DNA of 64,000 nucleotides from positions 9,068 to 73,067 of the forward strand of contig JBEKKX010000007.1 in the NCBI GenBank assembly GCA_050010515.1, given 5' to 3'. The DNA is from Candidatus Bathyarchaeia archaeon. Lineage in GTDB: Archaea > Thermoproteota > Bathyarchaeia > Bathyarchaeales > Bathycorpusculaceae. The notes beneath the pieces were generated by a model. The model was given only the letters and a program-made list of their open reading frames with translations. It ran no database searches and was not told the DNA's origin. Below are positions 1 through 64,000 of this stretch, in pieces (positions within the stretch are counted from its first letter, which is position 1; each line of letters begins with the position of its first letter). The translations under genes and the position numbers were made by a program.

Positions 1-2
1 GC

Positions 3-710
3 GGCGCTCCAGTTGAGTTTAAACCAGGAGAAATAATTGCTACCTGCAAATACTGCGGCTTCAACACTGTCATCGAGACGGGGCAAGCATTCACGTTTGA
101 GCATTCGCTTATTCTCAACAGGTTTGACCTAAAAAGTATAGACGAGCCGATTCAGGATTGGATGCGCGGCGGCTTCTTGAAACCAGGTGACCTCGCTAGG
201 AAATCAAAGATTGCTGAGCGAGACTTGGTTTATTTGCCATTTTGGGTGGTTTCAGTGGAGGCTAAAAGCACTTACAAGGGCATATTCGAACGCATAGCTC
301 CAGCAATCGTTAAAGAGGGCACAATCTCCAAGGAATATGAGTGGCTGGTTTTGGCACGTGAAGCTTCCGGTTTCCCGACACGTGAATACTTGGTTCCTTT
401 GGAAGGGAAAATCCCCTTCGACTTCCGCAAAATCGAAGGCTTTGCCAAGCTATTAAACAGTGAAATGGACCGTGATGCTGCTTTAGAAATTGCCAAGCAA
501 CAAATCGAGGATCACCATCGCTTTCTTCTCGAGCAAGACGTGGATAAAATAGTCGAGATAAAAACCGAAGTCACCGCCAAACAAGAGGTCTATTTGCATG
601 CGCCCATCTGGTTCATCAAATATGAATACAAAGGCAAAGTTTACCAGTTGATAATCGAAGGAACCGGTGGAACAGCCCTGAAGGGTGATATTCCCTCTTC
701 AAGATTCTAA
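3..710 (+). CDS. Zinc-ribbon protein, YdjG-like (5' partial; starts before the window)
   Basis: Frame is open from position 3 (GAPVEFKPGEIIATCKYCGF, CxxC ribbon) into the 162..710 ORF; YLPFW and HAPIW motifs; upstream of an SPFH gene. Confidence 0.6.
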   Translation, partial: GAPVEFKPGEIIATCKYCGFNTVIETGQAFTFEHSLILNRFDLKSIDEPIQDWMRGGFLKPGDLARKSKIAERDLVYLPFWVVSVEAKSTYKGIFERIAPAIVKEGTISKEYEWLVLAREASGFPTREYLVPLEGKIPFDFRKIEGFAKLLNSEMDRDAALEIAKQQIEDHHRFLLEQDVDKIVEIKTEVTAKQEVYLHAPIWFIKYEYKGKVYQLIIEGTGGTALKGDIPSSRF

Positions 711-784
711 GCTTGATATGTTCTAACAAACTTTAAAAGCGACCTTTTATAATCAACGAATAATAAAAAAGGCGGATATGTAAA

Positions 785-1321
785 ATGAGCGATACAAACG
801 ATGAATTATCAAACGTTCAAGGTCAAATGTCCCTCCCTGAGAAGATAGCCGCGTTTGTTCCAGGTTTCCGCGGTTACAAAGAGAAGGAACTGCGCCGCGA
901 AAGCGATAGGCTGATCAGGAATCACCTGTACCTGAAACTGTCTATTGAAAAGACAGATTTGAGGGAAATTGAGCAGAAGTTGGCTGACCGCCGCTACTTC
1001 GATGTCCTGACAGACATGGATCGCCTATTAGCTAAGATGGATCGTGTTGTTGAGAAAATTAATCATGCCTCTTACGGGTACAGCGGGTTCTTTGACGCTG
1101 TCAAAGTCAGAGAAGAAAATCTTGACCATATGATAGATTTCGATAATAAGCTTCTAGACGGAATAAACGCATTGACAACTGAAATCGACGCTTTCAAAGC
1201 AGATTTAGCCAGCGGCGTAACCACGAACCTGAAAACCAGGGTTCAGAATGTAACTGACAAACTTGAAAGTTTAGAAAACACGTTTGATCAACGTAATGAA
1301 GTAATCTTAGGAGCGAGTTAA
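785..1321 (+). CDS. Conserved hypothetical helical/coiled-coil protein
   Basis: 178 aa ORF with PGFRGYKEKELRRESD motif; stop lies 1 nt before the next start. Confidence 0.7.
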   Translation: MSDTNDELSNVQGQMSLPEKIAAFVPGFRGYKEKELRRESDRLIRNHLYLKLSIEKTDLREIEQKLADRRYFDVLTDMDRLLAKMDRVVEKINHASYGYSGFFDAVKVREENLDHMIDFDNKLLDGINALTTEIDAFKADLASGVTTNLKTRVQNVTDKLESLENTFDQRNEVILGAS

Positions 1322-1322
1322 A

Positions 1323-2312
1323 ATGCCGCAAGTAATAGAATGGACAAATGCAGGCCCAGACGCCATAGTTTGGAGGTACCCAAATGAAGATATCACATGG
1401 GGTGCCCAACTTGTCGTGCATGAGTATGAGATGGCAGTGTTCTTCAGGGATGGCAAAGCCTATGACGTTTTCAATGCTGGCAGGCACACGCTGACAACGT
1501 TGAATCTGCCTTTGCTTACAAGTTTGCTAACGCGTATAGCAGGGTTCGGTAGCAACAAGCCGTTTAAAGCGATGGTCATCTACATCGCTACTAAAGTTTT
1601 CAATGGCAAATGGGGTACAAGTGCACAAACTACAGAGCTGGCTCCACTTAAAGTGTTTGGGCAATTCCTGTTCAAAATCGAAGATGCATCGCTGTTCGTG
1701 AATGAGGTTGTAGGTGGACAAAATGCTTTCGACACCGACGGTGTCAACGACTTTCTCCGAGGCTTCCTAAATGAAAAGATAATTGCAGAACTCTCTCACT
1801 ACGACTTGATTACAGTCTTTACTAGGCTCCAAGAGACCTCTATTATTGTTAAGAACACGGTCTTAGACTACTTCAAACGCTTAGGCATCGAACTAACAGA
1901 CTTACGTTTCGAAGGCATCGACACCACACCTGAGTACCGTGAACGGCTGTTTTGGCTTAAAACTGGAAGCACCCCAGCAGACACAGTCTTGCGCATGGAA
2001 ACAGTGAAGAGTGCAGCGGCATCACTAGGAGCATCAGGCGGTGGCGGCGGCGGAGCAGGCTTAGGCACAGGCATGGTGCTCATACCTCAAATTATGAATT
2101 CAGCAGGTCAAGTTCAGGCACAAGCACCTACAGCTGCCCTTGTGATATGTCCTAAATGCGGCGCGCATGTTCCAGCTACATCCAAGTTTTGCCCTGAATG
2201 CGGAACTACTCTCACGCCTCCATCAGCTGCCACAATAAATTGCCCGAAATGCGGCCACTCGATCCCTGCGAGCTCCAAGTTCTGTCCCGAATGCGGCGCA
2301 ACAATATCATAG
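1323..2312 (+). CDS. SPFH (YdjI-like) domain protein with C-terminal double zinc ribbon
   Basis: IVWRYP...GAQLVVHEYEMAVFFRDG N-terminus; two CPKCG...KFCPECG repeats. Confidence 0.85.
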   Translation: MPQVIEWTNAGPDAIVWRYPNEDITWGAQLVVHEYEMAVFFRDGKAYDVFNAGRHTLTTLNLPLLTSLLTRIAGFGSNKPFKAMVIYIATKVFNGKWGTSAQTTELAPLKVFGQFLFKIEDASLFVNEVVGGQNAFDTDGVNDFLRGFLNEKIIAELSHYDLITVFTRLQETSIIVKNTVLDYFKRLGIELTDLRFEGIDTTPEYRERLFWLKTGSTPADTVLRMETVKSAAASLGASGGGGGGAGLGTGMVLIPQIMNSAGQVQAQAPTAALVICPKCGAHVPATSKFCPECGTTLTPPSAATINCPKCGHSIPASSKFCPECGATIS

Positions 2313-2324
2313 GATGGCAGGGTA

Positions 2325-2672
2325 ATGTCTGAAAGTAGACGACAACTGCTCTCAATAGGCGCTTTATTCATAATCGCAGTAGTCGCCATACTTCTTTATG
2401 CGGCAAAGTTAATCGGTCCATGGCTAAACATTTTTCCCACAATCTTCATTCTGTTCGGGGCATGGGAACTGGTTATGGCATTTATGCGTGCTCAAAGCCC
2501 TCAGAAATACGAGCGCACACCATTCGGTACATTGGAGATGGGTATAATTATCGTGGCTTTAGGCGTCGCTTGGCTCGTTTACAGCACAAACTGGCTTTAC
2601 TCCCTTGCCTTGCTAATTCTTGTGCTCGGCGCGATAGCCATCGCTTCGGCTCTAAGGCGAAAGAAACCTTAA
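2325..2672 (+). CDS. Small membrane protein with about 4 TM helices
   Basis: Four hydrophobic segments, basic C-terminus, operon position. Confidence 0.7.
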   Translation: MSESRRQLLSIGALFIIAVVAILLYAAKLIGPWLNIFPTIFILFGAWELVMAFMRAQSPQKYERTPFGTLEMGIIIVALGVAWLVYSTNWLYSLALLILVLGAIAIASALRRKKP

Positions 2673-2736
2673 GCCATTTTTCTCTAAACATTTTTCTATC
2701 TCAATGTGCAGTCACAATGGCAGAAGGCTCGAAGCT

Positions 2737-4338
2737 ATGACTGAAGAGATTATCGGGCGTGGCACATGGTACGACATGATGGCCAAGAAAGTAATCGACA
2801 GGGAGCGCCAGCTAGGCAGAAACATGGGTAAAATCAGAACTGAGATGGGTCTTGGCGCCTCTGGTTTTCCGCACATCGGCAGCTTAGGTGATGCTGCACG
2901 CTCGTATACTGTTACGCTTGCTTTGAAGGGTTTAGGTTTCGATTCTGAGTTGGTTGCTTACTGCGACGACAAGGATGGCTTACGGAAAGTTCCGGTTGGG
3001 TTATCAAAAGATTTGGAGAAGTATCTTGGTTACCCAGTGTCCAGTATTCCTGACCCGTTTGGTTGCCATGAAAGCTACGGTAAACACATGAGCTCGCTTC
3101 TGCTTGAATCCCTGGACAAGTGCGAGATAGAATACCGCTATTTTTCAGCTAAGGAAGTCTACGAGAAAGGTTTACTGTTAAACGAGATTAGAACCATTCT
3201 GTCCAATGCCAAGGCAGTAGGCGAAATTGTTAAAGAAGAAGTTGGTCAAGAACGCTACACTGAAGTCTTGCCTTTCTTCCCAGTCTGCCGCAACTGCGGG
3301 CGCATCTATACCACAAAAGCCTACAAGTTCGACCCAAAAACTGACAAGGTCCTCTACAAATGCGAAGGCTTAGAGATACGTGATAGACTCATCGAGGGCT
3401 GTGGCTATGAAGGCGAAGCAGACATAAGTAAAGGTGAGGGAAAATTAACTTGGAAAGGTGAATTCGCCGCCCGCTGGAAAGCGCTGGACATACGGTTTGA
3501 AGCTTACGGAAAAGACATCGCTGACTCAGTAAAAATCAACGACCGAATATGCCGCGAAGTCCTATGTTTTGAGCCGCCTTCACACGCAAAATACGAAATG
3601 TTCCTCGATAAAAGCGGAAAGAAAATATCCAAATCAGCTGGCAACGTTTTCACGCCGCAAGTGTGGTTCCGTTACGGTTCTCCTCAGTCGCTGCTTTTGC
3701 TGATGCTTAAACGGTTTGTTGGGACACGAAACTTGGACATGTCAGATATTCCACTGTACATGAATGAGCTTGATTTCCTCGAAGACGTGTATTTCGGCAA
3801 AAAACAAACCAGCGAAAAAGAAGCCACGAAGCTTAGGGGTTTGTTTGAGTACTGCTATGTCCTGAAGCCGCCAGCTAAGCCAAGCGTTCACGTGCCCTAT
3901 AATTTGATGGCGTTTCTGGTTAAAATGGCGCCTAAAGAATGCGTAAACGATTATGTGGCTGAGAAACTGCAAAGCTACGGTTACCTACAAAAGGGTCAAG
4001 CCTTAGATGCTAATTTGAAACAGCGTATTGAGTACACTTTGAATTGGATCAGAGATTTTGAAGAAATCAGAGAAACAGATGTCACTCTAACAAGCGAAGA
4101 GAAAAAAGCAATCAGTGAGTTAATCACAGAACTGGAAACTGAAGAAGAACCAGATAAAATTCAAAACGCCATCTTTAACGCTGCAAAAAACAACGGCATA
4201 CAGCCCAGCGGCTTCTTCAAAACGCTATACAAGATTTTGATGGGTGCACCGCAGGGTCCACGTTTAGGTCCATATGTACTTGCCATGGGCAAACAAAACG
4301 TCATAGCCGCTCTCAAAAGGGTCGTAAGCAAAAGTTAG
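2737..4338 (+). CDS. lysS: Lysine--tRNA ligase, class I
   Basis: GASGFPHIGS (HIGH-like), EAYGKD and KISKSAGN (KMSKS-like) motifs; GPRLG C-terminal motif. Confidence 0.95.
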   Translation: MTEEIIGRGTWYDMMAKKVIDRERQLGRNMGKIRTEMGLGASGFPHIGSLGDAARSYTVTLALKGLGFDSELVAYCDDKDGLRKVPVGLSKDLEKYLGYPVSSIPDPFGCHESYGKHMSSLLLESLDKCEIEYRYFSAKEVYEKGLLLNEIRTILSNAKAVGEIVKEEVGQERYTEVLPFFPVCRNCGRIYTTKAYKFDPKTDKVLYKCEGLEIRDRLIEGCGYEGEADISKGEGKLTWKGEFAARWKALDIRFEAYGKDIADSVKINDRICREVLCFEPPSHAKYEMFLDKSGKKISKSAGNVFTPQVWFRYGSPQSLLLLMLKRFVGTRNLDMSDIPLYMNELDFLEDVYFGKKQTSEKEATKLRGLFEYCYVLKPPAKPSVHVPYNLMAFLVKMAPKECVNDYVAEKLQSYGYLQKGQALDANLKQRIEYTLNWIRDFEEIRETDVTLTSEEKKAISELITELETEEEPDKIQNAIFNAAKNNGIQPSGFFKTLYKILMGAPQGPRLGPYVLAMGKQNVIAALKRVVSKS

Positions 4339-4791
4339 CAGTTTAGGATTAAATTTCTTTTTTGAATTACAAAACTGTATGCTATGACCAGCATAAAAAG
4401 GGTTGTTTGAGAAGTTGATTTACCCGCAGGGCTGCCGCTTTTTGCTAGTTGAACAACCAAGCAAAAAGCATACCCCTCTTTAGGATAACAATATTGCGTT
4501 ACCCTACCGATACCTCAATTTTAGACATAGTTTTTATTAGCTAAAATTGACCGACGAATGTTACATGAAAACTATAACTAATATTGGCACAACTAGTTTT
4601 AACGCTGCTCTTGCCAAATTGCTTTTCCCGTTCCGCATTTCTTTAATTAGTTAAAAGGCTTTTGGCAGCCACAATGCTGCCATTATGCAACCAAAGTTTG
4701 ATTTTAATTAGACCAAAAGGCTTAACTTATCTTTTTCTCTAATAATACTTAGAGAATTGAGTTTTTTAGGCTTTGTTGGAGGAATTTATGG

Positions 4792-6423
4792 TTGAGTTAT
4801 CAAAAAACTCTACCAAACATAAAACCAAAAAAAGAAACGCCCAAAGTAAACGTTAAAGAAGATAAAACCCCAAATTATACTTCTGCATCTTGCGATTTAG
4901 CTTTAGATAAAGAACGGCTAAAAAATATTTTAGAAAATATTCCTTCGGCTGTGATGGTTATTGAAAAGCCTGAGGGCAAAGTAACCTACGCCAATAAAAG
5001 GGCTATTGAGCTTAATGGCATAAACCCGTGTGGGCTCGAATTAAAGAATCTTGCAGTAAAGATATACAATCTGGATGGTAAGATTTGCCCAACCGAAGAA
5101 CTGTATACATACAGAGCACTGTTTAAAGAAGAAACAATGCGTAACGCACCGCCGCAAATTATTGAGCACATTAATGGAAAACGTTTTATAGTAAACGTAA
5201 GTGCAAAACCGCTCTACGATAAAGAAGGCAAAGCCAATGCTGCCGTAACTATTTTTGACGACGCAACTGAACGCGTCAAAATTCAAGAGGCACTTAAAGA
5301 AAGCGAAGAGAGGTTAAAAATGGCGCAGAGGATTGCTCATGTAGGAAATTGGGAGTACTATGTTAAAGAAGATAGGGCAATTTGGTCTGAAGAGCTATTT
5401 CGCATATTTGGCTTAAAACCACAACGGTATGGCCCAAATACCACTTATTATGTCGCTCGAATTTATCCGCAAGACAGGGAAGCAATAAACAAAATAATGG
5501 AGCAAATGCTGTTTAAAGGTGTGATTTCTAAAGCAAGTTTCGATTACCGAATTATTAGAGAAGATGGCTCGGTTCGCACTATACATTCTGAACGGATGAT
5601 CAGAGAAGTTGATGATGATAAAAAGCCAAAAAGGCTAGTCGGGGTAGAACAGGACATAACTGAGCGCAAGCAAATAGAGCAAAAACTTGGAGAACATACC
5701 AAGAATTTAGAAAAGCTTGTTGAAGAAAGAACAAAACAACTGAAAGATGCTGAACGCTTAGCCACTATTGGACAAACCGCAGGTATGATTGGCCATGATA
5801 TTCGTAACCCACTGCAAGCTATTGTCGGAGAACTGTTTTTGATAAAACAAGATGTCGATAGTTCACCCGATAGCCAATTCAAAAGAAATACGCAAGAAAG
5901 TTTAGGTACTATACAAGAGCAAATAGATTACATAAACAAGATTGTTTCTGACTTGCAAGATTACGCAAGACCCCTCAAACCTGAACTGGTTGAAGTTGAC
6001 CTTCGCCGTGTCATTCCGCAACTGCTTTCAACAGTGAATGTACCAAACAATATTCACGCTTTTGCAGAATGCGATAAGAAATTATCAAAACTGAATTTAG
6101 ACTTAACTTTCCTAAAACGCATCCTTGTAAACCTTGTAACAAACGCTATTCAAGCCATGCCAAACGGGGGCAAACTAAAAATAAGAACTTTTGAGGAAGG
6201 TGATAATGTTTTCATAATCACTGCGGATACTGGCGTTGGAATTCCAGACGAAATAAAACCAAAAATCTTCCAGCCACTCATGACCACCAAATCTAAAGGG
6301 CAAGGCTTCGGATTAGCCGTTGTTAAACGCTTAGTTGAGGCACAGGGCGGCACAATAACTTTTGAAAGCAGAGTTGGCAAAGGAACAAAATTCAAAATAA
6401 CCTTCCCTAAACAAACAAAATAA
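4792..6423 (+). CDS. PAS/PAC sensor histidine kinase
   Basis: Two PAS domains; H-box GHDIRNPL; N-box NLVTNAIQAM; DTGVGI and GQGFGL G-boxes. Confidence 0.92.
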   Translation: MSYQKTLPNIKPKKETPKVNVKEDKTPNYTSASCDLALDKERLKNILENIPSAVMVIEKPEGKVTYANKRAIELNGINPCGLELKNLAVKIYNLDGKICPTEELYTYRALFKEETMRNAPPQIIEHINGKRFIVNVSAKPLYDKEGKANAAVTIFDDATERVKIQEALKESEERLKMAQRIAHVGNWEYYVKEDRAIWSEELFRIFGLKPQRYGPNTTYYVARIYPQDREAINKIMEQMLFKGVISKASFDYRIIREDGSVRTIHSERMIREVDDDKKPKRLVGVEQDITERKQIEQKLGEHTKNLEKLVEERTKQLKDAERLATIGQTAGMIGHDIRNPLQAIVGELFLIKQDVDSSPDSQFKRNTQESLGTIQEQIDYINKIVSDLQDYARPLKPELVEVDLRRVIPQLLSTVNVPNNIHAFAECDKKLSKLNLDLTFLKRILVNLVTNAIQAMPNGGKLKIRTFEEGDNVFIITADTGVGIPDEIKPKIFQPLMTTKSKGQGFGLAVVKRLVEAQGGTITFESRVGKGTKFKITFPKQTK

Positions 6424-6508
6424 CACACGCCATCTTAAACCACTATTTTTAAGTTTAAGCAAATTATTTACTATTCTGCCCTCATTTTCTGGGTACAAAA
6501 CAAGCGTT

Positions 6509-6534
6509 GGGCTCGTCGTCTAGTACGGATTATG
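6509..6534 (+). repeat. 26-bp exact copy of the 5' end of tRNA-Arg(GCG), probable att remnant
   Basis: gggctcgtcgtctagtacggattatg is identical to 8181-8206. Confidence 0.85.
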
Positions 6535-6649
6535 CCATCGCTGGCGATATCGCCATACGCTAATTTCTCTGCGGCTTTTCTCTCTTTTTTTGCCTTCTTA
6601 ATTTTAAGGGGTTCTCTGATGACCAGCGCGCTTTGATGATTTTGGATAG

Positions 6650-7939
6650 CTAGCCTTGTAGAATTTTCCCGTTTATTCTCTTCTTTTTTGCGACGATTAC
6701 AGCAAATGCAGCACATGCCATAATGGCAACTAATGAAAAATCGAGCGCTTGGTTAGGAAACTCTGGAATTGTTGGGGAAGGCACGGGTGGGGATGGTTGA
6801 GGAACCGTAATTGCACCAAAAGCGTATACGCTGTCGTCGTTTGAGCCGACGTAGACCACGCCGTTGGCAACCGCAGGAGAAGAATCTACAAGATTAACGG
6901 TCCCGTAAGTCCATATTGTGGTGCCTGTTGTAGCGTTCAAAGCGTAAACATTGTCGTCGTCTGAGCCAACGTAGACTATGCCGTTGGCGACCGCGGGAGA
7001 AGACTCTACCTGGTTACTTGTGGGGTAGCTCCATATTTTGCTGCCTGTTGCGGCGTTTAAAGCGTACACGTTGTAGTCTTCTGAGCCAATGTAGACCACA
7101 CCATTGGCAACGGCGGGACAAGAATCCACATAATTGCCTGTGCCGAAGTTCCATATTTTGCTGCCTGTTGCGGCATTCAAAGCGTATACGCTGTTGTCGT
7201 CTGAGCCAACGTAGACTATGCCGTTGACAACTGCAGGAGAGGAATCCACTTCGTCGCCGGTTTCATAACTCCATATTTTGCTGCCTGTTGCGGCATTCAA
7301 AGCGTAAACATAGTCGTCTTCTGAACCAACGTAAACCACACCATTAACAACCGCGGGAGACGAGACCACGGAACTACCTGTGCTGTAGCTCCATATTTTT
7401 GTGCCTGTTGCGGCGTTTAAAGCGTAAACCTTGTTGTCGTCTGAGCCGATGTAGACTATGCTGTTGACAACTGCAGGGGAAGACTCCACCTTGTCGCCGG
7501 TTGTGTAACTCCATATTTTGGTACCGGTAGTAGCGTTTAAAGCGTAAACCTTGTGGTCCTCTGAGCCAACGTAGACTATGCCGTTGGCGACTGCAGAGGA
7601 AGAATCCACAGAACCGCCGGTCTTGTAACTCCAGATGTATACACCGGTTGCAGCGTTCAAAGCGTAAACATAGTGGTCATCTGAGCCAACATAAACCACC
7701 CCGTTTATAACAGCAGGAGAAGAATAATCTATAGAATTGCCGGTCGGGTAACTCCATAGGAGTTGGTTTGTAAGTGGCGCTGTTGAAGTGGAGTAGCCTG
7801 TGTGCGTTAGGTCATGACGGAATGTGGGCCACCAGTCCACCGTAGATTGTTGCGCCTTCACTTTTGGCGCGAAAACTGAAAACATCGATAAACACAAAAG
7901 CCCTATAAGGATCACAATTAGTATTCTCTTCATTTCCAT
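6650..7939 (-). CDS. Secreted PQQ-like beta-propeller repeat protein with PEF-CTERM-type sorting signal
   Basis: Signal peptide; about eight 40-aa repeats SSPAVxNGxVYVGSxDxxVYALNAxTGxxIW; C-terminal PTIPEFP, TM helix and basic tail. Confidence 0.9.
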   Translation of the reverse strand: MEMKRILIVILIGLLCLSMFSVFAPKVKAQQSTVDWWPTFRHDLTHTGYSTSTAPLTNQLLWSYPTGNSIDYSSPAVINGVVYVGSDDHYVYALNAATGVYIWSYKTGGSVDSSSAVANGIVYVGSEDHKVYALNATTGTKIWSYTTGDKVESSPAVVNSIVYIGSDDNKVYALNAATGTKIWSYSTGSSVVSSPAVVNGVVYVGSEDDYVYALNAATGSKIWSYETGDEVDSSPAVVNGIVYVGSDDNSVYALNAATGSKIWNFGTGNYVDSCPAVANGVVYIGSEDYNVYALNAATGSKIWSYPTSNQVESSPAVANGIVYVGSDDDNVYALNATTGTTIWTYGTVNLVDSSPAVANGVVYVGSNDDSVYAFGAITVPQPSPPVPSPTIPEFPNQALDFSLVAIMACAAFAVIVAKKKRINGKILQG

Positions 7940-8035
7940 CCATCTTCAAGAAATTCGCGGTTAACTTACTTACCCAAAATAAGCTTTTAAAATTTTCCAT
8001 TTAGAACACCCGAGTTGCTGAAGTTCTGCGTTCAG

Positions 8036-8110
8036 ATGGCTGCTTTTTTTTGCAGACGCTTAAAGAAAACGGAGCGAGACCAGGCGAGCATGGAGAATCG
8101 GATAAGGATG
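8036..8110 (+). pseudogene. Degenerate tyrosine-integrase fragment (box I)
   Basis: 8047-8088 reads FLQTLKENGARPGE and continues AWRI in a shifted frame, resembling the FLQxLKETGxRxGEAW box I of archaeal integrases; no intact ORF. Confidence 0.5.
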
Positions 8111-8123
8111 GCGTGAGCCTTTT

Positions 8124-8138
8124 CAGGAAACTTAAATA
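8124..8138 (+). promoter_or_regulatory. Putative BRE/TATA promoter of tRNA-Arg
   Basis: caggaaa-cttaaata about 43 nt upstream of the tRNA. Confidence 0.5.
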
Positions 8139-8180
8139 GCAGTATCGCCATGTCCGTAATTCATCCAAAACCATGGGAAA

Positions 8181-8256
8181 GGGCTCGTCGTCTAGTACGG
8201 ATTATGACACCGGCCTGCGGAGCCGGAGGTCCTGGGTTCAAATCCCAGCGGGCCCG
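8181..8256 (+). tRNA. tRNA-Arg(GCG), no encoded CCA at this copy
   Basis: Cloverleaf: GGGCTCG/CGGGCCC acceptor stem, CCGGC-CTGCGGA-GCCGG anticodon arm, CTGGG-TTCAAAT-CCCAG T arm. Confidence 0.95.
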
Positions 8257-8482
8257 TTATTCTTTTGCTTAAATCAGCTTGATTTGCGCTCGGATTGCCA
8301 TTACTAAAATCTGTAACGGCGTTACAATTTTCCGTAACGCTTAGCCCAGCGCCCTGAAGCAACGTCGCCTCGTCGCGCAGTTGTGCGCTTTTAGCCTTTA
8401 TACGGCAACGTAGCACACGGCCGTAAGCTTTGTCAAATTTTTCAGGGGACTTTATGAATTCAAGTTCTACTTTGCTTAACAT
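8192..8482 (-). CDS. Integrase N-terminal fragment (intN)
   Basis: ORF runs through the att site as GPLGFEPRTSGSAG, the same peptide that opens intC. Confidence 0.8.
   Translation of the reverse strand: MLSKVELEFIKSPEKFDKAYGRVLRCRIKAKSAQLRDEATLLQGAGLSVTENCNAVTDFSNGNPSANQADLSKRITGPLGFEPRTSGSAGRCHNPY
8213..8256 (+). repeat. att site, tRNA-proximal (44 bp)
   Basis: gcctgcggagccggaggtcctgggttcaaatcccagcgggcccg is identical to 13789-13832. Confidence 0.95.
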
Positions 8483-8610
8483 GCTTTCGCCTTAAAGTCT
8501 TAAAGGTTGGCTCACACTTAAAGCTTACCGTATAAATTATCAGATGAATTATAGCATAAAATTTATAACTGCCTAAGCCTTTAAGCATTTAAGCGCTATA
8601 AAGCATTGTC

Positions 8611-8736
8611 CGGTGAATATTCACCGTGCAAAAGCATGGCCCAGTTGCATGATTCCACGGTGATTGAACACCGTACAAACAGACATACGTGCAACGGGCT
8701 TTAAATCAAAGCCCTTCCACGGTGATCGAACACCGT
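8611..8736. repeat. Palindrome cluster A: 3 x (A)CGGTG-N6-CACCGT
   Basis: Sites 8611-8627 (spacer AATATT), 8657-8674 (ATTGAA), 8719-8736 (ATCGAA). Confidence 0.85.
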
Positions 8737-8783
8737 GTAGGACTGGAGCCGGGCTCAAAAGCGCGTAATGGAGTAGACTAAGA

Positions 8784-8945
8784 ATGCGAGAAGCAATAGG
8801 CAAGTTAACGTGTGGCCCTAAGAGTCGTACGGGCATACTGTACATTCCATCCGACTTGATGGTTGACAGTGCGTTTCCGTTTCAAGCGCCTGCAAAACTC
8901 AAGGTGATAATTGAGGGTGATAAGCTGATTATCGAAAAAGCTTAG
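8784..8945 (+). CDS. AbrB/MazE/SpoVT-type small DNA-binding protein (53 aa, absent from ORF track)
   Basis: MREAIGKLTCGPKSRTGILYIPSDLMVDSAFPFQAPAKLKVIIEGDKLIIEKA fits the swapped-hairpin pattern; ggag upstream. Confidence 0.7.
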   Translation: MREAIGKLTCGPKSRTGILYIPSDLMVDSAFPFQAPAKLKVIIEGDKLIIEKA

Positions 8946-9232
8946 GCTGAGCGAGAGTTTAGGAGCTCTAAAAAGTGTGATAATGCTCACCACTAAGTTA
9001 ATATAAGCGCTAAACATGCAAATTCTTAGGGCTAAAAAAAAATTAACTGAAAGGTGTATGAGTTTTGATGCATTGTAAGTATTTGAACAGAATATTCCCT
9101 CGATGTTGGCTATCCGATTTTAACGCCTTAGAGGAGGGAAAGCAGTAATGCTTGGTCTGAACCTGACTCCGGAACAAAAGTTCTGCAAGCCAGCGGAAAG
9201 CAAACGCTTGAACGGGGAGAAGGTGCCATAAC

Positions 9233-10042
9233 ATGGCTAACAAATGGCACATGAGGATAATCAGTCCTAAGCCGAATGGACTTAAAGGCATAGAGCTCGC
9301 AACGGATGACGAGCTTAAAGAGATTAAACCATATTTGGCAAAATTGAACATTCCATATGATGGCAACCAGATTTTCTATAACCTAAATCCAAAACCCGAA
9401 GAAAGCAAAGTTCTTGAGGACAAGTTTCCAGAGTTTAAAGCTGAAGTTCAAGAATACGGCTTTCTATCGCCTGCTGTGATGATTATTGAAGCATACGTTA
9501 ACTTTTTTATGACCCGCTACGAACGCGAGGACCCAAAACTGAGAGACGACGCTGAGTGGCAGAAAAAACTTAAGCAGCAAAGGGATGGATTAAAGGCAGA
9601 AAAAGCGTTTGATTTAATCTTGCAGGGTATGGCTTTGCCCTTTAATTATCTAGAGCCTATAACTGATTGGCGCAAAGGTCATGGAGCACCGTTTCCTCAA
9701 ACAAGCGATTTTTATGTGCCAGCACTTGGAAAACTTGAGGTTAAAAGTGTTACCAGATGGAGTGGTGAAAATAGAGTCAACGTTAACAAGGCAGAGTGGT
9801 TTGATGCGGCGCCAAATTACTTGGTTGCTCTCACTCACATAGGTGGAAAATTTGTTATGCTTTGCGGAGCGATGCGTTTTTCTGAAGTTAATAGCTATGC
9901 TGGCGGACCTTTTGACATTGCCACGAGCAAGCCTTTTCTAAGCATACCCCTTGAAGACCTTACAATTACAGCTATGAGATTGTACCAAGTTTTGTTTGAC
10001 GTGGAGATTAGACTTGACAAGTTGGATAAAGTCCAAATTTGA
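9233..10042 (+). CDS. Putative PD-(D/E)XK nuclease-fold protein
   Basis: GLKAEKAF helix followed by SDFYVPALGKLEVKS (D-x9-E-x-K). Confidence 0.6.
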   Translation: MANKWHMRIISPKPNGLKGIELATDDELKEIKPYLAKLNIPYDGNQIFYNLNPKPEESKVLEDKFPEFKAEVQEYGFLSPAVMIIEAYVNFFMTRYEREDPKLRDDAEWQKKLKQQRDGLKAEKAFDLILQGMALPFNYLEPITDWRKGHGAPFPQTSDFYVPALGKLEVKSVTRWSGENRVNVNKAEWFDAAPNYLVALTHIGGKFVMLCGAMRFSEVNSYAGGPFDIATSKPFLSIPLEDLTITAMRLYQVLFDVEIRLDKLDKVQI

Positions 10043-10130
10043 ATTTGCCCAATAGCTGAATTAGCGTTAAAGTTAAGCATGCCTTTAGAAGAACAAGGTT
10101 TTAAGCGTACATGCGTCAGCAACTATTAGT

Positions 10131-10746
10131 CTATCCAGTAGAATCGGGGTACACGTTGAATATAACATTGCATGGCGGAAATTGGTTATATTCATCAATT
10201 GGATAATAGCGCCAAGGTAGGTCCAAGGGTAGGACTATTGTGCCGTTTGCTGATAACACAGCAGTTGAGTGAGCATAACTTGGGTCTACTTCAAAGTAAT
10301 AATCTCCATACGATAAAGGTACCGTATAATTTGAAGATGTAATTTGTGTTAAAGTCGTCTCATATGAGTCATTATACATTGTTAAAGTTACGGCCGCATT
10401 ACCCACACCGGTGTTATTTGCTGCGTACAGTAAGTGACCGTAGATAACATACTCAGCAATATAATATGAACCATAAGCTTCCATTGTTATATTTTCTGCA
10501 GTAATAGGTGTAACGTTAACAGTGCCAAATACAACTTGATTGGAAAATGGAAGTGTGGGTGTTAAGTACGGTGTTGGCGTGGACAAGAGTGTTGGCGTGG
10601 GAGTGGGCTTTATAACATCTACATTATTGACATTTTGAGCATGCGAGTTAAATGTTAAGCCCGATTACACCTGCAGAGCACACAATCGCAATTAATGCGG
10701 TGATGCATACGTACATGAGGCGACTGCGCTTTGGGCTATTCAACAC
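10131..10746 (-). pseudogene. Secreted/surface protein gene with a frameshift near 10661
   Basis: GTG at 10746 opens a signal peptide (MLNSPKRSRLMYVCITALIAIVCSAGVIG) that stops; the PT-rich linker and beta-rich body continue in the adjacent frame as ORF 10131..10586. Confidence 0.65.
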
Positions 10747-10930
10747 GCTACACCTTTACTTGCTTTAACAGCTAAGTTAGCGCTTCCTGCTTAAAGCATT
10801 TGGGTTCGAAGCGCTTTTGCACATTAGGCTTTAAAATAGGCTCAGACTGCAAATCCCTCGCTTGTTGTCTGCGAGTACGCCATAAGATACAGCATATAGC
10901 AAATTAGCTTAAAGGTGCATACGCATTTCC

Positions 10931-11026
10931 ACGGTGTTCAATCACCGTACAAAAGCATAGCTTCCAATGGGTAAAGCGCTACAGATGCACGGTGAATATT
11001 CACCGTAAGGTCATGGAGTACACCGT
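10931..11026. repeat. Palindrome cluster B: 2 x ACGGTG-N6-CACCGT plus a half-site
   Basis: 10931-10948 (TTCAAT), 10989-11006 (AATATT), half-site caccgt at 11021-11026. Confidence 0.85.
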
Positions 11027-11221
11027 ACAAAGGGGCAAAGCGCTGCAGAACCAAGCGATGGTCGAATTGGCTGTTAACCTTGAGCCCAGTTGGCTTACTC
11101 AATTATTCGACAGAATTTTCGGTATGGAATTTTACTAAGAAAGCATGTAAGCGACAAAACCCTATTAAGTCCAAACATATTATATTGTAAAACTATCATA
11201 CTTGCCTACAAGGCGAGACTG

Positions 11222-11851
11222 TTGATAGACGCAAAAATTAAAGAACTTCTGGGTTTTGATATCGATACTCCGGACAAAAAAGTTTTAGCTGCTTGGAAGG
11301 CTGCTTCATCGCGGGTATGCAAACCTTGTTGGGAACTCAAATATTGCCCATACGGACCCTTTGTTGAGGAGTCGCCATTGCTACCTCCATTACGCGAGGA
11401 AATGGTTAAAGAGATTAAGTATCTAAAAAATTGTCTCAAAACAGGTAAAATGGCTGATGGAAAGCCCTTAGATGTAAAGCGCAAAAAAATCTTCCAAGAC
11501 GAGATAGATGGATTCAAACCTGAGGATTACCCAGAAAAAATTCCACAAGAAATTTTAGAATCAAGCTGCAACGTCTTTGGTCATATATGTCCTGTAGTAT
11601 TTGTTGCTGAGGGATTCACTGAAACTTCTGAAAATCGTAGAACTGGAAGATACATACCTTTTAAGGTAAAAATGCGTGTAGCTCGAAGGGATAATTATGT
11701 TTGCCAAGAATGTAAACACCAGCTTTTAGATGACGAATTAGAATTTGACCATATAATACCTGTTTCAAAGGGAGGCAGTTCAGAGGAACACAATATTCGA
11801 TTGACCTGCTATGACTGTAACCGAGACAAATTGGACAGAGTAGACCTCTAA
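11222..11851 (+). CDS. HNH endonuclease with Cys-rich N-terminal domain
   Basis: RRDNYVCQEC...LEFDHIIPVSKGGSSEEHNIRLTCYDCN; N-terminal CKPCWELKYCPYG; start uncertain (frame open from 11090). Confidence 0.9.
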   Translation: MIDAKIKELLGFDIDTPDKKVLAAWKAASSRVCKPCWELKYCPYGPFVEESPLLPPLREEMVKEIKYLKNCLKTGKMADGKPLDVKRKKIFQDEIDGFKPEDYPEKIPQEILESSCNVFGHICPVVFVAEGFTETSENRRTGRYIPFKVKMRVARRDNYVCQECKHQLLDDELEFDHIIPVSKGGSSEEHNIRLTCYDCNRDKLDRVDL

Positions 11852-11934
11852 CCGAACTTAATCACTTAGAAACACTCTTCTCAATCAATCTTGAGTTAAT
11901 ATCTTAAAGCCTCTAAAGGCATAGTTTGCTCTAC

Positions 11935-12146
11935 ACGGCGTTTGAAGGCCGTAACGGGCACGTCAAGTTTAAGCACCGTGTCATAATACATTAAAGGGCG
12001 AAACGTGCGTCTGCAGTTTGTCTGGATAACGGTGGTACGCTTCCTCACGGTGTTCAATCGCCGTAAAAGCAGCTTTATTTGGGCTCTGATTGGCATTAAC
12101 CTTCAAGCAGACGGCGCTATGCTTCTGCGCGGTGTTCGATCACCGT
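11935..12146. repeat. Palindrome cluster C: 3 slightly degenerate ACGGTG-N6-CACCGT copies
   Basis: 11935-11952 acggcg-tttgaa-ggccgt; 12047-12064 acggtg-ttcaat-cgccgt; 12129-12146 gcggtg-ttcgat-caccgt. Confidence 0.8.
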
Positions 12147-12265
12147 GGAATTGTGCAAGGTAAGCTATTAGCTTAGGCTTGCTTTGAACGTGACCTGACC
12201 AAATAATCGGCATACTTGCCATAAAACTTGTCCGCCTGTCAGCTGATCACTGCACTAAGATTATC

Positions 12266-12318
12266 TGTGTACACACAGTTTACACAAAAAACTTATATGT
12301 GTAAACACAGTACACACA
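12266..12318 (+). promoter_or_regulatory. TATA box flanked by repeated operator-like sites upstream of the RHH gene
   Basis: tgtgtacacacagtttacaca - aaaaacttata - tgtgtaaacacagtacacaca; gtttacaca and tgtgtaaac form an inverted pair around the TATA box. Confidence 0.65.
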
Positions 12319-12339
12319 TATTCAGAGAAGCGATTGCTA

Positions 12340-12792
12340 ATGCCAAAAAACATTACACTCTCAATGCCCGATGACGTGGCTGCGGATATGGAAGCCATGC
12401 CTGAAGTAAATTGGTCAGCTGTAGCGAAGGGAAGCATTAAGACGTACATTGAAGCTCGGAAAAAACCCGATATCACACCATTAATTGAAAACCTTCTGCG
12501 ACAGAAAACCGAAGAATACGTTAACGGAAGAAAAAAGGCAGACGAGATCGCTGAAAAGTCAGGATATCGATTCGTAGACATAATCGTACGCAAATGCTTT
12601 ACAAAATCTTCAGAGATCCACGACATGGAAGAACAAAACTACCCACCATGGGAAATACCAGATCTTGATCAAGAATTTGAAAAAATACTACTCGACCTCA
12701 AGGTAATCACAACGGAAGCTTCAGGAGAGTTCTTAAAAGGCATTAGGGAGCGATTAATCGAGATATATCACGTGCTCAACCAGCAAGAATAA
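12340..12792 (+). CDS. Ribbon-helix-helix (CopG/antitoxin-like) regulator
   Basis: MPKNITLSMPDDVAADMEAMPEVNWSAVAK matches the archaeal RHH pattern (NITLS.P...E.NWS). Confidence 0.7.
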   Translation: MPKNITLSMPDDVAADMEAMPEVNWSAVAKGSIKTYIEARKKPDITPLIENLLRQKTEEYVNGRKKADEIAEKSGYRFVDIIVRKCFTKSSEIHDMEEQNYPPWEIPDLDQEFEKILLDLKVITTEASGEFLKGIRERLIEIYHVLNQQE

Positions 12793-12793
12793 T

Positions 12794-12873
12794 GGATGGA
12801 TAGCTTAGCACGGACTTAAAGCACCCGCCCGCTAAGCGGAAGACCGTGGGTTCAAATCCCACCCCATCCACCA
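12794..12873 (+). tRNA. Atypical tRNA-like gene: anticodon GCT, short variable loop, encoded CCA
   Basis: GGATGGA/CCCATCC acceptor stem, GCTT/AAGC D stem, CCCGC-CCGCTAA-GCGGA anticodon arm, GTGGG-TTCAAAT-CCCAC T arm, ACCA end. Confidence 0.75.
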
Positions 12874-12897
12874 ATTTAATACTATTAGTCTGTTTAA

Positions 12898-13836
12898 TTA
12901 ATAAGTTTTTGATCCAGTCTCTGGAACTGGAGGCTTATTTGTAGTGGTATCCGATTGCATTTTCAGCCTTAAGCTTGTTAAGTACTCAGTATATTTACCG
13001 TAGAACTTATCCGCTTGTCGCCTTAGCACCATATAATGCTTTGCACCTATGCGCTTTGGCACCCTGCCTTCAATAAAGTCTGCAACGCTTTCTGGAACCT
13101 CAAGCTCAACCATCTTGTCAAAGGCGAACTTGCGCAGATATTTGGGTGCAATCGCCTTATGCTTCCTGCAGCGATGTGCCGCTGTTCCGGGTCTAAACGC
13201 TTTTTCTGAGACTTGGCTCAACAGCTTAAAGGTGTACTCGGTAAAGTATCCGTAGAACGCTTGCTTGTTGCCCCTAAAAGCTCCAATCTCAACGCGGTAA
13301 AATCCATTAACCGTCGCAACCTTGTCAGCCTCAAATTCGCTTATCACCTTAAGCGCCTCGACTAAACGCAACCCGGAGTCAACCAGAAGGTTATACAGAG
13401 CCCAATACTTTAGGGTCGCATTTTTGATTGAGCTTAGGGAGCGTACAATCTCTGGCTCGTCTGGAACTTTAAGGTCTATTCCGGTGCAATTAGCTTTAGG
13501 CAGCGATTTTCTGAGAATGTTGACTACCCAGTCATCATATCCGAGCGCTTCCAAATAATTAAAGAGAACTCGGAAGCCAAGCCAAAGGTTACGCCTACCT
13601 TTCTTAACCTTACTGAAGATACCAATAACATCTTGGGGATAATTTATCACCTTAAAGTGCCAGTCAAGATAGCGAAGAATATCAGTGATGTAGGTTGAGC
13701 TATAGCTTTGAGAATCCAAATATTGCCTAAAGCCCTGTCGCAAATCAGCCCAAATCAAGCTTATTTTTAAATTCTGAGCGCTTTTGACGCCTGCGGAGCC
13801 GGAGGTCCTGGGTTCAAATCCCAGCGGGCCCGCCAT
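12898..13836 (-). CDS. SSV1-type tyrosine integrase, C-terminal catalytic fragment (intC)
   Basis: DSGLRLVE, PKYLRKF, ADFIEGR and AKHY give the R-K-R-R-Y catalytic set typical of SSV1-like integrases; starts inside the att site. Confidence 0.92.
   Translation of the reverse strand: MAGPLGFEPRTSGSAGVKSAQNLKISLIWADLRQGFRQYLDSQSYSSTYITDILRYLDWHFKVINYPQDVIGIFSKVKKGRRNLWLGFRVLFNYLEALGYDDWVVNILRKSLPKANCTGIDLKVPDEPEIVRSLSSIKNATLKYWALYNLLVDSGLRLVEALKVISEFEADKVATVNGFYRVEIGAFRGNKQAFYGYFTEYTFKLLSQVSEKAFRPGTAAHRCRKHKAIAPKYLRKFAFDKMVELEVPESVADFIEGRVPKRIGAKHYMVLRRQADKFYGKYTEYLTSLRLKMQSDTTTNKPPVPETGSKTY
13789..13832 (+). repeat. att site, distal (44-bp tRNA-Arg 3' half, followed by CCA)
   Basis: Identical to 8213-8256; cca follows at 13833-13835. 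Confidence 0.95.
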
Positions 13837-13935
13837 CTTCCCATAAAAAACTAATTTTTTCAGGGATTCAATTAAAAAGTAATTTAGCCTTTTTGAGCGC
13901 TAAAATTAAAATGTTAAAGAAACGGTTAAGGGTTT

Positions 13936-14613
13936 TTATTCTCTGCTTGAGAGTATCAGGATGTAGTCTGCTGTGTCTGCGCACATGTCTGATGCTTGCT
14001 CGATGAATTCTATCAGGTCGTCGAATATTACCATGGCTCCGCAGTTTATGTTTGCGCCGTATTTCACGAATAAGCTTTTAGTTTTAAGGTATTCAACGTC
14101 TATTGCGTGTTCTATTTCGCCGACTTTTTTTGCTTCATTTATGGCTTCTGTTGGGTTTGATGAGATTTTTTCTATGCTGTTTCTTAATGTCTGTGCTGTT
14201 TCCACAAGTTTTCCAGTCATGAAAACGGTTTTTTCGCATAGCTCTTGTGGGATTTCAGCCTCAGAGAGCATTTCAAGGCATCTTGCAGCATCTTTAGTGT
14301 GGTCTGCCAGTGTATCTAACCGTTTAACAAGGTGTAAGAGGTCTTCGCGGTAATCGGCTACAAGAGCTGCACCCTTGGATAACTCCATGAAGACGTCTGT
14401 TCGAAGCTGGTCAACGCCTTCCTCAGTTTTATATAAGTTTTCAATATACTTTTGTGCTTCTTTAAAGTTTTTTTCTGAAAAGCTTTTGGTTGCTTTATGC
14501 AACCATGTTACAGTATCAAAAGCCTTTGTTATTTGATCATGAGCAAGTTCTAATCCTCTGGTTTTACGGCGCTGCTCAAACCAATCGTAACTTTTTTTTT
14601 CCACTCTCATCAC
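13936..14613 (-). CDS. DUF47 / PhoU-like phosphate transport regulator
   Basis: Duplicated helical E..D..R and D.LAD / EQASDMCADTAD motifs. Confidence 0.8.
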   Translation of the reverse strand: MMRVEKKSYDWFEQRRKTRGLELAHDQITKAFDTVTWLHKATKSFSEKNFKEAQKYIENLYKTEEGVDQLRTDVFMELSKGAALVADYREDLLHLVKRLDTLADHTKDAARCLEMLSEAEIPQELCEKTVFMTGKLVETAQTLRNSIEKISSNPTEAINEAKKVGEIEHAIDVEYLKTKSLFVKYGANINCGAMVIFDDLIEFIEQASDMCADTADYILILSSRE

Positions 14614-15026
14614 TACTGTTACATTATTGAATGGGTTTCAGATATAACCCTTCTCTTAATACCGCATCCAAAGATAACTTTAACATACTTGTCTTTTCTT
14701 GCGAAATGCTTACTTTTTAGGGATGTCACGCTTAGCATGCATCAATCGCCAAGAGCCAATCCACAAGATCACTCTTTTTAGCTTGTGATTGCCTTTTGCT
14801 GCCTGCTTTTCCCTTCACATTTTACCCCCTCAATCAACTATTAAGACGCTTAACCATGCATTACACATGGATGAAGTACCATGGCGCTTCGAGTTCTGTG
14901 CATCGTTTTTTTGCTTTCTTCTTCTGCTGCATGGCACTCTTATGTAGTCAATCTTTTTTTGCCTTATTTATGCTATCCAAATAGTATATAGAGAGTAACC
15001 TAGTCTATATATTGCAGACTTTTATG

Positions 15027-15953
15027 TTAGTCTTCCAGAACAGTCTTCGCCAACCGCACTTTATCTTCTAAACTCTTCATCACGGTATCTGTCACTTTCA
15101 CCTTGATTCCAAGCTGTTCTATCTGGTTCTTCTCCCCAGCATCCTTAATGTCAATCACAAAAGTATCAAGAAAATCCGCATAAAGCTTAGCAACAGAAAA
15201 CGCTGAAACCTCAAAACCTAAACCACGCAGCAGTTTATCTGCAGGACCCTTAATCGGAGCACCAGCAACTATTGGACTAACCCCGACAACTTTGGCACTT
15301 GTCCTCTTCAATGCGTCTCTTATTCCATCAACCGAGAGAATGGTGCCAATGCTAACCACCGGATTGCTTGGACAAAGAACAACCATTTCCGCATCAACAA
15401 TTGAATCTACAGCTTTAGGCGAAGGTTTCGCGTGAGCAGCGCCAGCAGCGCCAACAAATTCTACACCTAAAACCTTATCCTTGGCTTGTCTTTTAACAAA
15501 ATATTCTTCGAAATGAACTAACCCTTCCTCGATTTTTATCCAAGTCTCAAACTTATCATCCGTCATTGGCAAAATGGTAACCTTAAGCCCTAAGGCATGG
15601 CAAATCTCGTCGGTCACCTGCGAGAGCGTGAAACCTTTGTTTAACAAATTCGTCCGAAAAATATGAGTTGCAAAATCCTTATCACCCAAACTAAACCATG
15701 TTTCTAAGCCCAATTTTTTGATCATTTCGAGACACTGAAACGTGTCGCCTTTTATTCCCCAACCTTTTTCCTCGTCAACGATACCTGCTAAAGTGTACGC
15801 TACAATGTCGATGTCCGGCGAAATGTGCAAACCGAACATTTCAATGTCGTCGCCAGTATTCACAATTACCGATAAATCTTCCTCTTTAACAAGTCTCGTT
15901 AAGCCAGTGAGAAATCTGGCGGCGCCAACCCCACCTGCTAAAGCCGTAATCAT
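15027..15953 (-). CDS. cofD: 2-phospho-L-lactate transferase
   Basis: LAGGVGAARF, VNTGDD, ISPDID, PSNPVVSIG and KGPADK motifs. Confidence 0.93.
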   Translation of the reverse strand: MITALAGGVGAARFLTGLTRLVKEEDLSVIVNTGDDIEMFGLHISPDIDIVAYTLAGIVDEEKGWGIKGDTFQCLEMIKKLGLETWFSLGDKDFATHIFRTNLLNKGFTLSQVTDEICHALGLKVTILPMTDDKFETWIKIEEGLVHFEEYFVKRQAKDKVLGVEFVGAAGAAHAKPSPKAVDSIVDAEMVVLCPSNPVVSIGTILSVDGIRDALKRTSAKVVGVSPIVAGAPIKGPADKLLRGLGFEVSAFSVAKLYADFLDTFVIDIKDAGEKNQIEQLGIKVKVTDTVMKSLEDKVRLAKTVLED

Positions 15954-15972
15954 AAACTTTCATACCATCGAG

Positions 15973-16437
15973 TTAATGGTTGTGTTTTTCTGAAACCCAA
16001 TATTCAACGGCAGAACCTTTTGCATCAACGATGCGTTCTTTTTTGAAAACCGGTGCTTCGCTTTTGTACCTTTCTACAGCTTCTCGCAGGACTGGAAAAA
16101 TATCTGTTCGGTGAGAACCAGCAACTGCAACATAAACTAAATCGTCTCCAACATTGAATTCGCCGAGTAAATGGTGAATTTGAACGTTAACTATTCCTGG
16201 CTTTTGGGATAAATCATTACATATTTTGCCTAAGACTTGATTGGCTTTTTCTTCATAAGCTTCAAGTTGGAGTTTTTCAACTTTTTGCCCCTTGAAAGTT
16301 TCCCCTCGAACTACACCTATAAAAAGCCCTATCGCCCCAGCTTTGTGGTAATTGGGGTCTTTTTTAATGTTGTCGATAGTGTCTTGAACCGTAAAGGTTC
16401 CCTTTTCATGAACTCCCGCCTTTGCCGACAAATACAA
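15973..16437 (-). CDS. moaE: Molybdopterin synthase catalytic subunit
   Basis: GAIGLFIGVVR, LEAY, VAGSHR and KSEAPVFKKE motifs. Confidence 0.9.
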   Translation of the reverse strand: MYLSAKAGVHEKGTFTVQDTIDNIKKDPNYHKAGAIGLFIGVVRGETFKGQKVEKLQLEAYEEKANQVLGKICNDLSQKPGIVNVQIHHLLGEFNVGDDLVYVAVAGSHRTDIFPVLREAVERYKSEAPVFKKERIVDAKGSAVEYWVSEKHNH

Positions 16438-16529
16438 TGCACCCTTAAAGTTTCATTAAAGAAATTTTTAGATTATCGTTTCTAAAGTATTTTGCCCTAA
16501 AAAAGAAGAATTTGAAAATAAAGAATGGG

Positions 16530-17168
16530 TTATGCTTCAGCTTGAACTACTGGAGCTGCTTGGGCTTCTTGCGTTTGCGCCTGCGCTTGTGGCTGCGCTA
16601 TTAGTTTGGATTTTCTTATGCCAACATGTCTTAATGGCGCCACTTCTTTAGCTTGGTTGTAGATGTCTGAAGCAATTTTGCCGAGAACCATTTCTTGAAC
16701 GAACTGATCAAGCGATAACGCAATGGCTTTTTCGTGGATTGTTTTCTCCATTATTTTGCGGATTATCTTTTCTTGAGACGTTTTTATTCTTGAAAGCGTC
16801 AGCGCTGAAACTGCAATTCTAAGCTTGAATCCGTCTTTTGTGGTTAGGTTGATTAATGCATCAACTTTTGTTGTTCTTCTTCTAACCAAGCTTCGAAGGT
16901 AATCTCGCGAGTACTCATGGCCTTTAAAGAGCGTTTTGGCGGTTTTTCCGTCAACCTCGTTTATTTGGAAAAACATTTTCAGGTAATGGTGGGAAAAGTC
17001 GCTTGTTATATCATATAAGGTTGTTTCAACAACTCTGCCGATTAGTTGTTCCGGTTCTTGCGCTGGTATGGAACCTAACTCATAGTTGCCAAAGAAGGAC
17101 GGCGCAACAACCATGTACCATCCCTTTCCACGCCACTTATCACGTATATGTTTTGTTTTTGAAGACAA
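16530..17168 (-). CDS. rps3ae: 30S ribosomal protein S3Ae (eS1)
   Basis: RDKWRGKGWY, GRVVETTLYDIT and RDYLRSLVRR motifs. Confidence 0.95.
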   Translation of the reverse strand: MSSKTKHIRDKWRGKGWYMVVAPSFFGNYELGSIPAQEPEQLIGRVVETTLYDITSDFSHHYLKMFFQINEVDGKTAKTLFKGHEYSRDYLRSLVRRRTTKVDALINLTTKDGFKLRIAVSALTLSRIKTSQEKIIRKIMEKTIHEKAIALSLDQFVQEMVLGKIASDIYNQAKEVAPLRHVGIRKSKLIAQPQAQAQTQEAQAAPVVQAEA

Positions 17169-17218
17169 ATTTATTTCTCCAAGCGTGCCTCAACATTCTC
17201 AAGGAAATATTAAAAGGT

Positions 17219-18508
17219 TTAGCGTTTTTTGTCAATTTTTTCTTTGTTGCCCATGTATTTTTTCAAAGCACTTGGTATGTTAATTGTGCCGTCTGCTTGC
17301 TGATTGTTTTCTAGTATGGCAACTATAGTTCTGCCTGAAGCTACGGCTGTCGAGTTTAATGTATGAACAAATCCTTTCGGCGGTGCGCCCTCCTTTTCCC
17401 TGTAACGAATGCCTAAACGCCTTCCTTGATAATCAGTACAGTTGCTGCACGAAACAACTTCGCGGTACCCATTTTGCGCTGGCATCCAAGCTTCAATATC
17501 GTATTTTTTAGCTGCTACGGTTCCAATGTCGCCTGTGCAAACGTTGACAACACGGTATGGCAATTCAAGCTTTTGAAGCAGTTCCTCAGCGTTCTGCAGC
17601 AGTTCCTCATGTAGCTTAGTTGAGTCTTCTGGCTTGCAAAAGATGAATTGTTCGATTTTGTTGAATTGGTGGGTTCGGAATATTCCTCTTGTGTCTTTGC
17701 CGTGTGCGCCCGCCTCTTTTCTAAAGCATGTGCTTATTCCAGCAAGTTTTAGCGGCATGTCCTGTTCTTTTAACACTTCGTTCATGTACATTGCAGCCAT
17801 AGGATGCTCAGAAGTGGCGATTAAGTATAGGTCTTCGTTTTCCACTTTATAGAGAACATCAGCAAAGTCTCCAAGTGCCGTTACGCCTTCATATGCTTCA
17901 CGCTTCATCAAATACGGCGGAATGATCGGCGTGTAGCCCTTTTTTGTTAGTTCCTCTATAGCGAAGCTCATCAGCGCCATGTCTAATTGTGCGACTTGGT
18001 TTTTTAGGTAGAAGAATCTTGCGCCAGATATTTTTCCAGCTCTTTCCATGTCAATCTGGTCTAATTCTAAGGCTAAGTCGATATGATTTTTTATTGGAAA
18101 ATTAAATTTTGGGATTGTTCCCCAAGTTTTTACTTGCACATTGTCGTTAGAGTCTTTTCCAAGTGGAACACTTTCATCCAGCAGGTTCGGAAGCTGCATG
18201 AGGTAGTCATGGGTTTTCTGTTCTTGTTGGGTTACTTGCTTTTCGATGTGGGTTATTTTTTCATCGATATCCTGTGCCCTCTCGACTTCGCTGTCGGCTT
18301 CCTTGCCAGCTTTTTTTAGTTTGGCGATTTCTATGGTTACCTGCTTTCGGTTGTGACGCAGCTCGTTTAGTTTAGTGAGGTTAAATCGCCATTCCTTGTC
18401 AACAGCAATTAAATCCTCTAGCATTTGGGTGGTTTCAGGGTTGCCACGCTTTTCCAAATTATTTTTTACTAGCTCGGGGTTTTCACGGATAAGCTTGATA
18501 TCTAACAT
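17219..18508 (-). CDS. serS: Serine--tRNA ligase
   Basis: MLDIKLIRENP start; LIATSEHP, FRKEAGAHGKDTRGIFRTHQFNK and VHTLNST motifs. Confidence 0.97.
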   Translation of the reverse strand: MLDIKLIRENPELVKNNLEKRGNPETTQMLEDLIAVDKEWRFNLTKLNELRHNRKQVTIEIAKLKKAGKEADSEVERAQDIDEKITHIEKQVTQQEQKTHDYLMQLPNLLDESVPLGKDSNDNVQVKTWGTIPKFNFPIKNHIDLALELDQIDMERAGKISGARFFYLKNQVAQLDMALMSFAIEELTKKGYTPIIPPYLMKREAYEGVTALGDFADVLYKVENEDLYLIATSEHPMAAMYMNEVLKEQDMPLKLAGISTCFRKEAGAHGKDTRGIFRTHQFNKIEQFIFCKPEDSTKLHEELLQNAEELLQKLELPYRVVNVCTGDIGTVAAKKYDIEAWMPAQNGYREVVSCSNCTDYQGRRLGIRYREKEGAPPKGFVHTLNSTAVASGRTIVAILENNQQADGTINIPSALKKYMGNKEKIDKKR

Positions 18509-18685
18509 TGTTCTCACACGGAGTAATTCTCTAACTAACAAAATTAGCTATTTAACTTTGCGATACGGTAGCGGGTGCCTAAGTGCTAGTAGAATACGTA
18601 AAGATATAAAATTTCCGCGAGAATTTATTTAAAAAATAAAAGAAGGTTTGAAGTGGTTTCTTGGTTTTGTTGGTTGTGTCCAGTT

Positions 18686-18973
18686 TTACTTTTTGCTTAG
18701 CGTTATCTCCATCGTCGAAACCATTCTGGACTTATTCTCTCCCTCACGTGGTGGCATCTCAGCCGTTCCAATAGCGATTTTGGCAACTTTGAGCTCTTTA
18801 ATGAACCTGTTTCTTGTTATCTCAGCGACATCAACAGCGGTAGTTATGGCTTGGCCTCGAGCTTTCAAAGTGACTTCTTTCATGGTTCCTGAGGAGAAGC
18901 TTGTTATGATTGCCAGAACATAGTTCATTGGAGGTTTATTCCCGACGAAGATAACGTCTGAATTTTCAGTCAT
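18686..18973 (-). CDS. albA: DNA/RNA-binding protein Alba
   Basis: VGNKPPMNYVLA, LKARGQAITTAVDVAE and VSTMEITL motifs. Confidence 0.95.
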   Translation of the reverse strand: MTENSDVIFVGNKPPMNYVLAIITSFSSGTMKEVTLKARGQAITTAVDVAEITRNRFIKELKVAKIAIGTAEMPPREGENKSRMVSTMEITLSKK

Positions 18974-19002
18974 TTTCTTTACTCCTTTTGTGTTTGCTTT
19001 GT

Positions 19003-19048
19003 GTAACGTCACTGTTACTTGCGTTTGACTAGTAACGGAAACGTTACT
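19003..19048. promoter_or_regulatory. Tandem palindromes GTAAC-N6-GTTAC upstream of alba
   Basis: gtaacgtcactgttac (19003-19018) and agtaacggaaacgttact (19031-19048). Confidence 0.5.
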
Positions 19049-19162
19049 GCCCCACTAATACGAGTTCTTCCTAATAAGTCCATTGAAAAACCGTCTATAT
19101 GAAAAATTGTTCAACATTTGATGGCAACCTAACTGGAAAGGCTTTTTTACACCCGACCCATA

Positions 19163-19801
19163 ATGAGCTTTAACACTCAACAAGCTCAGGATGTTAACTT
19201 GCTAACTAAACTGAAGAAAAAAGTTCAGCAAATGCTAACTTCACAAGCAATAGCCGCACATAAAATAGGCTTAACTCCAAACAAAGTAAGCCTCATCGGA
19301 TTCATACTAGCTGTCGCATCAGCCGGCGCATATGCAATGGCTCCAAGGTACCAGTGGCTTCTTCTTTTGGCAACAGTTTTGCTTTTAGCGTCAGGATTCT
19401 GCGACACACTTGACGGCATCATCGCCAGAACTTTTCAGCAGGTAACAGTGTTCGGAGGCTTCTTCGATTCCGTTCTTGACAGGTATGCAGATGCAATAGT
19501 ATACGCCGCCATAATAATCGCTGGATTATGCAATCAAGTTTGGGGCTTAGCGGCTTTGGCTGGTTCAATACTGGTAAGTTATAGTAGAGCAAGAGCGGAA
19601 GCAGCAGGCATAAAAATGGAGTCAGTTGGTTTCGCTGAAAGAGCTGAACGCATGCTTATTCTAGCCGCTGTCAGCATAATCGCGTTTTTCTGGCTACCAG
19701 CCTTGGGTTATGGTATAGCCTTGTTAGCGGTGCTTTCAAACTTTACCGTTATACAAAGAGCATTTCACGTTTACAAGGAATTAAAGAAAAAAACAGTATA
19801 A
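19163..19801 (+). CDS. CDP-alcohol phosphatidyltransferase (archaetidylinositol-phosphate synthase-like)
   Basis: DTLDGIIAR...GGFFDSVLDRYAD signature; SYSRARAE. Confidence 0.9.
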   Translation: MSFNTQQAQDVNLLTKLKKKVQQMLTSQAIAAHKIGLTPNKVSLIGFILAVASAGAYAMAPRYQWLLLLATVLLLASGFCDTLDGIIARTFQQVTVFGGFFDSVLDRYADAIVYAAIIIAGLCNQVWGLAALAGSILVSYSRARAEAAGIKMESVGFAERAERMLILAAVSIIAFFWLPALGYGIALLAVLSNFTVIQRAFHVYKELKKKTV

Positions 19802-19806
19802 GCTAC

Positions 19807-20097
19807 TTAGTATCTTCTTTTGGCCCGTGAGTGACGCTCACTTTCGGCTCTAACATTAACGATTCCACGGTGAACGGCACAGGATATGCAGTAGTATTTC
19901 GTGTCCACCCACGAAGCTAGAAACGTGCCTTTCTGCCTAAGCTCCTTAGCTAACTGAGGCTCAACAAACGACACACGACGAGTATTTCTCTTTGCCTTAT
20001 CACGCGGCACCATGGCTCCACAATTAGCGCATTGAACAAGGCTGCTGCTTCCTTTGTTTCCTTTCGATCTTCCTCGGCTCTTTCGCTTAGATGGCAA
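19807..20097 (-). CDS. rps26e: 30S ribosomal protein S26e
   Basis: KRKSRGRSKG, VQCANCGAMVPRDKA and YCISCAVH motifs. Confidence 0.95.
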   Translation of the reverse strand: MPSKRKSRGRSKGNKGSSSLVQCANCGAMVPRDKAKRNTRRVSFVEPQLAKELRQKGTFLASWVDTKYYCISCAVHRGIVNVRAESERHSRAKRRY

Positions 20098-20147
20098 TTA
20101 TTTTTAACCTCTTTCTCTCTTATTTTCCAAATATGCATTAACCTATC

Positions 20148-21035
20148 TTATATATATGCTCTTAACTTTAAGATAGAAGCAATGTTAGCTTTTTTATTTA
20201 TTTGAGGGATAATTTTTCCATCAGGCGATGTCATTAAGGTTGTAACTCCCGGTCCGTGTCCTGCTGTAACACAGTTTGTGTGGATTACTACGCCTACTGA
20301 AACAGCGCCTTGGCGGTAAATTCTACCAAACGAGTGGTCCGCGTCAATAATAGCTACTAAATCGCCAATCCTTAAACTTTCAAGCCCATATTGCTCAACG
20401 ACTCCCTCATCGAACAATTGAATATCATAATCACCCGAGTTAACCTGGTTAGCTCCTAAACCTGAACCCATTATGGCTGCTGGCACAATATGCGTAACAG
20501 GCACCTCAAGTTTGTCACCCTTCGGTTCGATACTCCAAGCATCAAGCAACGCTGGATCCATATTCAAGACTTTAATTTCTTGGAAATCAACCAGTTTTAA
20601 ACCCACACCGAAAGCTTTCACCAGAATCCTATCTCCAAGCACAAGCTTCTCCAATACCTCAGAGGGAAAATCAAGCAGCACATGCTCGATTCCACCGTGT
20701 TTGCCTGTGACAGTTCCCTCAGCGCCCTTAGCGTCACCGTTAACTACGGTAGCTTTGTTTCCAACGCATGATAGCACATTGAGCGCGGTATTAGCAGCTT
20801 GACCTGAGCGGGCATCGTTTTCCTTGTTTTCAACGCTAACGCCCGGCTCCACATGGTCAGCTTCCCAACCGCATGCTGGATCGCCGACTCTTAGATTATA
20901 CGTTATGCCGCCTACTCCAGGCAAAACCAAGGGTTTCCCTGTTGCTGAGACATTGTAAACTGATCTGATTATTGGGCTGGCTATTTCACCCATGACTGAT
21001 ATTTTTATGAGTTTTTCAGCGTTTGTTCTAAACAT
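20148..21035 (-). CDS. DUF4438 family protein
   Basis: PGVGGITYN, ADHVEPGVS, GKHGGIEHV, GDYDI and AGHGPGVT motifs. Confidence 0.8.
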   Translation of the reverse strand: MFRTNAEKLIKISVMGEIASPIIRSVYNVSATGKPLVLPGVGGITYNLRVGDPACGWEADHVEPGVSVENKENDARSGQAANTALNVLSCVGNKATVVNGDAKGAEGTVTGKHGGIEHVLLDFPSEVLEKLVLGDRILVKAFGVGLKLVDFQEIKVLNMDPALLDAWSIEPKGDKLEVPVTHIVPAAIMGSGLGANQVNSGDYDIQLFDEGVVEQYGLESLRIGDLVAIIDADHSFGRIYRQGAVSVGVVIHTNCVTAGHGPGVTTLMTSPDGKIIPQINKKANIASILKLRAYI

Positions 21036-21188
21036 AAGTATTACTCATCAGGCATTTGTCCTATCTCAAAGGAGTCTAATAAAACTTTACAGAAACACTC
21101 CTTTCCGTTTAAGCAAATCTTAAATTATGCGGCTCTTTATTGTTGCAGTAAGCTAACCTCATTTAAAATTGTCAGAGGGAAATTGGCG

Positions 21189-21767
21189 ATGTCTGAAATC
21201 GGATTAAGAACAAAAATGCTAGTAAAAGACGTAATGAGCAGCCCAGTTGTAACCCTGGATGAAAATGAAGCTTCAAACAAAGTTGCATTTTTCATGGACA
21301 AGAACGATTTAGGCTGCGTAATAGTTACAAATAGCGTTGGAAATTCAATCGGCATCATTACCGAGCGAGACTTAGTGATTCGGGTTTTAGCAAAAAACCT
21401 CAAACCTGATACAGTTAAAGCCAAAGAAATCATGACAACCCCTCTGGTAACAATTGAACCTGATGCGGCAATAACTGAAGCGGCGCGCCGAATGAACAGG
21501 CTAGATATCAGACGACTCGGCGTTATTTACAAAGGCAACCTTGTCGGAATAATCTCAAGCAAAGACATCCTTGGCGTAATGCCTGAACTGATAGAAATAA
21601 TCCAAGAAAGATCACGCATTGAAGATGCAAACCGAACTGAAGAAACCGAAGAGGCACCTGTGTCAGGATACTGCGACCGCTGCAACACCTATTCTGAAAG
21701 CCTTAAGGAAAGAAACGGACAAAACATCTGCGACGAATGTCGAATAGAACTAGAGCAAGAAAAATAA
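21189..21767 (+). CDS. CBS-domain protein with C-terminal zinc ribbon
   Basis: Two CBS repeats (VKDVMSSP, GIITERD); GYCDRC...ICDEC. Confidence 0.9.
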   Translation: MSEIGLRTKMLVKDVMSSPVVTLDENEASNKVAFFMDKNDLGCVIVTNSVGNSIGIITERDLVIRVLAKNLKPDTVKAKEIMTTPLVTIEPDAAITEAARRMNRLDIRRLGVIYKGNLVGIISSKDILGVMPELIEIIQERSRIEDANRTEETEEAPVSGYCDRCNTYSESLKERNGQNICDECRIELEQEK

Positions 21768-22041
21768 TATTTTCTTTTTAAGCTTGTTCTTTCCATAAAT
21801 CGATGAACACGAAATTTTAGCTTTATTCAATACGTTTTAAATAGCTTTGAGTTGTTCCCCTAAGCAAACTTCTTTGATCATATTTGAAATTGGTTCTCAG
21901 GCAGGTGAGAACTTCTCCAACAGAACCTATCTGGGCGATAAAATCGCTTCTTAAACACCAACCTAAACTGTCATTGCGTGGCACTAAAAATAAACTTTAA
22001 TTAGCAAACCACTCGCTATTCACTGTAGACCGTGAACTGAT

Positions 22042-23391
22042 TTGATTGTTGATTCTGTCCTAACAAACGCCAAAGCCTACCTCAACGACCAAATTGTCGA
22101 TTGCAGCATAGCCATTGAAGAAGGCAAAATCTTCAAAATTGGCAAAGAAACTCAAATGCCAACCGCTGACCAAAAAACTAATCTAAAAAATCTTCTAGTC
22201 CTGCCAGGCTTGATAGATGAGCATGTTCACCTGCGGGACGAGGGAAAAGCGTACAAAGAAGACTTCCAAACAGGAACAGCCGCCGCAGCCGCTGGGGGCT
22301 TCACCACAGTCTTAGACATGCCTAACAACGAACCAGTAACAATGAGCCTGGAAACTTTAAGGAACCGCATGGCAATCGCCGAAAGAAAAGTTCTCGTTAA
22401 CGTAGGATTCTATTCTGAATTTCCAAAAAAATTGGCCGAAGCAAAAGGCATCATTTCCGAAGGGGCAGTAGGCTTCAAGCTTTTCATGGGTTGCCAAATC
22501 GGCGGATTAAACATAGATGACGACCAAGCCTTACATGACGCATTCAAAGAAGTCGCCGAGGTGAACGTGCCACTGGCGGTGCATGCTGAAGACAAAGCAT
22601 TGCTTACAAAAAACGAAGGGAACCTTAAGCAAGCCAAAAAAAGCAACACTGCCGCTTTTCAAGAGGCACATTCAGAAACAGTTGAACTAAAAGCCATCGA
22701 ACGCCTACTAAAAATAAGTGCGCAAACTGATGTGCGGTTGCATTTTTGTCATGTTTCAACTGAAGAGGGCTTAAACGCCATTGTTGAAGCAAAAAAATCT
22801 GGAAGAAAAGTAACATGTGAAGTTACCCCTAACCACCTATTATTATCAACTGCTGATTTGGAACATTACGGGCAATTGCTGATTATGACGCCCCCGCTTC
22901 GCAGCAAAAATCATGTTGAAGCGTTATGGAAAGGTTTGGAAGCAGGTTGGATTGATGCTTTAGGTTCAGACCATGCGCCGCATGCTTTAAGCGAGAAGTC
23001 CGCAAGCAGCGTTTGGAATGTTAAAGTTGGCGTGCCCGGTCTAGAAACCACATTGCCCCTTATTTTGATGCTTGTAAAGAAGAATCGGTTGTCCTTAGCT
23101 CAAGCGGTTCAGCTTCTAGCGGAGAAACCAGCAGAGATTTACCGTTTGAATGACCGTGGTCACTTGGAGCAGGGAAAGAATGCAGATTTAACTGTAGTAG
23201 ATTTTAACCGCAAATTCAAAATTGATGCTTCAAAATTCAAGTCCAAAGCGAAATATTCCCCGTATGACGGGTGGGAAGTTCAAGGTAAGCCAGTAAAGAC
23301 CTTTGTTAACGGATTGTTAGTTTTCGATGAGGAGGGGGAAATAGTTGCTAAAGCGGGTAGCGGCTCAATTGTTCGGAGAGGCAACGTGTGA
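22042..23391 (+). CDS. pyrC: Dihydroorotase (cyclic amidohydrolase)
   Basis: PGLIDEHVHLR, DMPN, VHAED, CEVTPNHL and GSDHAPH motifs. Confidence 0.85.
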   Translation: MIVDSVLTNAKAYLNDQIVDCSIAIEEGKIFKIGKETQMPTADQKTNLKNLLVLPGLIDEHVHLRDEGKAYKEDFQTGTAAAAAGGFTTVLDMPNNEPVTMSLETLRNRMAIAERKVLVNVGFYSEFPKKLAEAKGIISEGAVGFKLFMGCQIGGLNIDDDQALHDAFKEVAEVNVPLAVHAEDKALLTKNEGNLKQAKKSNTAAFQEAHSETVELKAIERLLKISAQTDVRLHFCHVSTEEGLNAIVEAKKSGRKVTCEVTPNHLLLSTADLEHYGQLLIMTPPLRSKNHVEALWKGLEAGWIDALGSDHAPHALSEKSASSVWNVKVGVPGLETTLPLILMLVKKNRLSLAQAVQLLAEKPAEIYRLNDRGHLEQGKNADLTVVDFNRKFKIDASKFKSKAKYSPYDGWEVQGKPVKTFVNGLLVFDEEGEIVAKAGSGSIVRRGNV

Positions 23392-23876
23392 AGTTCATAG
23401 TGGATGCTATGCTGGGAAAACTGGCACGTTGGCTACGTATGTTGGGCCACGACGTCATATACTCCACTCAGCTGAGTGATTCTGGGCTTCTTGAACTGGC
23501 AAAAAAGGAAAACCGCGTTTTATTAACTAAAGATTTAGAGCTTTACCAACGTGCCATCGCCAAAGGCATAGATGCCCTCTACCTTGAAGGCAAATCGGAA
23601 TCCGAACGGCTGGCAGAAGTTGCCAAGCGATACAGCTTAACATTGGAGATAGATATGGAAAAGTCCCATTGTCCAGTATGCAACACAAAACTTAAGGCTA
23701 CGCCAAAAGAGCAACTTTCAGGTGAACTAGAGAAAAACACGTTCACTTATTACGATAAGTTTTGGAAATGCCCAAATTGCGGGCAAGTCTACTGGCAAGG
23801 AGCACACTGGAAACAAATCAGCAATACCCTTAAAGAAGCGCAAGCAAAACTGGAAAAATTAAAAGAAAAAAATTGA
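23388..23876 (+). CDS. Mut7-C RNase (PIN-like) domain protein
   Basis: FIVDAMLGKLARWLRMLG, CPVCN and CPNCGQVYWQGAH motifs. Confidence 0.9.
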   Translation: MKFIVDAMLGKLARWLRMLGHDVIYSTQLSDSGLLELAKKENRVLLTKDLELYQRAIAKGIDALYLEGKSESERLAEVAKRYSLTLEIDMEKSHCPVCNTKLKATPKEQLSGELEKNTFTYYDKFWKCPNCGQVYWQGAHWKQISNTLKEAQAKLEKLKEKN

Positions 23877-23885
23877 AGCTTAAGT

Positions 23886-24128
23886 TTAAGTTAGCCATTT
23901 TAATGGAATATCTTGATAAGTTCCGTCTGGCAATGTCCTTCTGATAGTTATCGGTAGTATTCTAGCCTCAAGTTCTTTTAGAGCGATGTCAATCGGGTTT
24001 GTATTTTCACTTGCATCCACCAAAATCGGTGCTCCCATCGAGATTTGAAGCGCTCTAGCTCCAACTATTCTTGCTTTCTCAAAGCGAGTAAGTTTTGGTG
24101 GTCCAACAGTTATTTTTTGTTCTGACGT
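23886..24128 (-). CDS. rpoK: DNA-directed RNA polymerase subunit K (Rpo6); apparent ACG start; absent from ORF track
   Basis: Manual translation ...[26 protein letters not shown]...[12 protein letters not shown]; no ATG/GTG/TTG upstream of the conserved core. Confidence 0.9.
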
Positions 24129-24131
24129 ATT

Positions 24132-25814
24132 TTAATACTCTCCAGCGCCTGGATATCCGCCCATACCGCCCATACCGCCCATGCCACCCATGCCGCCTCT
24201 TGGTGGAGTTGGTGGTCCCTTCATTTTGCCAGAGGCAATAACATCGTCAATTTTGAGTATCATGGATGCTGCTTCGGTTGCTGATTTGATTATTTGTTTT
24301 TTGACTGAGAGCGGTTCAAAAATGTTTACTTTTGACATATCCTGGATTTTTCCTTCTAGGACTTCTATGCCAGCCCAGGTTTCTCCTTTTTCGTGCCTAG
24401 CTCGTAATTCTGAAAGTATGTCGATTGGGTCTAAGCCAGCGTTTTCAGCAAGCGTTACAGCTATCGATTCGAGGGCTTCTGCGAATACTCTGACTGCAAG
24501 TTGCTCTCTTCCAGGCATGGTTTCAGCATATTTTCTGAGTGCACTTGCCATTTCAAGTTCTGGAGCACTTCCTCCAGCCACGATTTTTGGCTCTTGGATT
24601 AGGTCTCTGATAACGCAGAGTGCATCGTGGATCGAGCGTTCTGCCTCTGCAGCCATACGTTGAGTTCCAGCCCTAATCAAGATGGTGACTGCTTTGGGGT
24701 TCTTGCAGCCTTCAATGAAAGTCATCTTGTCGTCGCCAATTCTGCGCTCTTCCACTAAAGCAGCATACCCGAGGTCTGATGGAGAAATGTCATCCAAGCT
24801 AGATACTATTTTTCCGCCCGCGGCTTTTGCAAGTTTTTCCATATCGGATTTTTTGGCTCTTCTAATGGCGATTATTCCTTTTCTGGCAAGGAAATGCTGA
24901 GCCATGTCATCTATGCCTTTTTGGCAGACGACTACGTTTGCGCCTGAAGCTAAAATTTTGTTAGTCATGTCTTTTAGCATAGTTTCTTCTTGCTTGAGGA
25001 ACGCTTCAATCTGGTCAGGGCTTTCAATGTTTATTTTAGCGTCTAACTCGGGTTTTTCAATCTCTAACGAAGTATCGATTAATGCAATTTTTGCGTTCTC
25101 TACTCGCTTGGGCATTCCTGAGTGGACAATTTCTTTGTCTAAAACTATGCCGTTTATTAGGGTGGTGTCTATGAGGGATTCGCCTGTTTTCTTTTCAACT
25201 TTTACGTCGTCAACATCTGCCTTGTAGACTCCGTCGTGTTTTTCGGCGACTGCCAGCATTGCCTTAACAGCTAAATCCGCTAAGTAATCTTTGTATTCAG
25301 CAACGATTTTGCTTCCCATCGATGTTGTTGCAGCCTTCTTCAGGTAGTCCTGAGATTTCAGGTCTACGGGTATAGCTATTTTTTCAAGGGTTTCTAGCGC
25401 TTTTTCAGCTGCCATCCTATAACCATCAATTATGATTGTTGGGTGAATATTTTTGTCAATTAATTCTTCTGCTCTGTTGAGAAGTTCGCCTGCAATTATA
25501 ACTGCAGACGTTGTTCCATCGCCAGCTTCGTTGTCTTGTGTCTTTGCAACTTCCACCATCATTTTGGCTGCTGGATGCTGAATATCCATCTCATCTAAGA
25601 TGGTTCGGCCATCGCTTGTTATTGTGGTGTCTCCGAAGCTGTCAACTAACATTTTATCCATGCCTTTTGGGCCTAAAGAGCTTCGGATACTTTCAGCTAC
25701 AACTTTAACGGCAGTTATGTTTCCGTGTTGTGCTTCTCTTCCACGGGACCTGTTTGAACCTTCTTTCAAAACGAGAACAGGTATTCCTCCCGCTTGTGTT
25801 GGAAATGATGACAA
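24132..25814 (-). CDS. ths: Thermosome subunit (group II chaperonin)
   Basis: [19 protein letters not shown] and ILKIDDVI motifs; C-terminal GGM repeats. Confidence 0.97.
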
Positions 25815-25966
25815 ATCAAGTAATCTCCTTTAATGCGAACAACAACAAAATGTTACTAGCCATATAAGTTTTTCTAGTCAGTGCATAATTAATACTGCTT
25901 AGGCTAGCGTTTTTTGCATCATTTATTCTGTTTTTATAGTTTTCTTTGTTTCATTTTTGCCTGAGG

Positions 25967-26470
25967 TTAGTAGACTGAAACTTTGGCTATTCCGGGTATT
26001 TTCAGTATTTCAGGGATTAGTTCTCCTGGGATTTTTTTCTCAACTATCAAAGTGAGTTTTGGTTCCGGTGAGAGTTCTGGGTCATCTACGATAGCTTGCC
26101 TGATGCTTAATCCTGCCCTGTTGAGAATCATGGCTGCGTTGGATAAGATTCCTGGCGATTTTGCGTTTACAGGGGTTATTTCTAAGACTCCGAGGTTGAT
26201 GTGTTTGGCGATTTCTTTTAGTGAATGCCCTGCTGGACGTATTTCTTCAAAAATCAATTTGAGTTCTGGGCTGGCTTTGATTGTGTTTAATGTTTCGTTT
26301 ACTGTTCGTCGGTCTACTCCGGCGGCTCTTGCTATGCGTACTGGTGGGATTTCGATTTGGTTTAGGTGTATTTTGTTGTCTTGGATGCTTAATCCGTTTT
26401 CTATTAAGACGCGTGCTACTTTGAGTCGTTCAGGGTATTGTTGCAGTTGAGTTTTTATGTTGTTCCACAT
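25967..26470 (-). CDS. trpY: TrpY-like regulator of amino-acid metabolism (HTH + ACT, COG2150)
   Basis: IARAAGVDRRTV HTH, PGIL...SIRQA ACT domain; divergent from trpB2 with TGTACA boxes between them. Confidence 0.75.
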   Translation of the reverse strand: MWNNIKTQLQQYPERLKVARVLIENGLSIQDNKIHLNQIEIPPVRIARAAGVDRRTVNETLNTIKASPELKLIFEEIRPAGHSLKEIAKHINLGVLEITPVNAKSPGILSNAAMILNRAGLSIRQAIVDDPELSPEPKLTLIVEKKIPGELIPEILKIPGIAKVSVY

Positions 26471-26539
26471 TTTCTTTCGCTTTTGTATGTTTTTGTTCGT
26501 CTAAGTATAAATGTGTTGTTTAATGGTCACGGTGTTTGA

Positions 26540-26585
26540 TGGACAAATCTGTACACAAAAGCCTTAAATAAAACTTAAACGTACA
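26540..26585. promoter_or_regulatory. TRP boxes (TGTACA consensus)
   Basis: TGGACA-N4-TGTACA at 26540-26555 and CGTACA at 26580-26585, flanking a ccttaaata TATA box. Confidence 0.6.
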
Positions 26586-26618
26586 TTTCATAGCTTTAAA
26601 GATAAAAAGGCGAAAGAA

Positions 26619-28031
26619 ATGCCAAATAGAAAAATCTTACTTAAAGAAGATGATATACCAAAGCAGTGGTATAACATAGTTCCCGACTTGCCTAGGCCGC
26701 TCCCACCATTCATTGATGCAGCAACAAAACAGCCAGGAGTCGGAATTGTCCCACGAATATTCCCAAAAGCAATTATCGGTCAAGAAATAAGCCAAGAACG
26801 ATGGATAGACATACCTGAAGAAGTCCGAGAAGTCTACAGAATGTGGAGACCATCACCACTTTTCAGAGCTATCGGTCTAGAAAAAGCACTAAAAACGCCA
26901 GCAAAAATCTACTACAAATACGAAGGTGTGAGCCCTGCTGGAAGCCACAAACCAAACACTGCCGTACCCCAAGCATACTACAACATGAAAGAAGGCACAA
27001 AACGCCTATCAACAGAAACAGGCGCAGGCCAATGGGGATCAGCCTTAGCATTTGCAGCCATGATATTCGGGCTCAAAGCTACAGTTTACATGGTTCGTGC
27101 AAGTTATGACCAGAAACCCTACCGAAAGATGATGATGAACGCATTCGGCGCAGAATGTTTTGCTAGCCCAAGTAGCAGAACAGAGGCGGGAAGAAAAATC
27201 CTCGCTGAAGACCCAGACAACAAGGGCAGCCTCGGCATAGCTATCAGCGAAGCCGTCGAAGACGCTCTCGTCAACGAGGAAGAAACCAACTATGCCATAG
27301 GCAGCGTCTTCAACCACGTATGCTTACACCAGACAGTTGAAGGATTAGAAGCAAAAAAACAACTTGAAATGGTTGACGATTATCCTGATGTGGTTTACGG
27401 TTGTATAGGCGGAGGCAGCAGCTACTCCGGACTTATGTGGCCCTTCTACCACGACAAGGTCGCCAAGAAAGCACCTAAAGAAACCAAATTCGTCGCCACC
27501 GAAGCCACCGCATGCCCCAAAGTCACCAAGGGATGGTACCAGTATGACCACGGCGACACCGCAAAACTAACACCGCTGGTTCCCATGCACACTATAGGTC
27601 ACGACTTCATTCCAGCGCCCATACATGCAGGCGGGCTCCGCTACCACGGCATCGCCCCAACCATAAGCGTGCTTGTTCAAGAAAAGCAAATGACAACAGA
27701 AGCATTCAACCAGCTAGAAGTCTTTGATGCAGCTAAACTTTTCATTCAAACAGAAGGCATCATCCCAGCGCCCGAGCCATCACACGCAATCAAAGGCGCC
27801 ATTGACGAAGCTCTACGATGTAAAAAGACAGGTGAAGCAAAAACCATCCTGTTCGTGCTCTGTGGACACGGCTACTTTGACATGGCGGCGTACGACGAAT
27901 ACTTCAGCGGCAAACTGCAACCATACGAGTACCCGACTGAGAAAGTCGAGGAATCAATGAAGAAACTGCACAAGCTGTACCCGTGGCTAGACGAGGTTAA
28001 CAAGAAATACATAAGCTGCGAACCACTCTAA
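26619..28031 (+). CDS. trpB2: TrpB2 (tryptophan synthase beta, type 2)
   Basis: [37 protein letters not shown] and CGHGYFD motifs. Confidence 0.93.
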
Positions 28032-28111
28032 ATCACATTCCCTCGTTTTCCCTTATTCTTTTATTCTTCTTTTTATCTTAGCTAGCTTAATACTAACTTA
28101 GGTTATTCTTA

Positions 28112-29248
28112 TTGAACGCTCCTGAAAAAACTCTGCCAACAAAAACAATTGGATTCATCGTAAACCCTATTGCTGGAATGGGCGGAGCCGTCGGATTAAA
28201 AGGAACAGACGGCAAAACTATCCTAAACAAAGCTATATCTTTGGGCGCTAAACCCATAGCGTCACAAAGAGCGGAAACGTTCCTCTCAGAACTGTATCCA
28301 GCAAACAAAAGCCTACGCCTAATTGTTGGCGCTGGCAACATGGGTGAAGCTGAAGCTAAAAAATGTGGGTTCAAATTTGAGGTTAGGGGCGAAAGCAAAA
28401 GCGAGACCACTTCGCAAGATACGCAAAATATCGCTAAAGAAATGGCGAAGGCTGGTGTTGATTTGCTTGTTTTCTGTGGCGGCGACGGAACAACCCGCGA
28501 CATACTAAACGCCGTTGGCTTGAAGGTTCCTGTGCTTGGGGTTCCAACAGGTGTCAAAATGCATAGCGCTATTTTTGCCGTAACTCCTCAAGCAGCCGCA
28601 AGAGTAGCCGTCCAGTACCTGTGGGGTGGATTGCCGCTGCGAGAAGCGGAAGTTATGGATGTGGATGAGCAAGCCTTCAGGGAAGGTCGCCTTTCTGCCG
28701 AACTTTACGGATACATGCTCAGCCCATTTGAACCTCACTTGATTCAGGGGAACAAACTTGAAAGCCCAATGACTGAGAATGAAGTGCGCAATCAAGCGGC
28801 AATAGCAATTTACTTCATTGAAGAAATGAAACCAGACATCATTTACATTATAGGTCCAGGAACAACCACTCGCACAATCGGTGATCTTTTAGACCAGAAA
28901 AAAACGTTGTTAGGAGTAGACCTCTTTCAAGGCAAGAGAATAATTGCAAGCGACGCAAACGAAAAACAAATATTGGAAGCCACAAAAGGACAAGCTGCTA
29001 GGATAATTGTGACGCCGATTGGGGGGCAAGGCTTCATTTTTGGCAGAGGAAACCAGCAGATAAGCTCCAAAGTAATCCGTCAAGTAGGCTTAGACAACAT
29101 TGTTGTGGTTGCGACTAAAAGCAAATTAGACAGGTTGAAAAGTTTAAGGGTTGATACTGGCGACCTAGAGCTGGATAAAGATCTTAGAGCACATGAAATC
29201 AACGTCGTAATCGACTACAAAAGCATACAAAAAATGGCTGTTGAATAA
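28112..29248 (+). CDS. ATP/polyphosphate NAD kinase family protein
   Basis: NPIAGMGGAVGLKGTDG, GGDGTTRD and GGQGFIFGRGNQQ motifs. Confidence 0.88.
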   Translation: MNAPEKTLPTKTIGFIVNPIAGMGGAVGLKGTDGKTILNKAISLGAKPIASQRAETFLSELYPANKSLRLIVGAGNMGEAEAKKCGFKFEVRGESKSETTSQDTQNIAKEMAKAGVDLLVFCGGDGTTRDILNAVGLKVPVLGVPTGVKMHSAIFAVTPQAAARVAVQYLWGGLPLREAEVMDVDEQAFREGRLSAELYGYMLSPFEPHLIQGNKLESPMTENEVRNQAAIAIYFIEEMKPDIIYIIGPGTTTRTIGDLLDQKKTLLGVDLFQGKRIIASDANEKQILEATKGQAARIIVTPIGGQGFIFGRGNQQISSKVIRQVGLDNIVVVATKSKLDRLKSLRVDTGDLELDKDLRAHEINVVIDYKSIQKMAVE

Positions 29249-29323
29249 TCGTATTACTATTAATAGTCGGAAAAAATGAAATAGTAGCACGTGACCAGTA
29301 TCCTAACAAAATGAGGCTAAAAA

Positions 29324-30427
29324 ATGATACCGATCAACATGCCGAAAATCGGCGAAGAAGAAGTTCAAGCGGTAGTTAAAGTTCTGCGAAGCGGAATGTT
29401 AACAAGCGGGCTTGGAGCTGGCCCAATGGTAACAGGGTTCGAGAAAAATTTTGCCCAATTCGCTGGCGTGAAGCATGCTGTAGCGGTTAACACTGGTACT
29501 GCCGCCTTGCACTCTGCCATTGTAGCCGTTGGTATAAAGCAAGGTGATGAAGTTATTTTGCCCAGCTTCACCTTCGTAGCCACTGCTGAAGCTGTCGTGT
29601 TAGCTGGCGGAAAACCAGTTTTCACTGATATTGATGCTGAAACTTACAATCTCTCGCCCAGTGCGGCTGAAAAGTCAATAACAAAAAAGACTAAGGCTAT
29701 ACTGCCCGTGGACTTGTACGGTTTTTCAGCTGACATGAAAACTATAAGGGAAATCGCCGAGAAGCATGAGTTAGCATTGATTGAGGATGCTGCCCAAGCG
29801 CATGGAGCAACATACGCTGGAAAACCTGCGGGAAGCTTTGCTGATGCCGCCTGCTGGAGCTTATACGCAAGCAAAAACATAACCGCAGGCGAAGGCGGAG
29901 TGATCACAACAAACAACGACCAAATAGCTGAAACATTGCGGATGATTAGGACTCATGGAGAAAAAGCAAAGTACGCATCACTTATTCTTGGAAACAACTA
30001 TCGCATGTCCGAAATACAAGCTGCAATAGGTAACGTGCAACTGGAAAAGCTGCCGTCTTTTTTGGCTAAACGCCGCCAAAACGCGCAACAACTAACAAAA
30101 ATCTTGGAAAAAAATAGCAGGCTTATTTTACCCTGTGAGTCAAAAGATCGACAGCACAGCTGGTACCTATACACCGCGAGACTGAAGGACGGCACAGAAT
30201 CAGAACGGAACAAGATTGTGGATGAACTAAAGAAAAAAGGGGTTGGCGCCGAAGTTTATTACGTTAACCCTGTTCATCAGATGCCGTTTTACCGCGAAAA
30301 CTTTGGAAGCGCTAAATTGCCTGAAACGGATAAAGCGTCGAAACAGGTTTTCTCTTTGCCAATTCATCCAGGAGTCACAGCTGAACAAGTTGATTATATA
30401 GGAAAAACTCTTCTAAGCCTCTTATAA
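29324..30427 (+). CDS. DegT/DnrJ/EryC1/StrS family aminotransferase
   Basis: GTAALH, IEDAAQAHG, SKNITAGEGG and GNNYRMSE motifs. Confidence 0.93.
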   Translation: MIPINMPKIGEEEVQAVVKVLRSGMLTSGLGAGPMVTGFEKNFAQFAGVKHAVAVNTGTAALHSAIVAVGIKQGDEVILPSFTFVATAEAVVLAGGKPVFTDIDAETYNLSPSAAEKSITKKTKAILPVDLYGFSADMKTIREIAEKHELALIEDAAQAHGATYAGKPAGSFADAACWSLYASKNITAGEGGVITTNNDQIAETLRMIRTHGEKAKYASLILGNNYRMSEIQAAIGNVQLEKLPSFLAKRRQNAQQLTKILEKNSRLILPCESKDRQHSWYLYTARLKDGTESERNKIVDELKKKGVGAEVYYVNPVHQMPFYRENFGSAKLPETDKASKQVFSLPIHPGVTAEQVDYIGKTLLSLL

Positions 30428-30551
30428 CCAGATTGGCGCTGGGTTTGTGCGATTTGCCGCGTTGCCAACTGTAAGAGTTAAATTGAACGTTGCGTTATGA
30501 ATAGCCTGTTCTGTGGGGTTTATTAGATTTTATTAAAGGAGTATGAAGTAG

Positions 30552-30941
30552 TTGAGTAATGAAGCAGCAGACGTTTCCCGTATAAAAGTTAAGTTTGTCA
30601 TAGAAGGCTTAGGTGAAGCTGAAGGTGAATTAGTCAGGTTTTTAGCGCCAAGAACCATTGACACGATCGTTCGGAAGCTTCCAGTTGAAGGCAGAGCTGC
30701 ATTATGGAAAGAAGAAGTTTATTTTGAAATACCAATTAAAATGGGTGAAGAAAAAGCTAAGCCCACTGTGGAAACTGGCACTATCGCTTTTTGGCCTATG
30801 GGCAGCGCTTTGTGCGTATTTTATGGCAAGTCACAGCCCTATAGTTCCGTGAGCATACTTGGCAAAATAACAAGTAATTTGGATGTTTTTAAGCAAGTTA
30901 AAAGTGGAATAACGATAAAGGTTGAATTGTTAACGGCTTAA
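30552..30941 (+). CDS. Cyclophilin-like fold protein
   Basis: APRT...LP, WKEEVYF and GTIAFWPMGSALCVFYG motifs. Confidence 0.8.
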   Translation: MSNEAADVSRIKVKFVIEGLGEAEGELVRFLAPRTIDTIVRKLPVEGRAALWKEEVYFEIPIKMGEEKAKPTVETGTIAFWPMGSALCVFYGKSQPYSSVSILGKITSNLDVFKQVKSGITIKVELLTA

Positions 30942-31420
30942 AAGGCTAATGAACTCTCTTTCCACAGTTGAAGCAGCCGTTCGCATTCTTCTTTTACTTT
31001 TTTGTCGCCGCTTTTATCCTTTAAAACCTGCAGGAACTCAACACGTTTAGCAACTGAGCGTTTTTCCGCGTTGCCGCCATAGTATAGTTCACCTTCCAAG
31101 TACTCTTTCATGTGATAGGCTTTTTGGATGAATAGGCTAGCGGCGTCAACGGGGTTTTCTACAGCGAACTTGTTTGCCCAGATGGCTACTTCTGTTTCGC
31201 GCAATTGAGTTATGCCGTCGATTTCCATTATTTTCCTAATGTAAGCTCTTAAAAACTCGAAGTAACCTGCCGTTTTGATTAGTTCAAGGGCTTGGTTGAT
31301 TTTTTCTTTAAAGTCTGGTGAGCCTTCAATTGTTAGGTTGTGTTTGTAGCCTGTATCGATTAGCTCTTTAGCGGTTTTTACTTCTTCAACTGTGTAAACT
31401 CTTTCTGGAAATTCTGCCAT
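30938..31420 (-). CDS. Hypothetical protein
   Basis: 160 aa from the ATG at 31420 with ggag upstream; downstream of rps25e. Confidence 0.7.
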   Translation of the reverse strand: MAEFPERVYTVEEVKTAKELIDTGYKHNLTIEGSPDFKEKINQALELIKTAGYFEFLRAYIRKIMEIDGITQLRETEVAIWANKFAVENPVDAASLFIQKAYHMKEYLEGELYYGGNAEKRSVAKRVEFLQVLKDKSGDKKVKEECERLLQLWKESSLAF

Positions 31421-31478
31421 ATGAAAACTAACTCCGAATCTAGATAAGATTAGAATAAATAATTGGTCGTTAGCAAGT

Positions 31479-31805
31479 TTAGCTTGCTGCAGGCTTGTAG
31501 ATTTTGAGGTTATGGCTTCCGGAGACGAGTTGAACTGCACCGTTTGCTTCAAGTTGTTCTAAGAAGTCTTTGGCTGTGCTAATTCGAATGTTATATCTTG
31601 TAGCTACAGCGTATGGCGTTAGAACGTTCATTTTCTTTATTTCGCCGACGATTTTTTCGTTTTTTGCGTCTGGAGCCATTATTCCTGTAGCTCTTCTTTC
31701 TTTTGGCGGTCCAGCTTTCTCTTTCTTCTTAGCTTCTTTCGTCTCGTCTTCTTTGACCTGCTGCTTCTCCATCTGCTTTATGCCGACCTTCTTTTTTCCA
31801 CCCAT
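31479..31805 (-). CDS. rps25e: 30S ribosomal protein S25e
   Basis: MGGKKK N-terminus; LTPYAVA...ISTAK winged helix; KIY C-terminus. Confidence 0.88.
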   Translation of the reverse strand: MGGKKKVGIKQMEKQQVKEDETKEAKKKEKAGPPKERRATGIMAPDAKNEKIVGEIKKMNVLTPYAVATRYNIRISTAKDFLEQLEANGAVQLVSGSHNLKIYKPAAS

Positions 31806-31839
31806 AATTTTCACTTTACTTTTTTTTGGTTCTCAACAT

Positions 31840-33330
31840 CTAGAATGGCTGACTTATTTCAACGTTATGTTTTTCTTTCCACTCTTTGATTGGAATGCCA
31901 AGTTTCTTTTCAACTTCAGTCCTGTGAATGGAGTTCATGGTACAGAATGGAATTATACGCCCATCTGGCACGGCATAGTGAATTAGGCAGCGTTGTACTC
32001 TTTCAAGGTCAAAATTATATGGGTCCATGAAATGCATGGATGAAAGCAGAATTGCCTTTCTTTGCAGGTCGCCGAGGGATTTGTAATCGCCATTTGTTAT
32101 TACGCCTAAAACGTACTTTCTTAAGAAACCGAATTTTACATGACGCATTGAAGTAACCAAGTACAGTTTAGCCTTGTTCTTGCTTCCCTTTGACGCGGTT
32201 ACGTAGACTTTGTTCATTACCCCGATGAATTTGTCGATGTTTCCGTAGCGCGTGATTGGAACGATTTTTCCCTTTTCAATTAAAAGGTAAGTTGCCATAC
32301 CGCAGTGCGGATGCGCAGTGAACTCTAAATATCGCCTGTCTTTTAGTGCGCCAACGGCTTTTGAAACTGGCACAACCGTGGGCACGGGGTAAAAGTCTGA
32401 AACTTTTATTACTCCGTTTGTTTGCTCTTCAACTTTTTTCATGAAGTCCGGGATTGTAATACGCATTTTTTCGCGATCTTTCTGTGGCAATCGCCCGCAG
32501 AGGCTGACTGGTTGAACGTTTACGCATCTTACCACGTCGAAGTTTTTGGCAGCAAAATTGATTATGTCGCCAAGTTGGTGATCATTAACCCCTTTCACCA
32601 ATGTGACGACTAATACTATGCTGTCTATTCCTGCTTGGCGAAGGTTTTCGATTGCCTTCATTTTTATGTCAAGAAGATCTACTCCACGAATGAACTTGTA
32701 AACGTCAGGTGTTAACCCGTCGAACTGCAGGTAAATGGTGCTTACTCCCGCCTCTTTGAGGTCTCGACAGTAATCTACGCTTTGCGAAAGTCGAAGACCG
32801 TTCGTATTAATCTCCACGTGGCTGAAGCCGAGCTCTTTTGCTTTTCGAACAAAGTCGAAGAGGTCTTTGCGTATCGTGGGTTCTCCACCAGAGAACTGAA
32901 GCGCCGTGGCTGGCACTGGCTTGTTGGCTCGAAGGTTCTCTAGCATTCCAGTGATTTGCTCTTCAGTAGGTTCATAAACGTATCCTGCCGCTGAGGCGTT
33001 CGCGAAGCAAATAGGGCAGGTAAGGTTGCACCTGTTTGTGACATCGATTATTGCGAGGGCGGTGTGAGATTTGTGTTCGGGGCAAATGCCGCAGTCGTAT
33101 GGGCACCCGTTCTTTTTCTCGGTTCGAGGGTTGCTTACTCCTTCGCCGTCATAGCGGAATTTTTCTGCCCGCATGTATTGATCATAATCCGACCAGTAAA
33201 GTTCTTGAAAAGCCCCATGCTCAGCGCACTCTTTTTTGATAAAGACTTTGCCCTCGTCTTCAAAAATGGTTGCATCTATAACCTTTAGGCATTCAGGGCA
33301 AATGCTTCTTGTGGTTTTGATATCTTTCAA
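31840..33330 (-). CDS. tes: Radical SAM tetraether lipid synthase (Tes / MJ0619-like)
   Basis: N-terminal CPEC...CxEHG, CPYDCGICPEH, CNLTCPICFA radical SAM motif, HPHCG, and RCLIHYAVPDGRIIPFC. Confidence 0.85.
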   Translation of the reverse strand: MKDIKTTRSICPECLKVIDATIFEDEGKVFIKKECAEHGAFQELYWSDYDQYMRAEKFRYDGEGVSNPRTEKKNGCPYDCGICPEHKSHTALAIIDVTNRCNLTCPICFANASAAGYVYEPTEEQITGMLENLRANKPVPATALQFSGGEPTIRKDLFDFVRKAKELGFSHVEINTNGLRLSQSVDYCRDLKEAGVSTIYLQFDGLTPDVYKFIRGVDLLDIKMKAIENLRQAGIDSIVLVVTLVKGVNDHQLGDIINFAAKNFDVVRCVNVQPVSLCGRLPQKDREKMRITIPDFMKKVEEQTNGVIKVSDFYPVPTVVPVSKAVGALKDRRYLEFTAHPHCGMATYLLIEKGKIVPITRYGNIDKFIGVMNKVYVTASKGSKNKAKLYLVTSMRHVKFGFLRKYVLGVITNGDYKSLGDLQRKAILLSSMHFMDPYNFDLERVQRCLIHYAVPDGRIIPFCTMNSIHRTEVEKKLGIPIKEWKEKHNVEISQPF

Positions 33331-33433
33331 TTTTTTTGCCTTCTTGCATCTAAACGTTTTTCGAAGTGCTTAAGAGCATAAGTGTTGATAATAAGGTTTC
33401 CAAACGTTTCCTAAGGTGATTGAGGGGGAAAAG

Positions 33434-34186
33434 ATGTCAATTAACGAGAACACTCGGGCTACTTTGCGAGAAATGGGCCTAAACGCCTACGAAATTGATG
33501 CTTACATAGTTTTGCTGGAAGGGGGGCAAATGACAGCGATGGAGATAAGCCAAGAAGCCAAAGTGCCCTACAGCAAAATGTATGAAGTACTCAACTCGCT
33601 TAAAGAAAAGGGCTGGATTAAAAGCAGCGAAAGCCGACCATTCAAGTACTATCCAGTACCGCCACTCGAAGCAACAAGGTTCACGAAGTTGCGGCTGGAA
33701 GACAAATACTTGAACTGGGAAAACACCGTTGCTCAAGAACTACAGCCCCTATATGAAAAACGAGAACTCGTTGAGCGACCAGACATGCTGATACTGCGCG
33801 GGCAACAAGCAGTTTTAACTAAGGTTGAAGTGGTTCTAAAGAACGCTACAAAAGAAATCGTGATTGCAGCACCAGAATTCGCAAAACCAATAATCGCCAT
33901 GGTTGAACCGTTGCTGGGGAGCGGTTTGAAGAAAACGGTCAGGGTTAAGCTTATGGCGGCGGGAAAAAAGGAAGATTGGCTTTTCATAAAAAAATACCCT
34001 GGCTTAAGTGAGCTGCGAATCAGAGATCATATGTTCGGCGGCGGCATAATTGCTGACGGCAAAGAAGCCATGCTTTTCCTAGGGGAAGACAAACCAAGCC
34101 TCGTTATATGGAGCAATCACGTAGGCTTGATAGGTTTCGCGCGAGAATACTTCCAGTTCCTCTGGGACTCCTCAGCAACCGCTTAA
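33434..34186 (+). CDS. TrmB family transcriptional regulator
   Basis: GLNAYE...Y, VPYSKMYEVLNSLKEKG HTH, RPFKY. Confidence 0.9.
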   Translation: MSINENTRATLREMGLNAYEIDAYIVLLEGGQMTAMEISQEAKVPYSKMYEVLNSLKEKGWIKSSESRPFKYYPVPPLEATRFTKLRLEDKYLNWENTVAQELQPLYEKRELVERPDMLILRGQQAVLTKVEVVLKNATKEIVIAAPEFAKPIIAMVEPLLGSGLKKTVRVKLMAAGKKEDWLFIKKYPGLSELRIRDHMFGGGIIADGKEAMLFLGEDKPSLVIWSNHVGLIGFAREYFQFLWDSSATA

Positions 34187-34331
34187 AAAAAGCCTTTCAC
34201 TCTTAACAAAAACTAAACTGCCTGCCATAATAAAGCGCTTTATTCAAGGAGGCTAAAGTTCCTTCCGAGCACTGGAGCGCAAACAACTTTAACAAAAAAG
34301 AAGAAAAGGGAGAGAACTTGTTATTAGATTA

Positions 34332-34553
34332 CTATTTTCCCATGACTTTTCTAGCGGCGATCTCTATATCTTCTGCTTTGATGGTTTTTCTTCCAGCATG
34401 CATAGCATAATCCAGTGCTTCTTTAGCAATCTTTACGCCGATTTCTTCAAGTGCCTTTGCAAGTTCCTTTGCTGCTGCTTCGCTCACCCTGTCAGCACCG
34501 GCTTTCTTACATAACCTGTGCATGGGAGCTACGGCTATTTCTAATTCAGTCAT
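34332..34553 (-). CDS. Archaeal histone
   Basis: [14 protein letters not shown]...[12 protein letters not shown]. Confidence 0.95.
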
Positions 34554-34698
34554 AACGACTACTCCTAGCCTCTTTTTCTTTTTAAAGAAATATTTAACCT
34601 TTGTTATCGCTTTTTCCTCTAAATATTGGCTTACATGGAACTTGATTTAAACAAAGAAAATTATAAAACGTCCAATCGTGATAATAGCGCTGAGAAAA

Positions 34699-35472
34699 AT
34701 GAAGCTAATAGACGCCCACATCCACCTCTCCGACGCAGATTACAACGGTCACATTGATGAATTGATAGCGGATGCAAAAAACGCAGGCGTAACAGCACTT
34801 GTAACAAATTCAATTGATTTAAAAACCTGTCAAAGCGACCTTAAGCTAGCAGAAAAATACCCAGACTTAGTTTATCCCGCTTTAGGGATTCACCCATGGA
34901 ACGTAAACGTTCTTAAAGAAAATGAACTTGAAGAAACTATAGATTTAATTCAAAAACAAAAAAACGCAGTTAAAGCCATAGGTGAAATCGGCTTAGACTG
35001 CAAGTATGAAACCATTTGGGAAAAACAAACGATGGTTTTCGACGAAATGCTTCATCTTGCCGAATCGCTTGACCTTCCAGTAATTATACATTCACGCGGA
35101 ACAACCGACAAAGTAGTAGACATGCTTCCCTCATACCATCTTAAGCGGGTGCTGCTGCATTGGTTTAGCTACCCGATGAGCGCACTTTATAGAGCTATGG
35201 ACAATGGATACTTTATCACTGAAGGTCCGCCAGCAACCTATTCTAACGGCATCCGCGAAGTCATAGAGAAAGTGCCACTAACAAACCTTTTAACAGAAAC
35301 GGATGGTCCAGTGACATATTGGAAAAGCCCTTACAATGGACAATTAACCAAGCCTTCATTCATACGTAACGTAGTTGAAGCAGTAGCTGAAATCAAGAAA
35401 ATGCAAGTTGATAACGTTGCCGAGCAAATAGCAAAAAACTTTGAAGTTTTCTTCAACATAAAACTAACTTAA
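34699..35472 (+). CDS. tatD: TatD family hydrolase
   Basis: DAHIH, GIHP, IGEIGLD, IIHSR and LTETDGP motifs. Confidence 0.93.
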   Translation: MKLIDAHIHLSDADYNGHIDELIADAKNAGVTALVTNSIDLKTCQSDLKLAEKYPDLVYPALGIHPWNVNVLKENELEETIDLIQKQKNAVKAIGEIGLDCKYETIWEKQTMVFDEMLHLAESLDLPVIIHSRGTTDKVVDMLPSYHLKRVLLHWFSYPMSALYRAMDNGYFITEGPPATYSNGIREVIEKVPLTNLLTETDGPVTYWKSPYNGQLTKPSFIRNVVEAVAEIKKMQVDNVAEQIAKNFEVFFNIKLT

Positions 35473-35633
35473 CTCTTTACTTTACCCTCAACAGTTTACC
35501 TCACGATTTATCGGTCAGTTAAAAGGCTTAATTAATAAGCGTAAACTTAAATTAAACTTATCATCTATTGAGAATTGTTCCTACGTTTTCAAGCGTCGGA
35601 CACTAAAACATTGATGACTCGAGGAATTGAAAT

Positions 35634-35867
35634 TTGGGAAAAGTTAAGACTGACCAGGTTAAACGAGCCGGCAAAACACTAATGGAACGTTTTCCAGAAA
35701 AATTTACCAACAAATTTGACGAGAACAAGCGTTTAGTTGACTCTTTAACGCAGGGAACAACCACGCGAGTGAGAAATCAGATTGCTGGATACATAACCCG
35801 CACCTTATCATCAGCTCAAGCTAACTCTTCAACTGATTCTGCCGTTGAAGAAGAAGAACCAGAATAA
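35634..35867 (+). CDS. rps17e: 30S ribosomal protein S17e
   Basis: MGKVK..VKR, FDENK and VRNQIAGYIT motifs. Confidence 0.95.
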   Translation: MGKVKTDQVKRAGKTLMERFPEKFTNKFDENKRLVDSLTQGTTTRVRNQIAGYITRTLSSAQANSSTDSAVEEEEPE

Positions 35868-35893
35868 ACAGTCAATTTAGGATAAGAAACCTC

Positions 35894-36271
35894 ATGATGG
35901 ATGAATATAGGAAAGGATGGGCACTAAGGTACCTTCGTGAAGCAAAAGCCGAATTGGAAGCTGCGCGAAAAATACCTTACATGGCACCAGGCTTGGTTTT
36001 GGAAGCAATCAGAAAAGCACGAAACGCCATATACTACAGTTTTGGGGAACCCGCCTTCATAGAAATACTCCTCCGAGAAGAGGTAATGAAAAACCCGCTT
36101 ACGAATGATTCAATTCTGCGTTTTCTAATTGAACTCGAAAGCGTCATACAACAAATATCACAATTAGAAGAAGTAAACAGTGACGCAATGATGAAACAGG
36201 CCGATTCAATCGTTGAAATAGCAACCGACATCGTAGAAACATTAACAGAAGAAAGATTCCAAAACTTTTAA
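35894..36271 (+). CDS. Hypothetical helical protein
   Basis: 125 aa ORF co-directional with its neighbours. Confidence 0.65.
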   Translation: MMDEYRKGWALRYLREAKAELEAARKIPYMAPGLVLEAIRKARNAIYYSFGEPAFIEILLREEVMKNPLTNDSILRFLIELESVIQQISQLEEVNSDAMMKQADSIVEIATDIVETLTEERFQNF

Positions 36272-36325
36272 GCTTAAACTAAAAAGCGCACAAAAAATTT
36301 TTAACCAAAAATAATTTATAAACAT

Positions 36326-36625
36326 ATGAACGGAAGAAAACAAATGCCCTTAACGTTAAAGTTCATCGGTGCACTTCGGCAAATTTCAGGAAAAACACAA
36401 TTAACTGTTAACTTCCAAGAAGGAATGTCACTAAAAGACTTAATAACAAAAATCAGCCGAGAAATGCCACAGCTAGATAAAACCTTCAGCGACCAACTCA
36501 ATGATTCGAGATCAAACGCACTGGTGCTCATTAATGGCAGGGAAATCAGTGTTCTAAACGGTTTAGAAACCAAATTAAATGAAGGAGACGAAATCGTCTT
36601 TATCCCAGTCGTTCATGGCGGTTAA
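36326..36625 (+). CDS. MoaD/ThiS/SAMP ubiquitin-like sulfur carrier
   Basis: VLINGRE...L.EGDEIVFIPVVHGG with terminal GG. Confidence 0.9.
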   Translation: MNGRKQMPLTLKFIGALRQISGKTQLTVNFQEGMSLKDLITKISREMPQLDKTFSDQLNDSRSNALVLINGREISVLNGLETKLNEGDEIVFIPVVHGG

Positions 36626-36631
36626 CTCTAA

Positions 36632-37411
36632 ATGATAACTTTGACTAGCGACTTTGGGCTAAAAGACCCTTACGTTGCAGAAATGAAAGGAGTAATTTTA
36701 ACCATAAACCCAAAAGCAATGCTAATCGACATAACACACGAAGTTGAAAAATTTAACATTCGAATGGCTGCTTTCATGTTGGCGTCGGCTACACAATACT
36801 TTCCACAAGGCACCATTCACTTGGCAGTTGTAGACCCAGGGGTTGGCGCACAAAGACGCGCCATATTAATACAGACTAAGAAGAGCTTTTTTGTTGGACC
36901 TGATAATGGCATTTTGATTTTAGCCGCCCAAAATCAGGGTATTGAACATGTATACCAGCTTACAAATCACATGTTTATGCTTGATAAAATTTCCAGCACG
37001 TTCCATGGCAGAGACATTTTTGCGCCAGCAGCAGCTCACTTAGACAAAGGAATACAGCCAAGAGAATTTGGACCAGAAATAAAAGACCTAACCAAACCTG
37101 AATTCGTCTCTGTCAAACAAACAAGTAGCTCTCTAATCGGCGAAGTCATGCACATAGACGGCTTCGGCAACATAATAACTAACATAAACGAAAAATACAT
37201 GGTCCAAAACCATGCTGAAAAAGTCAACGTAGATTTACTTGACATTTCGCTAAAACTTACGCTCGGCAAAACCTACGCCGAAACAAAGCCTAAAGAACCT
37301 ATTGCTCTAATTGGAAGCCATGGTTTCGTGGAGATAGCCCTAAACCAAGGTAACGCAGCGGAAAAGTTTCATGCGAAAGCTGGAGATAAAATCGTAGTTA
37401 CGGCTGCTTAA
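36632..37411 (+). CDS. SAM hydroxide adenosyltransferase (DUF62)
   Basis: ITLTSDFG, VVDPGVG, GPDNG, STFHGRDIF and IDGFGN motifs. Confidence 0.92.
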   Translation: MITLTSDFGLKDPYVAEMKGVILTINPKAMLIDITHEVEKFNIRMAAFMLASATQYFPQGTIHLAVVDPGVGAQRRAILIQTKKSFFVGPDNGILILAAQNQGIEHVYQLTNHMFMLDKISSTFHGRDIFAPAAAHLDKGIQPREFGPEIKDLTKPEFVSVKQTSSSLIGEVMHIDGFGNIITNINEKYMVQNHAEKVNVDLLDISLKLTLGKTYAETKPKEPIALIGSHGFVEIALNQGNAAEKFHAKAGDKIVVTAA

Positions 37412-38381
37412 AACTGTCTACAACTTTTTCGATTACATCAACAGGGTCCTCTAATTTTGCTAGCTCGCTTTGCACATCGAATCTTTTGCCAAGATACTTC
37501 TTCGCATACCCAAGCACTTCTTGCTCTGTTGTAGCAAAAAGTGGAAAGCCTTTCTTAGTCAGATACGCGTTAACGTAAGTTTTAGCCATATCAGAAATAG
37601 CTATGCTGGGAACACCTTGAAGGGCTGCTTCCCTCGCGATAGTTCCTCCATAACTGACAACCAAATCAGCATTCGCAACCAACCTTGCTGAATCCACAAA
37701 GCTTTCCTTAACTCCGAACGTTTTGCCTTGGCCGCTGTATCTTTGGATAAAATGTACATTCCCCAACTTGGAAAGTTTGTCTGCAAGGACCTGTGCAACA
37801 TCTTGCTTTCCCCTTGCATAGGCTGCTTTTGTTTCGATTTGTCTAATAACTATCAAAGGCTTCTCTAACCCCTCAATTTTTGAAGGCTTAAAATCCTTGA
37901 TCCAGGCAACTTCGTCTACTCCTTTGAACTGGGCAATATTTTTGGCGCAATGTTCCTTCACAAAACGCTTAGGCAAAGCCTCAGACACAACAACCGTGTG
38001 CGCAAAAGGTATCGTTAGCCTGTTGACCGCTGTAGCGTAAGGTGTATCGGCCGTCAAAATTATTGGGATTCCTAAACCAAAAGCGGTTCGGCAAAGCTCA
38101 ACCGATTGATGCGCTATGGCAATGTCCGGAGGATCATCCTTGAAGAGCTTAGAAAACTCTATTATTCGTTCAGCGCTCTCTTCCAGCCTTGAGAAAAGCG
38201 TTGACGGGTTGTATTTGCCCACGACGATAGGTTTTTCTCCAAGAATCTTCGCTAAAGGTAACGTGTCGGGGTGCTCACGGGTTGTAAAAACAAACTCGTG
38301 CCCTGATTTCCTAAGGCGCTGTGCAATAGCTGTGCCATACCTGACATGCTTGCCGGTGCAGGCGTCATACCATATTTTCAT
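37398..38381 (-). CDS. DUF354 family protein (GT-B fold)
   Basis: MKIWYD...KH N-terminus; GGTIAREAALQGVPSI. Confidence 0.82.
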   Translation of the reverse strand: MKIWYDACTGKHVRYGTAIAQRLRKSGHEFVFTTREHPDTLPLAKILGEKPIVVGKYNPSTLFSRLEESAERIIEFSKLFKDDPPDIAIAHQSVELCRTAFGLGIPIILTADTPYATAVNRLTIPFAHTVVVSEALPKRFVKEHCAKNIAQFKGVDEVAWIKDFKPSKIEGLEKPLIVIRQIETKAAYARGKQDVAQVLADKLSKLGNVHFIQRYSGQGKTFGVKESFVDSARLVANADLVVSYGGTIAREAALQGVPSIAISDMAKTYVNAYLTKKGFPLFATTEQEVLGYAKKYLGKRFDVQSELAKLEDPVDVIEKVVDSFKQP

Positions 38382-38890
38382 TTGTTCACCTTGCGTTTTG
38401 CCGCTATGAAACCGTCGCGTTTTGCTTCATATTCTTCTAAAGTCATTACCACAGTAGCTGGAACGCCGGTTGCCACTGTTCTCGGAGGCACATTTTTGGT
38501 GACGACGCTTCCTCCGCCAATCACGGCTTTCTCTCCTATAGTCACGTCTGGTAGTACGGTGACGCCTCCGCCGATTACAGCGTTGTCTTTGATGATTGGT
38601 GGCGTCATGAAAGAGCTCTTTGGATACTTGTCATTTAGAAGTGAACTGTTGGGAGCGATAAACACGTTGTTGCCCAGTACGCAGCCGTTCGAAATGGTTA
38701 CGTGCGCTTGTATATTGCAGTTTTTGCCTAAAACTACGTTTTTGCCTATATCACAAAAGCTTCCGATGATGGTTCCGTCGCCGATTTTTGTGTTATCGCC
38801 TATTACAACATAATTCCAAATGGCGACGTTTTTGCCTATTTCTACGTTGGCGCCTGTAACTATGCCCGTGCCCTTCTTTGGATTCAGCAT
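38378..38890 (-). CDS. Hexapeptide-repeat acyltransferase (sugar N-acetyltransferase-like)
   Basis: IG.N hexapeptide repeats, NDKYP and GSVVTKNVP motifs. Confidence 0.88.
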   Translation of the reverse strand: MLNPKKGTGIVTGANVEIGKNVAIWNYVVIGDNTKIGDGTIIGSFCDIGKNVVLGKNCNIQAHVTISNGCVLGNNVFIAPNSSLLNDKYPKSSFMTPPIIKDNAVIGGGVTVLPDVTIGEKAVIGGGSVVTKNVPPRTVATGVPATVVMTLEEYEAKRDGFIAAKRKVNK

Positions 38891-38947
38891 AAACTGTTCT
38901 TTCGGGCTCCAGATTTAAATAGTTTAACTTTAATTTGACTTCCAACG

Positions 38948-39841
38948 ATGGAGGCAAGCGTGTTGACTAAAGAGACAGTTCTGATTATAGGTTTAGGCGA
39001 AATCGGACACACCCTTTTTGCGTTGTTTAATGATGCGAAAAAGAGTTTTGATGTTTACGGCTTGGATTTGGATCAAACAAAAATGCAAGAGCTGGGTCAA
39101 AGCAGAAAAAATGTTCCAGACCGAATAGACACAATGCACATTTGTCTTTCATGCAGTAATCAACAAAACTTTGCAGACATAACTGTTGGCTACGTTGAAG
39201 AGTTTAAGCCAAAACTCACAATCATTGACAGCACTGTTCCTCCGGGAACAACAATGAAAGTTGCTCAAAGATGCAAGTGTCTTGTGGCGCATTCGCCATC
39301 GCGCGGCGTGCATAAAAGTGCTGTGTATATGAAGTGGGAAATGAGGCGTTGGACCAAATATGTGGGCGGCGCGAACCCGGAGGCCGCAAAAGCAGCACGT
39401 GCCCATTTTGAGAAAATAGGCCTAAAAGTAAAGGTTCTCAAAAGCTGTACTGAAACGGAGTTGGCTAAGCTTTTTGAGACTACATATCGCGCCTGGATGA
39501 TTGCATGTTTTCAAGAGATGCATCGCATTTCCAAGGCTTTTGGCGCTGATTTTGACGAAACAGTTGATTTCATTGAGGATACCCATCGTTTGAGGTTTGA
39601 TAGGCCTGTTATGTTTCCAGATGTGATTGGGGGTCACTGCTTGATACCGAACACTGAATTGCTGTTGAAGGCTTATGACTCAGAGTTTTTGCGGCTGATT
39701 TTGAAGTCGAATGAGAAACGAAAAAAAGAAGTTGAAGACAAAACGGTTAAAGCGGAAGTTCAGAAAGTTGCAGCGAGAGCTGAAGCTTTAGAGAAAGAAC
39801 TTACAGGGCAAAAGAGCAGGTCTCAAAAAGAATGCGCATAA
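38948..39841 (+). CDS. UDP-glucose/GDP-mannose dehydrogenase family protein (short form)
   Basis: IIGLGEIG, STVPPGTT, ELAKL and IGGHCLIPN motifs. Confidence 0.85.
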   Translation: MEASVLTKETVLIIGLGEIGHTLFALFNDAKKSFDVYGLDLDQTKMQELGQSRKNVPDRIDTMHICLSCSNQQNFADITVGYVEEFKPKLTIIDSTVPPGTTMKVAQRCKCLVAHSPSRGVHKSAVYMKWEMRRWTKYVGGANPEAAKAARAHFEKIGLKVKVLKSCTETELAKLFETTYRAWMIACFQEMHRISKAFGADFDETVDFIEDTHRLRFDRPVMFPDVIGGHCLIPNTELLLKAYDSEFLRLILKSNEKRKKEVEDKTVKAEVQKVAARAEALEKELTGQKSRSQKECA

Positions 39842-39882
39842 CCTATTCCGATAGTATTTTTTACTTGGAAAGCCGCTTTAAT

Positions 39883-40611
39883 CTATAGTTTCTCTGCCAC
39901 TAACTCTTTTGCCCAACCAGCTATAAACTCAACATTAAGCTTAGACAAATACCAAAATGTCTTAACGCTAAGATTAATTAATGCTGCAAACGGCGTAAAA
40001 ATGAACCTAGCAACCATTCGTCTAACAAGCTGAAAAACAGTAAAGTGACCATACCGCCTATACGCTATACCAATTGTAACATAGTTCTTGGATGAGCCAA
40101 GGTGGGTTGCGCCGAGAAATGGGAGAACTCTCCAGCGGTATCCTGCTTTTTCCACGTATCTTTTCAAATACTGGTCTTCACCAAAGAATAATGCTGGCGG
40201 ATTGTAACTCTCCATTAATTTACGGCGTATAATTATGTTGTTGATGTGTGGGGAAGTGTCTATCTTGTTTAGTTTAACCACAGTTCCAACCATGCGGTCA
40301 TAGGCGGCAACATGCTTGTTCTTATGAACTGCCACTGTTCCTATAGCGCCGACGTTGGGCGCAATCTTTGCGGTAACTTGTTGCAACCAATTTTTCGGCA
40401 AAAGCATGTCATCATCGACCATTGCGACCCATTCAGTTTTAGCTTTCAAAACAGCTCTTTTTCGTGCAGTGCTTAGTGGTCGTTCTCTTGTGATTATTAT
40501 TTGCCCAGCGCATGGCATATGCTCTAGAATGTGAAGCAAGCTGTCGTTTGGTTTGTCCCTTGTAGGGATAACAAAATCGACTTTTATGTTCGCTTCTGAG
40601 CATAATGGCAT
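39883..40611 (-). CDS. Glycosyltransferase family 2
   Basis: VIPT, AR..A and EWVAMVDDD (DxD) motifs; GED. Confidence 0.8.
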   Translation of the reverse strand: MPLCSEANIKVDFVIPTRDKPNDSLLHILEHMPCAGQIIITRERPLSTARKRAVLKAKTEWVAMVDDDMLLPKNWLQQVTAKIAPNVGAIGTVAVHKNKHVAAYDRMVGTVVKLNKIDTSPHINNIIIRRKLMESYNPPALFFGEDQYLKRYVEKAGYRWRVLPFLGATHLGSSKNYVTIGIAYRRYGHFTVFQLVRRMVARFIFTPFAALINLSVKTFWYLSKLNVEFIAGWAKELVAEKL

Positions 40612-40689
40612 AGTGCATAATGGTTTTTTCGGCAGATAAATAGTTTATCAATTTGGGGACCTGCGTAATATAAAGCTAAAGAATTTATT

Positions 40690-41547
40690 TCATTGGCTGA
40701 TTTTTTTAGAGCTTGTACCGTGTATATATCCTAAGAGCCAACATAATCTGATGATAGGATAGCTTAGCATCAATCTGGAATCATGCATTCTTAGAGCCAT
40801 CTTAAAACTTGAAATTGGAGATTTAGCAAATCTAAGAAGGAGAGAACTTAGGTTTTCGTTTTCATATAAACTGAGGCTTTTGAGACGACTGTAAATTTGA
40901 GGTAAACTGGAGCCGTAAAAGTAATAATGTTTAAACTCATTCAAAAGGCCGCCATAATGTAAATGTAAACTTTTAACATTATAATCCACCAACCATTTAT
41001 ATCCCTTTGAATCAAGCAAATGGAAAACAAAGGTATCGATACCAGCAAAATTTACCTTTGGAAATCCTCCAATAGACCTTAAAGCCTCTGTATTCCAAAT
41101 CGTATTATCTAATGTTTTTCCATAACCACCGTAAAAATCAATATCTTTCCTAGTTAACTGATAAGGTTCAACACTAAAGCAAAAATTATTTCTAGGAAGG
41201 AAACGCAGTCCACAAGCTGCACCAACACCTTCTTTATTCAAAATTAAAGCAGAAACTTTATTCCACCAATTACTGGACAAAAATACGTCTTGTTCAAAAC
41301 TGCAAAAATAACTAGTTTGGATATGTTTAAGCGCTGTGTTCGCGGCGTCACTTATCCCTTTGCCTTCATTCTTTATAACATTCCAACCATATTTTCTTGC
41401 AACAGTAACTGTATTATCTTTACTACCATCATCAACAATCAATCTTTGATTAACAATATCTTTAGGGATAATCTCATTAATGCGGCTAAGGACGAGTGGT
41501 AAAGTTTTTTCACCGTTTAAAGTCCACATTACCAAATCAACTTTCAA
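40690..41547 (-). CDS. Glycosyltransferase family 2 (AT-rich gene)
   Basis: IVDDGSKDNT, GISDAAN.AL and GGF motifs; EQD in place of DxD. Confidence 0.85.
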   Translation of the reverse strand: MKVDLVMWTLNGEKTLPLVLSRINEIIPKDIVNQRLIVDDGSKDNTVTVARKYGWNVIKNEGKGISDAANTALKHIQTSYFCSFEQDVFLSSNWWNKVSALILNKEGVGAACGLRFLPRNNFCFSVEPYQLTRKDIDFYGGYGKTLDNTIWNTEALRSIGGFPKVNFAGIDTFVFHLLDSKGYKWLVDYNVKSLHLHYGGLLNEFKHYYFYGSSLPQIYSRLKSLSLYENENLSSLLLRFAKSPISSFKMALRMHDSRLMLSYPIIRLCWLLGYIHGTSSKKISQ

Positions 41548-41751
41548 TCCTTATCCTCCCCTAACAGGATATCACAGAAAAATCTGAGATGTGACTTTAT
41601 TAATCTTCTTGTAATTACGTGGTGCCACACTCAAATTCGTTAGGCTCTGTTATTACTTGTTAATGTAAGCTTATAAGTGAAACCTCCTTAGGGTTAAGCT
41701 AAAATAACGATATCTAATAATCAAGAAAGTACGAGAATAGGCGGGAGTAAC

Positions 41752-42885
41752 TTGGCAAAATTCCTTGTAGTTCACCCATACTTAGACATTTACGGCGGAG
41801 GCGAAAGAGTTTGCCACAACGTAATCAAAACATTAGTCGCTCACGGTCAAAACGTGGAATTGTTAACTTTTGATTTTGAAGCTGACCGGTATAGGGAGAT
41901 TGTAGGCGAAGACTTTCCTCAAAGCGTCATTATTCATTCTTTGGGAAAAAGAATTGAGGTTGAGCCACCATTCACCATCTATAAAAGGCGTCGCAGTTTT
42001 GTAAAATTACTAAAAAAGTATAGAGATAGCTTAGAATATGACTACTTGTTTTCCACGCAGTCATCCGCCCCGTTTGAACCTGTTTTCCTAAATAAGGCCA
42101 AAAAGAACATTGCTTATGTTCACTTTCCAGAAATACACTTCGACTATGGCAGGGCTAGGCTGAGAAGGAGACTTTACCTCTGGCTGTTTAAGAAGTGGGT
42201 TGAACAAGGAATAAGTAAACTTGACATGGTTTTCTGCAACAGCAACTATACCAGAGAAATGATTGAACGTTACTGGAAAAGTCACGGTGTAAAAGACCCA
42301 ATTGTTGTTTACCCACCTGTAAACTTGGATAATTTTTGGTGCGATAAGCCACTATCGGAGAGACGTAAAAGAGTAATCTACGTCGCTCGTTTTATTCCAG
42401 TGAAAAGGCATGAAATCATGAAAAAGTTAGCCGCTGATTTGCCATCATACGAGTTTGTAAGCGTTGGCGGATTAATCGAGGCAGAAAAAGGCTGGTTTAA
42501 CAAATTCTCAGAAAACTTGCCCCAAAACTATGCTTTGAAGACTAACTTGCCTGGACAAGACTTAGTCAAAATGCTTCATGACTCCCGAGTGTACGTGCAT
42601 TTAATGGAGGGAGAACACTTCGGCATAGCACCAATAGAAGGGCTAGCAAGCGGATGCTTAACGTTGGTGCATAACAGTGGGGGAATGGAAGAATTTATTC
42701 CAGAAGAATTCCGTTGGCAGAGCTACGATGATTTGAAAGAAAAAATTGTGAGATGCATGGAGTCAACAGAGCAAAGCGTGGAGTGGGAAAGAAAGCGAAA
42801 GGAATTATGGAGCAAAATTTCAGTTCTGAATCCAGAAAGCTTCCAAAATAGTATTTGGTCTCATGTGCAAACGTTAATCAGTTAA
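41752..42885 (+). CDS. Glycosyltransferase family 4
   Basis: GGGERV, NSNYT, VVYPPV and EHFGIAPIEGLASG motifs. Confidence 0.9.
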   Translation: MAKFLVVHPYLDIYGGGERVCHNVIKTLVAHGQNVELLTFDFEADRYREIVGEDFPQSVIIHSLGKRIEVEPPFTIYKRRRSFVKLLKKYRDSLEYDYLFSTQSSAPFEPVFLNKAKKNIAYVHFPEIHFDYGRARLRRRLYLWLFKKWVEQGISKLDMVFCNSNYTREMIERYWKSHGVKDPIVVYPPVNLDNFWCDKPLSERRKRVIYVARFIPVKRHEIMKKLAADLPSYEFVSVGGLIEAEKGWFNKFSENLPQNYALKTNLPGQDLVKMLHDSRVYVHLMEGEHFGIAPIEGLASGCLTLVHNSGGMEEFIPEEFRWQSYDDLKEKIVRCMESTEQSVEWERKRKELWSKISVLNPESFQNSIWSHVQTLIS

Positions 42886-42982
42886 ATTTTATTTTTCCAT
42901 CACGCATGTTAGCAAGCTATGACAAGAACTTTAAGTCGCATAATGGCAGAGGGTTTATAACTAAAATAGCATTTTCCCTTAG

Positions 42983-44506
42983 TTGGCAAATGAAGAAGCA
43001 ATGATAAAGCTAAGAATCGACGTAGATTACCCTTACCCATCGAGGGCTAAAAGCTTTCTTTACCTAGCTTTAGGAATCAAAAAAAGAAAAAGTAAAGATT
43101 ACCTGAAAAACGCTCGAGTCATTGCTAAAATGATTAACGAATCGCCAAAAGAAGTTATGGCTTACTGGTTCTTTACTCCATACACAATCCCAGACAAAAA
43201 ACTGCTCGACTTGCTGAATCCAGACAGGCATGAGGTAGCTCTACACGTTGCAAACGACCCATATCGCGAATGGAAAATCTTAGAAAATGAAACCAACCGA
43301 ACGGTAAAGTACTATACCATTCATGGAACCTCACGGTTACTTGCCCAGTTGTTGTGGGGACGAAAAATTGGGCAAAAGCAAGCTAAGGTTCCCAGCGATT
43401 TCCCGTTAACATCCTTCCAGGAAAACGTTATTCCCACAAAAAGTTTAGACTTTAGAAGCTATAGCCCGCGCGCTTTAGACGTCGTTAAAAAAGAAGCAGA
43501 AGAATTTATTAATCAAAATTACGTGTTGTCTATTCATCCTGAATGGCTCTTTAAAAAGGAGAAAAAAAACCGTAGAGGACCATTTTATCGTGTATTAAAG
43601 AGTATTTTAGAAGTGGATAAGGACCTTGAAACTTTACGGATAAGAAAGAAAGTTTTCTTCAAAATAGCCCATGACATAAAAGAGTACGAAAAAAATATTG
43701 TTTCCACGGACGAGTTCATTGAGAAGCTAGGCGAAAGAGACATAGATATTTTCACTTTCCTTGACAGAAAATGGTGTTGCCCAATTCCTAATCCGCCAAG
43801 CACTTGGATTAAAAGCGAAGATAACGTTGGCTTGCTTGAAATAAAAGACTATGACGCTTGGTGGAGCGACATTGGAAAGAAAACTCGCAATATGGTTCGG
43901 CGGGCAGAGAAAAGCGGCATAAACGTGGCCGTCATCCAGCCAAACGAGAAATTCGCTGAAGGCATATGGAAAATTTACAATGAAACCCCGATAAGGCAAG
44001 AGCGAGCTTTCCCTCACTATGGTGAGCCTCTTCAAACAGTCACTGGAAACATGTTTAAAGCCCAAAACTCCACATTCATCGGTGCATTTTTGCAAGAAGA
44101 GCTTGTAGGATTCATCCAAATAACCTACGGAGACAGCATAGCTATCATTTCTCAGATTCTTTCGATGCAGAAGCACTGGGATAAAGCAGTAAACAATGCG
44201 CTTCTTGCTAAAGCGGTCGAAGTCTGCGCGTCCAAAGGCGAGCGGTGGCTAATGTATGGGCGAATAGGCAATCACCCGTCGCTTGATAGATTTAAAGAAA
44301 GCAATGGGTTTGTCAAGTTCCCAATAACACGTTACTACGTACCTATAACATGGAAAGGCAAAGTTGCTATACGCTTAGGATTGCACAGGGAGTTTAAAGA
44401 TGCCTTGCCACAGCCGCTTAAGGGTCCGCTTATTCCAGTCTTTAACTGGGCGAGCAGAAATAAAATGCGATTCAAACATGGCTTAGTCAAACAAGTAAAA
44501 AGCTGA
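42983..44506 (+). CDS. Two-domain protein: polysaccharide-deacetylase-like N-terminus plus GNAT/FemAB-like C-terminus
   Basis: RIDVD, HEVALH and SIHP motifs; KKTRNMVRRAEKSG and SLDRFKESNGF. Confidence 0.6.
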   Translation: MANEEAMIKLRIDVDYPYPSRAKSFLYLALGIKKRKSKDYLKNARVIAKMINESPKEVMAYWFFTPYTIPDKKLLDLLNPDRHEVALHVANDPYREWKILENETNRTVKYYTIHGTSRLLAQLLWGRKIGQKQAKVPSDFPLTSFQENVIPTKSLDFRSYSPRALDVVKKEAEEFINQNYVLSIHPEWLFKKEKKNRRGPFYRVLKSILEVDKDLETLRIRKKVFFKIAHDIKEYEKNIVSTDEFIEKLGERDIDIFTFLDRKWCCPIPNPPSTWIKSEDNVGLLEIKDYDAWWSDIGKKTRNMVRRAEKSGINVAVIQPNEKFAEGIWKIYNETPIRQERAFPHYGEPLQTVTGNMFKAQNSTFIGAFLQEELVGFIQITYGDSIAIISQILSMQKHWDKAVNNALLAKAVEVCASKGERWLMYGRIGNHPSLDRFKESNGFVKFPITRYYVPITWKGKVAIRLGLHREFKDALPQPLKGPLIPVFNWASRNKMRFKHGLVKQVKS

Positions 44507-44520
44507 ACCTGCGTAGGCGC

Positions 44521-44790
44521 CTAAAGTAGAAGATTGGTAAGGAGATTATTCAGTTCTTGCTTGTTCTTGATGCTTCTAAAAATAGCTTTTCCGCTTGAGT
44601 AGAGGCGGAAAGAAGTGTCCTGAAACGTTAATTCAAAAATTATCCCAGCTATAGTATTTTTCAATTGGGCTTTTTTTAAAATACGTGCGATGGCTTCATC
44701 CTTCTTGTCGTACTTGAAAACTACTATGACGTCTTTTTCTTCACCACATGTTCCTTCAATTCGGGCCACGTAATCTTCAACGGTTGCCAT
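44521..44790 (-). CDS. Hypothetical protein
   Basis: 89 aa; start overlaps the sufS stop. Confidence 0.65.
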   Translation of the reverse strand: MATVEDYVARIEGTCGEEKDVIVVFKYDKKDEAIARILKKAQLKNTIAGIIFELTFQDTSFRLYSSGKAIFRSIKNKQELNNLLTNLLL

Positions 44791-46022
44791 TAAAAATGTT
44801 CGATCTCCTTTAAAACTTCAACGAAACGGTCAATTTCTTCGCGTGTGTTATAAATGTAAAAGCTTGCTCGGTCAGAGGAGTGCAGTTTTAGAACTTGTTG
44901 ATGCAGCGGCTGTGCGCAATGATAACCGCTCCGTATCATTATTCCGTAATTGTCACAGATGAGTGCAACATCATGTGACGATAATCCTTTAACGCTGAAA
45001 GGTATTATGCCGCATTTCTTGGAAAGGTCGAGAGAACCATGAATCGTAACTTTACTGCATTCTTGCATGCGTTCAACTGCATACTTAGTTAACGCTTTCT
45101 CGTGGCTTAGCACCTCGTCCATGCCAATAGCTTCAAGATACTTTACGGCTTCTGCTAAGCCAACGGCGCCGCCAACGTTAGGGGTGCCTGCTTCAAACTT
45201 CCACGGCGAGTCATTCCATATTATGCTGCAGCCTTTGCCTTGGCTAAACTCCACTTCCTTTACCATTTCTCCCCCACCTTGGAATGGCCCCATCTTCTCA
45301 AGCAGTTCCTTTTTTCCATAAAGCACTCCTATACCTGTGGGTCCAAGCATTTTATGTCCAGAAAAAGCCAGAAAATCCATATCCAAATCCTGAACATTAA
45401 CCGCCAAGTGCGGCGCTGACTGTGCGCCATCAACCAGCATTAACGCGCCATTGTCATGTGCAACTTTTGCAATTCGTTTGACATCGTTAATTATGCCTGT
45501 AACGTTTGAAACATGGCTTAAGCAGGCAATCTTTGTTTTGCTTGAAAATTTGCTTTCAAAATCATCGTAATCTAATGTGCCGTCAGCATTTACATTGGCA
45601 TATTTTATTGTGAAACCCTTTAGTTTAGAGATGATTTCCCAGGGAACAATATTGCTATGATGCTCCATTAGGGAAACTAAAACTTCGTCGTCCTTGCGTA
45701 GGTTGCTTAGCCCCCAAGAATACGCAACTAAGTTGATGGCTTCCGTTGTACCCCTAACAAAAACAAGTTCTGAAGACTCTTTGGCGTTGATGAATTTTGC
45801 GATTTTTTCCCGTGACTTCTCATAAAAATCCGTTGCCTCCAATGACAGGGTATGGACTGCTCTGTGCACGTTGCCGTTGTGGTTTTCATAGAAGTCGCTT
45901 ATGGCGTCTATTACTTGGCGGGGTTTCTGGGTGGTTGCTGCATTGTCAAAATAAATTAGGGGATTGTTATTTATTTGGCGTTTTAATATTGGAAAATCTT
46001 GACGAATCGCTTGGGTGTCCAC
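44790..46022 (-). CDS. sufS: Cysteine desulfurase, SufS type
   Basis: YFDNAATTQKP, MEHHSN, SGHKMLGPTGIG and RSGYHCAQP motifs. Confidence 0.95.
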   Translation of the reverse strand: MDTQAIRQDFPILKRQINNNPLIYFDNAATTQKPRQVIDAISDFYENHNGNVHRAVHTLSLEATDFYEKSREKIAKFINAKESSELVFVRGTTEAINLVAYSWGLSNLRKDDEVLVSLMEHHSNIVPWEIISKLKGFTIKYANVNADGTLDYDDFESKFSSKTKIACLSHVSNVTGIINDVKRIAKVAHDNGALMLVDGAQSAPHLAVNVQDLDMDFLAFSGHKMLGPTGIGVLYGKKELLEKMGPFQGGGEMVKEVEFSQGKGCSIIWNDSPWKFEAGTPNVGGAVGLAEAVKYLEAIGMDEVLSHEKALTKYAVERMQECSKVTIHGSLDLSKKCGIIPFSVKGLSSHDVALICDNYGIMIRSGYHCAQPLHQQVLKLHSSDRASFYIYNTREEIDRFVEVLKEIEHF

Positions 46023-46024
46023 GA

Positions 46025-46531
46025 TTACTTCTCTGCCTCTATCTTTAGCCTCTTAGACAGCATCTTTGCCAGCTCTTCTTCTTCCAGCGCCTGTTTTTCT
46101 TCAAAAGTGTGTTCCGCAGGCATCCAACTGGGTGCGGCTGCGCCTTTTTCTTTGTAGTATTGCCTGATTGCACGTTTTAGGGCGCCTACGGCTAGGACTC
46201 CGCAGTGGAATTTGACGCTTGGTAAGCCGCCGATTTCCTCAGTTACTTTCTTCCAAGTTATGTCTTTCCATGCAGCTTCAAGGCTTAAGCCCTTAACCAT
46301 TTCTGTAACTATGCTGGATGTGGCAATGTTTGCTGCGCAACCGTAACTTTCGAAACTTGCCCTCTCAATTATGTCTTGGCTGCTTATTTTTAGGTAGAAG
46401 GTTATCATGTCTCCGCAGGCTGGGTTTCCAGCGACTGCTACGACAGTGGCATCTTCCATTTTTCCCAGATTCTTGGGGTTTCTGAATAAATCCATCACTT
46501 TTGGGTTGTAAGGTAGTGGTATACGCGACAC
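46025..46531 (-). CDS. iscU: Fe-S cluster scaffold IscU/NifU
   Basis: NPKNLG, GNPACGD, GCAANIA and KFHC motifs. Confidence 0.93.
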   Translation of the reverse strand: MSRIPLPYNPKVMDLFRNPKNLGKMEDATVVAVAGNPACGDMITFYLKISSQDIIERASFESYGCAANIATSSIVTEMVKGLSLEAAWKDITWKKVTEEIGGLPSVKFHCGVLAVGALKRAIRQYYKEKGAAAPSWMPAEHTFEEKQALEEEELAKMLSKRLKIEAEK

Positions 46532-46533
46532 TT

Positions 46534-47757
46534 TTAATCAACTCCTGTTGAGCCAACTATCCCTCTTATTCGATTCACACCTGTTGGTAGAACTTTCAAA
46601 ACGTAAGCTATATCCTCTTCTGTAAGATAACGCGTAGTTTTCATGAGTATACTGCCGTGTGCTTCACTGAATCTGCGGCCAATGGCGACAAGAACGTGGC
46701 TTGGCTGAAGCAGTCTTCGGCTGCACGCGCTGCCGCTGGAAACGTAAACTCCTTTGAGGCTTAACTCGATGGTTAGTGCTTCACCTTCAGCGCGTAGAAT
46801 GCTGACGTTGGCGTTGTCAGGCGACCGCTTATCGCCTTTTGGACCATTAAAACGCAGGTCGGTGAGTTCGCTAAATATGCCGTCAACAAGCTTATCGCGT
46901 AACATTCGCATCTTAGCGGTGTTTGCTTCGAAGTTTTGGAATGCAAGCTCCGAAGCTTTTGTGAAACCGACGATTAATGGGGTGTTTTCGATTCCTGGCC
47001 AAAGCTTCTGTGTTCCAATTTGCCCTTCGAGAATACGTTCCATGTTTATGCCGTCTCGCATGTACATTGCTCCCATGCCGCGTGGACCTTGAATCTTGTA
47101 GCTGCTGATTGTGGCTAAGTCTACCTTTAGGTTTTGCACATTAAAGGGAATTCTGCCATAAGCGTCAGAAGCGTCTGTGTGGAAGAGTGCTTGCGGGTTT
47201 TTGGCTTTAACAATGTCAACAGCTTCCTTAATCGGCTGCACTGTCCCAATCTCGTTGTTCACGGCTGAAACGCTGACAAGTATGGTTTCGTTGTCAACTG
47301 CTTCTTTGAGTTTTTCAAGGTTGATGAACCCTTCTTGGTCAACTGGGATTTTTGTGGTTGTGAAACCGAACTTCTGCATCATCTCAGCAACCTGCAACAC
47401 GTTGATTGGTTCGATTTCGGATATGATGATTTTTTTGCCTTTGCTTTTTTGGGCGAAGGCTGAGCCCATGATGGCTAGGTTGTTTGCTTCTGTTTCGCTT
47501 GGTGTGAAAGTGATTTCTTCAAGGATTTTTGCGCCAATGGTCTTGCTGATTTTCTGGAAACTGTTCATTATTACTTCGAAGGCTTCCCAGCCGGGTTTGT
47601 GGGTTAATGTGGGGTTGCCGTAGGCTTTCTGGTTAAAGTAGGGCAGCATAGCGTCCACTATTTCTTGGGGAACTATGCTGGAGTTCTCGTTGTCAAGGTA
47701 AACTTCGTGTGTTATACCTTCATGCAGTTTAAGGAGTTCTTTCACGTTTTCAACCAT
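46534..47757 (-). CDS. iscS: Cysteine desulfurase, IscS/NifS type (divergent)
   Basis: YLDN, YGNP, TEANNLAI, NNEIGTVQP, KIQGPRG and SSGSACS motifs. Confidence 0.85.
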   Translation of the reverse strand: MVENVKELLKLHEGITHEVYLDNENSSIVPQEIVDAMLPYFNQKAYGNPTLTHKPGWEAFEVIMNSFQKISKTIGAKILEEITFTPSETEANNLAIMGSAFAQKSKGKKIIISEIEPINVLQVAEMMQKFGFTTTKIPVDQEGFINLEKLKEAVDNETILVSVSAVNNEIGTVQPIKEAVDIVKAKNPQALFHTDASDAYGRIPFNVQNLKVDLATISSYKIQGPRGMGAMYMRDGINMERILEGQIGTQKLWPGIENTPLIVGFTKASELAFQNFEANTAKMRMLRDKLVDGIFSELTDLRFNGPKGDKRSPDNANVSILRAEGEALTIELSLKGVYVSSGSACSRRLLQPSHVLVAIGRRFSEAHGSILMKTTRYLTEEDIAYVLKVLPTGVNRIRGIVGSTGVD

Positions 47758-47876
47758 ACAGTATCCTCCTGTTTTATGGGATAAGATAACTCATCACCTT
47801 GCTAGTATCTAGTTCAAGTAAAAAAACCTAACCACTACTCAGTTTTTGTTCTCAATTGCTGTTGAATTACTTTAAC

Positions 47877-48302
47877 CTAGCAGATTGAATCTAGACCGCT
47901 TACTGCCTTTGCGTATGAGACAAGGTCTGGAGTATCCAATTGGTCTAATGTTTTGATTTGTTTTTGAAGTTTGTTAATCAAGCCATTGGCATCATGATTA
48001 AGCTTCTGGAAAAGTTCTTTACCTTTTTCAGTAAGAAAATAATCGTACCTATACGAATTATAACCAGTTGCAGTTACAGTCTCTTTTAACAGCTTTACGC
48101 CGACGAGAGTGTTTATTGTTTCTGAGAGTTCTTCCGAATAAGGCCCGTAAAAGTATGACTTGTACTCAAATGTGAAAGGTATTTTTGATTTGTATTTAAG
48201 TACGCAAATTTCTTTTTGAATGCGTGTTCTGCCTGTAATTTTGTTGTTTTTGTGCGCACCGAAAACAGCAATCAAGAGTGCTATATCGCTATTGGCTGTC
48301 AA
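47877..48302 (-). CDS. YwgA/DUF4065-like winged-helix protein (antitoxin-like)
   Basis: ITGRTRIQK, Y.YGPYSEEL and Y.LTEKG motifs. Confidence 0.7.
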   Translation of the reverse strand: MTANSDIALLIAVFGAHKNNKITGRTRIQKEICVLKYKSKIPFTFEYKSYFYGPYSEELSETINTLVGVKLLKETVTATGYNSYRYDYFLTEKGKELFQKLNHDANGLINKLQKQIKTLDQLDTPDLVSYAKAVSGLDSIC

Positions 48303-49609
48303 ATTTTAATCCCTTCAATGATTTGTTTTAAAGTTGTATTTATTATTTCTTGTTGCACTGGATCTTTTATTTTTGGGTCTGAGTAAATTTTTATTCTGCT
48401 TCGACTTTGTATCGCTCCAACTATACTGGATTTCTTGCGTAATTCTATATACTCGCCAGTTTCTACGTCTTGTTTATCAATTTGTATTTCGCTTGGTGCT
48501 TTGCTGGTTATGATGTCGCATATGTATTCATATTCTGTCTTGTTGTGTTGTTCATTGAATTGTTTTGAGATCTTATCGCTTAATTCGTTAGATTTTTCTG
48601 TTTTTTTCAGCCCTTGCACAAATTCAGGGCTCATTTGAAAATGCTCTTGATCTAATTCTTCGTCAAATAATGCGTTGTATACCTTGCCTGCTTTGATATT
48701 TGCAACTAATTCAGCGGATTTTCCACCAATGTTTGTTAAAACATTTAATAATTCATCGTCGTTTAATTCCAAAAATTTTTTAGTATCCTTAAACCTATCG
48801 ATTATTTTTGAGTCAGTTTTGTTGAGAAGAATAGCTTTTTCGAGCATTTTTTCGGCTATGCGCGAGTCTTGAACATGATAAACAAGGTCATACATACTTT
48901 TCCAAATTACTAGGAATAGTTCAGTTGTAACAATTGCCTGTTGGCTATCTTCTAAGCCGAGTTTACATTTGTTGAGGCATTCTTCGTCTCCTAAAATATT
49001 GTATGAACTTAAGAAATAATCAAGGTCAAAACTATATTTGAGACCAACATGATAAGCGTCTCTTAATAGATAATCAAGTTTGTCTATGTCAAGTGGTCCG
49101 CTTATGATTTGAGAAAGGAACGGATAGTCATGTTTGCCTTGGACTAATTTTATTACCTGATTTTTATCAATCCAATTACCGAGATCAGACGGCAAAGCAT
49201 TTAGAATTATATCTTCTGCTAAGTCCTCATGTGACTTTCCTGAAATTTCTTTCATTGCATAATCGACTGCGTGAGAAAATGGGCCATGTGCAATATCATG
49301 TAAGAAGCCTGCCGCTATGAGTTCTTCCTCATTAGTTTTGAGATTTTTTTCTATAACGCGCTTATTTTTTTCACTCATTTTATAAATTAGTAAACTGTTG
49401 ATTTTTTTTGCTAAGTACATAACACCTAGTGCATGGGAGTACCGGGTATGAATTGCGCCTGGAAAGTCTATGTACGCTTTTAGACCAAGTTGTCTTATGA
49501 ATAGCATTCTTCTTACAGCAGGTTCTTCTTTTATCTTCACGAGCCATGGTGGAAGTTCTATTTTGCCAGCGATGGGGTCTGGAACTACGTGGACTCTTTG
49601 ACTTGACAT
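48299..49609 (-). CDS. HD-domain phosphohydrolase, SAMHD1/YwfO dNTPase-like
   Basis: IRQLG, PGAIHTRYSHALG, LHDIAHGPFSH, DIDKLDYLLRD and VYH motifs. Confidence 0.9.
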   Translation of the reverse strand: MSSQRVHVVPDPIAGKIELPPWLVKIKEEPAVRRMLFIRQLGLKAYIDFPGAIHTRYSHALGVMYLAKKINSLLIYKMSEKNKRVIEKNLKTNEEELIAAGFLHDIAHGPFSHAVDYAMKEISGKSHEDLAEDIILNALPSDLGNWIDKNQVIKLVQGKHDYPFLSQIISGPLDIDKLDYLLRDAYHVGLKYSFDLDYFLSSYNILGDEECLNKCKLGLEDSQQAIVTTELFLVIWKSMYDLVYHVQDSRIAEKMLEKAILLNKTDSKIIDRFKDTKKFLELNDDELLNVLTNIGGKSAELVANIKAGKVYNALFDEELDQEHFQMSPEFVQGLKKTEKSNELSDKISKQFNEQHNKTEYEYICDIITSKAPSEIQIDKQDVETGEYIELRKKSSIVGAIQSRSRIKIYSDPKIKDPVQQEIINTTLKQIIEGIKI

Positions 49610-49880
49610 GATGACTATTTTCTTGCTTTTGCCTAATCAATTTTTGCTATTATAGCAAAGGTTCAATCGTGAGGTAGGTTCTTTACCTGAGGTCTTTTAT
49701 AAAGGCAGAAGTACCGATACAAATTGTAGCCATTAAATCACTAATGGTGACCACAAGTAACCAAAAATTACTAATTTGTTTTTTCAATAGAACAAGACAT
49801 CATCGGGCAAAAAACCATCAAGTTACTAAAAAACTCTAATAACCCACGCAAACCCATACACACTAACAACTAACATCCTA

Positions 49881-52124
49881 ATGGCGAATACCTTGAAGAT
49901 TGCAGAGTTGCCCGTTCCAGAACAAGTCAAAGAAATACTGCTTAACTTGGGAATTACAGAGTTGTTTCCGCCTCAAGAAGAAACCATACGGGCAGGAGTG
50001 CTAGACGGCAAAAACATTGTTTTAGCTAGCCCAACCGCTTCGGGCAAAACTTTGATTGCTGAACTCTGCGCTCTCAAGCATGTGCTGGAGAAAAATGGCA
50101 AAGTAATTTACCTCTCGCCGCTCCGAGCCTTGGCAAGTGAAAAGTTTGAGGAATTCAGAAAATACTCATCTATCAGGAAGGCGGATGGCAGAAAAGTTGC
50201 TGTTGGCATTAGCACGGGCGACTTTGACACTGCTGACAATTGGCTTGAACGCTATAATATTATTGTTTGTACTAATGAGAAGGCTGATTCGCTTCTGCGG
50301 CACCGTGCCAAATGGATGGATGACATCTCGCTGGTTGTGGCGGATGAGGTTCACCTTTTAAACGATGCGGGGCGTGGTCCAACTCTTGAGGTGGTGTTGG
50401 CTAGGTTGCTGCAGGTTAATCCTGACATTCAGGTTTTAGCGTTAAGCGCCACAATAAACAACGTGGACGAAATCGCATCATGGTTGAAAGCCAACTACGT
50501 CGTGACTGAGTGGCGTCCAGTCTTGCTTAAGGAAGGCGTGATTTTGAATGAGGAAATCCAGTACAGGGATGGTGACGCAAGAAAAATAGAAAAGAAAACG
50601 CGCTACCCCACCGTAAACCTTGTTTTAAACACGCTAAAGACTGGTGGGCAAGCCCTCGTTTTTGCTTCAACAAGAAAAAACTCTGTTTCAGCCGCAAAAA
50701 CCATTGCCCAACACACAAACGAAGTCTTATCCAAGCCTATGAAGCGAACGCTGGAGCATGAAGCAGAAAAAATCCTGTCTGCAGGCGAGCGGACCCAAAT
50801 CAGCGAAACCCTCGCTGAGCTTGTTCGGTGCGGCACAGCTTTTCACCATGCCGGCTTAGTAGGGGTACATCGTAAGCTGATTGAGGATTCGTTTAAGGAG
50901 GGAAAAATCAAAGTGTTGACTGCCACGCCTACGTTAGCGTTCGGTGTTAACCTTCCTGCACGCACGGTTATTATTCAGGATTACAGGCGTTTTGAGCCAG
51001 GCTATGGGAATTACCCGATCAGTGTGTTGGAGTATAAGCAAATGGCGGGCAGGGCTGGGAGACCAAAATATGACAAGGTAGGCGAATCGATTCTTATCGC
51101 CAAAACCTCGGATGAAGCTGACTATTTGATGGAAGGCTATGTTTTGGCTAAGCCTGAGCGGATTTGGTCTAGGCTGGGGGTTGAAAAAATAATCCGAGGA
51201 CACGTGTTGGCCACTGTCGCTTCAGATTTTGCTCATTCAGAGAATGGTATTTACGAGTTCTTCGGCAAAACCTTCTACGCTTACCAATACGACGTGAAAG
51301 CAATCAAGGGCATCATTGGTAAAATCCTAAAGTACCTCTATGACGAGCAAATGATTGATTTCAGCGGAGACAACATCTACGCAACAAAGTTTGGGAAACG
51401 AGTAAGCGAACTCTACATTGACCCACTCTCAGCAGTTGTAATCCGCGACGCACTAAGAAACAAACCTGCTTACCTAACAGATTTCGGTCTGCTTCATTTG
51501 ATTTCTCACACCCCTGACATGGGGCCAGTAATGAGACCCTACGCACGAGAGTGTGATGCTTTGGCGGTTCAGCTTGAAGAGCACAAAGACGAATTGTTCA
51601 CTGAAGTTCCAAACGAGTGGGGCGACCACTTTTCATACGAGGAGTTCCTTGGCGAAATCAAAACGGCGCTGGTGATGAAGAGTTGGATTGAGGAAGTCAG
51701 CGAAGAAAAACTCATTGAGCAGTTTAACGTACAACCCGGCGACCTATATCGGACTATTGAGAATGCGAAGTGGCTGCTTCACGCCACAGATGAATTGGCT
51801 CAGCTTTTCAAGGAAAAAGAAGTTTTGCCGCTAACTAACGAGCTGGTGGAGAGGGTTTCTAAAGGCATAAAGAAAGAGCTATTGCCCATTGTCCGGCTGG
51901 AAGGGGTGGGCAGAGTCCGCGGACGCATAATGTATAACGCAGGATACCAAACCATCGAAGATATAAAGCATGCATCAGTTGAGGACTTGACTAATTTGCC
52001 GCTTGTGGGGCCAAGGTTGGCTAAGAAAATTAAGGAACAAGTCGGCGGATTCGTTAAAAAGGACACATGGGAAAAGCTTGACAAAGAGCAAGAATTTAAG
52101 CAAAGGGCGCTTTCAGATTTTTAG
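49881..52124 (+). CDS. hel308: Hel308 / Ski2-like helicase
   Basis: PTASGKT, DEVH, SAT, AFHHAGL, TPTLAFGVNLPA and QMAGRAGRP motifs; C-terminal HhH. Confidence 0.95.
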   Translation: MANTLKIAELPVPEQVKEILLNLGITELFPPQEETIRAGVLDGKNIVLASPTASGKTLIAELCALKHVLEKNGKVIYLSPLRALASEKFEEFRKYSSIRKADGRKVAVGISTGDFDTADNWLERYNIIVCTNEKADSLLRHRAKWMDDISLVVADEVHLLNDAGRGPTLEVVLARLLQVNPDIQVLALSATINNVDEIASWLKANYVVTEWRPVLLKEGVILNEEIQYRDGDARKIEKKTRYPTVNLVLNTLKTGGQALVFASTRKNSVSAAKTIAQHTNEVLSKPMKRTLEHEAEKILSAGERTQISETLAELVRCGTAFHHAGLVGVHRKLIEDSFKEGKIKVLTATPTLAFGVNLPARTVIIQDYRRFEPGYGNYPISVLEYKQMAGRAGRPKYDKVGESILIAKTSDEADYLMEGYVLAKPERIWSRLGVEKIIRGHVLATVASDFAHSENGIYEFFGKTFYAYQYDVKAIKGIIGKILKYLYDEQMIDFSGDNIYATKFGKRVSELYIDPLSAVVIRDALRNKPAYLTDFGLLHLISHTPDMGPVMRPYARECDALAVQLEEHKDELFTEVPNEWGDHFSYEEFLGEIKTALVMKSWIEEVSEEKLIEQFNVQPGDLYRTIENAKWLLHATDELAQLFKEKEVLPLTNELVERVSKGIKKELLPIVRLEGVGRVRGRIMYNAGYQTIEDIKHASVEDLTNLPLVGPRLAKKIKEQVGGFVKKDTWEKLDKEQEFKQRALSDF

Positions 52125-53461
52125 TTCTTAGCTTTAGCAAATTTTTCAGCCTGTTTAACTGCCGTGCCCAAATAGTTCTTCGGGTTTAATGCTTCATCTA
52201 TCTCTTTTTCGCTTAATTTGCTGCTTACGAATTTGTCTTGTAGGAGAACTTGCTTGAAGTCCCGCTTTTCCAGCGCACTTTGAATTGTCAGTTTCCTCAG
52301 TAACTCGTGTGCTTCTTGCCTGTTCACGCTTTTCTTTGTCAACGCCATCATTACGGCTTCCGACATGGCGCGTCCCTGCGTCAACGATAGATTCTGCAGC
52401 ATCCGCTGGCTATCGACCCGCAGGTTAGCGATAATATTGCACATTAAGTTGAGCATGTAATCAAGAAGAATATTCGATTCTGGCAGAATGAAGCGTTCAG
52501 CTGAGGATTGTGTTAAATCTCGCTCATTCCACGTAATCATGTCTTCCAACGCGGGAGTGCTGAGGCTTCGGACGATTCTGGCTAAACCGCAAACTCTCTC
52601 GCATGTTTCAGGGTTCTGTTTATGCGGCATCGTGGAGCTGCCGACCTGCTTGTTAGCTTCAAACGCCTCAGAGAGCTCGCCGATTTCGGGTCTTTGGAGT
52701 TCCCGTATCTCGGTTGCAAAATTCTCCAGCGAAGAAGCAACCATCGCGTAGGTGCATACAAGTTCAGCGTAACGGTCTCTCTGAACAATCTGGGTCGATA
52801 TCTCTGCTGCATGAAGACCAAGCCGTTTCATTACAAGCTCCTGAATCACCTCGGCATGCTCACCTAAACCAGCTTGCGTACCTACTGCGCCGCTTATTTT
52901 TCCCACTAAGACGCGTTTTTTGCACTCGTTTAACCGTTCAATGTGCCTGTTAACCTCGTAGCCCCAAACCGCAAACTTAAAGCCCAAAGTAATCGGCAAG
53001 GCGTGTTGCCCGTGGGTTCTGCCGATCATTATCGTTCCTTTATGCTGAGCCGCTTGCTTTTTCAATATTTCCTTCAAATCGGATAGCTTTTTCTCGATAA
53101 GCCCTAAAGCATCCTTTAGCTGCAACGCGTTAGCTGTATCAACGATGTCGTAGCTTGTTGCACCCAAATGTACGTAGGCGCCGCTTGGACCACAAACCTC
53201 TGAGAGCGCACGAACAAGCGAGGCAATATCATGCTTTATCTCTTTTTCAATAGCTTTTACTCGTTCAACTTTAACGTGCTTGGTGGAAGCCATGGAGGCG
53301 ATTTTTTCAGCGTCTTTCTTTGGAATATTGCCAACTTCAGCATGGGCTAAAGCTAAGGCAGATTCAACATCAAGCAGTTTCTGAACTCGGGTTTCTTCTT
53401 CGAAGATTTTTAGCATCTCTGGCGTTCCGTAACGACCAGTATCTATGGGTAGTATGGGCAA
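52121..53461 (-). CDS. purB: Adenylosuccinate lyase
   Basis: HLGATSYD, GRTHGQHA and GSSTMPHKQNP motifs. Confidence 0.96.
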   Translation of the reverse strand: MPILPIDTGRYGTPEMLKIFEEETRVQKLLDVESALALAHAEVGNIPKKDAEKIASMASTKHVKVERVKAIEKEIKHDIASLVRALSEVCGPSGAYVHLGATSYDIVDTANALQLKDALGLIEKKLSDLKEILKKQAAQHKGTIMIGRTHGQHALPITLGFKFAVWGYEVNRHIERLNECKKRVLVGKISGAVGTQAGLGEHAEVIQELVMKRLGLHAAEISTQIVQRDRYAELVCTYAMVASSLENFATEIRELQRPEIGELSEAFEANKQVGSSTMPHKQNPETCERVCGLARIVRSLSTPALEDMITWNERDLTQSSAERFILPESNILLDYMLNLMCNIIANLRVDSQRMLQNLSLTQGRAMSEAVMMALTKKSVNRQEAHELLRKLTIQSALEKRDFKQVLLQDKFVSSKLSEKEIDEALNPKNYLGTAVKQAEKFAKAKN

Positions 53462-53544
53462 GTTGGTGTTTCCTCAAAGTTAAGGATATACACATTAAAG
53501 ATTAATGTTTTACCAATGCTATTGCAGAATGTATGCAGTATTGA

Positions 53545-55002
53545 GTGTGTAAATGTATGAAAGTAACTCTGGCAGTATTAGACAAACACGGCGATAATGT
53601 AGTTGACCGGGTTCTTGAAGTGCTCAGTGCGCTCGGTGATGGGCAGTTTTCACATTTTGGGTTAGTTTCACCGAAGAAGAGTGTTTTTGAGAAAAGCCTT
53701 GGCATTCTACGGAGACAGGGCTTAGGTTCATCAACCTTAGTCGGCTATGTTTCCTCGAAACCTACTTCGGCGAGCGGTTATGAGTTTTTGCAGTTGGATG
53801 ATGCAGCACTTGTTTTTGAAGGCAGAGTCTACTCGCCTATACCAAAAGCCGCTGTCATGGAACAGGTTGCCAAGGAACCGCTCCATTGCGAAACACTCCT
53901 GCAAACACTAATCGCGAACGCGGATGGCGATTATTCGTTTCTAATGCTAAAAGACAGTTGGATTGCGGCTGGAAGAGACCCAGTTGGAGTTCAACCGCTC
54001 TATTACGGGGAAAACCAAAGCGTTGCCGCCATTGCTACAAACCGAAAAGCATTATGGAAACTGGAAATAGAAAACCCCATATCTTTTCCGCCAGGAAACA
54101 TAGTCTTTGTGAATCGTGAGGGCTTCCAGTTCAAACCCGTCAAAACGCCAACTTACACAGAGCCTACGCCGATAACGTTGGATGAGGCAGCAAAGAGGCT
54201 TCAAGCCCTTCTTGAAGAATCAATCCGCAGGCGCATACATGACGTGAAGGAGGTTGCGGTCGCGTTTTCAGGGGGATTAGACAGCAGCTTAGTCGCTTAT
54301 TTGGCAAGTAAGCTTGGAGTGAAAGTTAACCTGCTTCACGTAAGCATGGAAAACCAAGCTGAAACCGAAGAAGCAATTGAGGCATCAAACGAATTGAATC
54401 TGCCCCTACAGGCGCATTTATTCAAGGATTCTGACGTGGAAAAAACCTTGCCCAAAGCAGTAGCACTAATTGAGGAGCCTGACCCGATTAAAGCCAGCGT
54501 CGGCTTGCCGTTTTATTGGGCAGCAGAAAAAGCGGCTGAAGCAGGCTTCCGGGTGATGTTGGCTGGGCAGGGTGCGGATGAACTGTTCGGAGGCTACCAA
54601 CGCTACGTCAACGAGTACTGCAAAGAGGGAAGCGAAAAAGTCCGAAAAACAATGTTCAACGATGTGGTTAGGATTCATGAGAGCAATCTTGAGCGCGACC
54701 TCAAAATCACCGCTTTCCATGATGTGGAACTGCGTTTGCCCTTTGCATCATTTGAGCTTGCAGAGTTTGCATTAAGCTTACCGATTGAGTGCAAAATGGA
54801 ACAGAAACCCGACACTCTACGAAAGCTCGTTTTAAGAAAGGTCGCGTTGAACGCTGGCATGCATAGCTCAATGGTGGATAAACCCAAGAAAGCAGTGCAG
54901 TACTCTACCGGCATAAACAATGCGATAAAAAGAGTTGCGAAAAAACACCACAAAACAGTCAACGAATACATAACTGGGCTGTTGCAAGAATCAAAACGCT
55001 AA
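53545..55002 (+). CDS. asnB: Asparagine synthetase B-like protein
   Basis: RDPVGVQPLYY, AFSGGLDSS, GQGADELFGGY and KKAVQY motifs; divergent amidotransferase N-terminus. Confidence 0.8.
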   Translation: MCKCMKVTLAVLDKHGDNVVDRVLEVLSALGDGQFSHFGLVSPKKSVFEKSLGILRRQGLGSSTLVGYVSSKPTSASGYEFLQLDDAALVFEGRVYSPIPKAAVMEQVAKEPLHCETLLQTLIANADGDYSFLMLKDSWIAAGRDPVGVQPLYYGENQSVAAIATNRKALWKLEIENPISFPPGNIVFVNREGFQFKPVKTPTYTEPTPITLDEAAKRLQALLEESIRRRIHDVKEVAVAFSGGLDSSLVAYLASKLGVKVNLLHVSMENQAETEEAIEASNELNLPLQAHLFKDSDVEKTLPKAVALIEEPDPIKASVGLPFYWAAEKAAEAGFRVMLAGQGADELFGGYQRYVNEYCKEGSEKVRKTMFNDVVRIHESNLERDLKITAFHDVELRLPFASFELAEFALSLPIECKMEQKPDTLRKLVLRKVALNAGMHSSMVDKPKKAVQYSTGINNAIKRVAKKHHKTVNEYITGLLQESKR

Positions 55003-55190
55003 CCACCACTTAACCGAAGGGGGAGGGTCTACTATTTGCTTTTGAAATCGCTTAACAAAAAAGAGGGCGAGAGGGAGTCAATTTTGTTGATGAGTTTCTT
55101 TAGCTAAATTGAGGGTAGGGCAGAGGGGGATACTTTTTAGATGGTGAAAATGGGACAAAAAAGAGGGTATCCCTCTAGGGCGCAGTACAC

Positions 55191-56510
55191 TTATGGTGTT
55201 AACCTGACTCTGTCACGCGGATACAGCGTTACTTCCCTGATGTTCTTTTTCCCAGTCAAAATCATCGTTAACCGCTCAAGCCCAATGGCCCATCCGGCGT
55301 GAGGCGGCATCCCGTAATCGAAGGCTTGAAGATGATGCTTGAATGATTCAGGGTTCAATCCTTTCTCTTTCAGTCTTTGGATTAGCTGGTCTTTTTGGGA
55401 AATTCTTGTTCCTCCCGACCCCAGTTCTATGTACCGCCACATTAAATCGAAGCCTTCGCAAAGTTCAGGCTTGTCCTCACGCGGTTTAATGTAGAAAGCT
55501 TTTGCATGTGTAGGCCAGTCAGTTATGAAATAGAAGAATGGGTAGAGCTTGCCTAATTCTCTGAAGGCTTCCGTGGGGATGTCTTCGCCCCAAGGAATCG
55601 TTACTCCTTGCTTTTTGAGGTCATCAAGAACTTGGTCGTAGGTTAAACGTTTGAACGGAATTTCGGGAACTTCAAACTTGTATTTGAGTGCAGACAGCTC
55701 GTTGGCACACTTCTCCTTTACTGTAGTGCAAACGTGATGTATGACTTGTTCAAGGAGTTGCATGACGTCTTGAGCGTTCGCAAAAGCCTCTTCGATGTCA
55801 ACGGAGACGAACTCGCTTAGGTGCCTGCGAGTGTGTGATTCTTCTGCCCTAAAGAAAGGTCCAACTTCAAAGACTTTCTCAAAGCTTAACGTTAATTCTT
55901 CTTTGTAGAGTTGTGGGCTTTGCGCAAGGTACGCTTTTTGACCAAAATAGTCGACGGTGAACAGTTCTGCTCCACCTTCAGTTGCAGAAGCAATAATCCG
56001 TGGCGTGTGAGCTTCCAAAAAACCTTTCTGGAATAGGAAGCTTCGTATTGCTTCAAGAGCGGTGTGTTGGATTTTGAAGATGGCTAAATTTTTTTCTTGG
56101 CAAAGATCCAGCGCTCTTGCGTCTAAGCGTGCTTCTATGTTGGCTGGCGTTTTCCCTGTAATATCAATGGGAAGTTGAGGTGTGGCTTCGCTTAAGATTT
56201 TGATTTCCAAAGGTATTACTTCGACGCCTCTTGGCGTCATGTTTGTTTTTTTCACCGTTCCCCTAACTGCTAAACTGAATCTTTTCTGTACAAGGTCTGA
56301 CTTGCCTAAAACTTCAGGCGCTATTCTTTTTTTAGGAATGGTTATTTGGATTGTTCCTTCTCGGTCTTGAAGTATAATAAAGCGGATTCCGCCTAGGTCG
56401 CGGATTTCCTGAACCCAACCGAAAAGAGTAACTTCTTGACCGTCTGTTTGTGGTGTCACGTTACAGGTATAATGGGTTCTAATCCATCCATCAATCGAGT
56501 CCAAGTTCAT
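55191..56510 (-). CDS. aspS: Aspartate--tRNA ligase, probably non-discriminating
   Basis: ATEGGAELF, LAQSPQLYK, FRAEES.T.RHL and GMPPHAG motifs; Pro in the L1 loop (MTPRGVE). Confidence 0.95.
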   Translation of the reverse strand: MNLDSIDGWIRTHYTCNVTPQTDGQEVTLFGWVQEIRDLGGIRFIILQDREGTIQITIPKKRIAPEVLGKSDLVQKRFSLAVRGTVKKTNMTPRGVEVIPLEIKILSEATPQLPIDITGKTPANIEARLDARALDLCQEKNLAIFKIQHTALEAIRSFLFQKGFLEAHTPRIIASATEGGAELFTVDYFGQKAYLAQSPQLYKEELTLSFEKVFEVGPFFRAEESHTRRHLSEFVSVDIEEAFANAQDVMQLLEQVIHHVCTTVKEKCANELSALKYKFEVPEIPFKRLTYDQVLDDLKKQGVTIPWGEDIPTEAFRELGKLYPFFYFITDWPTHAKAFYIKPREDKPELCEGFDLMWRYIELGSGGTRISQKDQLIQRLKEKGLNPESFKHHLQAFDYGMPPHAGWAIGLERLTMILTGKKNIREVTLYPRDRVRLTP

Positions 56511-56526
56511 GTTTGTTCGCCAATCC

Positions 56527-57036
56527 TTAATCTGCGATTTCTACGCGTAAGGACATTTTACGTACTTTACTGGCGATTTCCTTTAAAGCCTTAAGGTCAA
56601 AAGGCAACTGTGCGCCACGTTTCCGCTTCAGGATAACTCTGGTTTCAGTGGTTCCGTCTGGAAGCCAAATCGTGTTGATTGTTAGTATGCTGAAGGGTAT
56701 GAATAGGTCTTCTAGGAATTTGCGGTCATCAACACCATACTCTAATACGCGAACATTCTTGCCTGTTTCATCGCTTAGAGCTTTGATGATCTTGCCACTG
56801 TAACCTAAAAGTCTCGGCACATCTCCGTGCCCAACGATGATGGCTAAGGTTTTTTCTACTTCAATCGCTTTGTAGAAACAGACGTTTTGCAGGGAAGGAT
56901 ATTTCTCTTCTAAAGAAAGCAGCAAACGGGCTATTTTCAGGTCTATCTGGCTGATTTCGCCAGATTTTACTTTAGCTGAGCATTTTTGGCATAGAATGCC
57001 GCTTTTTAAGCAGAAACTGCATAGTTCCGTTTTCAT
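56527..57036 (-). CDS. NusA-like KH-domain protein with N-terminal zinc motif
   Basis: CSFCLKSGILCQKC; LLGYSGKIIK KH-like loop; INTIWLPDGT. Confidence 0.75.
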   Translation of the reverse strand: MKTELCSFCLKSGILCQKCSAKVKSGEISQIDLKIARLLLSLEEKYPSLQNVCFYKAIEVEKTLAIIVGHGDVPRLLGYSGKIIKALSDETGKNVRVLEYGVDDRKFLEDLFIPFSILTINTIWLPDGTTETRVILKRKRGAQLPFDLKALKEIASKVRKMSLRVEIAD

Positions 57037-57070
57037 TTGTGTGTCGTTTTTCCTGCAAATAGGAGTTTGG

Positions 57071-57361
57071 CTATTGCTTGATTCCTCTTATTAACGTTAT
57101 TTCTATTGTGCTCACGTTAATTGGTGAGTCGCCTTCTTCCTGTGGTAATAGCTGGTCTGTTCCGATGCCGATGTTTTTGATTTTTACGTCTGGGAGGAAT
57201 CTGTGCCTAACAACTTCGGCTACGTCAATTGCTCGGCTGATGGATCTTCCCCGTGCTTTTATACTTACTTCTTTTGCTCCGCCATGAAAGAAAGTGATGC
57301 ATGCGAGTACATAGTTCATTATTGGTTTTTTTCCGATTAAGACAGCGTTAGCATCAGTCAC
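57071..57361 (-). CDS. albA: Second Alba paralog
   Basis: [27 protein letters not shown] and NVSTIEI motifs. Confidence 0.93.
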
Positions 57362-57971
57362 GTCTTCGCTTCACTCCTAGTTTACTTTTTAAGTGGCTTC
57401 ACTAAAGCCTTTTTTAAAAATAAATACGTTGTGGTGTCGATTTAATGTTCTGTCTGGGCGCTTGCAAATTGGTTGCCGCTCGTTGCTGTTTGCTGTTTTT
57501 TGTTTATCTACTGTCACAGTTTATTTCAAAATATACACTCTTCTTTGGACTTGTAAAAAGCTCTTATAACCTGTTTAAGAAGCCGTGTATTAGTTAGCTC
57601 TTGTTTTTTCTTCTTTAGTGCTTTTTTACATCAAAAAACAGTCTTTTCTATGTTGAAAAGCACCGTTCTGCATGCAAAGTGCGCGGTCTCAGTTCCATGC
57701 ACATCTATGTTGAATCATATTTGAAGCATATTAGAAGCATCTAGTAGACCGGGTAGGTAGGTTGAGCAAAAACAAATATCCTTAAGACAAAAAACGAGAG
57801 CTAAATACATACAAGAGCCAAATTTAAGAATCTTGCAAGTAAGGAAGCCCTAAAGTGTTGGAGGGCGTTTGCTTTTTGGTAGATCGGTATCTGTTTTTGA
57901 GGGGTTTGGTAACACCAAATTCTTAAGCAACCTCACTATTGTAAAGTTTAACTTAACAAAATATCACATAA

Positions 57972-58439
57972 GTGACCAATTTGGAGCCATTAACTAAACG
58001 TTCAATTCAACTTTTAAAAACACTCTATGAGAAAGGGAAATCCACAAACACCTATACGTTGAGGGTTAAGCAAGACGAGTTATCAAGCCAATTGGGAGTG
58101 AGTAGGCAAGCGTTAAATGTGCACTTGCGCAAACTAAAAAACCGAGGCTACATTCGAACTGGCAGAGGCTTCATAGATGTTACTGATAAAGGATTGAATG
58201 CCCTCGGCGTATCCACTACTCCAGCCTTTATTCTGCTCAAGGTTTCACCAATTAAGCGAATACACGTTTATGACCAAATTCGTGAGCTTGCCGTTTCTAG
58301 AGCTTTCCGCATTGCTGGCGAAGTAGATGCATTAATAATTGTTGAGCGAGATAACTTAGACGAAGTTTTAAAGAAACTCTATGGCATAGACGGAATCGAA
58401 GATACACGTTCTTATGTCACGATTGAGGAAATTAAATAG
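57972..58439 (+). CDS. Lrp/AsnC family regulator
   Basis: N-terminal HTH (ELSSQLGVSRQALNVHL); C-terminal IAGEVD...IDGIEDTRS. Confidence 0.8.
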   Translation: MTNLEPLTKRSIQLLKTLYEKGKSTNTYTLRVKQDELSSQLGVSRQALNVHLRKLKNRGYIRTGRGFIDVTDKGLNALGVSTTPAFILLKVSPIKRIHVYDQIRELAVSRAFRIAGEVDALIIVERDNLDEVLKKLYGIDGIEDTRSYVTIEEIK

Positions 58440-58447
58440 GGTCAGTT

Positions 58448-59593
58448 TTGGATTTATTTGAGTATGAAGCGAAACAAGAGTTCTCAAAGCATAATATTTC
58501 TATTCCAAAAGGCGCATTGATTGCTAAGTCCACCCAAACAGCTCAGGCAATTGCTAAACTTAAGCCGCCTTACATGGTGAAAGCGCAAGTTTTAGTTGGC
58601 GGAAGAGGGAAAGCAGGCGGAATCATATCTGCCACATCGGAAAAAGAAGCAGAAGAAGCCGCAGTTAAACTTCTTGGGGTACGGATAAGAGGTTTGCTTG
58701 TTAAACAGGTGCTAATAGAAGAAAAACTTTCAATCCGCAAGGAATTGTACTTGGGCATTGCGATTGACCGCTTTAACCGAAGCTACGTTGCCTTAGCCTC
58801 TGCAACAGGCGGAGTAGAAATCGAGGAAATAGCTAGTAAAACACCAAAAGCAATCATCCGAACCCTCATTGACGCAAAGTCGGGTATGCGTTCTTTCGAC
58901 TCCGCGGCAATAGCAAAACAGTTAGGTTACATTGACAATCAACTTGTAAAATTATCAACCATCATCCAGAAACTATACCAAGTTTGCATTGACAACGATG
59001 CTGAATCGGTTGAGATTAATCCTTTAGCCGAGACAGAGACAGAGACAGGAGACTTCGTTGCCCTAGACGCTCGAATGGTAATTGATGATAATGCCTTGTT
59101 TAGGCATCCAGAATACGCGGCAAAAGAAACCGAAGCGCTTTCGCCTCAAGAGGCTTTGGCTTTAAAGAATAATTTAGCTTATGTTAAACTTGACGGCGAC
59201 ATAGGTGTGGTCGGCAATGGCGCTGGATTGGTTATGGCTACACTTGATTTGCTGAATTTTTTCGGCGGTAAACCAGCAAACTTTTTGGATTTAGGCGGTG
59301 GAGCAACCATTGAAGCCATAGCGGCAGCCTTACAGATTGTTTTTGCTGAACCAGACACTAAAGTCATAATAGTCAATGTCCTTGGAGGAATAACCCACTG
59401 CGATGATGTTGCACGGGGCATTGTTGAGGCAGCAAACGAGGCTAAAGTTAAGAAACCGTTGGTTGTTAGGCTTGTAGGCACAAATCAGCAGGAAGGCCAA
59501 AAAATTCTGGCTAATGCTGGCATAAGCGTCTTAGACAGCATGGAAGAAGCAGCAAAACAAGCCGTTGAAATTACCAGGGGAGCGCAACCGTAA
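58448..59593 (+). CDS. sucC: Succinyl-CoA synthetase beta subunit
   Basis: LFEYEAK, KAQVLVGGRGKAGG, GNGAGLVMATLD and PANFLDLGGG motifs. Confidence 0.95.
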   Translation: MDLFEYEAKQEFSKHNISIPKGALIAKSTQTAQAIAKLKPPYMVKAQVLVGGRGKAGGIISATSEKEAEEAAVKLLGVRIRGLLVKQVLIEEKLSIRKELYLGIAIDRFNRSYVALASATGGVEIEEIASKTPKAIIRTLIDAKSGMRSFDSAAIAKQLGYIDNQLVKLSTIIQKLYQVCIDNDAESVEINPLAETETETGDFVALDARMVIDDNALFRHPEYAAKETEALSPQEALALKNNLAYVKLDGDIGVVGNGAGLVMATLDLLNFFGGKPANFLDLGGGATIEAIAAALQIVFAEPDTKVIIVNVLGGITHCDDVARGIVEAANEAKVKKPLVVRLVGTNQQEGQKILANAGISVLDSMEEAAKQAVEITRGAQP

Positions 59594-60474
59594 TGGGCAT
59601 AATAATTAACGCTGACACAAAAGCGATTGTTCAGGGCATCACTGGGAAACAGGGCAGTTACCACACTAAACTAATGCTTGATTACGGAACTAAAATAGTG
59701 GCTGGAGTGGTTCCAGGCAAAGGCGGAACAGTAGCCAATGGAGTGCCAGTTTATGATACCGTAAAAGAAACTGTTGACGTGTATTCGCCTAATGCTTCAA
59801 TAATTTTTGTGCCAGCGCCGTTCGCCCAAGATGCAGTTCTAGAAGCCATCGATAACAAAATCAAGACAATCGTTGTGGTAACTGAGCATTTGCCGATAAA
59901 AGATGCAATAAACGTAATGGCATACGCAAATCAGTCGAAAGTCACCATTATTGGTCCAAACACACCTGGAATAATAACGCCTGGACAATGCAAACTTGGA
60001 ATAATGCCAGCCCACATCTTCAAGTCAGGCAGCATCGGCGTGATTTCGAGAAGCGGAACTTTAACCTATGAAATAGCCGCTGGGCTCACAGCCAAGGGTT
60101 TGGGACAATCAACATGTGTTGGTGTCGGCGGTGACCCTATCGTTGGCTTAAATTTTATTGAAGCCTTAGAATTGTTCAAGGAAAACCCGAAGACTAAGGC
60201 AATAGTTTTGATTGGTGAAATTGGCGGTAACATGGAAGAATTAACAGCAGAGTACATAACACAAGAACGTTATCCCAAGCCGATTGTGGCTTATGTGGCT
60301 GGACGTTTTGCGCCATCTGGCAAGCGGATGGGTCACGCGGGCGCCATAATAATGGGCAAGCAGGGGACTGCGCAAAGCAAAATTGAAGCATTAATAAACG
60401 CTGGAGTGATGGTGGCTGAGAAGCCTAGTGATGTGACAGCGCTCTTGGTTAAGGAGCTTTGCCTTAAGGATTAG
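59593..60474 (+). CDS. sucD: Succinyl-CoA synthetase alpha subunit
   Basis: VQGITG, GPNTPG, SRSGTLTYE and RMGHAGAI motifs. Confidence 0.96.
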   Translation: MGIIINADTKAIVQGITGKQGSYHTKLMLDYGTKIVAGVVPGKGGTVANGVPVYDTVKETVDVYSPNASIIFVPAPFAQDAVLEAIDNKIKTIVVVTEHLPIKDAINVMAYANQSKVTIIGPNTPGIITPGQCKLGIMPAHIFKSGSIGVISRSGTLTYEIAAGLTAKGLGQSTCVGVGGDPIVGLNFIEALELFKENPKTKAIVLIGEIGGNMEELTAEYITQERYPKPIVAYVAGRFAPSGKRMGHAGAIIMGKQGTAQSKIEALINAGVMVAEKPSDVTALLVKELCLKD

Positions 60475-60564
60475 CTTTTACTGTAAATTGCAAAGTTTAG
60501 ACAAAAGGTATATTTGATACTTAACCATCAAAGACTTAGCCCAAAATGGACGGTTAACAATAAA

Positions 60565-60726
60565 ATGCCGATATTAGATCCAGTTAAAAAGGCCATAGCG
60601 CAGAAGCACAGGTTGTACATGAAAATCTGCAGAGACTGCGGCGCACGCAACGCTGAAACAGCAGTAAAATGCAGAAAATGCAAAGGCAAGAACCTGCGCT
60701 GGAAGAAACGAGAAATAGTAAAGTAA
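60565..60726 (+). CDS. rpl40e: 50S ribosomal protein L40e
   Basis: KICRDCGARN...CRKC...LRWKK. Confidence 0.93.
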   Translation: MPILDPVKKAIAQKHRLYMKICRDCGARNAETAVKCRKCKGKNLRWKKREIVK

Positions 60727-60759
60727 AGTCGTTGACGCTGGATTCATAAATCTCTTATT

Positions 60760-61374
60760 TTACAGCGTTTTTATCAGCGTTTCCATGTTGAAAAATGTAT
60801 TGGCACAGCCGTTCTTTAGCAACGGAACAGATTGCCAAGCCATGCCCATACTGCTCAACTTTTCGCCAGACATCAGCACTTCTGGACCGCATGCAACGCC
60901 CACAACACCCTCGTACTTCCTCTGCTTCAAAATATTAGGCATACAAGAACCCCCAGATAAAACGTAAACGTCGTACCCTTTTTCTCTGGCAATGCGTTCC
61001 GCCTTGTTGACAAAACAGTCTGGTGAGCAATGAGCACAAACGTAAGAGGTCAAGCTCGGCTCAAAAACGGCTTGGCATTGACTATCCATGTATTTCCTAC
61101 AGCAGTGGGGAAGGAACAGAGCCCTTTTTTTGGTCTGCAGAAATTCCTGTTTTTGTATCAAATTCAAAGTTTGCATCTTGAGGAGGTCTTGAATTAGCAA
61201 CACGGCATCTTGGATGTTAAGTCCTGTAACTTCCTGAATTCTGAATTTTCTGATTAATTCCTGTAAGGTTTTCTCAAAAACCTTCTGCATGCCCATTTGG
61301 TTGCCAACAATGGCGAGTTCTATGAAAAAGTGTTGGGGAGCCTTTGAAATGTCGAAAGTAAACTTATAGGGCAT
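60760..61374 (-). CDS. DUF116 family protein, paralog 1
   Basis: LFLPHC, C..C...C, GGS, GVVGVAC and PLLKNGC motifs. Confidence 0.85.
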   Translation of the reverse strand: MPYKFTFDISKAPQHFFIELAIVGNQMGMQKVFEKTLQELIRKFRIQEVTGLNIQDAVLLIQDLLKMQTLNLIQKQEFLQTKKRALFLPHCCRKYMDSQCQAVFEPSLTSYVCAHCSPDCFVNKAERIAREKGYDVYVLSGGSCMPNILKQRKYEGVVGVACGPEVLMSGEKLSSMGMAWQSVPLLKNGCANTFFNMETLIKTL

Positions 61375-61562
61375 AACTCAAGATGAATAAAGAGCCAAAC
61401 TTAAAAAGAATATCTCTTACAACTGCATATGGAAACGCAGTTTTGTTTTAGCACGCGGCGCGTTATCTTTTAAGTTTTTAAAAGTGTTCACCTGTGGCAA
61501 AAAACGAGGCTTCTAAAAAGGAAAAGAGCAACCACGAACCCCGCAATAAGCAAGCTCTGGAA

Positions 61563-62177
61563 CTAGAGAACTTTTACGAGCGTTTCGATATTAAAAATGG
61601 TGTTTGCACAGCCATTCTTTAACAACGGTATAGCTTGCCCAGCCACATCCATACTGTTCAAAAGTGGCTCCAGCACTTTCATTTCTTCTCCACACGCAAT
61701 TCCCACCACGCCTTCGTAATGTGTATTCTTCAGAATCTTGGGAATGCAGGAACCGCCTGGCACCACGTAAACGTCATATCCTTTTTTTCGAGCTAAGTGG
61801 TCAGACTGGCTAACTAAGCAGTCTTCTGAACAGTGGGAGCACGAGTAGGACGGGATATTTGAGTCAAAAACTGCTTTGCAGCGGCCATCTAAGTATTTTC
61901 TTGTGCAGTGAGGCAGAAAAAGGGCTCTTCTCTTGGTCTGCAAGAATTTGCCTCGCTCTATCATGTTTACTGCTTGTAAATCAATTAAATCCTGAAGCAA
62001 AACTAAGGAATCAGAAAGATTTAGTCCAGTGGCTTCTTGTATTCTAAACCTTAAAATAATTTCTTGTAATTTTTTAATTAATGTTTTATGCATGCCCTTC
62101 TGGTAACTCACCGTCGCAATTTCAGTGAAGAAGAAACGCGGGACCTTTGACAGATCGAAAGTAAATTTATAGGGCAT
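61563..62177 (-). CDS. DUF116 family protein, paralog 2
   Basis: Same motifs and same length (204 aa) as its neighbour. Confidence 0.85.
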   Translation of the reverse strand: MPYKFTFDLSKVPRFFFTEIATVSYQKGMHKTLIKKLQEIILRFRIQEATGLNLSDSLVLLQDLIDLQAVNMIERGKFLQTKRRALFLPHCTRKYLDGRCKAVFDSNIPSYSCSHCSEDCLVSQSDHLARKKGYDVYVVPGGSCIPKILKNTHYEGVVGIACGEEMKVLEPLLNSMDVAGQAIPLLKNGCANTIFNIETLVKVL

Positions 62178-62240
62178 GTGTTTAGTTAAGCTACTATGAT
62201 GCTTAAAAAAATAACTGTGTCTATGTGAGAATTAACAGGG

Positions 62241-62516
62241 TTATTTCTTCTCCATGTTCAAGCCTAACAAATCTTTAATGGCTTTAAGCTCTCCTCGGAG
62301 TTGCTTTACTTCCGCTTCAAGGTCGCTGGCTCTTGATTCTGCATCTTTCTTGGCGTTCTCTAAGCTAATCAAAAATTCAGGCTCTGAATCAAGTGTTTCT
62401 AGTTTCTGCTGTAGATCAGCTAAATTTAGTTTAAGCCCTAACTGTATTTCCTCAAGTTTTCCAATTAGCTCTTTTATTTTTGGCGCTTCTGAAGTTTTTT
62501 TGTCGGACTTAGTCAT
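62241..62516 (-). CDS. Small coiled-coil hypothetical protein
   Basis: Heptad pattern; downstream of tfb. Confidence 0.6.
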   Translation of the reverse strand: MTKSDKKTSEAPKIKELIGKLEEIQLGLKLNLADLQQKLETLDSEPEFLISLENAKKDAESRASDLEAEVKQLRGELKAIKDLLGLNMEKK

Positions 62517-62562
62517 CTGTCTAAACACTTTGCTTGAAATGAAAAATAGGAAAAGGTGGCTA

Positions 62563-63528
62563 TTAAATGCTTATTTCGAACATTAACCGTTCAACGAGTT
62601 CCTTGTACCTGTTCCGAATAGTAACCTCAGTCACCTGCGCAATCTCGGCGATTTCCCTCTGAGTCTTCCGCTCACCCGTCAAAACAGACGCGACGTAACT
62701 TGCTGCCGCCGCAATTCCGGTTGGTCCTCTGCCTGACGTGAGTTTAAGTTCTTTTGCTGCGGCTAAGATTTTGTGGGCGATTTCTTCAACTTTTCCCTGC
62801 ATCGTCAGTTGATTAGAAAACTTTGTTATGTACTGGCTTGGCCTAAGTGGTGGAATTGAATAGTTTAGTTCTCTGATTAAGAAACGGTAGCTTCTGCCAA
62901 CTTCTTTTTTGTTTACACTTGAAGACTGAGCGATTTCATCTAAAGTTCGAGGTAAGGCACATTGTCTGCATGCCAAGTAAATCGCTGCTGAAGTAACACC
63001 CTGAATTGACCTGCCTCGGATTAGACGCTCTTTTACTGCTTTTCGATAAATTACTGAGGCTGTCTCAAGAATGTTTTTTGGAAGGTTCAAGTTATTAGAA
63101 ATCTTTGTTATTTCAGAAAGTGCAAATGCCAAGTTGCGTTCTGTGGCGTCTGAAACTCTGATGCGCCTTTGCCATTTCCTGAGACGATAAACCTGCGCTT
63201 TCTGCCCGGGCGAGAGACTTTTACCATAAATGTCTCGATCATGCCAATCGATGGTTGTTGATAAACCTTTATCATGGATTGTGTATGTTAAGGGTGCTCC
63301 AACTCTGGTTCTTTTTGACCTTTGCTCGTCGTCGAAGGCTCTCCATTCTGGTCCTCGGTCAGCAATTTTGGCTGCTACCACGAAACCGCAGTCCATGCAT
63401 ACTATTTCGGCGCATTCATAATCGCGCATAAGTCGGGTGCTGCCGCATTCAGGGCATGATTGTATTTTGGCCGGTTCTGTTTTTGCAGATTGGTCTGTCT
63501 CTTCATGTAACTTGCTATCTCTAATCAT
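62563..63528 (-). CDS. tfb: Transcription initiation factor IIB
   Basis: CPECGS zinc ribbon, GPEWRAF, cyclin repeats and [11 protein letters not shown]. Confidence 0.97.
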
Positions 63529-63785
63529 TCATTTTTACTCCGTTTCGTTTTCGAGAGAAGCAAGTACACCGGTTTATTCACTAGTTTAGCGGGTTCCCTA
63601 ACAGCTGGTTTAACCACTGCATAGGGAGCAGACACTGGACCTATAATATCAAAAACTTTACCGATAACATTTAAGTTTTCATCAACAACTTCTGAACCAA
63701 TTTTAGGAGCTTTTTCAGTCTTAACAATCATGTTTTTTGACGGAGTTAACGCCCGCACTCTGCCCAGTTTTTGCAAACGCGCCAT
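63525..63785 (-). CDS. gar1: H/ACA RNP protein Gar1/Naf1
   Basis: [15 protein letters not shown] motif; conserved position upstream of tfb. Confidence 0.88.
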
Positions 63786-63942
63786 TCCCCTCTCGAAAAA
63801 CATGTAGGAGACCGTAGAAGCTTATTTAAAGTTTTCTAAAGTCTTTATAAGCAGAAAGATTAGACTGGCATTTTATAGTTGTTCTATCTAGAAAATGCCT
63901 TACACTCTCGCGTCTTAATACTACCGTAAGAGTGGAAAGGGC

Positions 63943-64000
63943 TTGGATAGAGATTTAGATCAGCTGAAAGCGTGGATTATAAAGAAGAGGCTGCAGGGTT
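63943..64000 (+). CDS. 5' end of an ORF running off the window, possibly an IS transposase
   Basis: TTG start giving MDRDLDQLKAWIIKKRLQG; only 19 codons visible. Confidence 0.3.
   Translation, partial: MDRDLDQLKAWIIKKRLQG

Follow-up and report, generated by a model that had tools for sequence, protein, structure and literature searches.

An arginine-type tRNA gene with a serine anticodon on an integrative element of Bathyarchaeia

The tRNA gene described here lies in a 64,000-nt stretch of DNA that was analysed as a whole (the window) and, judged from its sequence and that of its relatives, belongs, as an intact copy, to a clade of genes derived from tRNA-Arg(YCU) and found on mobile elements of Bathyarchaeia. 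Its carrier, an element of 5.6 kb whose SSV-type integrase is split, is inserted in the host tRNA-Arg(GCG) of a peat archaeon. The anticodon is GCU, and ACU in most relatives; because AGC and AGU, the codons with which GCU pairs, stand for serine, the gene cannot be filed as a normal tRNA-Arg. We refer to the members as RCU tRNAs, after the purine at position 34 and the CU that follows it. The element tRNA combines arginine identity elements with a serine anticodon, as a natural miscoding (dual-identity) tRNA does. The features of the element are collected in Table 1.

Table 1. Features of the element and of its tRNA gene, in positions of the window
Feature	Position	Strand	Basis
int(N), N-terminal part of the integrase, running into attL and tRNA-Arg	8192..8482	-	ends in GPLGFEPRTSGSAG
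attL, 44-bp repeat, 3' part of the reconstituted host tRNA-Arg(GCG) (8181-8256)	8213..8256	+	100% identical direct repeat; tRNA called by ARAGORN and Rfam
orf53	8784-8945	+	ORF list
orf269	9233-10042	+	ORF list
orf151	10131-10586	-	ORF list
Cys-rich HNH protein	11090-11851	+	PF01844, E 9.8e-12
Two of seven copies of the operator-like palindrome CACGGTG-N6-CACCGT, 5' of the 152-aa ORF and tRNA	12036..12150	.	repeat families D1 and D4, inverted repeats
152-aa ORF, possible ribbon-helix-helix N-terminus and helical C-terminal domain	12334..12792	+	ORF list, structure model
ATATAT, possible archaeal TATA box ~26-31 nt 5' of the tRNA, within the upstream ORF	12763..12768	+	sequence reading
tRNA-Arg-like body, positions 1-73, anticodon GCU	12794..12870	+	RF00005, ARAGORN, covarying family
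A7 opposite C66, mismatch at the acceptor-stem base	12800..12863	+	Rfam alignment
A20 in the D loop, main arginine identity nucleotide	12814	+	invariant in 17/17 family members
Anticodon stem with C27 opposite A43	12824..12840	+	Rfam alignment
C33, then anticodon G34-C35-U36	12830..12833	+	Rfam alignment
Genomically encoded CCA	12871..12873	+	read in sequence
int(C), catalytic C-terminal part of the split SSV-type tyrosine integrase, convergent with the tRNA	12898..13836	-	PF16795, E 1.2e-31
attR, displaced 3' part of tRNA-Arg(GCG), then the original CCA	13789..13832	+	repeat match

An Infernal search with Rfam aligned positions 12794-12870 with the whole of RF00005 (model 1-71 of 71) at 53.4 bits, where the gathering score is 29 and the neighbouring host tRNA-Arg scores 59.2 bits; E was 1.2e-8 in the window search and 4.8e-11 in a local search. 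The initial annotation had read here a complete cloverleaf with an encoded CCA that starts 1 nt after an upstream stop codon, and the positions agree with this, the TAA at 12790-12792 being followed by the tRNA 5' end at 12794 and the gene extending to 12873. The anticodon GCT, the 5-nt variable loop, A73, C33 and the mismatches A7:C66 and C27:A43, which it had also listed, are all seen in the Rfam alignment. The variable loop reads AGACC, the discriminator is A12870, and the anticodon loop is CCGCUAA, with C33 at 12830 and GCU at 12831-12833. Exactly two pairs are non-standard, 7:66 (A12800:C12863) and 27:43 (C12824:A12840), the latter leaving only 4 Watson-Crick pairs in the anticodon stem. 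With a 7-bp acceptor stem, a 5-bp T stem and a short variable loop the cloverleaf has the standard 7/5 geometry, which speaks against the allo-tRNA-like character considered earlier. ARAGORN called the same gene as tRNA-Ser(gct) in a shifted register (12798-12873); since that register leaves a poor acceptor stem, we take the Rfam register to be the correct one. The minimum free energy fold of the single element tRNA sequence is not the cloverleaf and pairs positions 10-16 (GCUUAGC) with 34-40 (GCUAAGC). Across the family 88.2% of the cells in this alternative helix are paired, a value reached in 22 of 500 shuffles, and covariation is confined to pair 16:34 (UA 7, CG 4, UG 1, unpaired 5).

The proposals that SerRS should not recognise this tRNA and that another amino acid could be charged onto it have both gained support, and sequence comparison indicates that this amino acid would be arginine. 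The variable loop of 5 nt and a discriminator A rather than G set the gene apart from class-II tRNA-Ser, G73 being a feature of archaeal and bacterial tRNA-Ser, and the host has a class-II tRNA-Ser(GCU) of its own on contig C5, 85 nt long and with a long variable arm. The SerRS gene of this genome is found at 17219-18541. We ranked the host class-I tRNAs (80 nt or shorter) with an anticodon-masked profile of 17 family members, a home-made substitute for the tRNAscan-SE isotype models. Arg-CCT came first at 60.7, followed by Arg-TCG (54.5), Arg-TCT (54.4), Arg-CCG (49.2), Met (43.4) and Arg-GCG (42.0). A covariance model of the family gives its own members 81-88.6 bits, canonical tRNA-Arg(UCU) 86.5 bits and Arg(CCU) 82-88 bits; for Arg(UCG) and Ile(GAU) the values are about 72-74 bits. 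When the locus was compared by BLAST with 401 genomes, the top six matches were RCU genes and the next were tRNA-Arg genes. The arginine determinants given in the available text of PMC9976931 are A20, C35, U/G36 and A/G73, and the element tRNA has all of them, with A20 at A12814, C35 at C12832, U36 at U12833, and A73. Among the inspected host tRNAs, GGA at positions 18-20 occurs in Arg tRNAs and one Met tRNA. As the host already possesses a complete Arg set and the class-II tRNA-Ser(GCU), the element tRNA is an extra, and the pipeline label 'tRNA-Ser' for these genes is almost certainly wrong.

The initial annotation had called for a BLAST search for conserved copies and a covariation check, and these brought together roughly 45 relatives and revealed compensatory changes in the stems. 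In an alignment of 17 family sequences (A1), every member has A or G at position 34, C35 and U36 do not vary, the discriminator at 73 is always A or G, and A20 is present in 17/17 although other D-loop positions vary; invariant in the clade are A20, C32, C35, U36, A37 and A38. At position 33, 8 of the 17 have C and the other 9 have U. Pair 27:43 is unpaired in 10 and A:U or U:A in 5, and pair 7:66 is A:C in 5 and A:U, G:C or G:U in the other 12, with A7:U66 in 7. Paired cells make up 91.9% of the A1 stems as compared with 71.6% in shuffles, none of 500 shuffles being as high, and 16 of 21 stem pairs have changes on both sides. Double changes are found even in a close subclade, at 2:71, 3:70 and 50:64 (14 cells against 5.7 expected; 0/500 shuffles). 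Flanks were inspected for 19 family members, and 10 of these encode the CCA.

A metagenome search was anchored on the 5' half only, so that the anticodon was unselected, and yielded 31 loci (29 distinct sequences). A purine at position 34 followed by CU is common to all 31 (27 UACU, 3 CGCU and 1 AACU, the last in a truncated copy), ARAGORN calls a tRNA at 28 of them, and A43 is present in 28/28 intact relatives, which were chosen without reference to position 43. Since C33, the open 27:43 pair and A43 recur across the clade, we regard these deviations as features of the clade and not as private decay. Decay as the main reading of the gene, as raised earlier, does not fit with three 'defects' that are common to the relatives and with stems that covary. 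Private, uncompensated damage of the kind that marks a pseudogene is absent from the element tRNA and present in four other members (the clearly decayed relatives are L005, L009, L011 and L017), from which it follows that the gene is dispensable. The distribution is patchy: among 120 genomes of the genus, at least 10 carry an RCU tRNA. Broad pattern scans gave many false positives, namely bacterial tRNA-Ser with CYRCTAA in the long arm, and no prevalence was derived from them. A literature search found no earlier description of Arg-like tRNAs with an ACU or GCU anticodon in archaea or archaeal viruses; the available part of PMC10848311 does not mention Arg-like RCU tRNAs, and in that of 10.64898/2026.04.02.715157 CGG-to-Trp is the only reassignment reported for archaea.

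That the gene is element-encoded, as had been noted from the sequence, is borne out by its position between two perfect 44-bp direct repeats and between both integrase halves. The N-terminus of int(C) equals the C-terminal residues of int(N), GPLGFEPRTSGSAG, which the att repeat encodes. An integrase gene that is split at a tRNA gene and a direct repeat at both ends place the carrier among the archaeal SSV-type ('suicidal') integrase elements, a concept set out in the available text of PMC7253208; as in these, the attP lies within the integrase gene, and integration into a tRNA gene splits int(N) from int(C). The remaining copies of the palindrome are near 8611, 8658, 8720, 10932 and 10990. 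A homolog of orf269 is present in the closest related element (L212) and one of orf53 in L216; in the closest integrase relative (79% identity) the orf269 homolog directly follows int(C). The element is found at chromosome-like depth and with unchanged sequence in four DNA runs from peat, wetland or soil, and the contigs of these runs contain no excision or empty-site joint, which has no bearing on the activity of the element. The stretch was detected in 20 DNA runs from 19 studies, and no RNA run with it is among the 24 runs listed.

None of the 12 loci with the closest integrase relatives carries an RCU tRNA, and the possibility that the tRNA is a core gene of this integrase-element family was rejected on that count. 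The tRNA cargo is foreign to this type of element. The upstream ORF had been described as an RHH gene. The ORF and its spacing to the tRNA are real, whereas an RHH fold of its product is only plausible: the AlphaFold model of the 152-aa protein has an unstructured N-terminus, helices at 13-20 and 27-43 and then a helical bundle, but neither a Pfam, PADLOC or PHROGs family for the protein nor a Foldseek PDB match for the model at E<=0.001 was found. Of 301 genomes examined in the family, 19 (G000 included) have a homolog of the ORF. No tRNA lies within 1.5 kb at the 11 examined loci with such homologs, and a fixed partnership of tRNA and upstream gene was rejected as well. Given that relatives of the integrase and of the upstream gene both lack the tRNA, it is accessory cargo. 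Co-transcription with the 152-aa ORF is plausible, and ATATAT is a weak candidate for a TATA box, its position not being conserved in relatives.

The reading that we favour, though only tentatively, is that host ArgRS charges the element tRNA and that the charged tRNA pairs with AGY codons as an attenuated Ser-to-Arg miscoder. The starting point is the clade-wide switch of position 34 to a purine in descendants of tRNA-Arg(YCU), as a result of which the GCU or ACU anticodon pairs with AGC and AGU. The transcript would be processed as an ordinary tRNA and arginylated by host ArgRS, the Arg identity nucleotides all being kept, and the resulting Arg-tRNA could insert Arg at AGY codons. As ArgRS does not need position 34 and the identity set is kept, arginylation would be the most likely mechanism; the independence of position 34 comes from other systems and is applied to archaeal ArgRS by analogy. 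C33, C27:A43 with its 4-bp anticodon stem and A7:C66 would probably weaken or alter decoding. Ser-to-Arg miscoding would then occur at a low level or conditionally, AGN might be read more broadly, and no codon would be reassigned. The cloverleaf, the element borders, the clade with its Arg-like body, fixed RCU anticodon and covariation, and the cargo status are observed, whereas transcription, arginylation, ribosomal use and any benefit to the element are inferred.

The element's own integrase rules out full recoding, since residue 250 of int(C), encoded by AGC, is an invariant serine (Ser in 9/9 homologs); a reassignment of AGY to Arg in the element was rejected. Residue 46 (AGC) aligns with S6/N2/T1 and residue 75 (AGT) with S2/A6/T1, and the conserved Arg columns of int(C) use standard Arg codons. 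Self-protection of the carriers by avoidance of AGY was likewise rejected, as AGY codons number 24.2 per 1000 in the element, 29.2 in provirus L021, 26.0 in other modules and 25.1 in the host; with AGY not avoided, no selective benefit is evident. Against the miscoder stand also the AGY serines of the element's own integrase, which would be hit, the toxicity that an efficient Arg-tRNA(GCU) should have for a stable integrant, the unchanged element at chromosome-like depth in four DNA runs, and the dispensability seen in the decayed relatives. C33 in half of the clade suggests a relaxed constraint on ordinary A-site decoding. In its general form, which we find rather doubtful, the proposal would be that mobile elements and viruses of archaea have a dedicated Arg-accepting tRNA that reads AGC/AGU, or the whole AGN box with the help of its 4-bp anticodon stem, needs no special synthetase and could serve as a conditional weapon or switch.

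The genomic contexts of RCU tRNAs vary, and they also bear on an explanation in which the RNA does not decode at all. It would be a mimic of tRNA-Arg that acts as a decoy, sponge or antidote against a protein recognising tRNA-Arg(YCU), for example a nuclease with which a defence or toxin system targets tRNAs, or as a partner of the upstream protein; it would perhaps be charged but act off the ribosome, purine 34 and C33 making it a poor substrate or decoder while the rest of the recognition surface stays intact. One member is located in a dCTP-deaminase island, two genes after a PADLOC dCTPase (dCTP-deaminase defence, E 4.8e-55), others in islands with IS and methylase-Mrr restriction genes and one in a tailed provirus, and in 11 of 14 examined loci the tRNA follows a same-strand ORF by 1-86 nt, with three different ORF families recurring, those of the 237-aa, 215-aa and about 450-aa proteins. 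C33 in 8/17 together with the 4-bp anticodon stem disfavours ordinary elongator constraints, the absence of AGY avoidance fits a non-decoding role, and virus-encoded tRNAs that neutralise tRNA-cleaving defences exist, as the available text of PMC11464382 describes. However, there is no protein partner common to all loci, the upstream proteins falling into at least three unrelated groups; tblastn of six element proteins against loci L002-L027 gave no match, and homologs of the 152-aa ORF have no tRNA at the 11 loci examined. No tRNA nuclease was found, the HNH protein having only generic HNH matches. Known anti-defence tRNAs retain their anticodon, whereas the base changed here is at the wobble position, often read by such nucleases, and the invariance of A20 points to ArgRS and not to a nuclease. 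We therefore consider a mimic unlikely.

It is distinctly unlikely that the gene is kept mainly as tRNA-like DNA, serving integrases or IS that target tRNA-Arg-like genes as a landing pad or attachment site, with the anticodon change being incidental. One metagenome copy consists of the 5' half joined to unrelated DNA from position 40, L017 lacks the 3' acceptor strand, a single ORF in L066 is flanked by two identical copies that lie 962 nt from each other, an IS6-like transposase gene follows the tRNA by 113-127 nt in L025, L026, L080, L081 and L161, six loci share conserved boxes 3' of the tRNA, and tRNA 3' fragments (att scars) are found near the L024 copy. Such events are drawn by any tRNA gene, however, and the element's own att is in a different one, tRNA-Arg(GCG). 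A landing pad also leaves unexplained the compensatory stem changes, the invariant A20/C32/C35/U36/A37/A38 and the purine 34 that is fixed in 29 distinct sequences, and no partial RCU tRNA repeat (13-mers) was found in 12.8-16 kb around six other copies. A tRNA 13-mer at window position 40757 was rejected as a repeat copy, being a chance match. A neutral passenger, that is, a captured tRNA-Arg copy that lost its decoding role by mutation of position 34 and is heading to decay, would account for the three deviations from a standard tRNA, the four decayed relatives, the 3/31 metagenome copies not called as tRNA, the few with T-loop changes, and the sporadic occurrence in the genus and absence from the 12 closest-integrase loci. 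Yet the deviations recur across a diversified clade in which stems have acquired double substitutions, A43 remains unchanged in all 28 intact copies although one transition would 'repair' it, all tertiary-interaction nucleotides and the entire anticodon loop are kept, and the Rfam score is close to that of the neighbouring host tRNA-Arg, which makes a passenger improbable. C-to-U editing to a standard tRNA with U33, U27:A43 and A7:U66, as raised in the initial annotation, has in its favour only the U found in other members at all three sites (U33 9/17, A7:U66 7/17, 27:43 as A:U or U:A 5/17). With respect to canonical tRNA-Arg (G7:C66, C27:G43), though, the changed bases of the mismatches are the purines G7 and G43 and not cytosines, no deaminase gene was found on the element, and the only PF00383 match (CDA fold) of the genome is a 161-aa dCMP-deaminase-like protein with no extra domains. 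The conflict between Arg body and Ser anticodon would persist even then, and we judge editing very improbable.

Returning to the proposed miscoder, the RCU tRNAs resemble canonical archaeal tRNA-Arg(UCU/CCU) in the body, the D loop with A20, C32, C35, U36, A37, A38, the T arm and A/G73. They differ from it in purine 34, which pairs with AGY and not AGR, in U13 instead of C13 and C27:A43 instead of C27:G43, in C33 in about half of the clade, in variable acceptor stems and in their sporadic occurrence on mobile elements. With class-II tRNA-Ser(GCU) the element tRNA has the anticodon GCU in common, but it lacks the long arm and has A73 and an Arg-like body. Allo-tRNAs are Ser- or Leu-like, with an 8/4 or 9/3 acceptor/T geometry, a long variable arm and assorted anticodons. 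They, too, are metagenome finds in which anticodon and body do not match, and relatives of the element tRNA are likewise found in metagenomes; unlike them, the element tRNA has a 7-bp acceptor stem, a 5-bp T stem and no long arm.

Bacterial tRNAProX and tRNAProA, as described in the available text of PMC11415595, share with the RCU tRNAs a mixed identity and anticodon, a position 33 other than U, a purine (A) at position 34 and a patchy distribution, the tRNAProX genes having A33 or G33 in place of U33, and A34. However, they have Pro identity and a co-encoded, dedicated ProRS isoform, whereas the element tRNA has Arg identity, archaeal hosts and mobile carriers and is not accompanied by a synthetase gene; miscoding was shown for tRNAProX/tRNAProA and is only inferred for the RCU tRNA. 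In a tRNA-Trp(CCA) that reads UGA, a 4-bp anticodon stem loosens wobble reading, according to the available text of PMC13092985. The RCU clade has a similarly open top pair of the anticodon stem, conserved as such, but it concerns another isoacceptor and another domain of life, and altered decoding in it is not supported by evidence here. Virus-encoded anti-defence tRNAs, such as the T5 tRNA-Lys that acts against PARIS, are likewise carried by viruses or mobile elements and have anticodon-loop changes; in the available text of PMC11464382 they keep their anticodon and so replace the cleaved host tRNA, in contrast to the RCU tRNA, which is unable to replace an AGR reader.

tRNAs in which identity and anticodon conflict are raw material for changes of the genetic code and for deliberate mistranslation. 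To our knowledge, only few natural ones are known, all of them bacterial or eukaryotic. The RCU clade is conserved and structurally maintained, combines Arg identity elements with a Ser anticodon and travels with proviruses, integrative elements and defence islands of archaea. Because ArgRS does not need the wobble base, no co-evolving partner enzyme is required, which makes the case simple and directly testable. If the proposal in its general form is true, the RCU tRNA may be an effector of abortive infection or addiction, or a scrambler of host or competitor proteins, and it would give both archaea and mobile elements their first family of natural miscoding tRNAs. Should the RCU tRNA decode, it would show that the meaning of a sense codon is open to interference from mobile elements; a non-decoding RCU tRNA would instead be a tRNA mimic of a new kind, involved in the conflict between viruses and hosts of a major archaeal lineage that is uncultured.

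ARAGORN and Rfam agree on two tRNA genes in the window, a tRNA-Arg(GCG) and the RCU tRNA (a family with anticodon ACU or GCU) at 12794–12870, which covers the whole Rfam model RF00005 with 53.4 bits (gathering score 29). In the Rfam alignment, the RCU tRNA has the anticodon loop CCGCUAA, with C33 and anticodon GCU, a 5-nt variable loop, discriminator A73, and two non-standard pairs, A7:C66 and C27:A43; U8, A14, G15, G18, G19, A21, the pairs G15:C48 and G53:C61, and the T loop UUCAAAU are standard. The 152-aa ORF stops at 12792, 1 base before the tRNA start. These data bear out in each detail the initial annotation, which had described a cloverleaf with this anticodon, variable loop, discriminator, C33, two mismatches, and spacing. 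ARAGORN, the scoring it had proposed, also calls a tRNA, but its coordinates (12798–12873) are out of register and leave the acceptor stem poor.

BLAST of 12334–12900 against 401 genomes of the order gave matches elsewhere only to the tRNA part. The six best foreign matches called by ARAGORN (loci L002, L003, L004, L006, L007, and L018; 82–88% identity) are all tRNAs with a short variable loop and an ACU or GCU anticodon, conserved copies of the kind the initial annotation had suggested seeking; the next matches are canonical tRNA-Arg genes. Among the matches listed, pattern scans found further members in Bathyarchaeia MAGs and similar genes in one Woesearchaeota and one Methanomicrobiales MAG; the tRNA of viral contig L035 is identical to that of L002. 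RCU genes occur in at least 10 of 120 genomes of the genus among the top matches listed; the genome scan yields many false positives, and no frequencies were drawn from it. Separately, eight Desulfobacterota/'delta proteobacterium' MAGs (L054, L112, L117, L145, L146, L151, L153, L156) have in common a conserved class-I tRNA (GGGGCCGTAGTTCA...) that shows U33, GGA at 18–20, and an ACU or GCU anticodon, which may be a bacterial counterpart of the combination of an arginine body with a serine anticodon.

Metagenome contigs were scanned with a pattern covering positions 4–32 only, so that neither the anticodon nor the 3' half was selected for. Positions 33–36 of the resulting 31 loci (29 distinct sequences) read UACU in 27, CGCU in three, and AACU in one, a copy in which unrelated DNA takes the place of the 3' half. 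Two of the CGCU loci are the window's element, and the third is a relative with different acceptor and T stems. Of the 31, 28 are recognized as tRNAs by ARAGORN, and each of these has A43 opposite C27. In an alignment of 17 RCU members, 91.9% of cells are paired versus 71.6% in shuffles (reached by 0/500) and at most 52.6% when the structure is slid by 1–3 columns, and both partners have changed in 16 of the 21 pairs. As part of this signal could come from different ancestors, we recounted a close subclade of 11 sequences; double changes persist at 2:71, 3:70, and 50:64 (14 cells versus 5.7 in shuffles, 0/500), and the covariation the initial annotation had proposed checking is thus present. 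C33 (8/17), an unpaired 27:43 (10/17), and A7:C66 (5/17) recur in this set, and the fixed anticodon and the apparent defects are clade characters. Four further relatives are damaged (anticodon-arm deletions, truncated acceptor, or broken T stems), and all four carry ACU. The sequence evidence indicates purifying selection on the fold and the whole anticodon loop. Decay of a single copy, as the initial annotation had considered, is not borne out, since the deviations recur and the stems covary across a diversifying family.

The body of the RCU tRNA is arginine-type, with an intact ArgRS identity set. A covariance model built from the 17 members scores canonical tRNA-Arg(UCU) at 86.5 bits and tRNA-Arg(CCU) at 82–88 bits, family members at 81–88.6, and tRNA-Arg(UCG) and tRNA-Ile at about 72–74. 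When the anticodon loop was masked to remove its influence and the family profile compared with host class-I tRNAs (≤80 nt), Arg-CCT, Arg-TCG, Arg-TCT, and Arg-CCG ranked as the top four, and all five Arg isoacceptors fell within the top six. A20, C35, and U36 never vary among the 17 members, and all 17 have A or G at position 73, whereas the remaining D-loop positions differ in both number and sequence. The conserved nucleotides are the determinants of arginine identity according to PMC9976931, and a preprint (10.64898/2026.04.02.715157) gives A20 as the arginine marker for archaeal tRNAs. The host Arg set is complete (GCG, TCG, CCT, and intron-containing CCG and TCT), and the host also has a normal class-II tRNA-Ser(GCU).

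U13 is likewise invariant (17/17), though its D-stem partner is often unpaired; the genus's canonical Arg tRNAs carry C13. U13 makes positions 10–16 (GCUUAGC; 12803–12809) exactly complementary to 34–40 (GCUAAGC; 12831–12837), and the single-sequence MFE fold forms this helix in place of the cloverleaf (−30.5 kcal/mol, z −4.73). At 16/34, the 17 members have U:A (seven), C:G (four), U:G (one), or no pair (five), a covariation only marginal against shuffles; in 30 full-length metagenome sequences, U16 goes with A34 and C16 with G34. The complementarity could reflect an anticodon-hiding switch, a protein-binding DNA palindrome, or shared ancestry.

The carrier is an element of about 5.6 kb bounded by a 44-bp perfect direct repeat. 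Two ORFs share the peptide GPLGFEPRTSGSAG, which the repeat encodes, and one of them carries PF16795, a domain of archaeal integrases. This arrangement marks an integrase of the SSV type, whose gene is split by its own integration. The reconstituted tRNA-Arg(GCG) is followed by TTA and the original CCA is left at attR, so that the host tRNA relies on CCA addition once the element has integrated. Between its genes the element has seven copies of the palindrome CACGGTG-N6-CACCGT, which look like operators or iterons for one of its small DNA-binding proteins; two copies precede the 152-aa ORF. The genome comprises 2.38 Mb in 66 contigs. The stretch around the tRNA, 12100–13100, is present in 20 DNA runs (peat, wetland, or soil) that come from 19 studies, and in two of four runs examined a contig spans 8231–13818 or 8227–13818 with zero differences and flank-like depth.

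Features of the window and of loci carrying related tRNAs
Location	Feature	Coordinates (strand)	Remark
Window	429-aa secreted protein	6650–7939 (−)	PQQ/beta-propeller-like repeats (VYALNAATG...); adjoins integration site
Window	120-nt DNA repeats	7504–7725	within the 429-aa protein gene
Window	tRNA-Arg(GCG)	8181–8256	
Window	ORF	8192–8482 (−)	C-terminus GPLGFEPRTSGSAG
Window	direct repeat	8213–8256, 13789–13832	3' part of tRNA-Arg(GCG)
Window	3' end of reconstituted tRNA-Arg(GCG) at attL, followed by TTA	8254–8259	
Window	palindrome copies	8611–8627, 8658–8674, ~8719–8737, 10932–10948, 10990–11006, ~12046–12064, ~12129–12146	
Window	small AbrB-like ORF		element gene
Window	269-aa ORF, 151-aa ORF		element genes
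Window	Cys-rich HNH protein		element gene; PF01844, E 9.8e-12
Window	29-nt inverted repeat	12263–12321	separate from palindromes; just before 152-aa ORF
Window	152-aa ORF	12334–12792	element gene; upstream of tRNA
Window	RCU tRNA	12794–12870	element gene; faces 3' end of int(C), one integrase half
Window	encoded CCA	12871–12873	directly 3' of tRNA body
Window	ORF	12898–13836	int(C); N-terminus GPLGFEPRTSGSAG; PF16795, E 1.2e-31
Window	3' end of displaced fragment at attR	13830–13835	original encoded CCA kept
Window	host bacterial-type seryl-tRNA synthetase	17219–18541 (−)	4.3 kb from element; probably coincidence
L021	tailed provirus with terminase and portal genes		same tRNA on IMG/VR contig
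L022	tRNA after 215-aa ORF, itself after PADLOC dCTPase defence gene		E 4.8e-55
L022	307-aa PADLOC 'dCTPase' (dCTP-deaminase defence)	6352–7275	two genes before RCU tRNA
L025, L026, L080, L081, L161	tRNA between 223–244-aa ORF and IS6-like transposase gene		
L025, L026	methylase-Mrr fusion gene		also adjoins tRNA
L023, L068, L190	tRNA after two-gene unit including ~450-aa protein		nearest named protein-atlas cluster TGT, a weak lead (score 0.75)
L023; L068; L190	~450-aa protein, TPTFAPR motif	6574–7926; 2089–3522 (−); 143–1489	directly before RCU tRNA
L066	two identical RCU tRNAs	1991–2065, 2953–3027	962 nt apart; identity extends 9 nt upstream and 5 nt downstream of each
L024	two tRNA 3' fragments (T arm and acceptor)	~3610–3630, ~4170–4200	0.6–1.2 kb before RCU tRNA

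Near other RCU copies, no homologs of this element's proteins were found. The tRNA is absent from all 12 loci with related integrases (43–79% identity), the closest of which has an orf269 homolog directly after int(C). Homologs of the 152-aa ORF occur at 11 examined loci, none of which has any tRNA within 1.5 kb. The tRNA thus behaves as free-standing accessory cargo moving between mobile contexts; at 11 of 14 loci it lies 1–86 nt after a same-strand ORF. The 215-aa ORF of L022 is 37.5% identical to the C-terminus of a 608-aa ORF preceding the L021 provirus copy. The TPTFAPR protein has no Pfam match, and its nearest Pfam-bearing atlas cluster is TGT, a weak lead that makes a DpdA- or TGT-like enzyme a possible identity.

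Flanking DNA shows further recurrent features. At five loci (L007, L018, L058, L080, L121), though not in this window, a hairpin lies directly 5' of the tRNA (within 60 nt); its stems differ between loci yet stay complementary (e.g., GTTAGGGAAC...GTTTCCCTAAC and GTTAGGATAAC...GTTATCCTAAC), and in four of the five it encloses CCTGCGC. A conserved box, TCTTAARRGTTTGYGAYG, follows the tRNA by 25–35 nt at L002, L003, L004, L006, L068, and L190, with a second, GGTAACTTAACTTAACA, further downstream at L003, L004, and L190. Both occur at loci with differing upstream genes and could mark the termini of a mobile unit or be regulatory sites that the loci share. The tandem copies of L066 lie on either side of a single 263-aa ORF, which has weak matches to Csa3/winged-helix proteins. 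One of the L024 fragments resembles a tRNA-Ala 3' end, and the two suggest an integration hot spot.

Given the arginine body, the AGC/AGU-complementary anticodon, and purifying selection, the simplest mechanism is that the RCU tRNA would be arginylated by the host enzyme and would then insert arginine at AGY codons. We tentatively favor attenuated or conditional miscoding, a possibility we rate at somewhat below even, in which we infer the steps from transcription onward. Outright reassignment of AGY to arginine was rejected: an AGC of the element's integrase encodes a serine invariant in 9/9 homologs. Other AGY codons fall in Ser/Ala/Thr columns, and conserved arginines use ordinary Arg codons. 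Carriers show no AGY avoidance (24.2–29.2 per 1000 codons versus 25.1 in the host). Natural miscoders, tRNAProX, have U33 replaced and A34 present (PMC11415595), and non-U33 also recurs in the RCU clade. For tRNA-Trp, PMC13092985 describes looser wobble reading when the anticodon stem is open at its top pair; an open top pair is conserved in the RCU family.

A non-decoding mimic, acting as decoy, sponge, or partner RNA in virus–host conflict, would fit the location of copies in defence islands and viruses, the loosened constraint on U33, and AGY codons not being avoided, but it leaves the strict A20 unaccounted for and no protein partner was identified; we consider it doubtful. That the gene serves as a DNA recombination site, akin to the landing pad of the initial annotation, is unlikely. 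In its favor, one copy has a junction within the anticodon arm, another is 3'-truncated, a tandem pair flanks one ORF, the spacing to the IS is constant, and boxes are conserved 3' of the gene, but such a site cannot explain the compensatory changes or loop invariance, and the element's own att is another tRNA. We give little credence to a neutral passenger. C-to-U editing of the transcript, which the initial annotation had raised for its defects, is highly improbable: relative to canonical tRNA-Arg, the changed partners at 7:66 and 27:43 are purines, not cytosines, and no editing deaminase was found.

Dual-identity and virus-borne tRNAs are known kinds of object. In the portions of the literature accessible to our search, arginine-type tRNAs bearing ACU or GCU anticodons were not described for archaea or for their mobile elements. 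What is new is that arginine identity is combined with a serine anticodon in a tRNA that lacks a dedicated synthetase and is carried by archaeal mobile elements. The picture suggested by the sequences is that of a gene family that has persisted for long, diversifies, and undergoes gain and loss.
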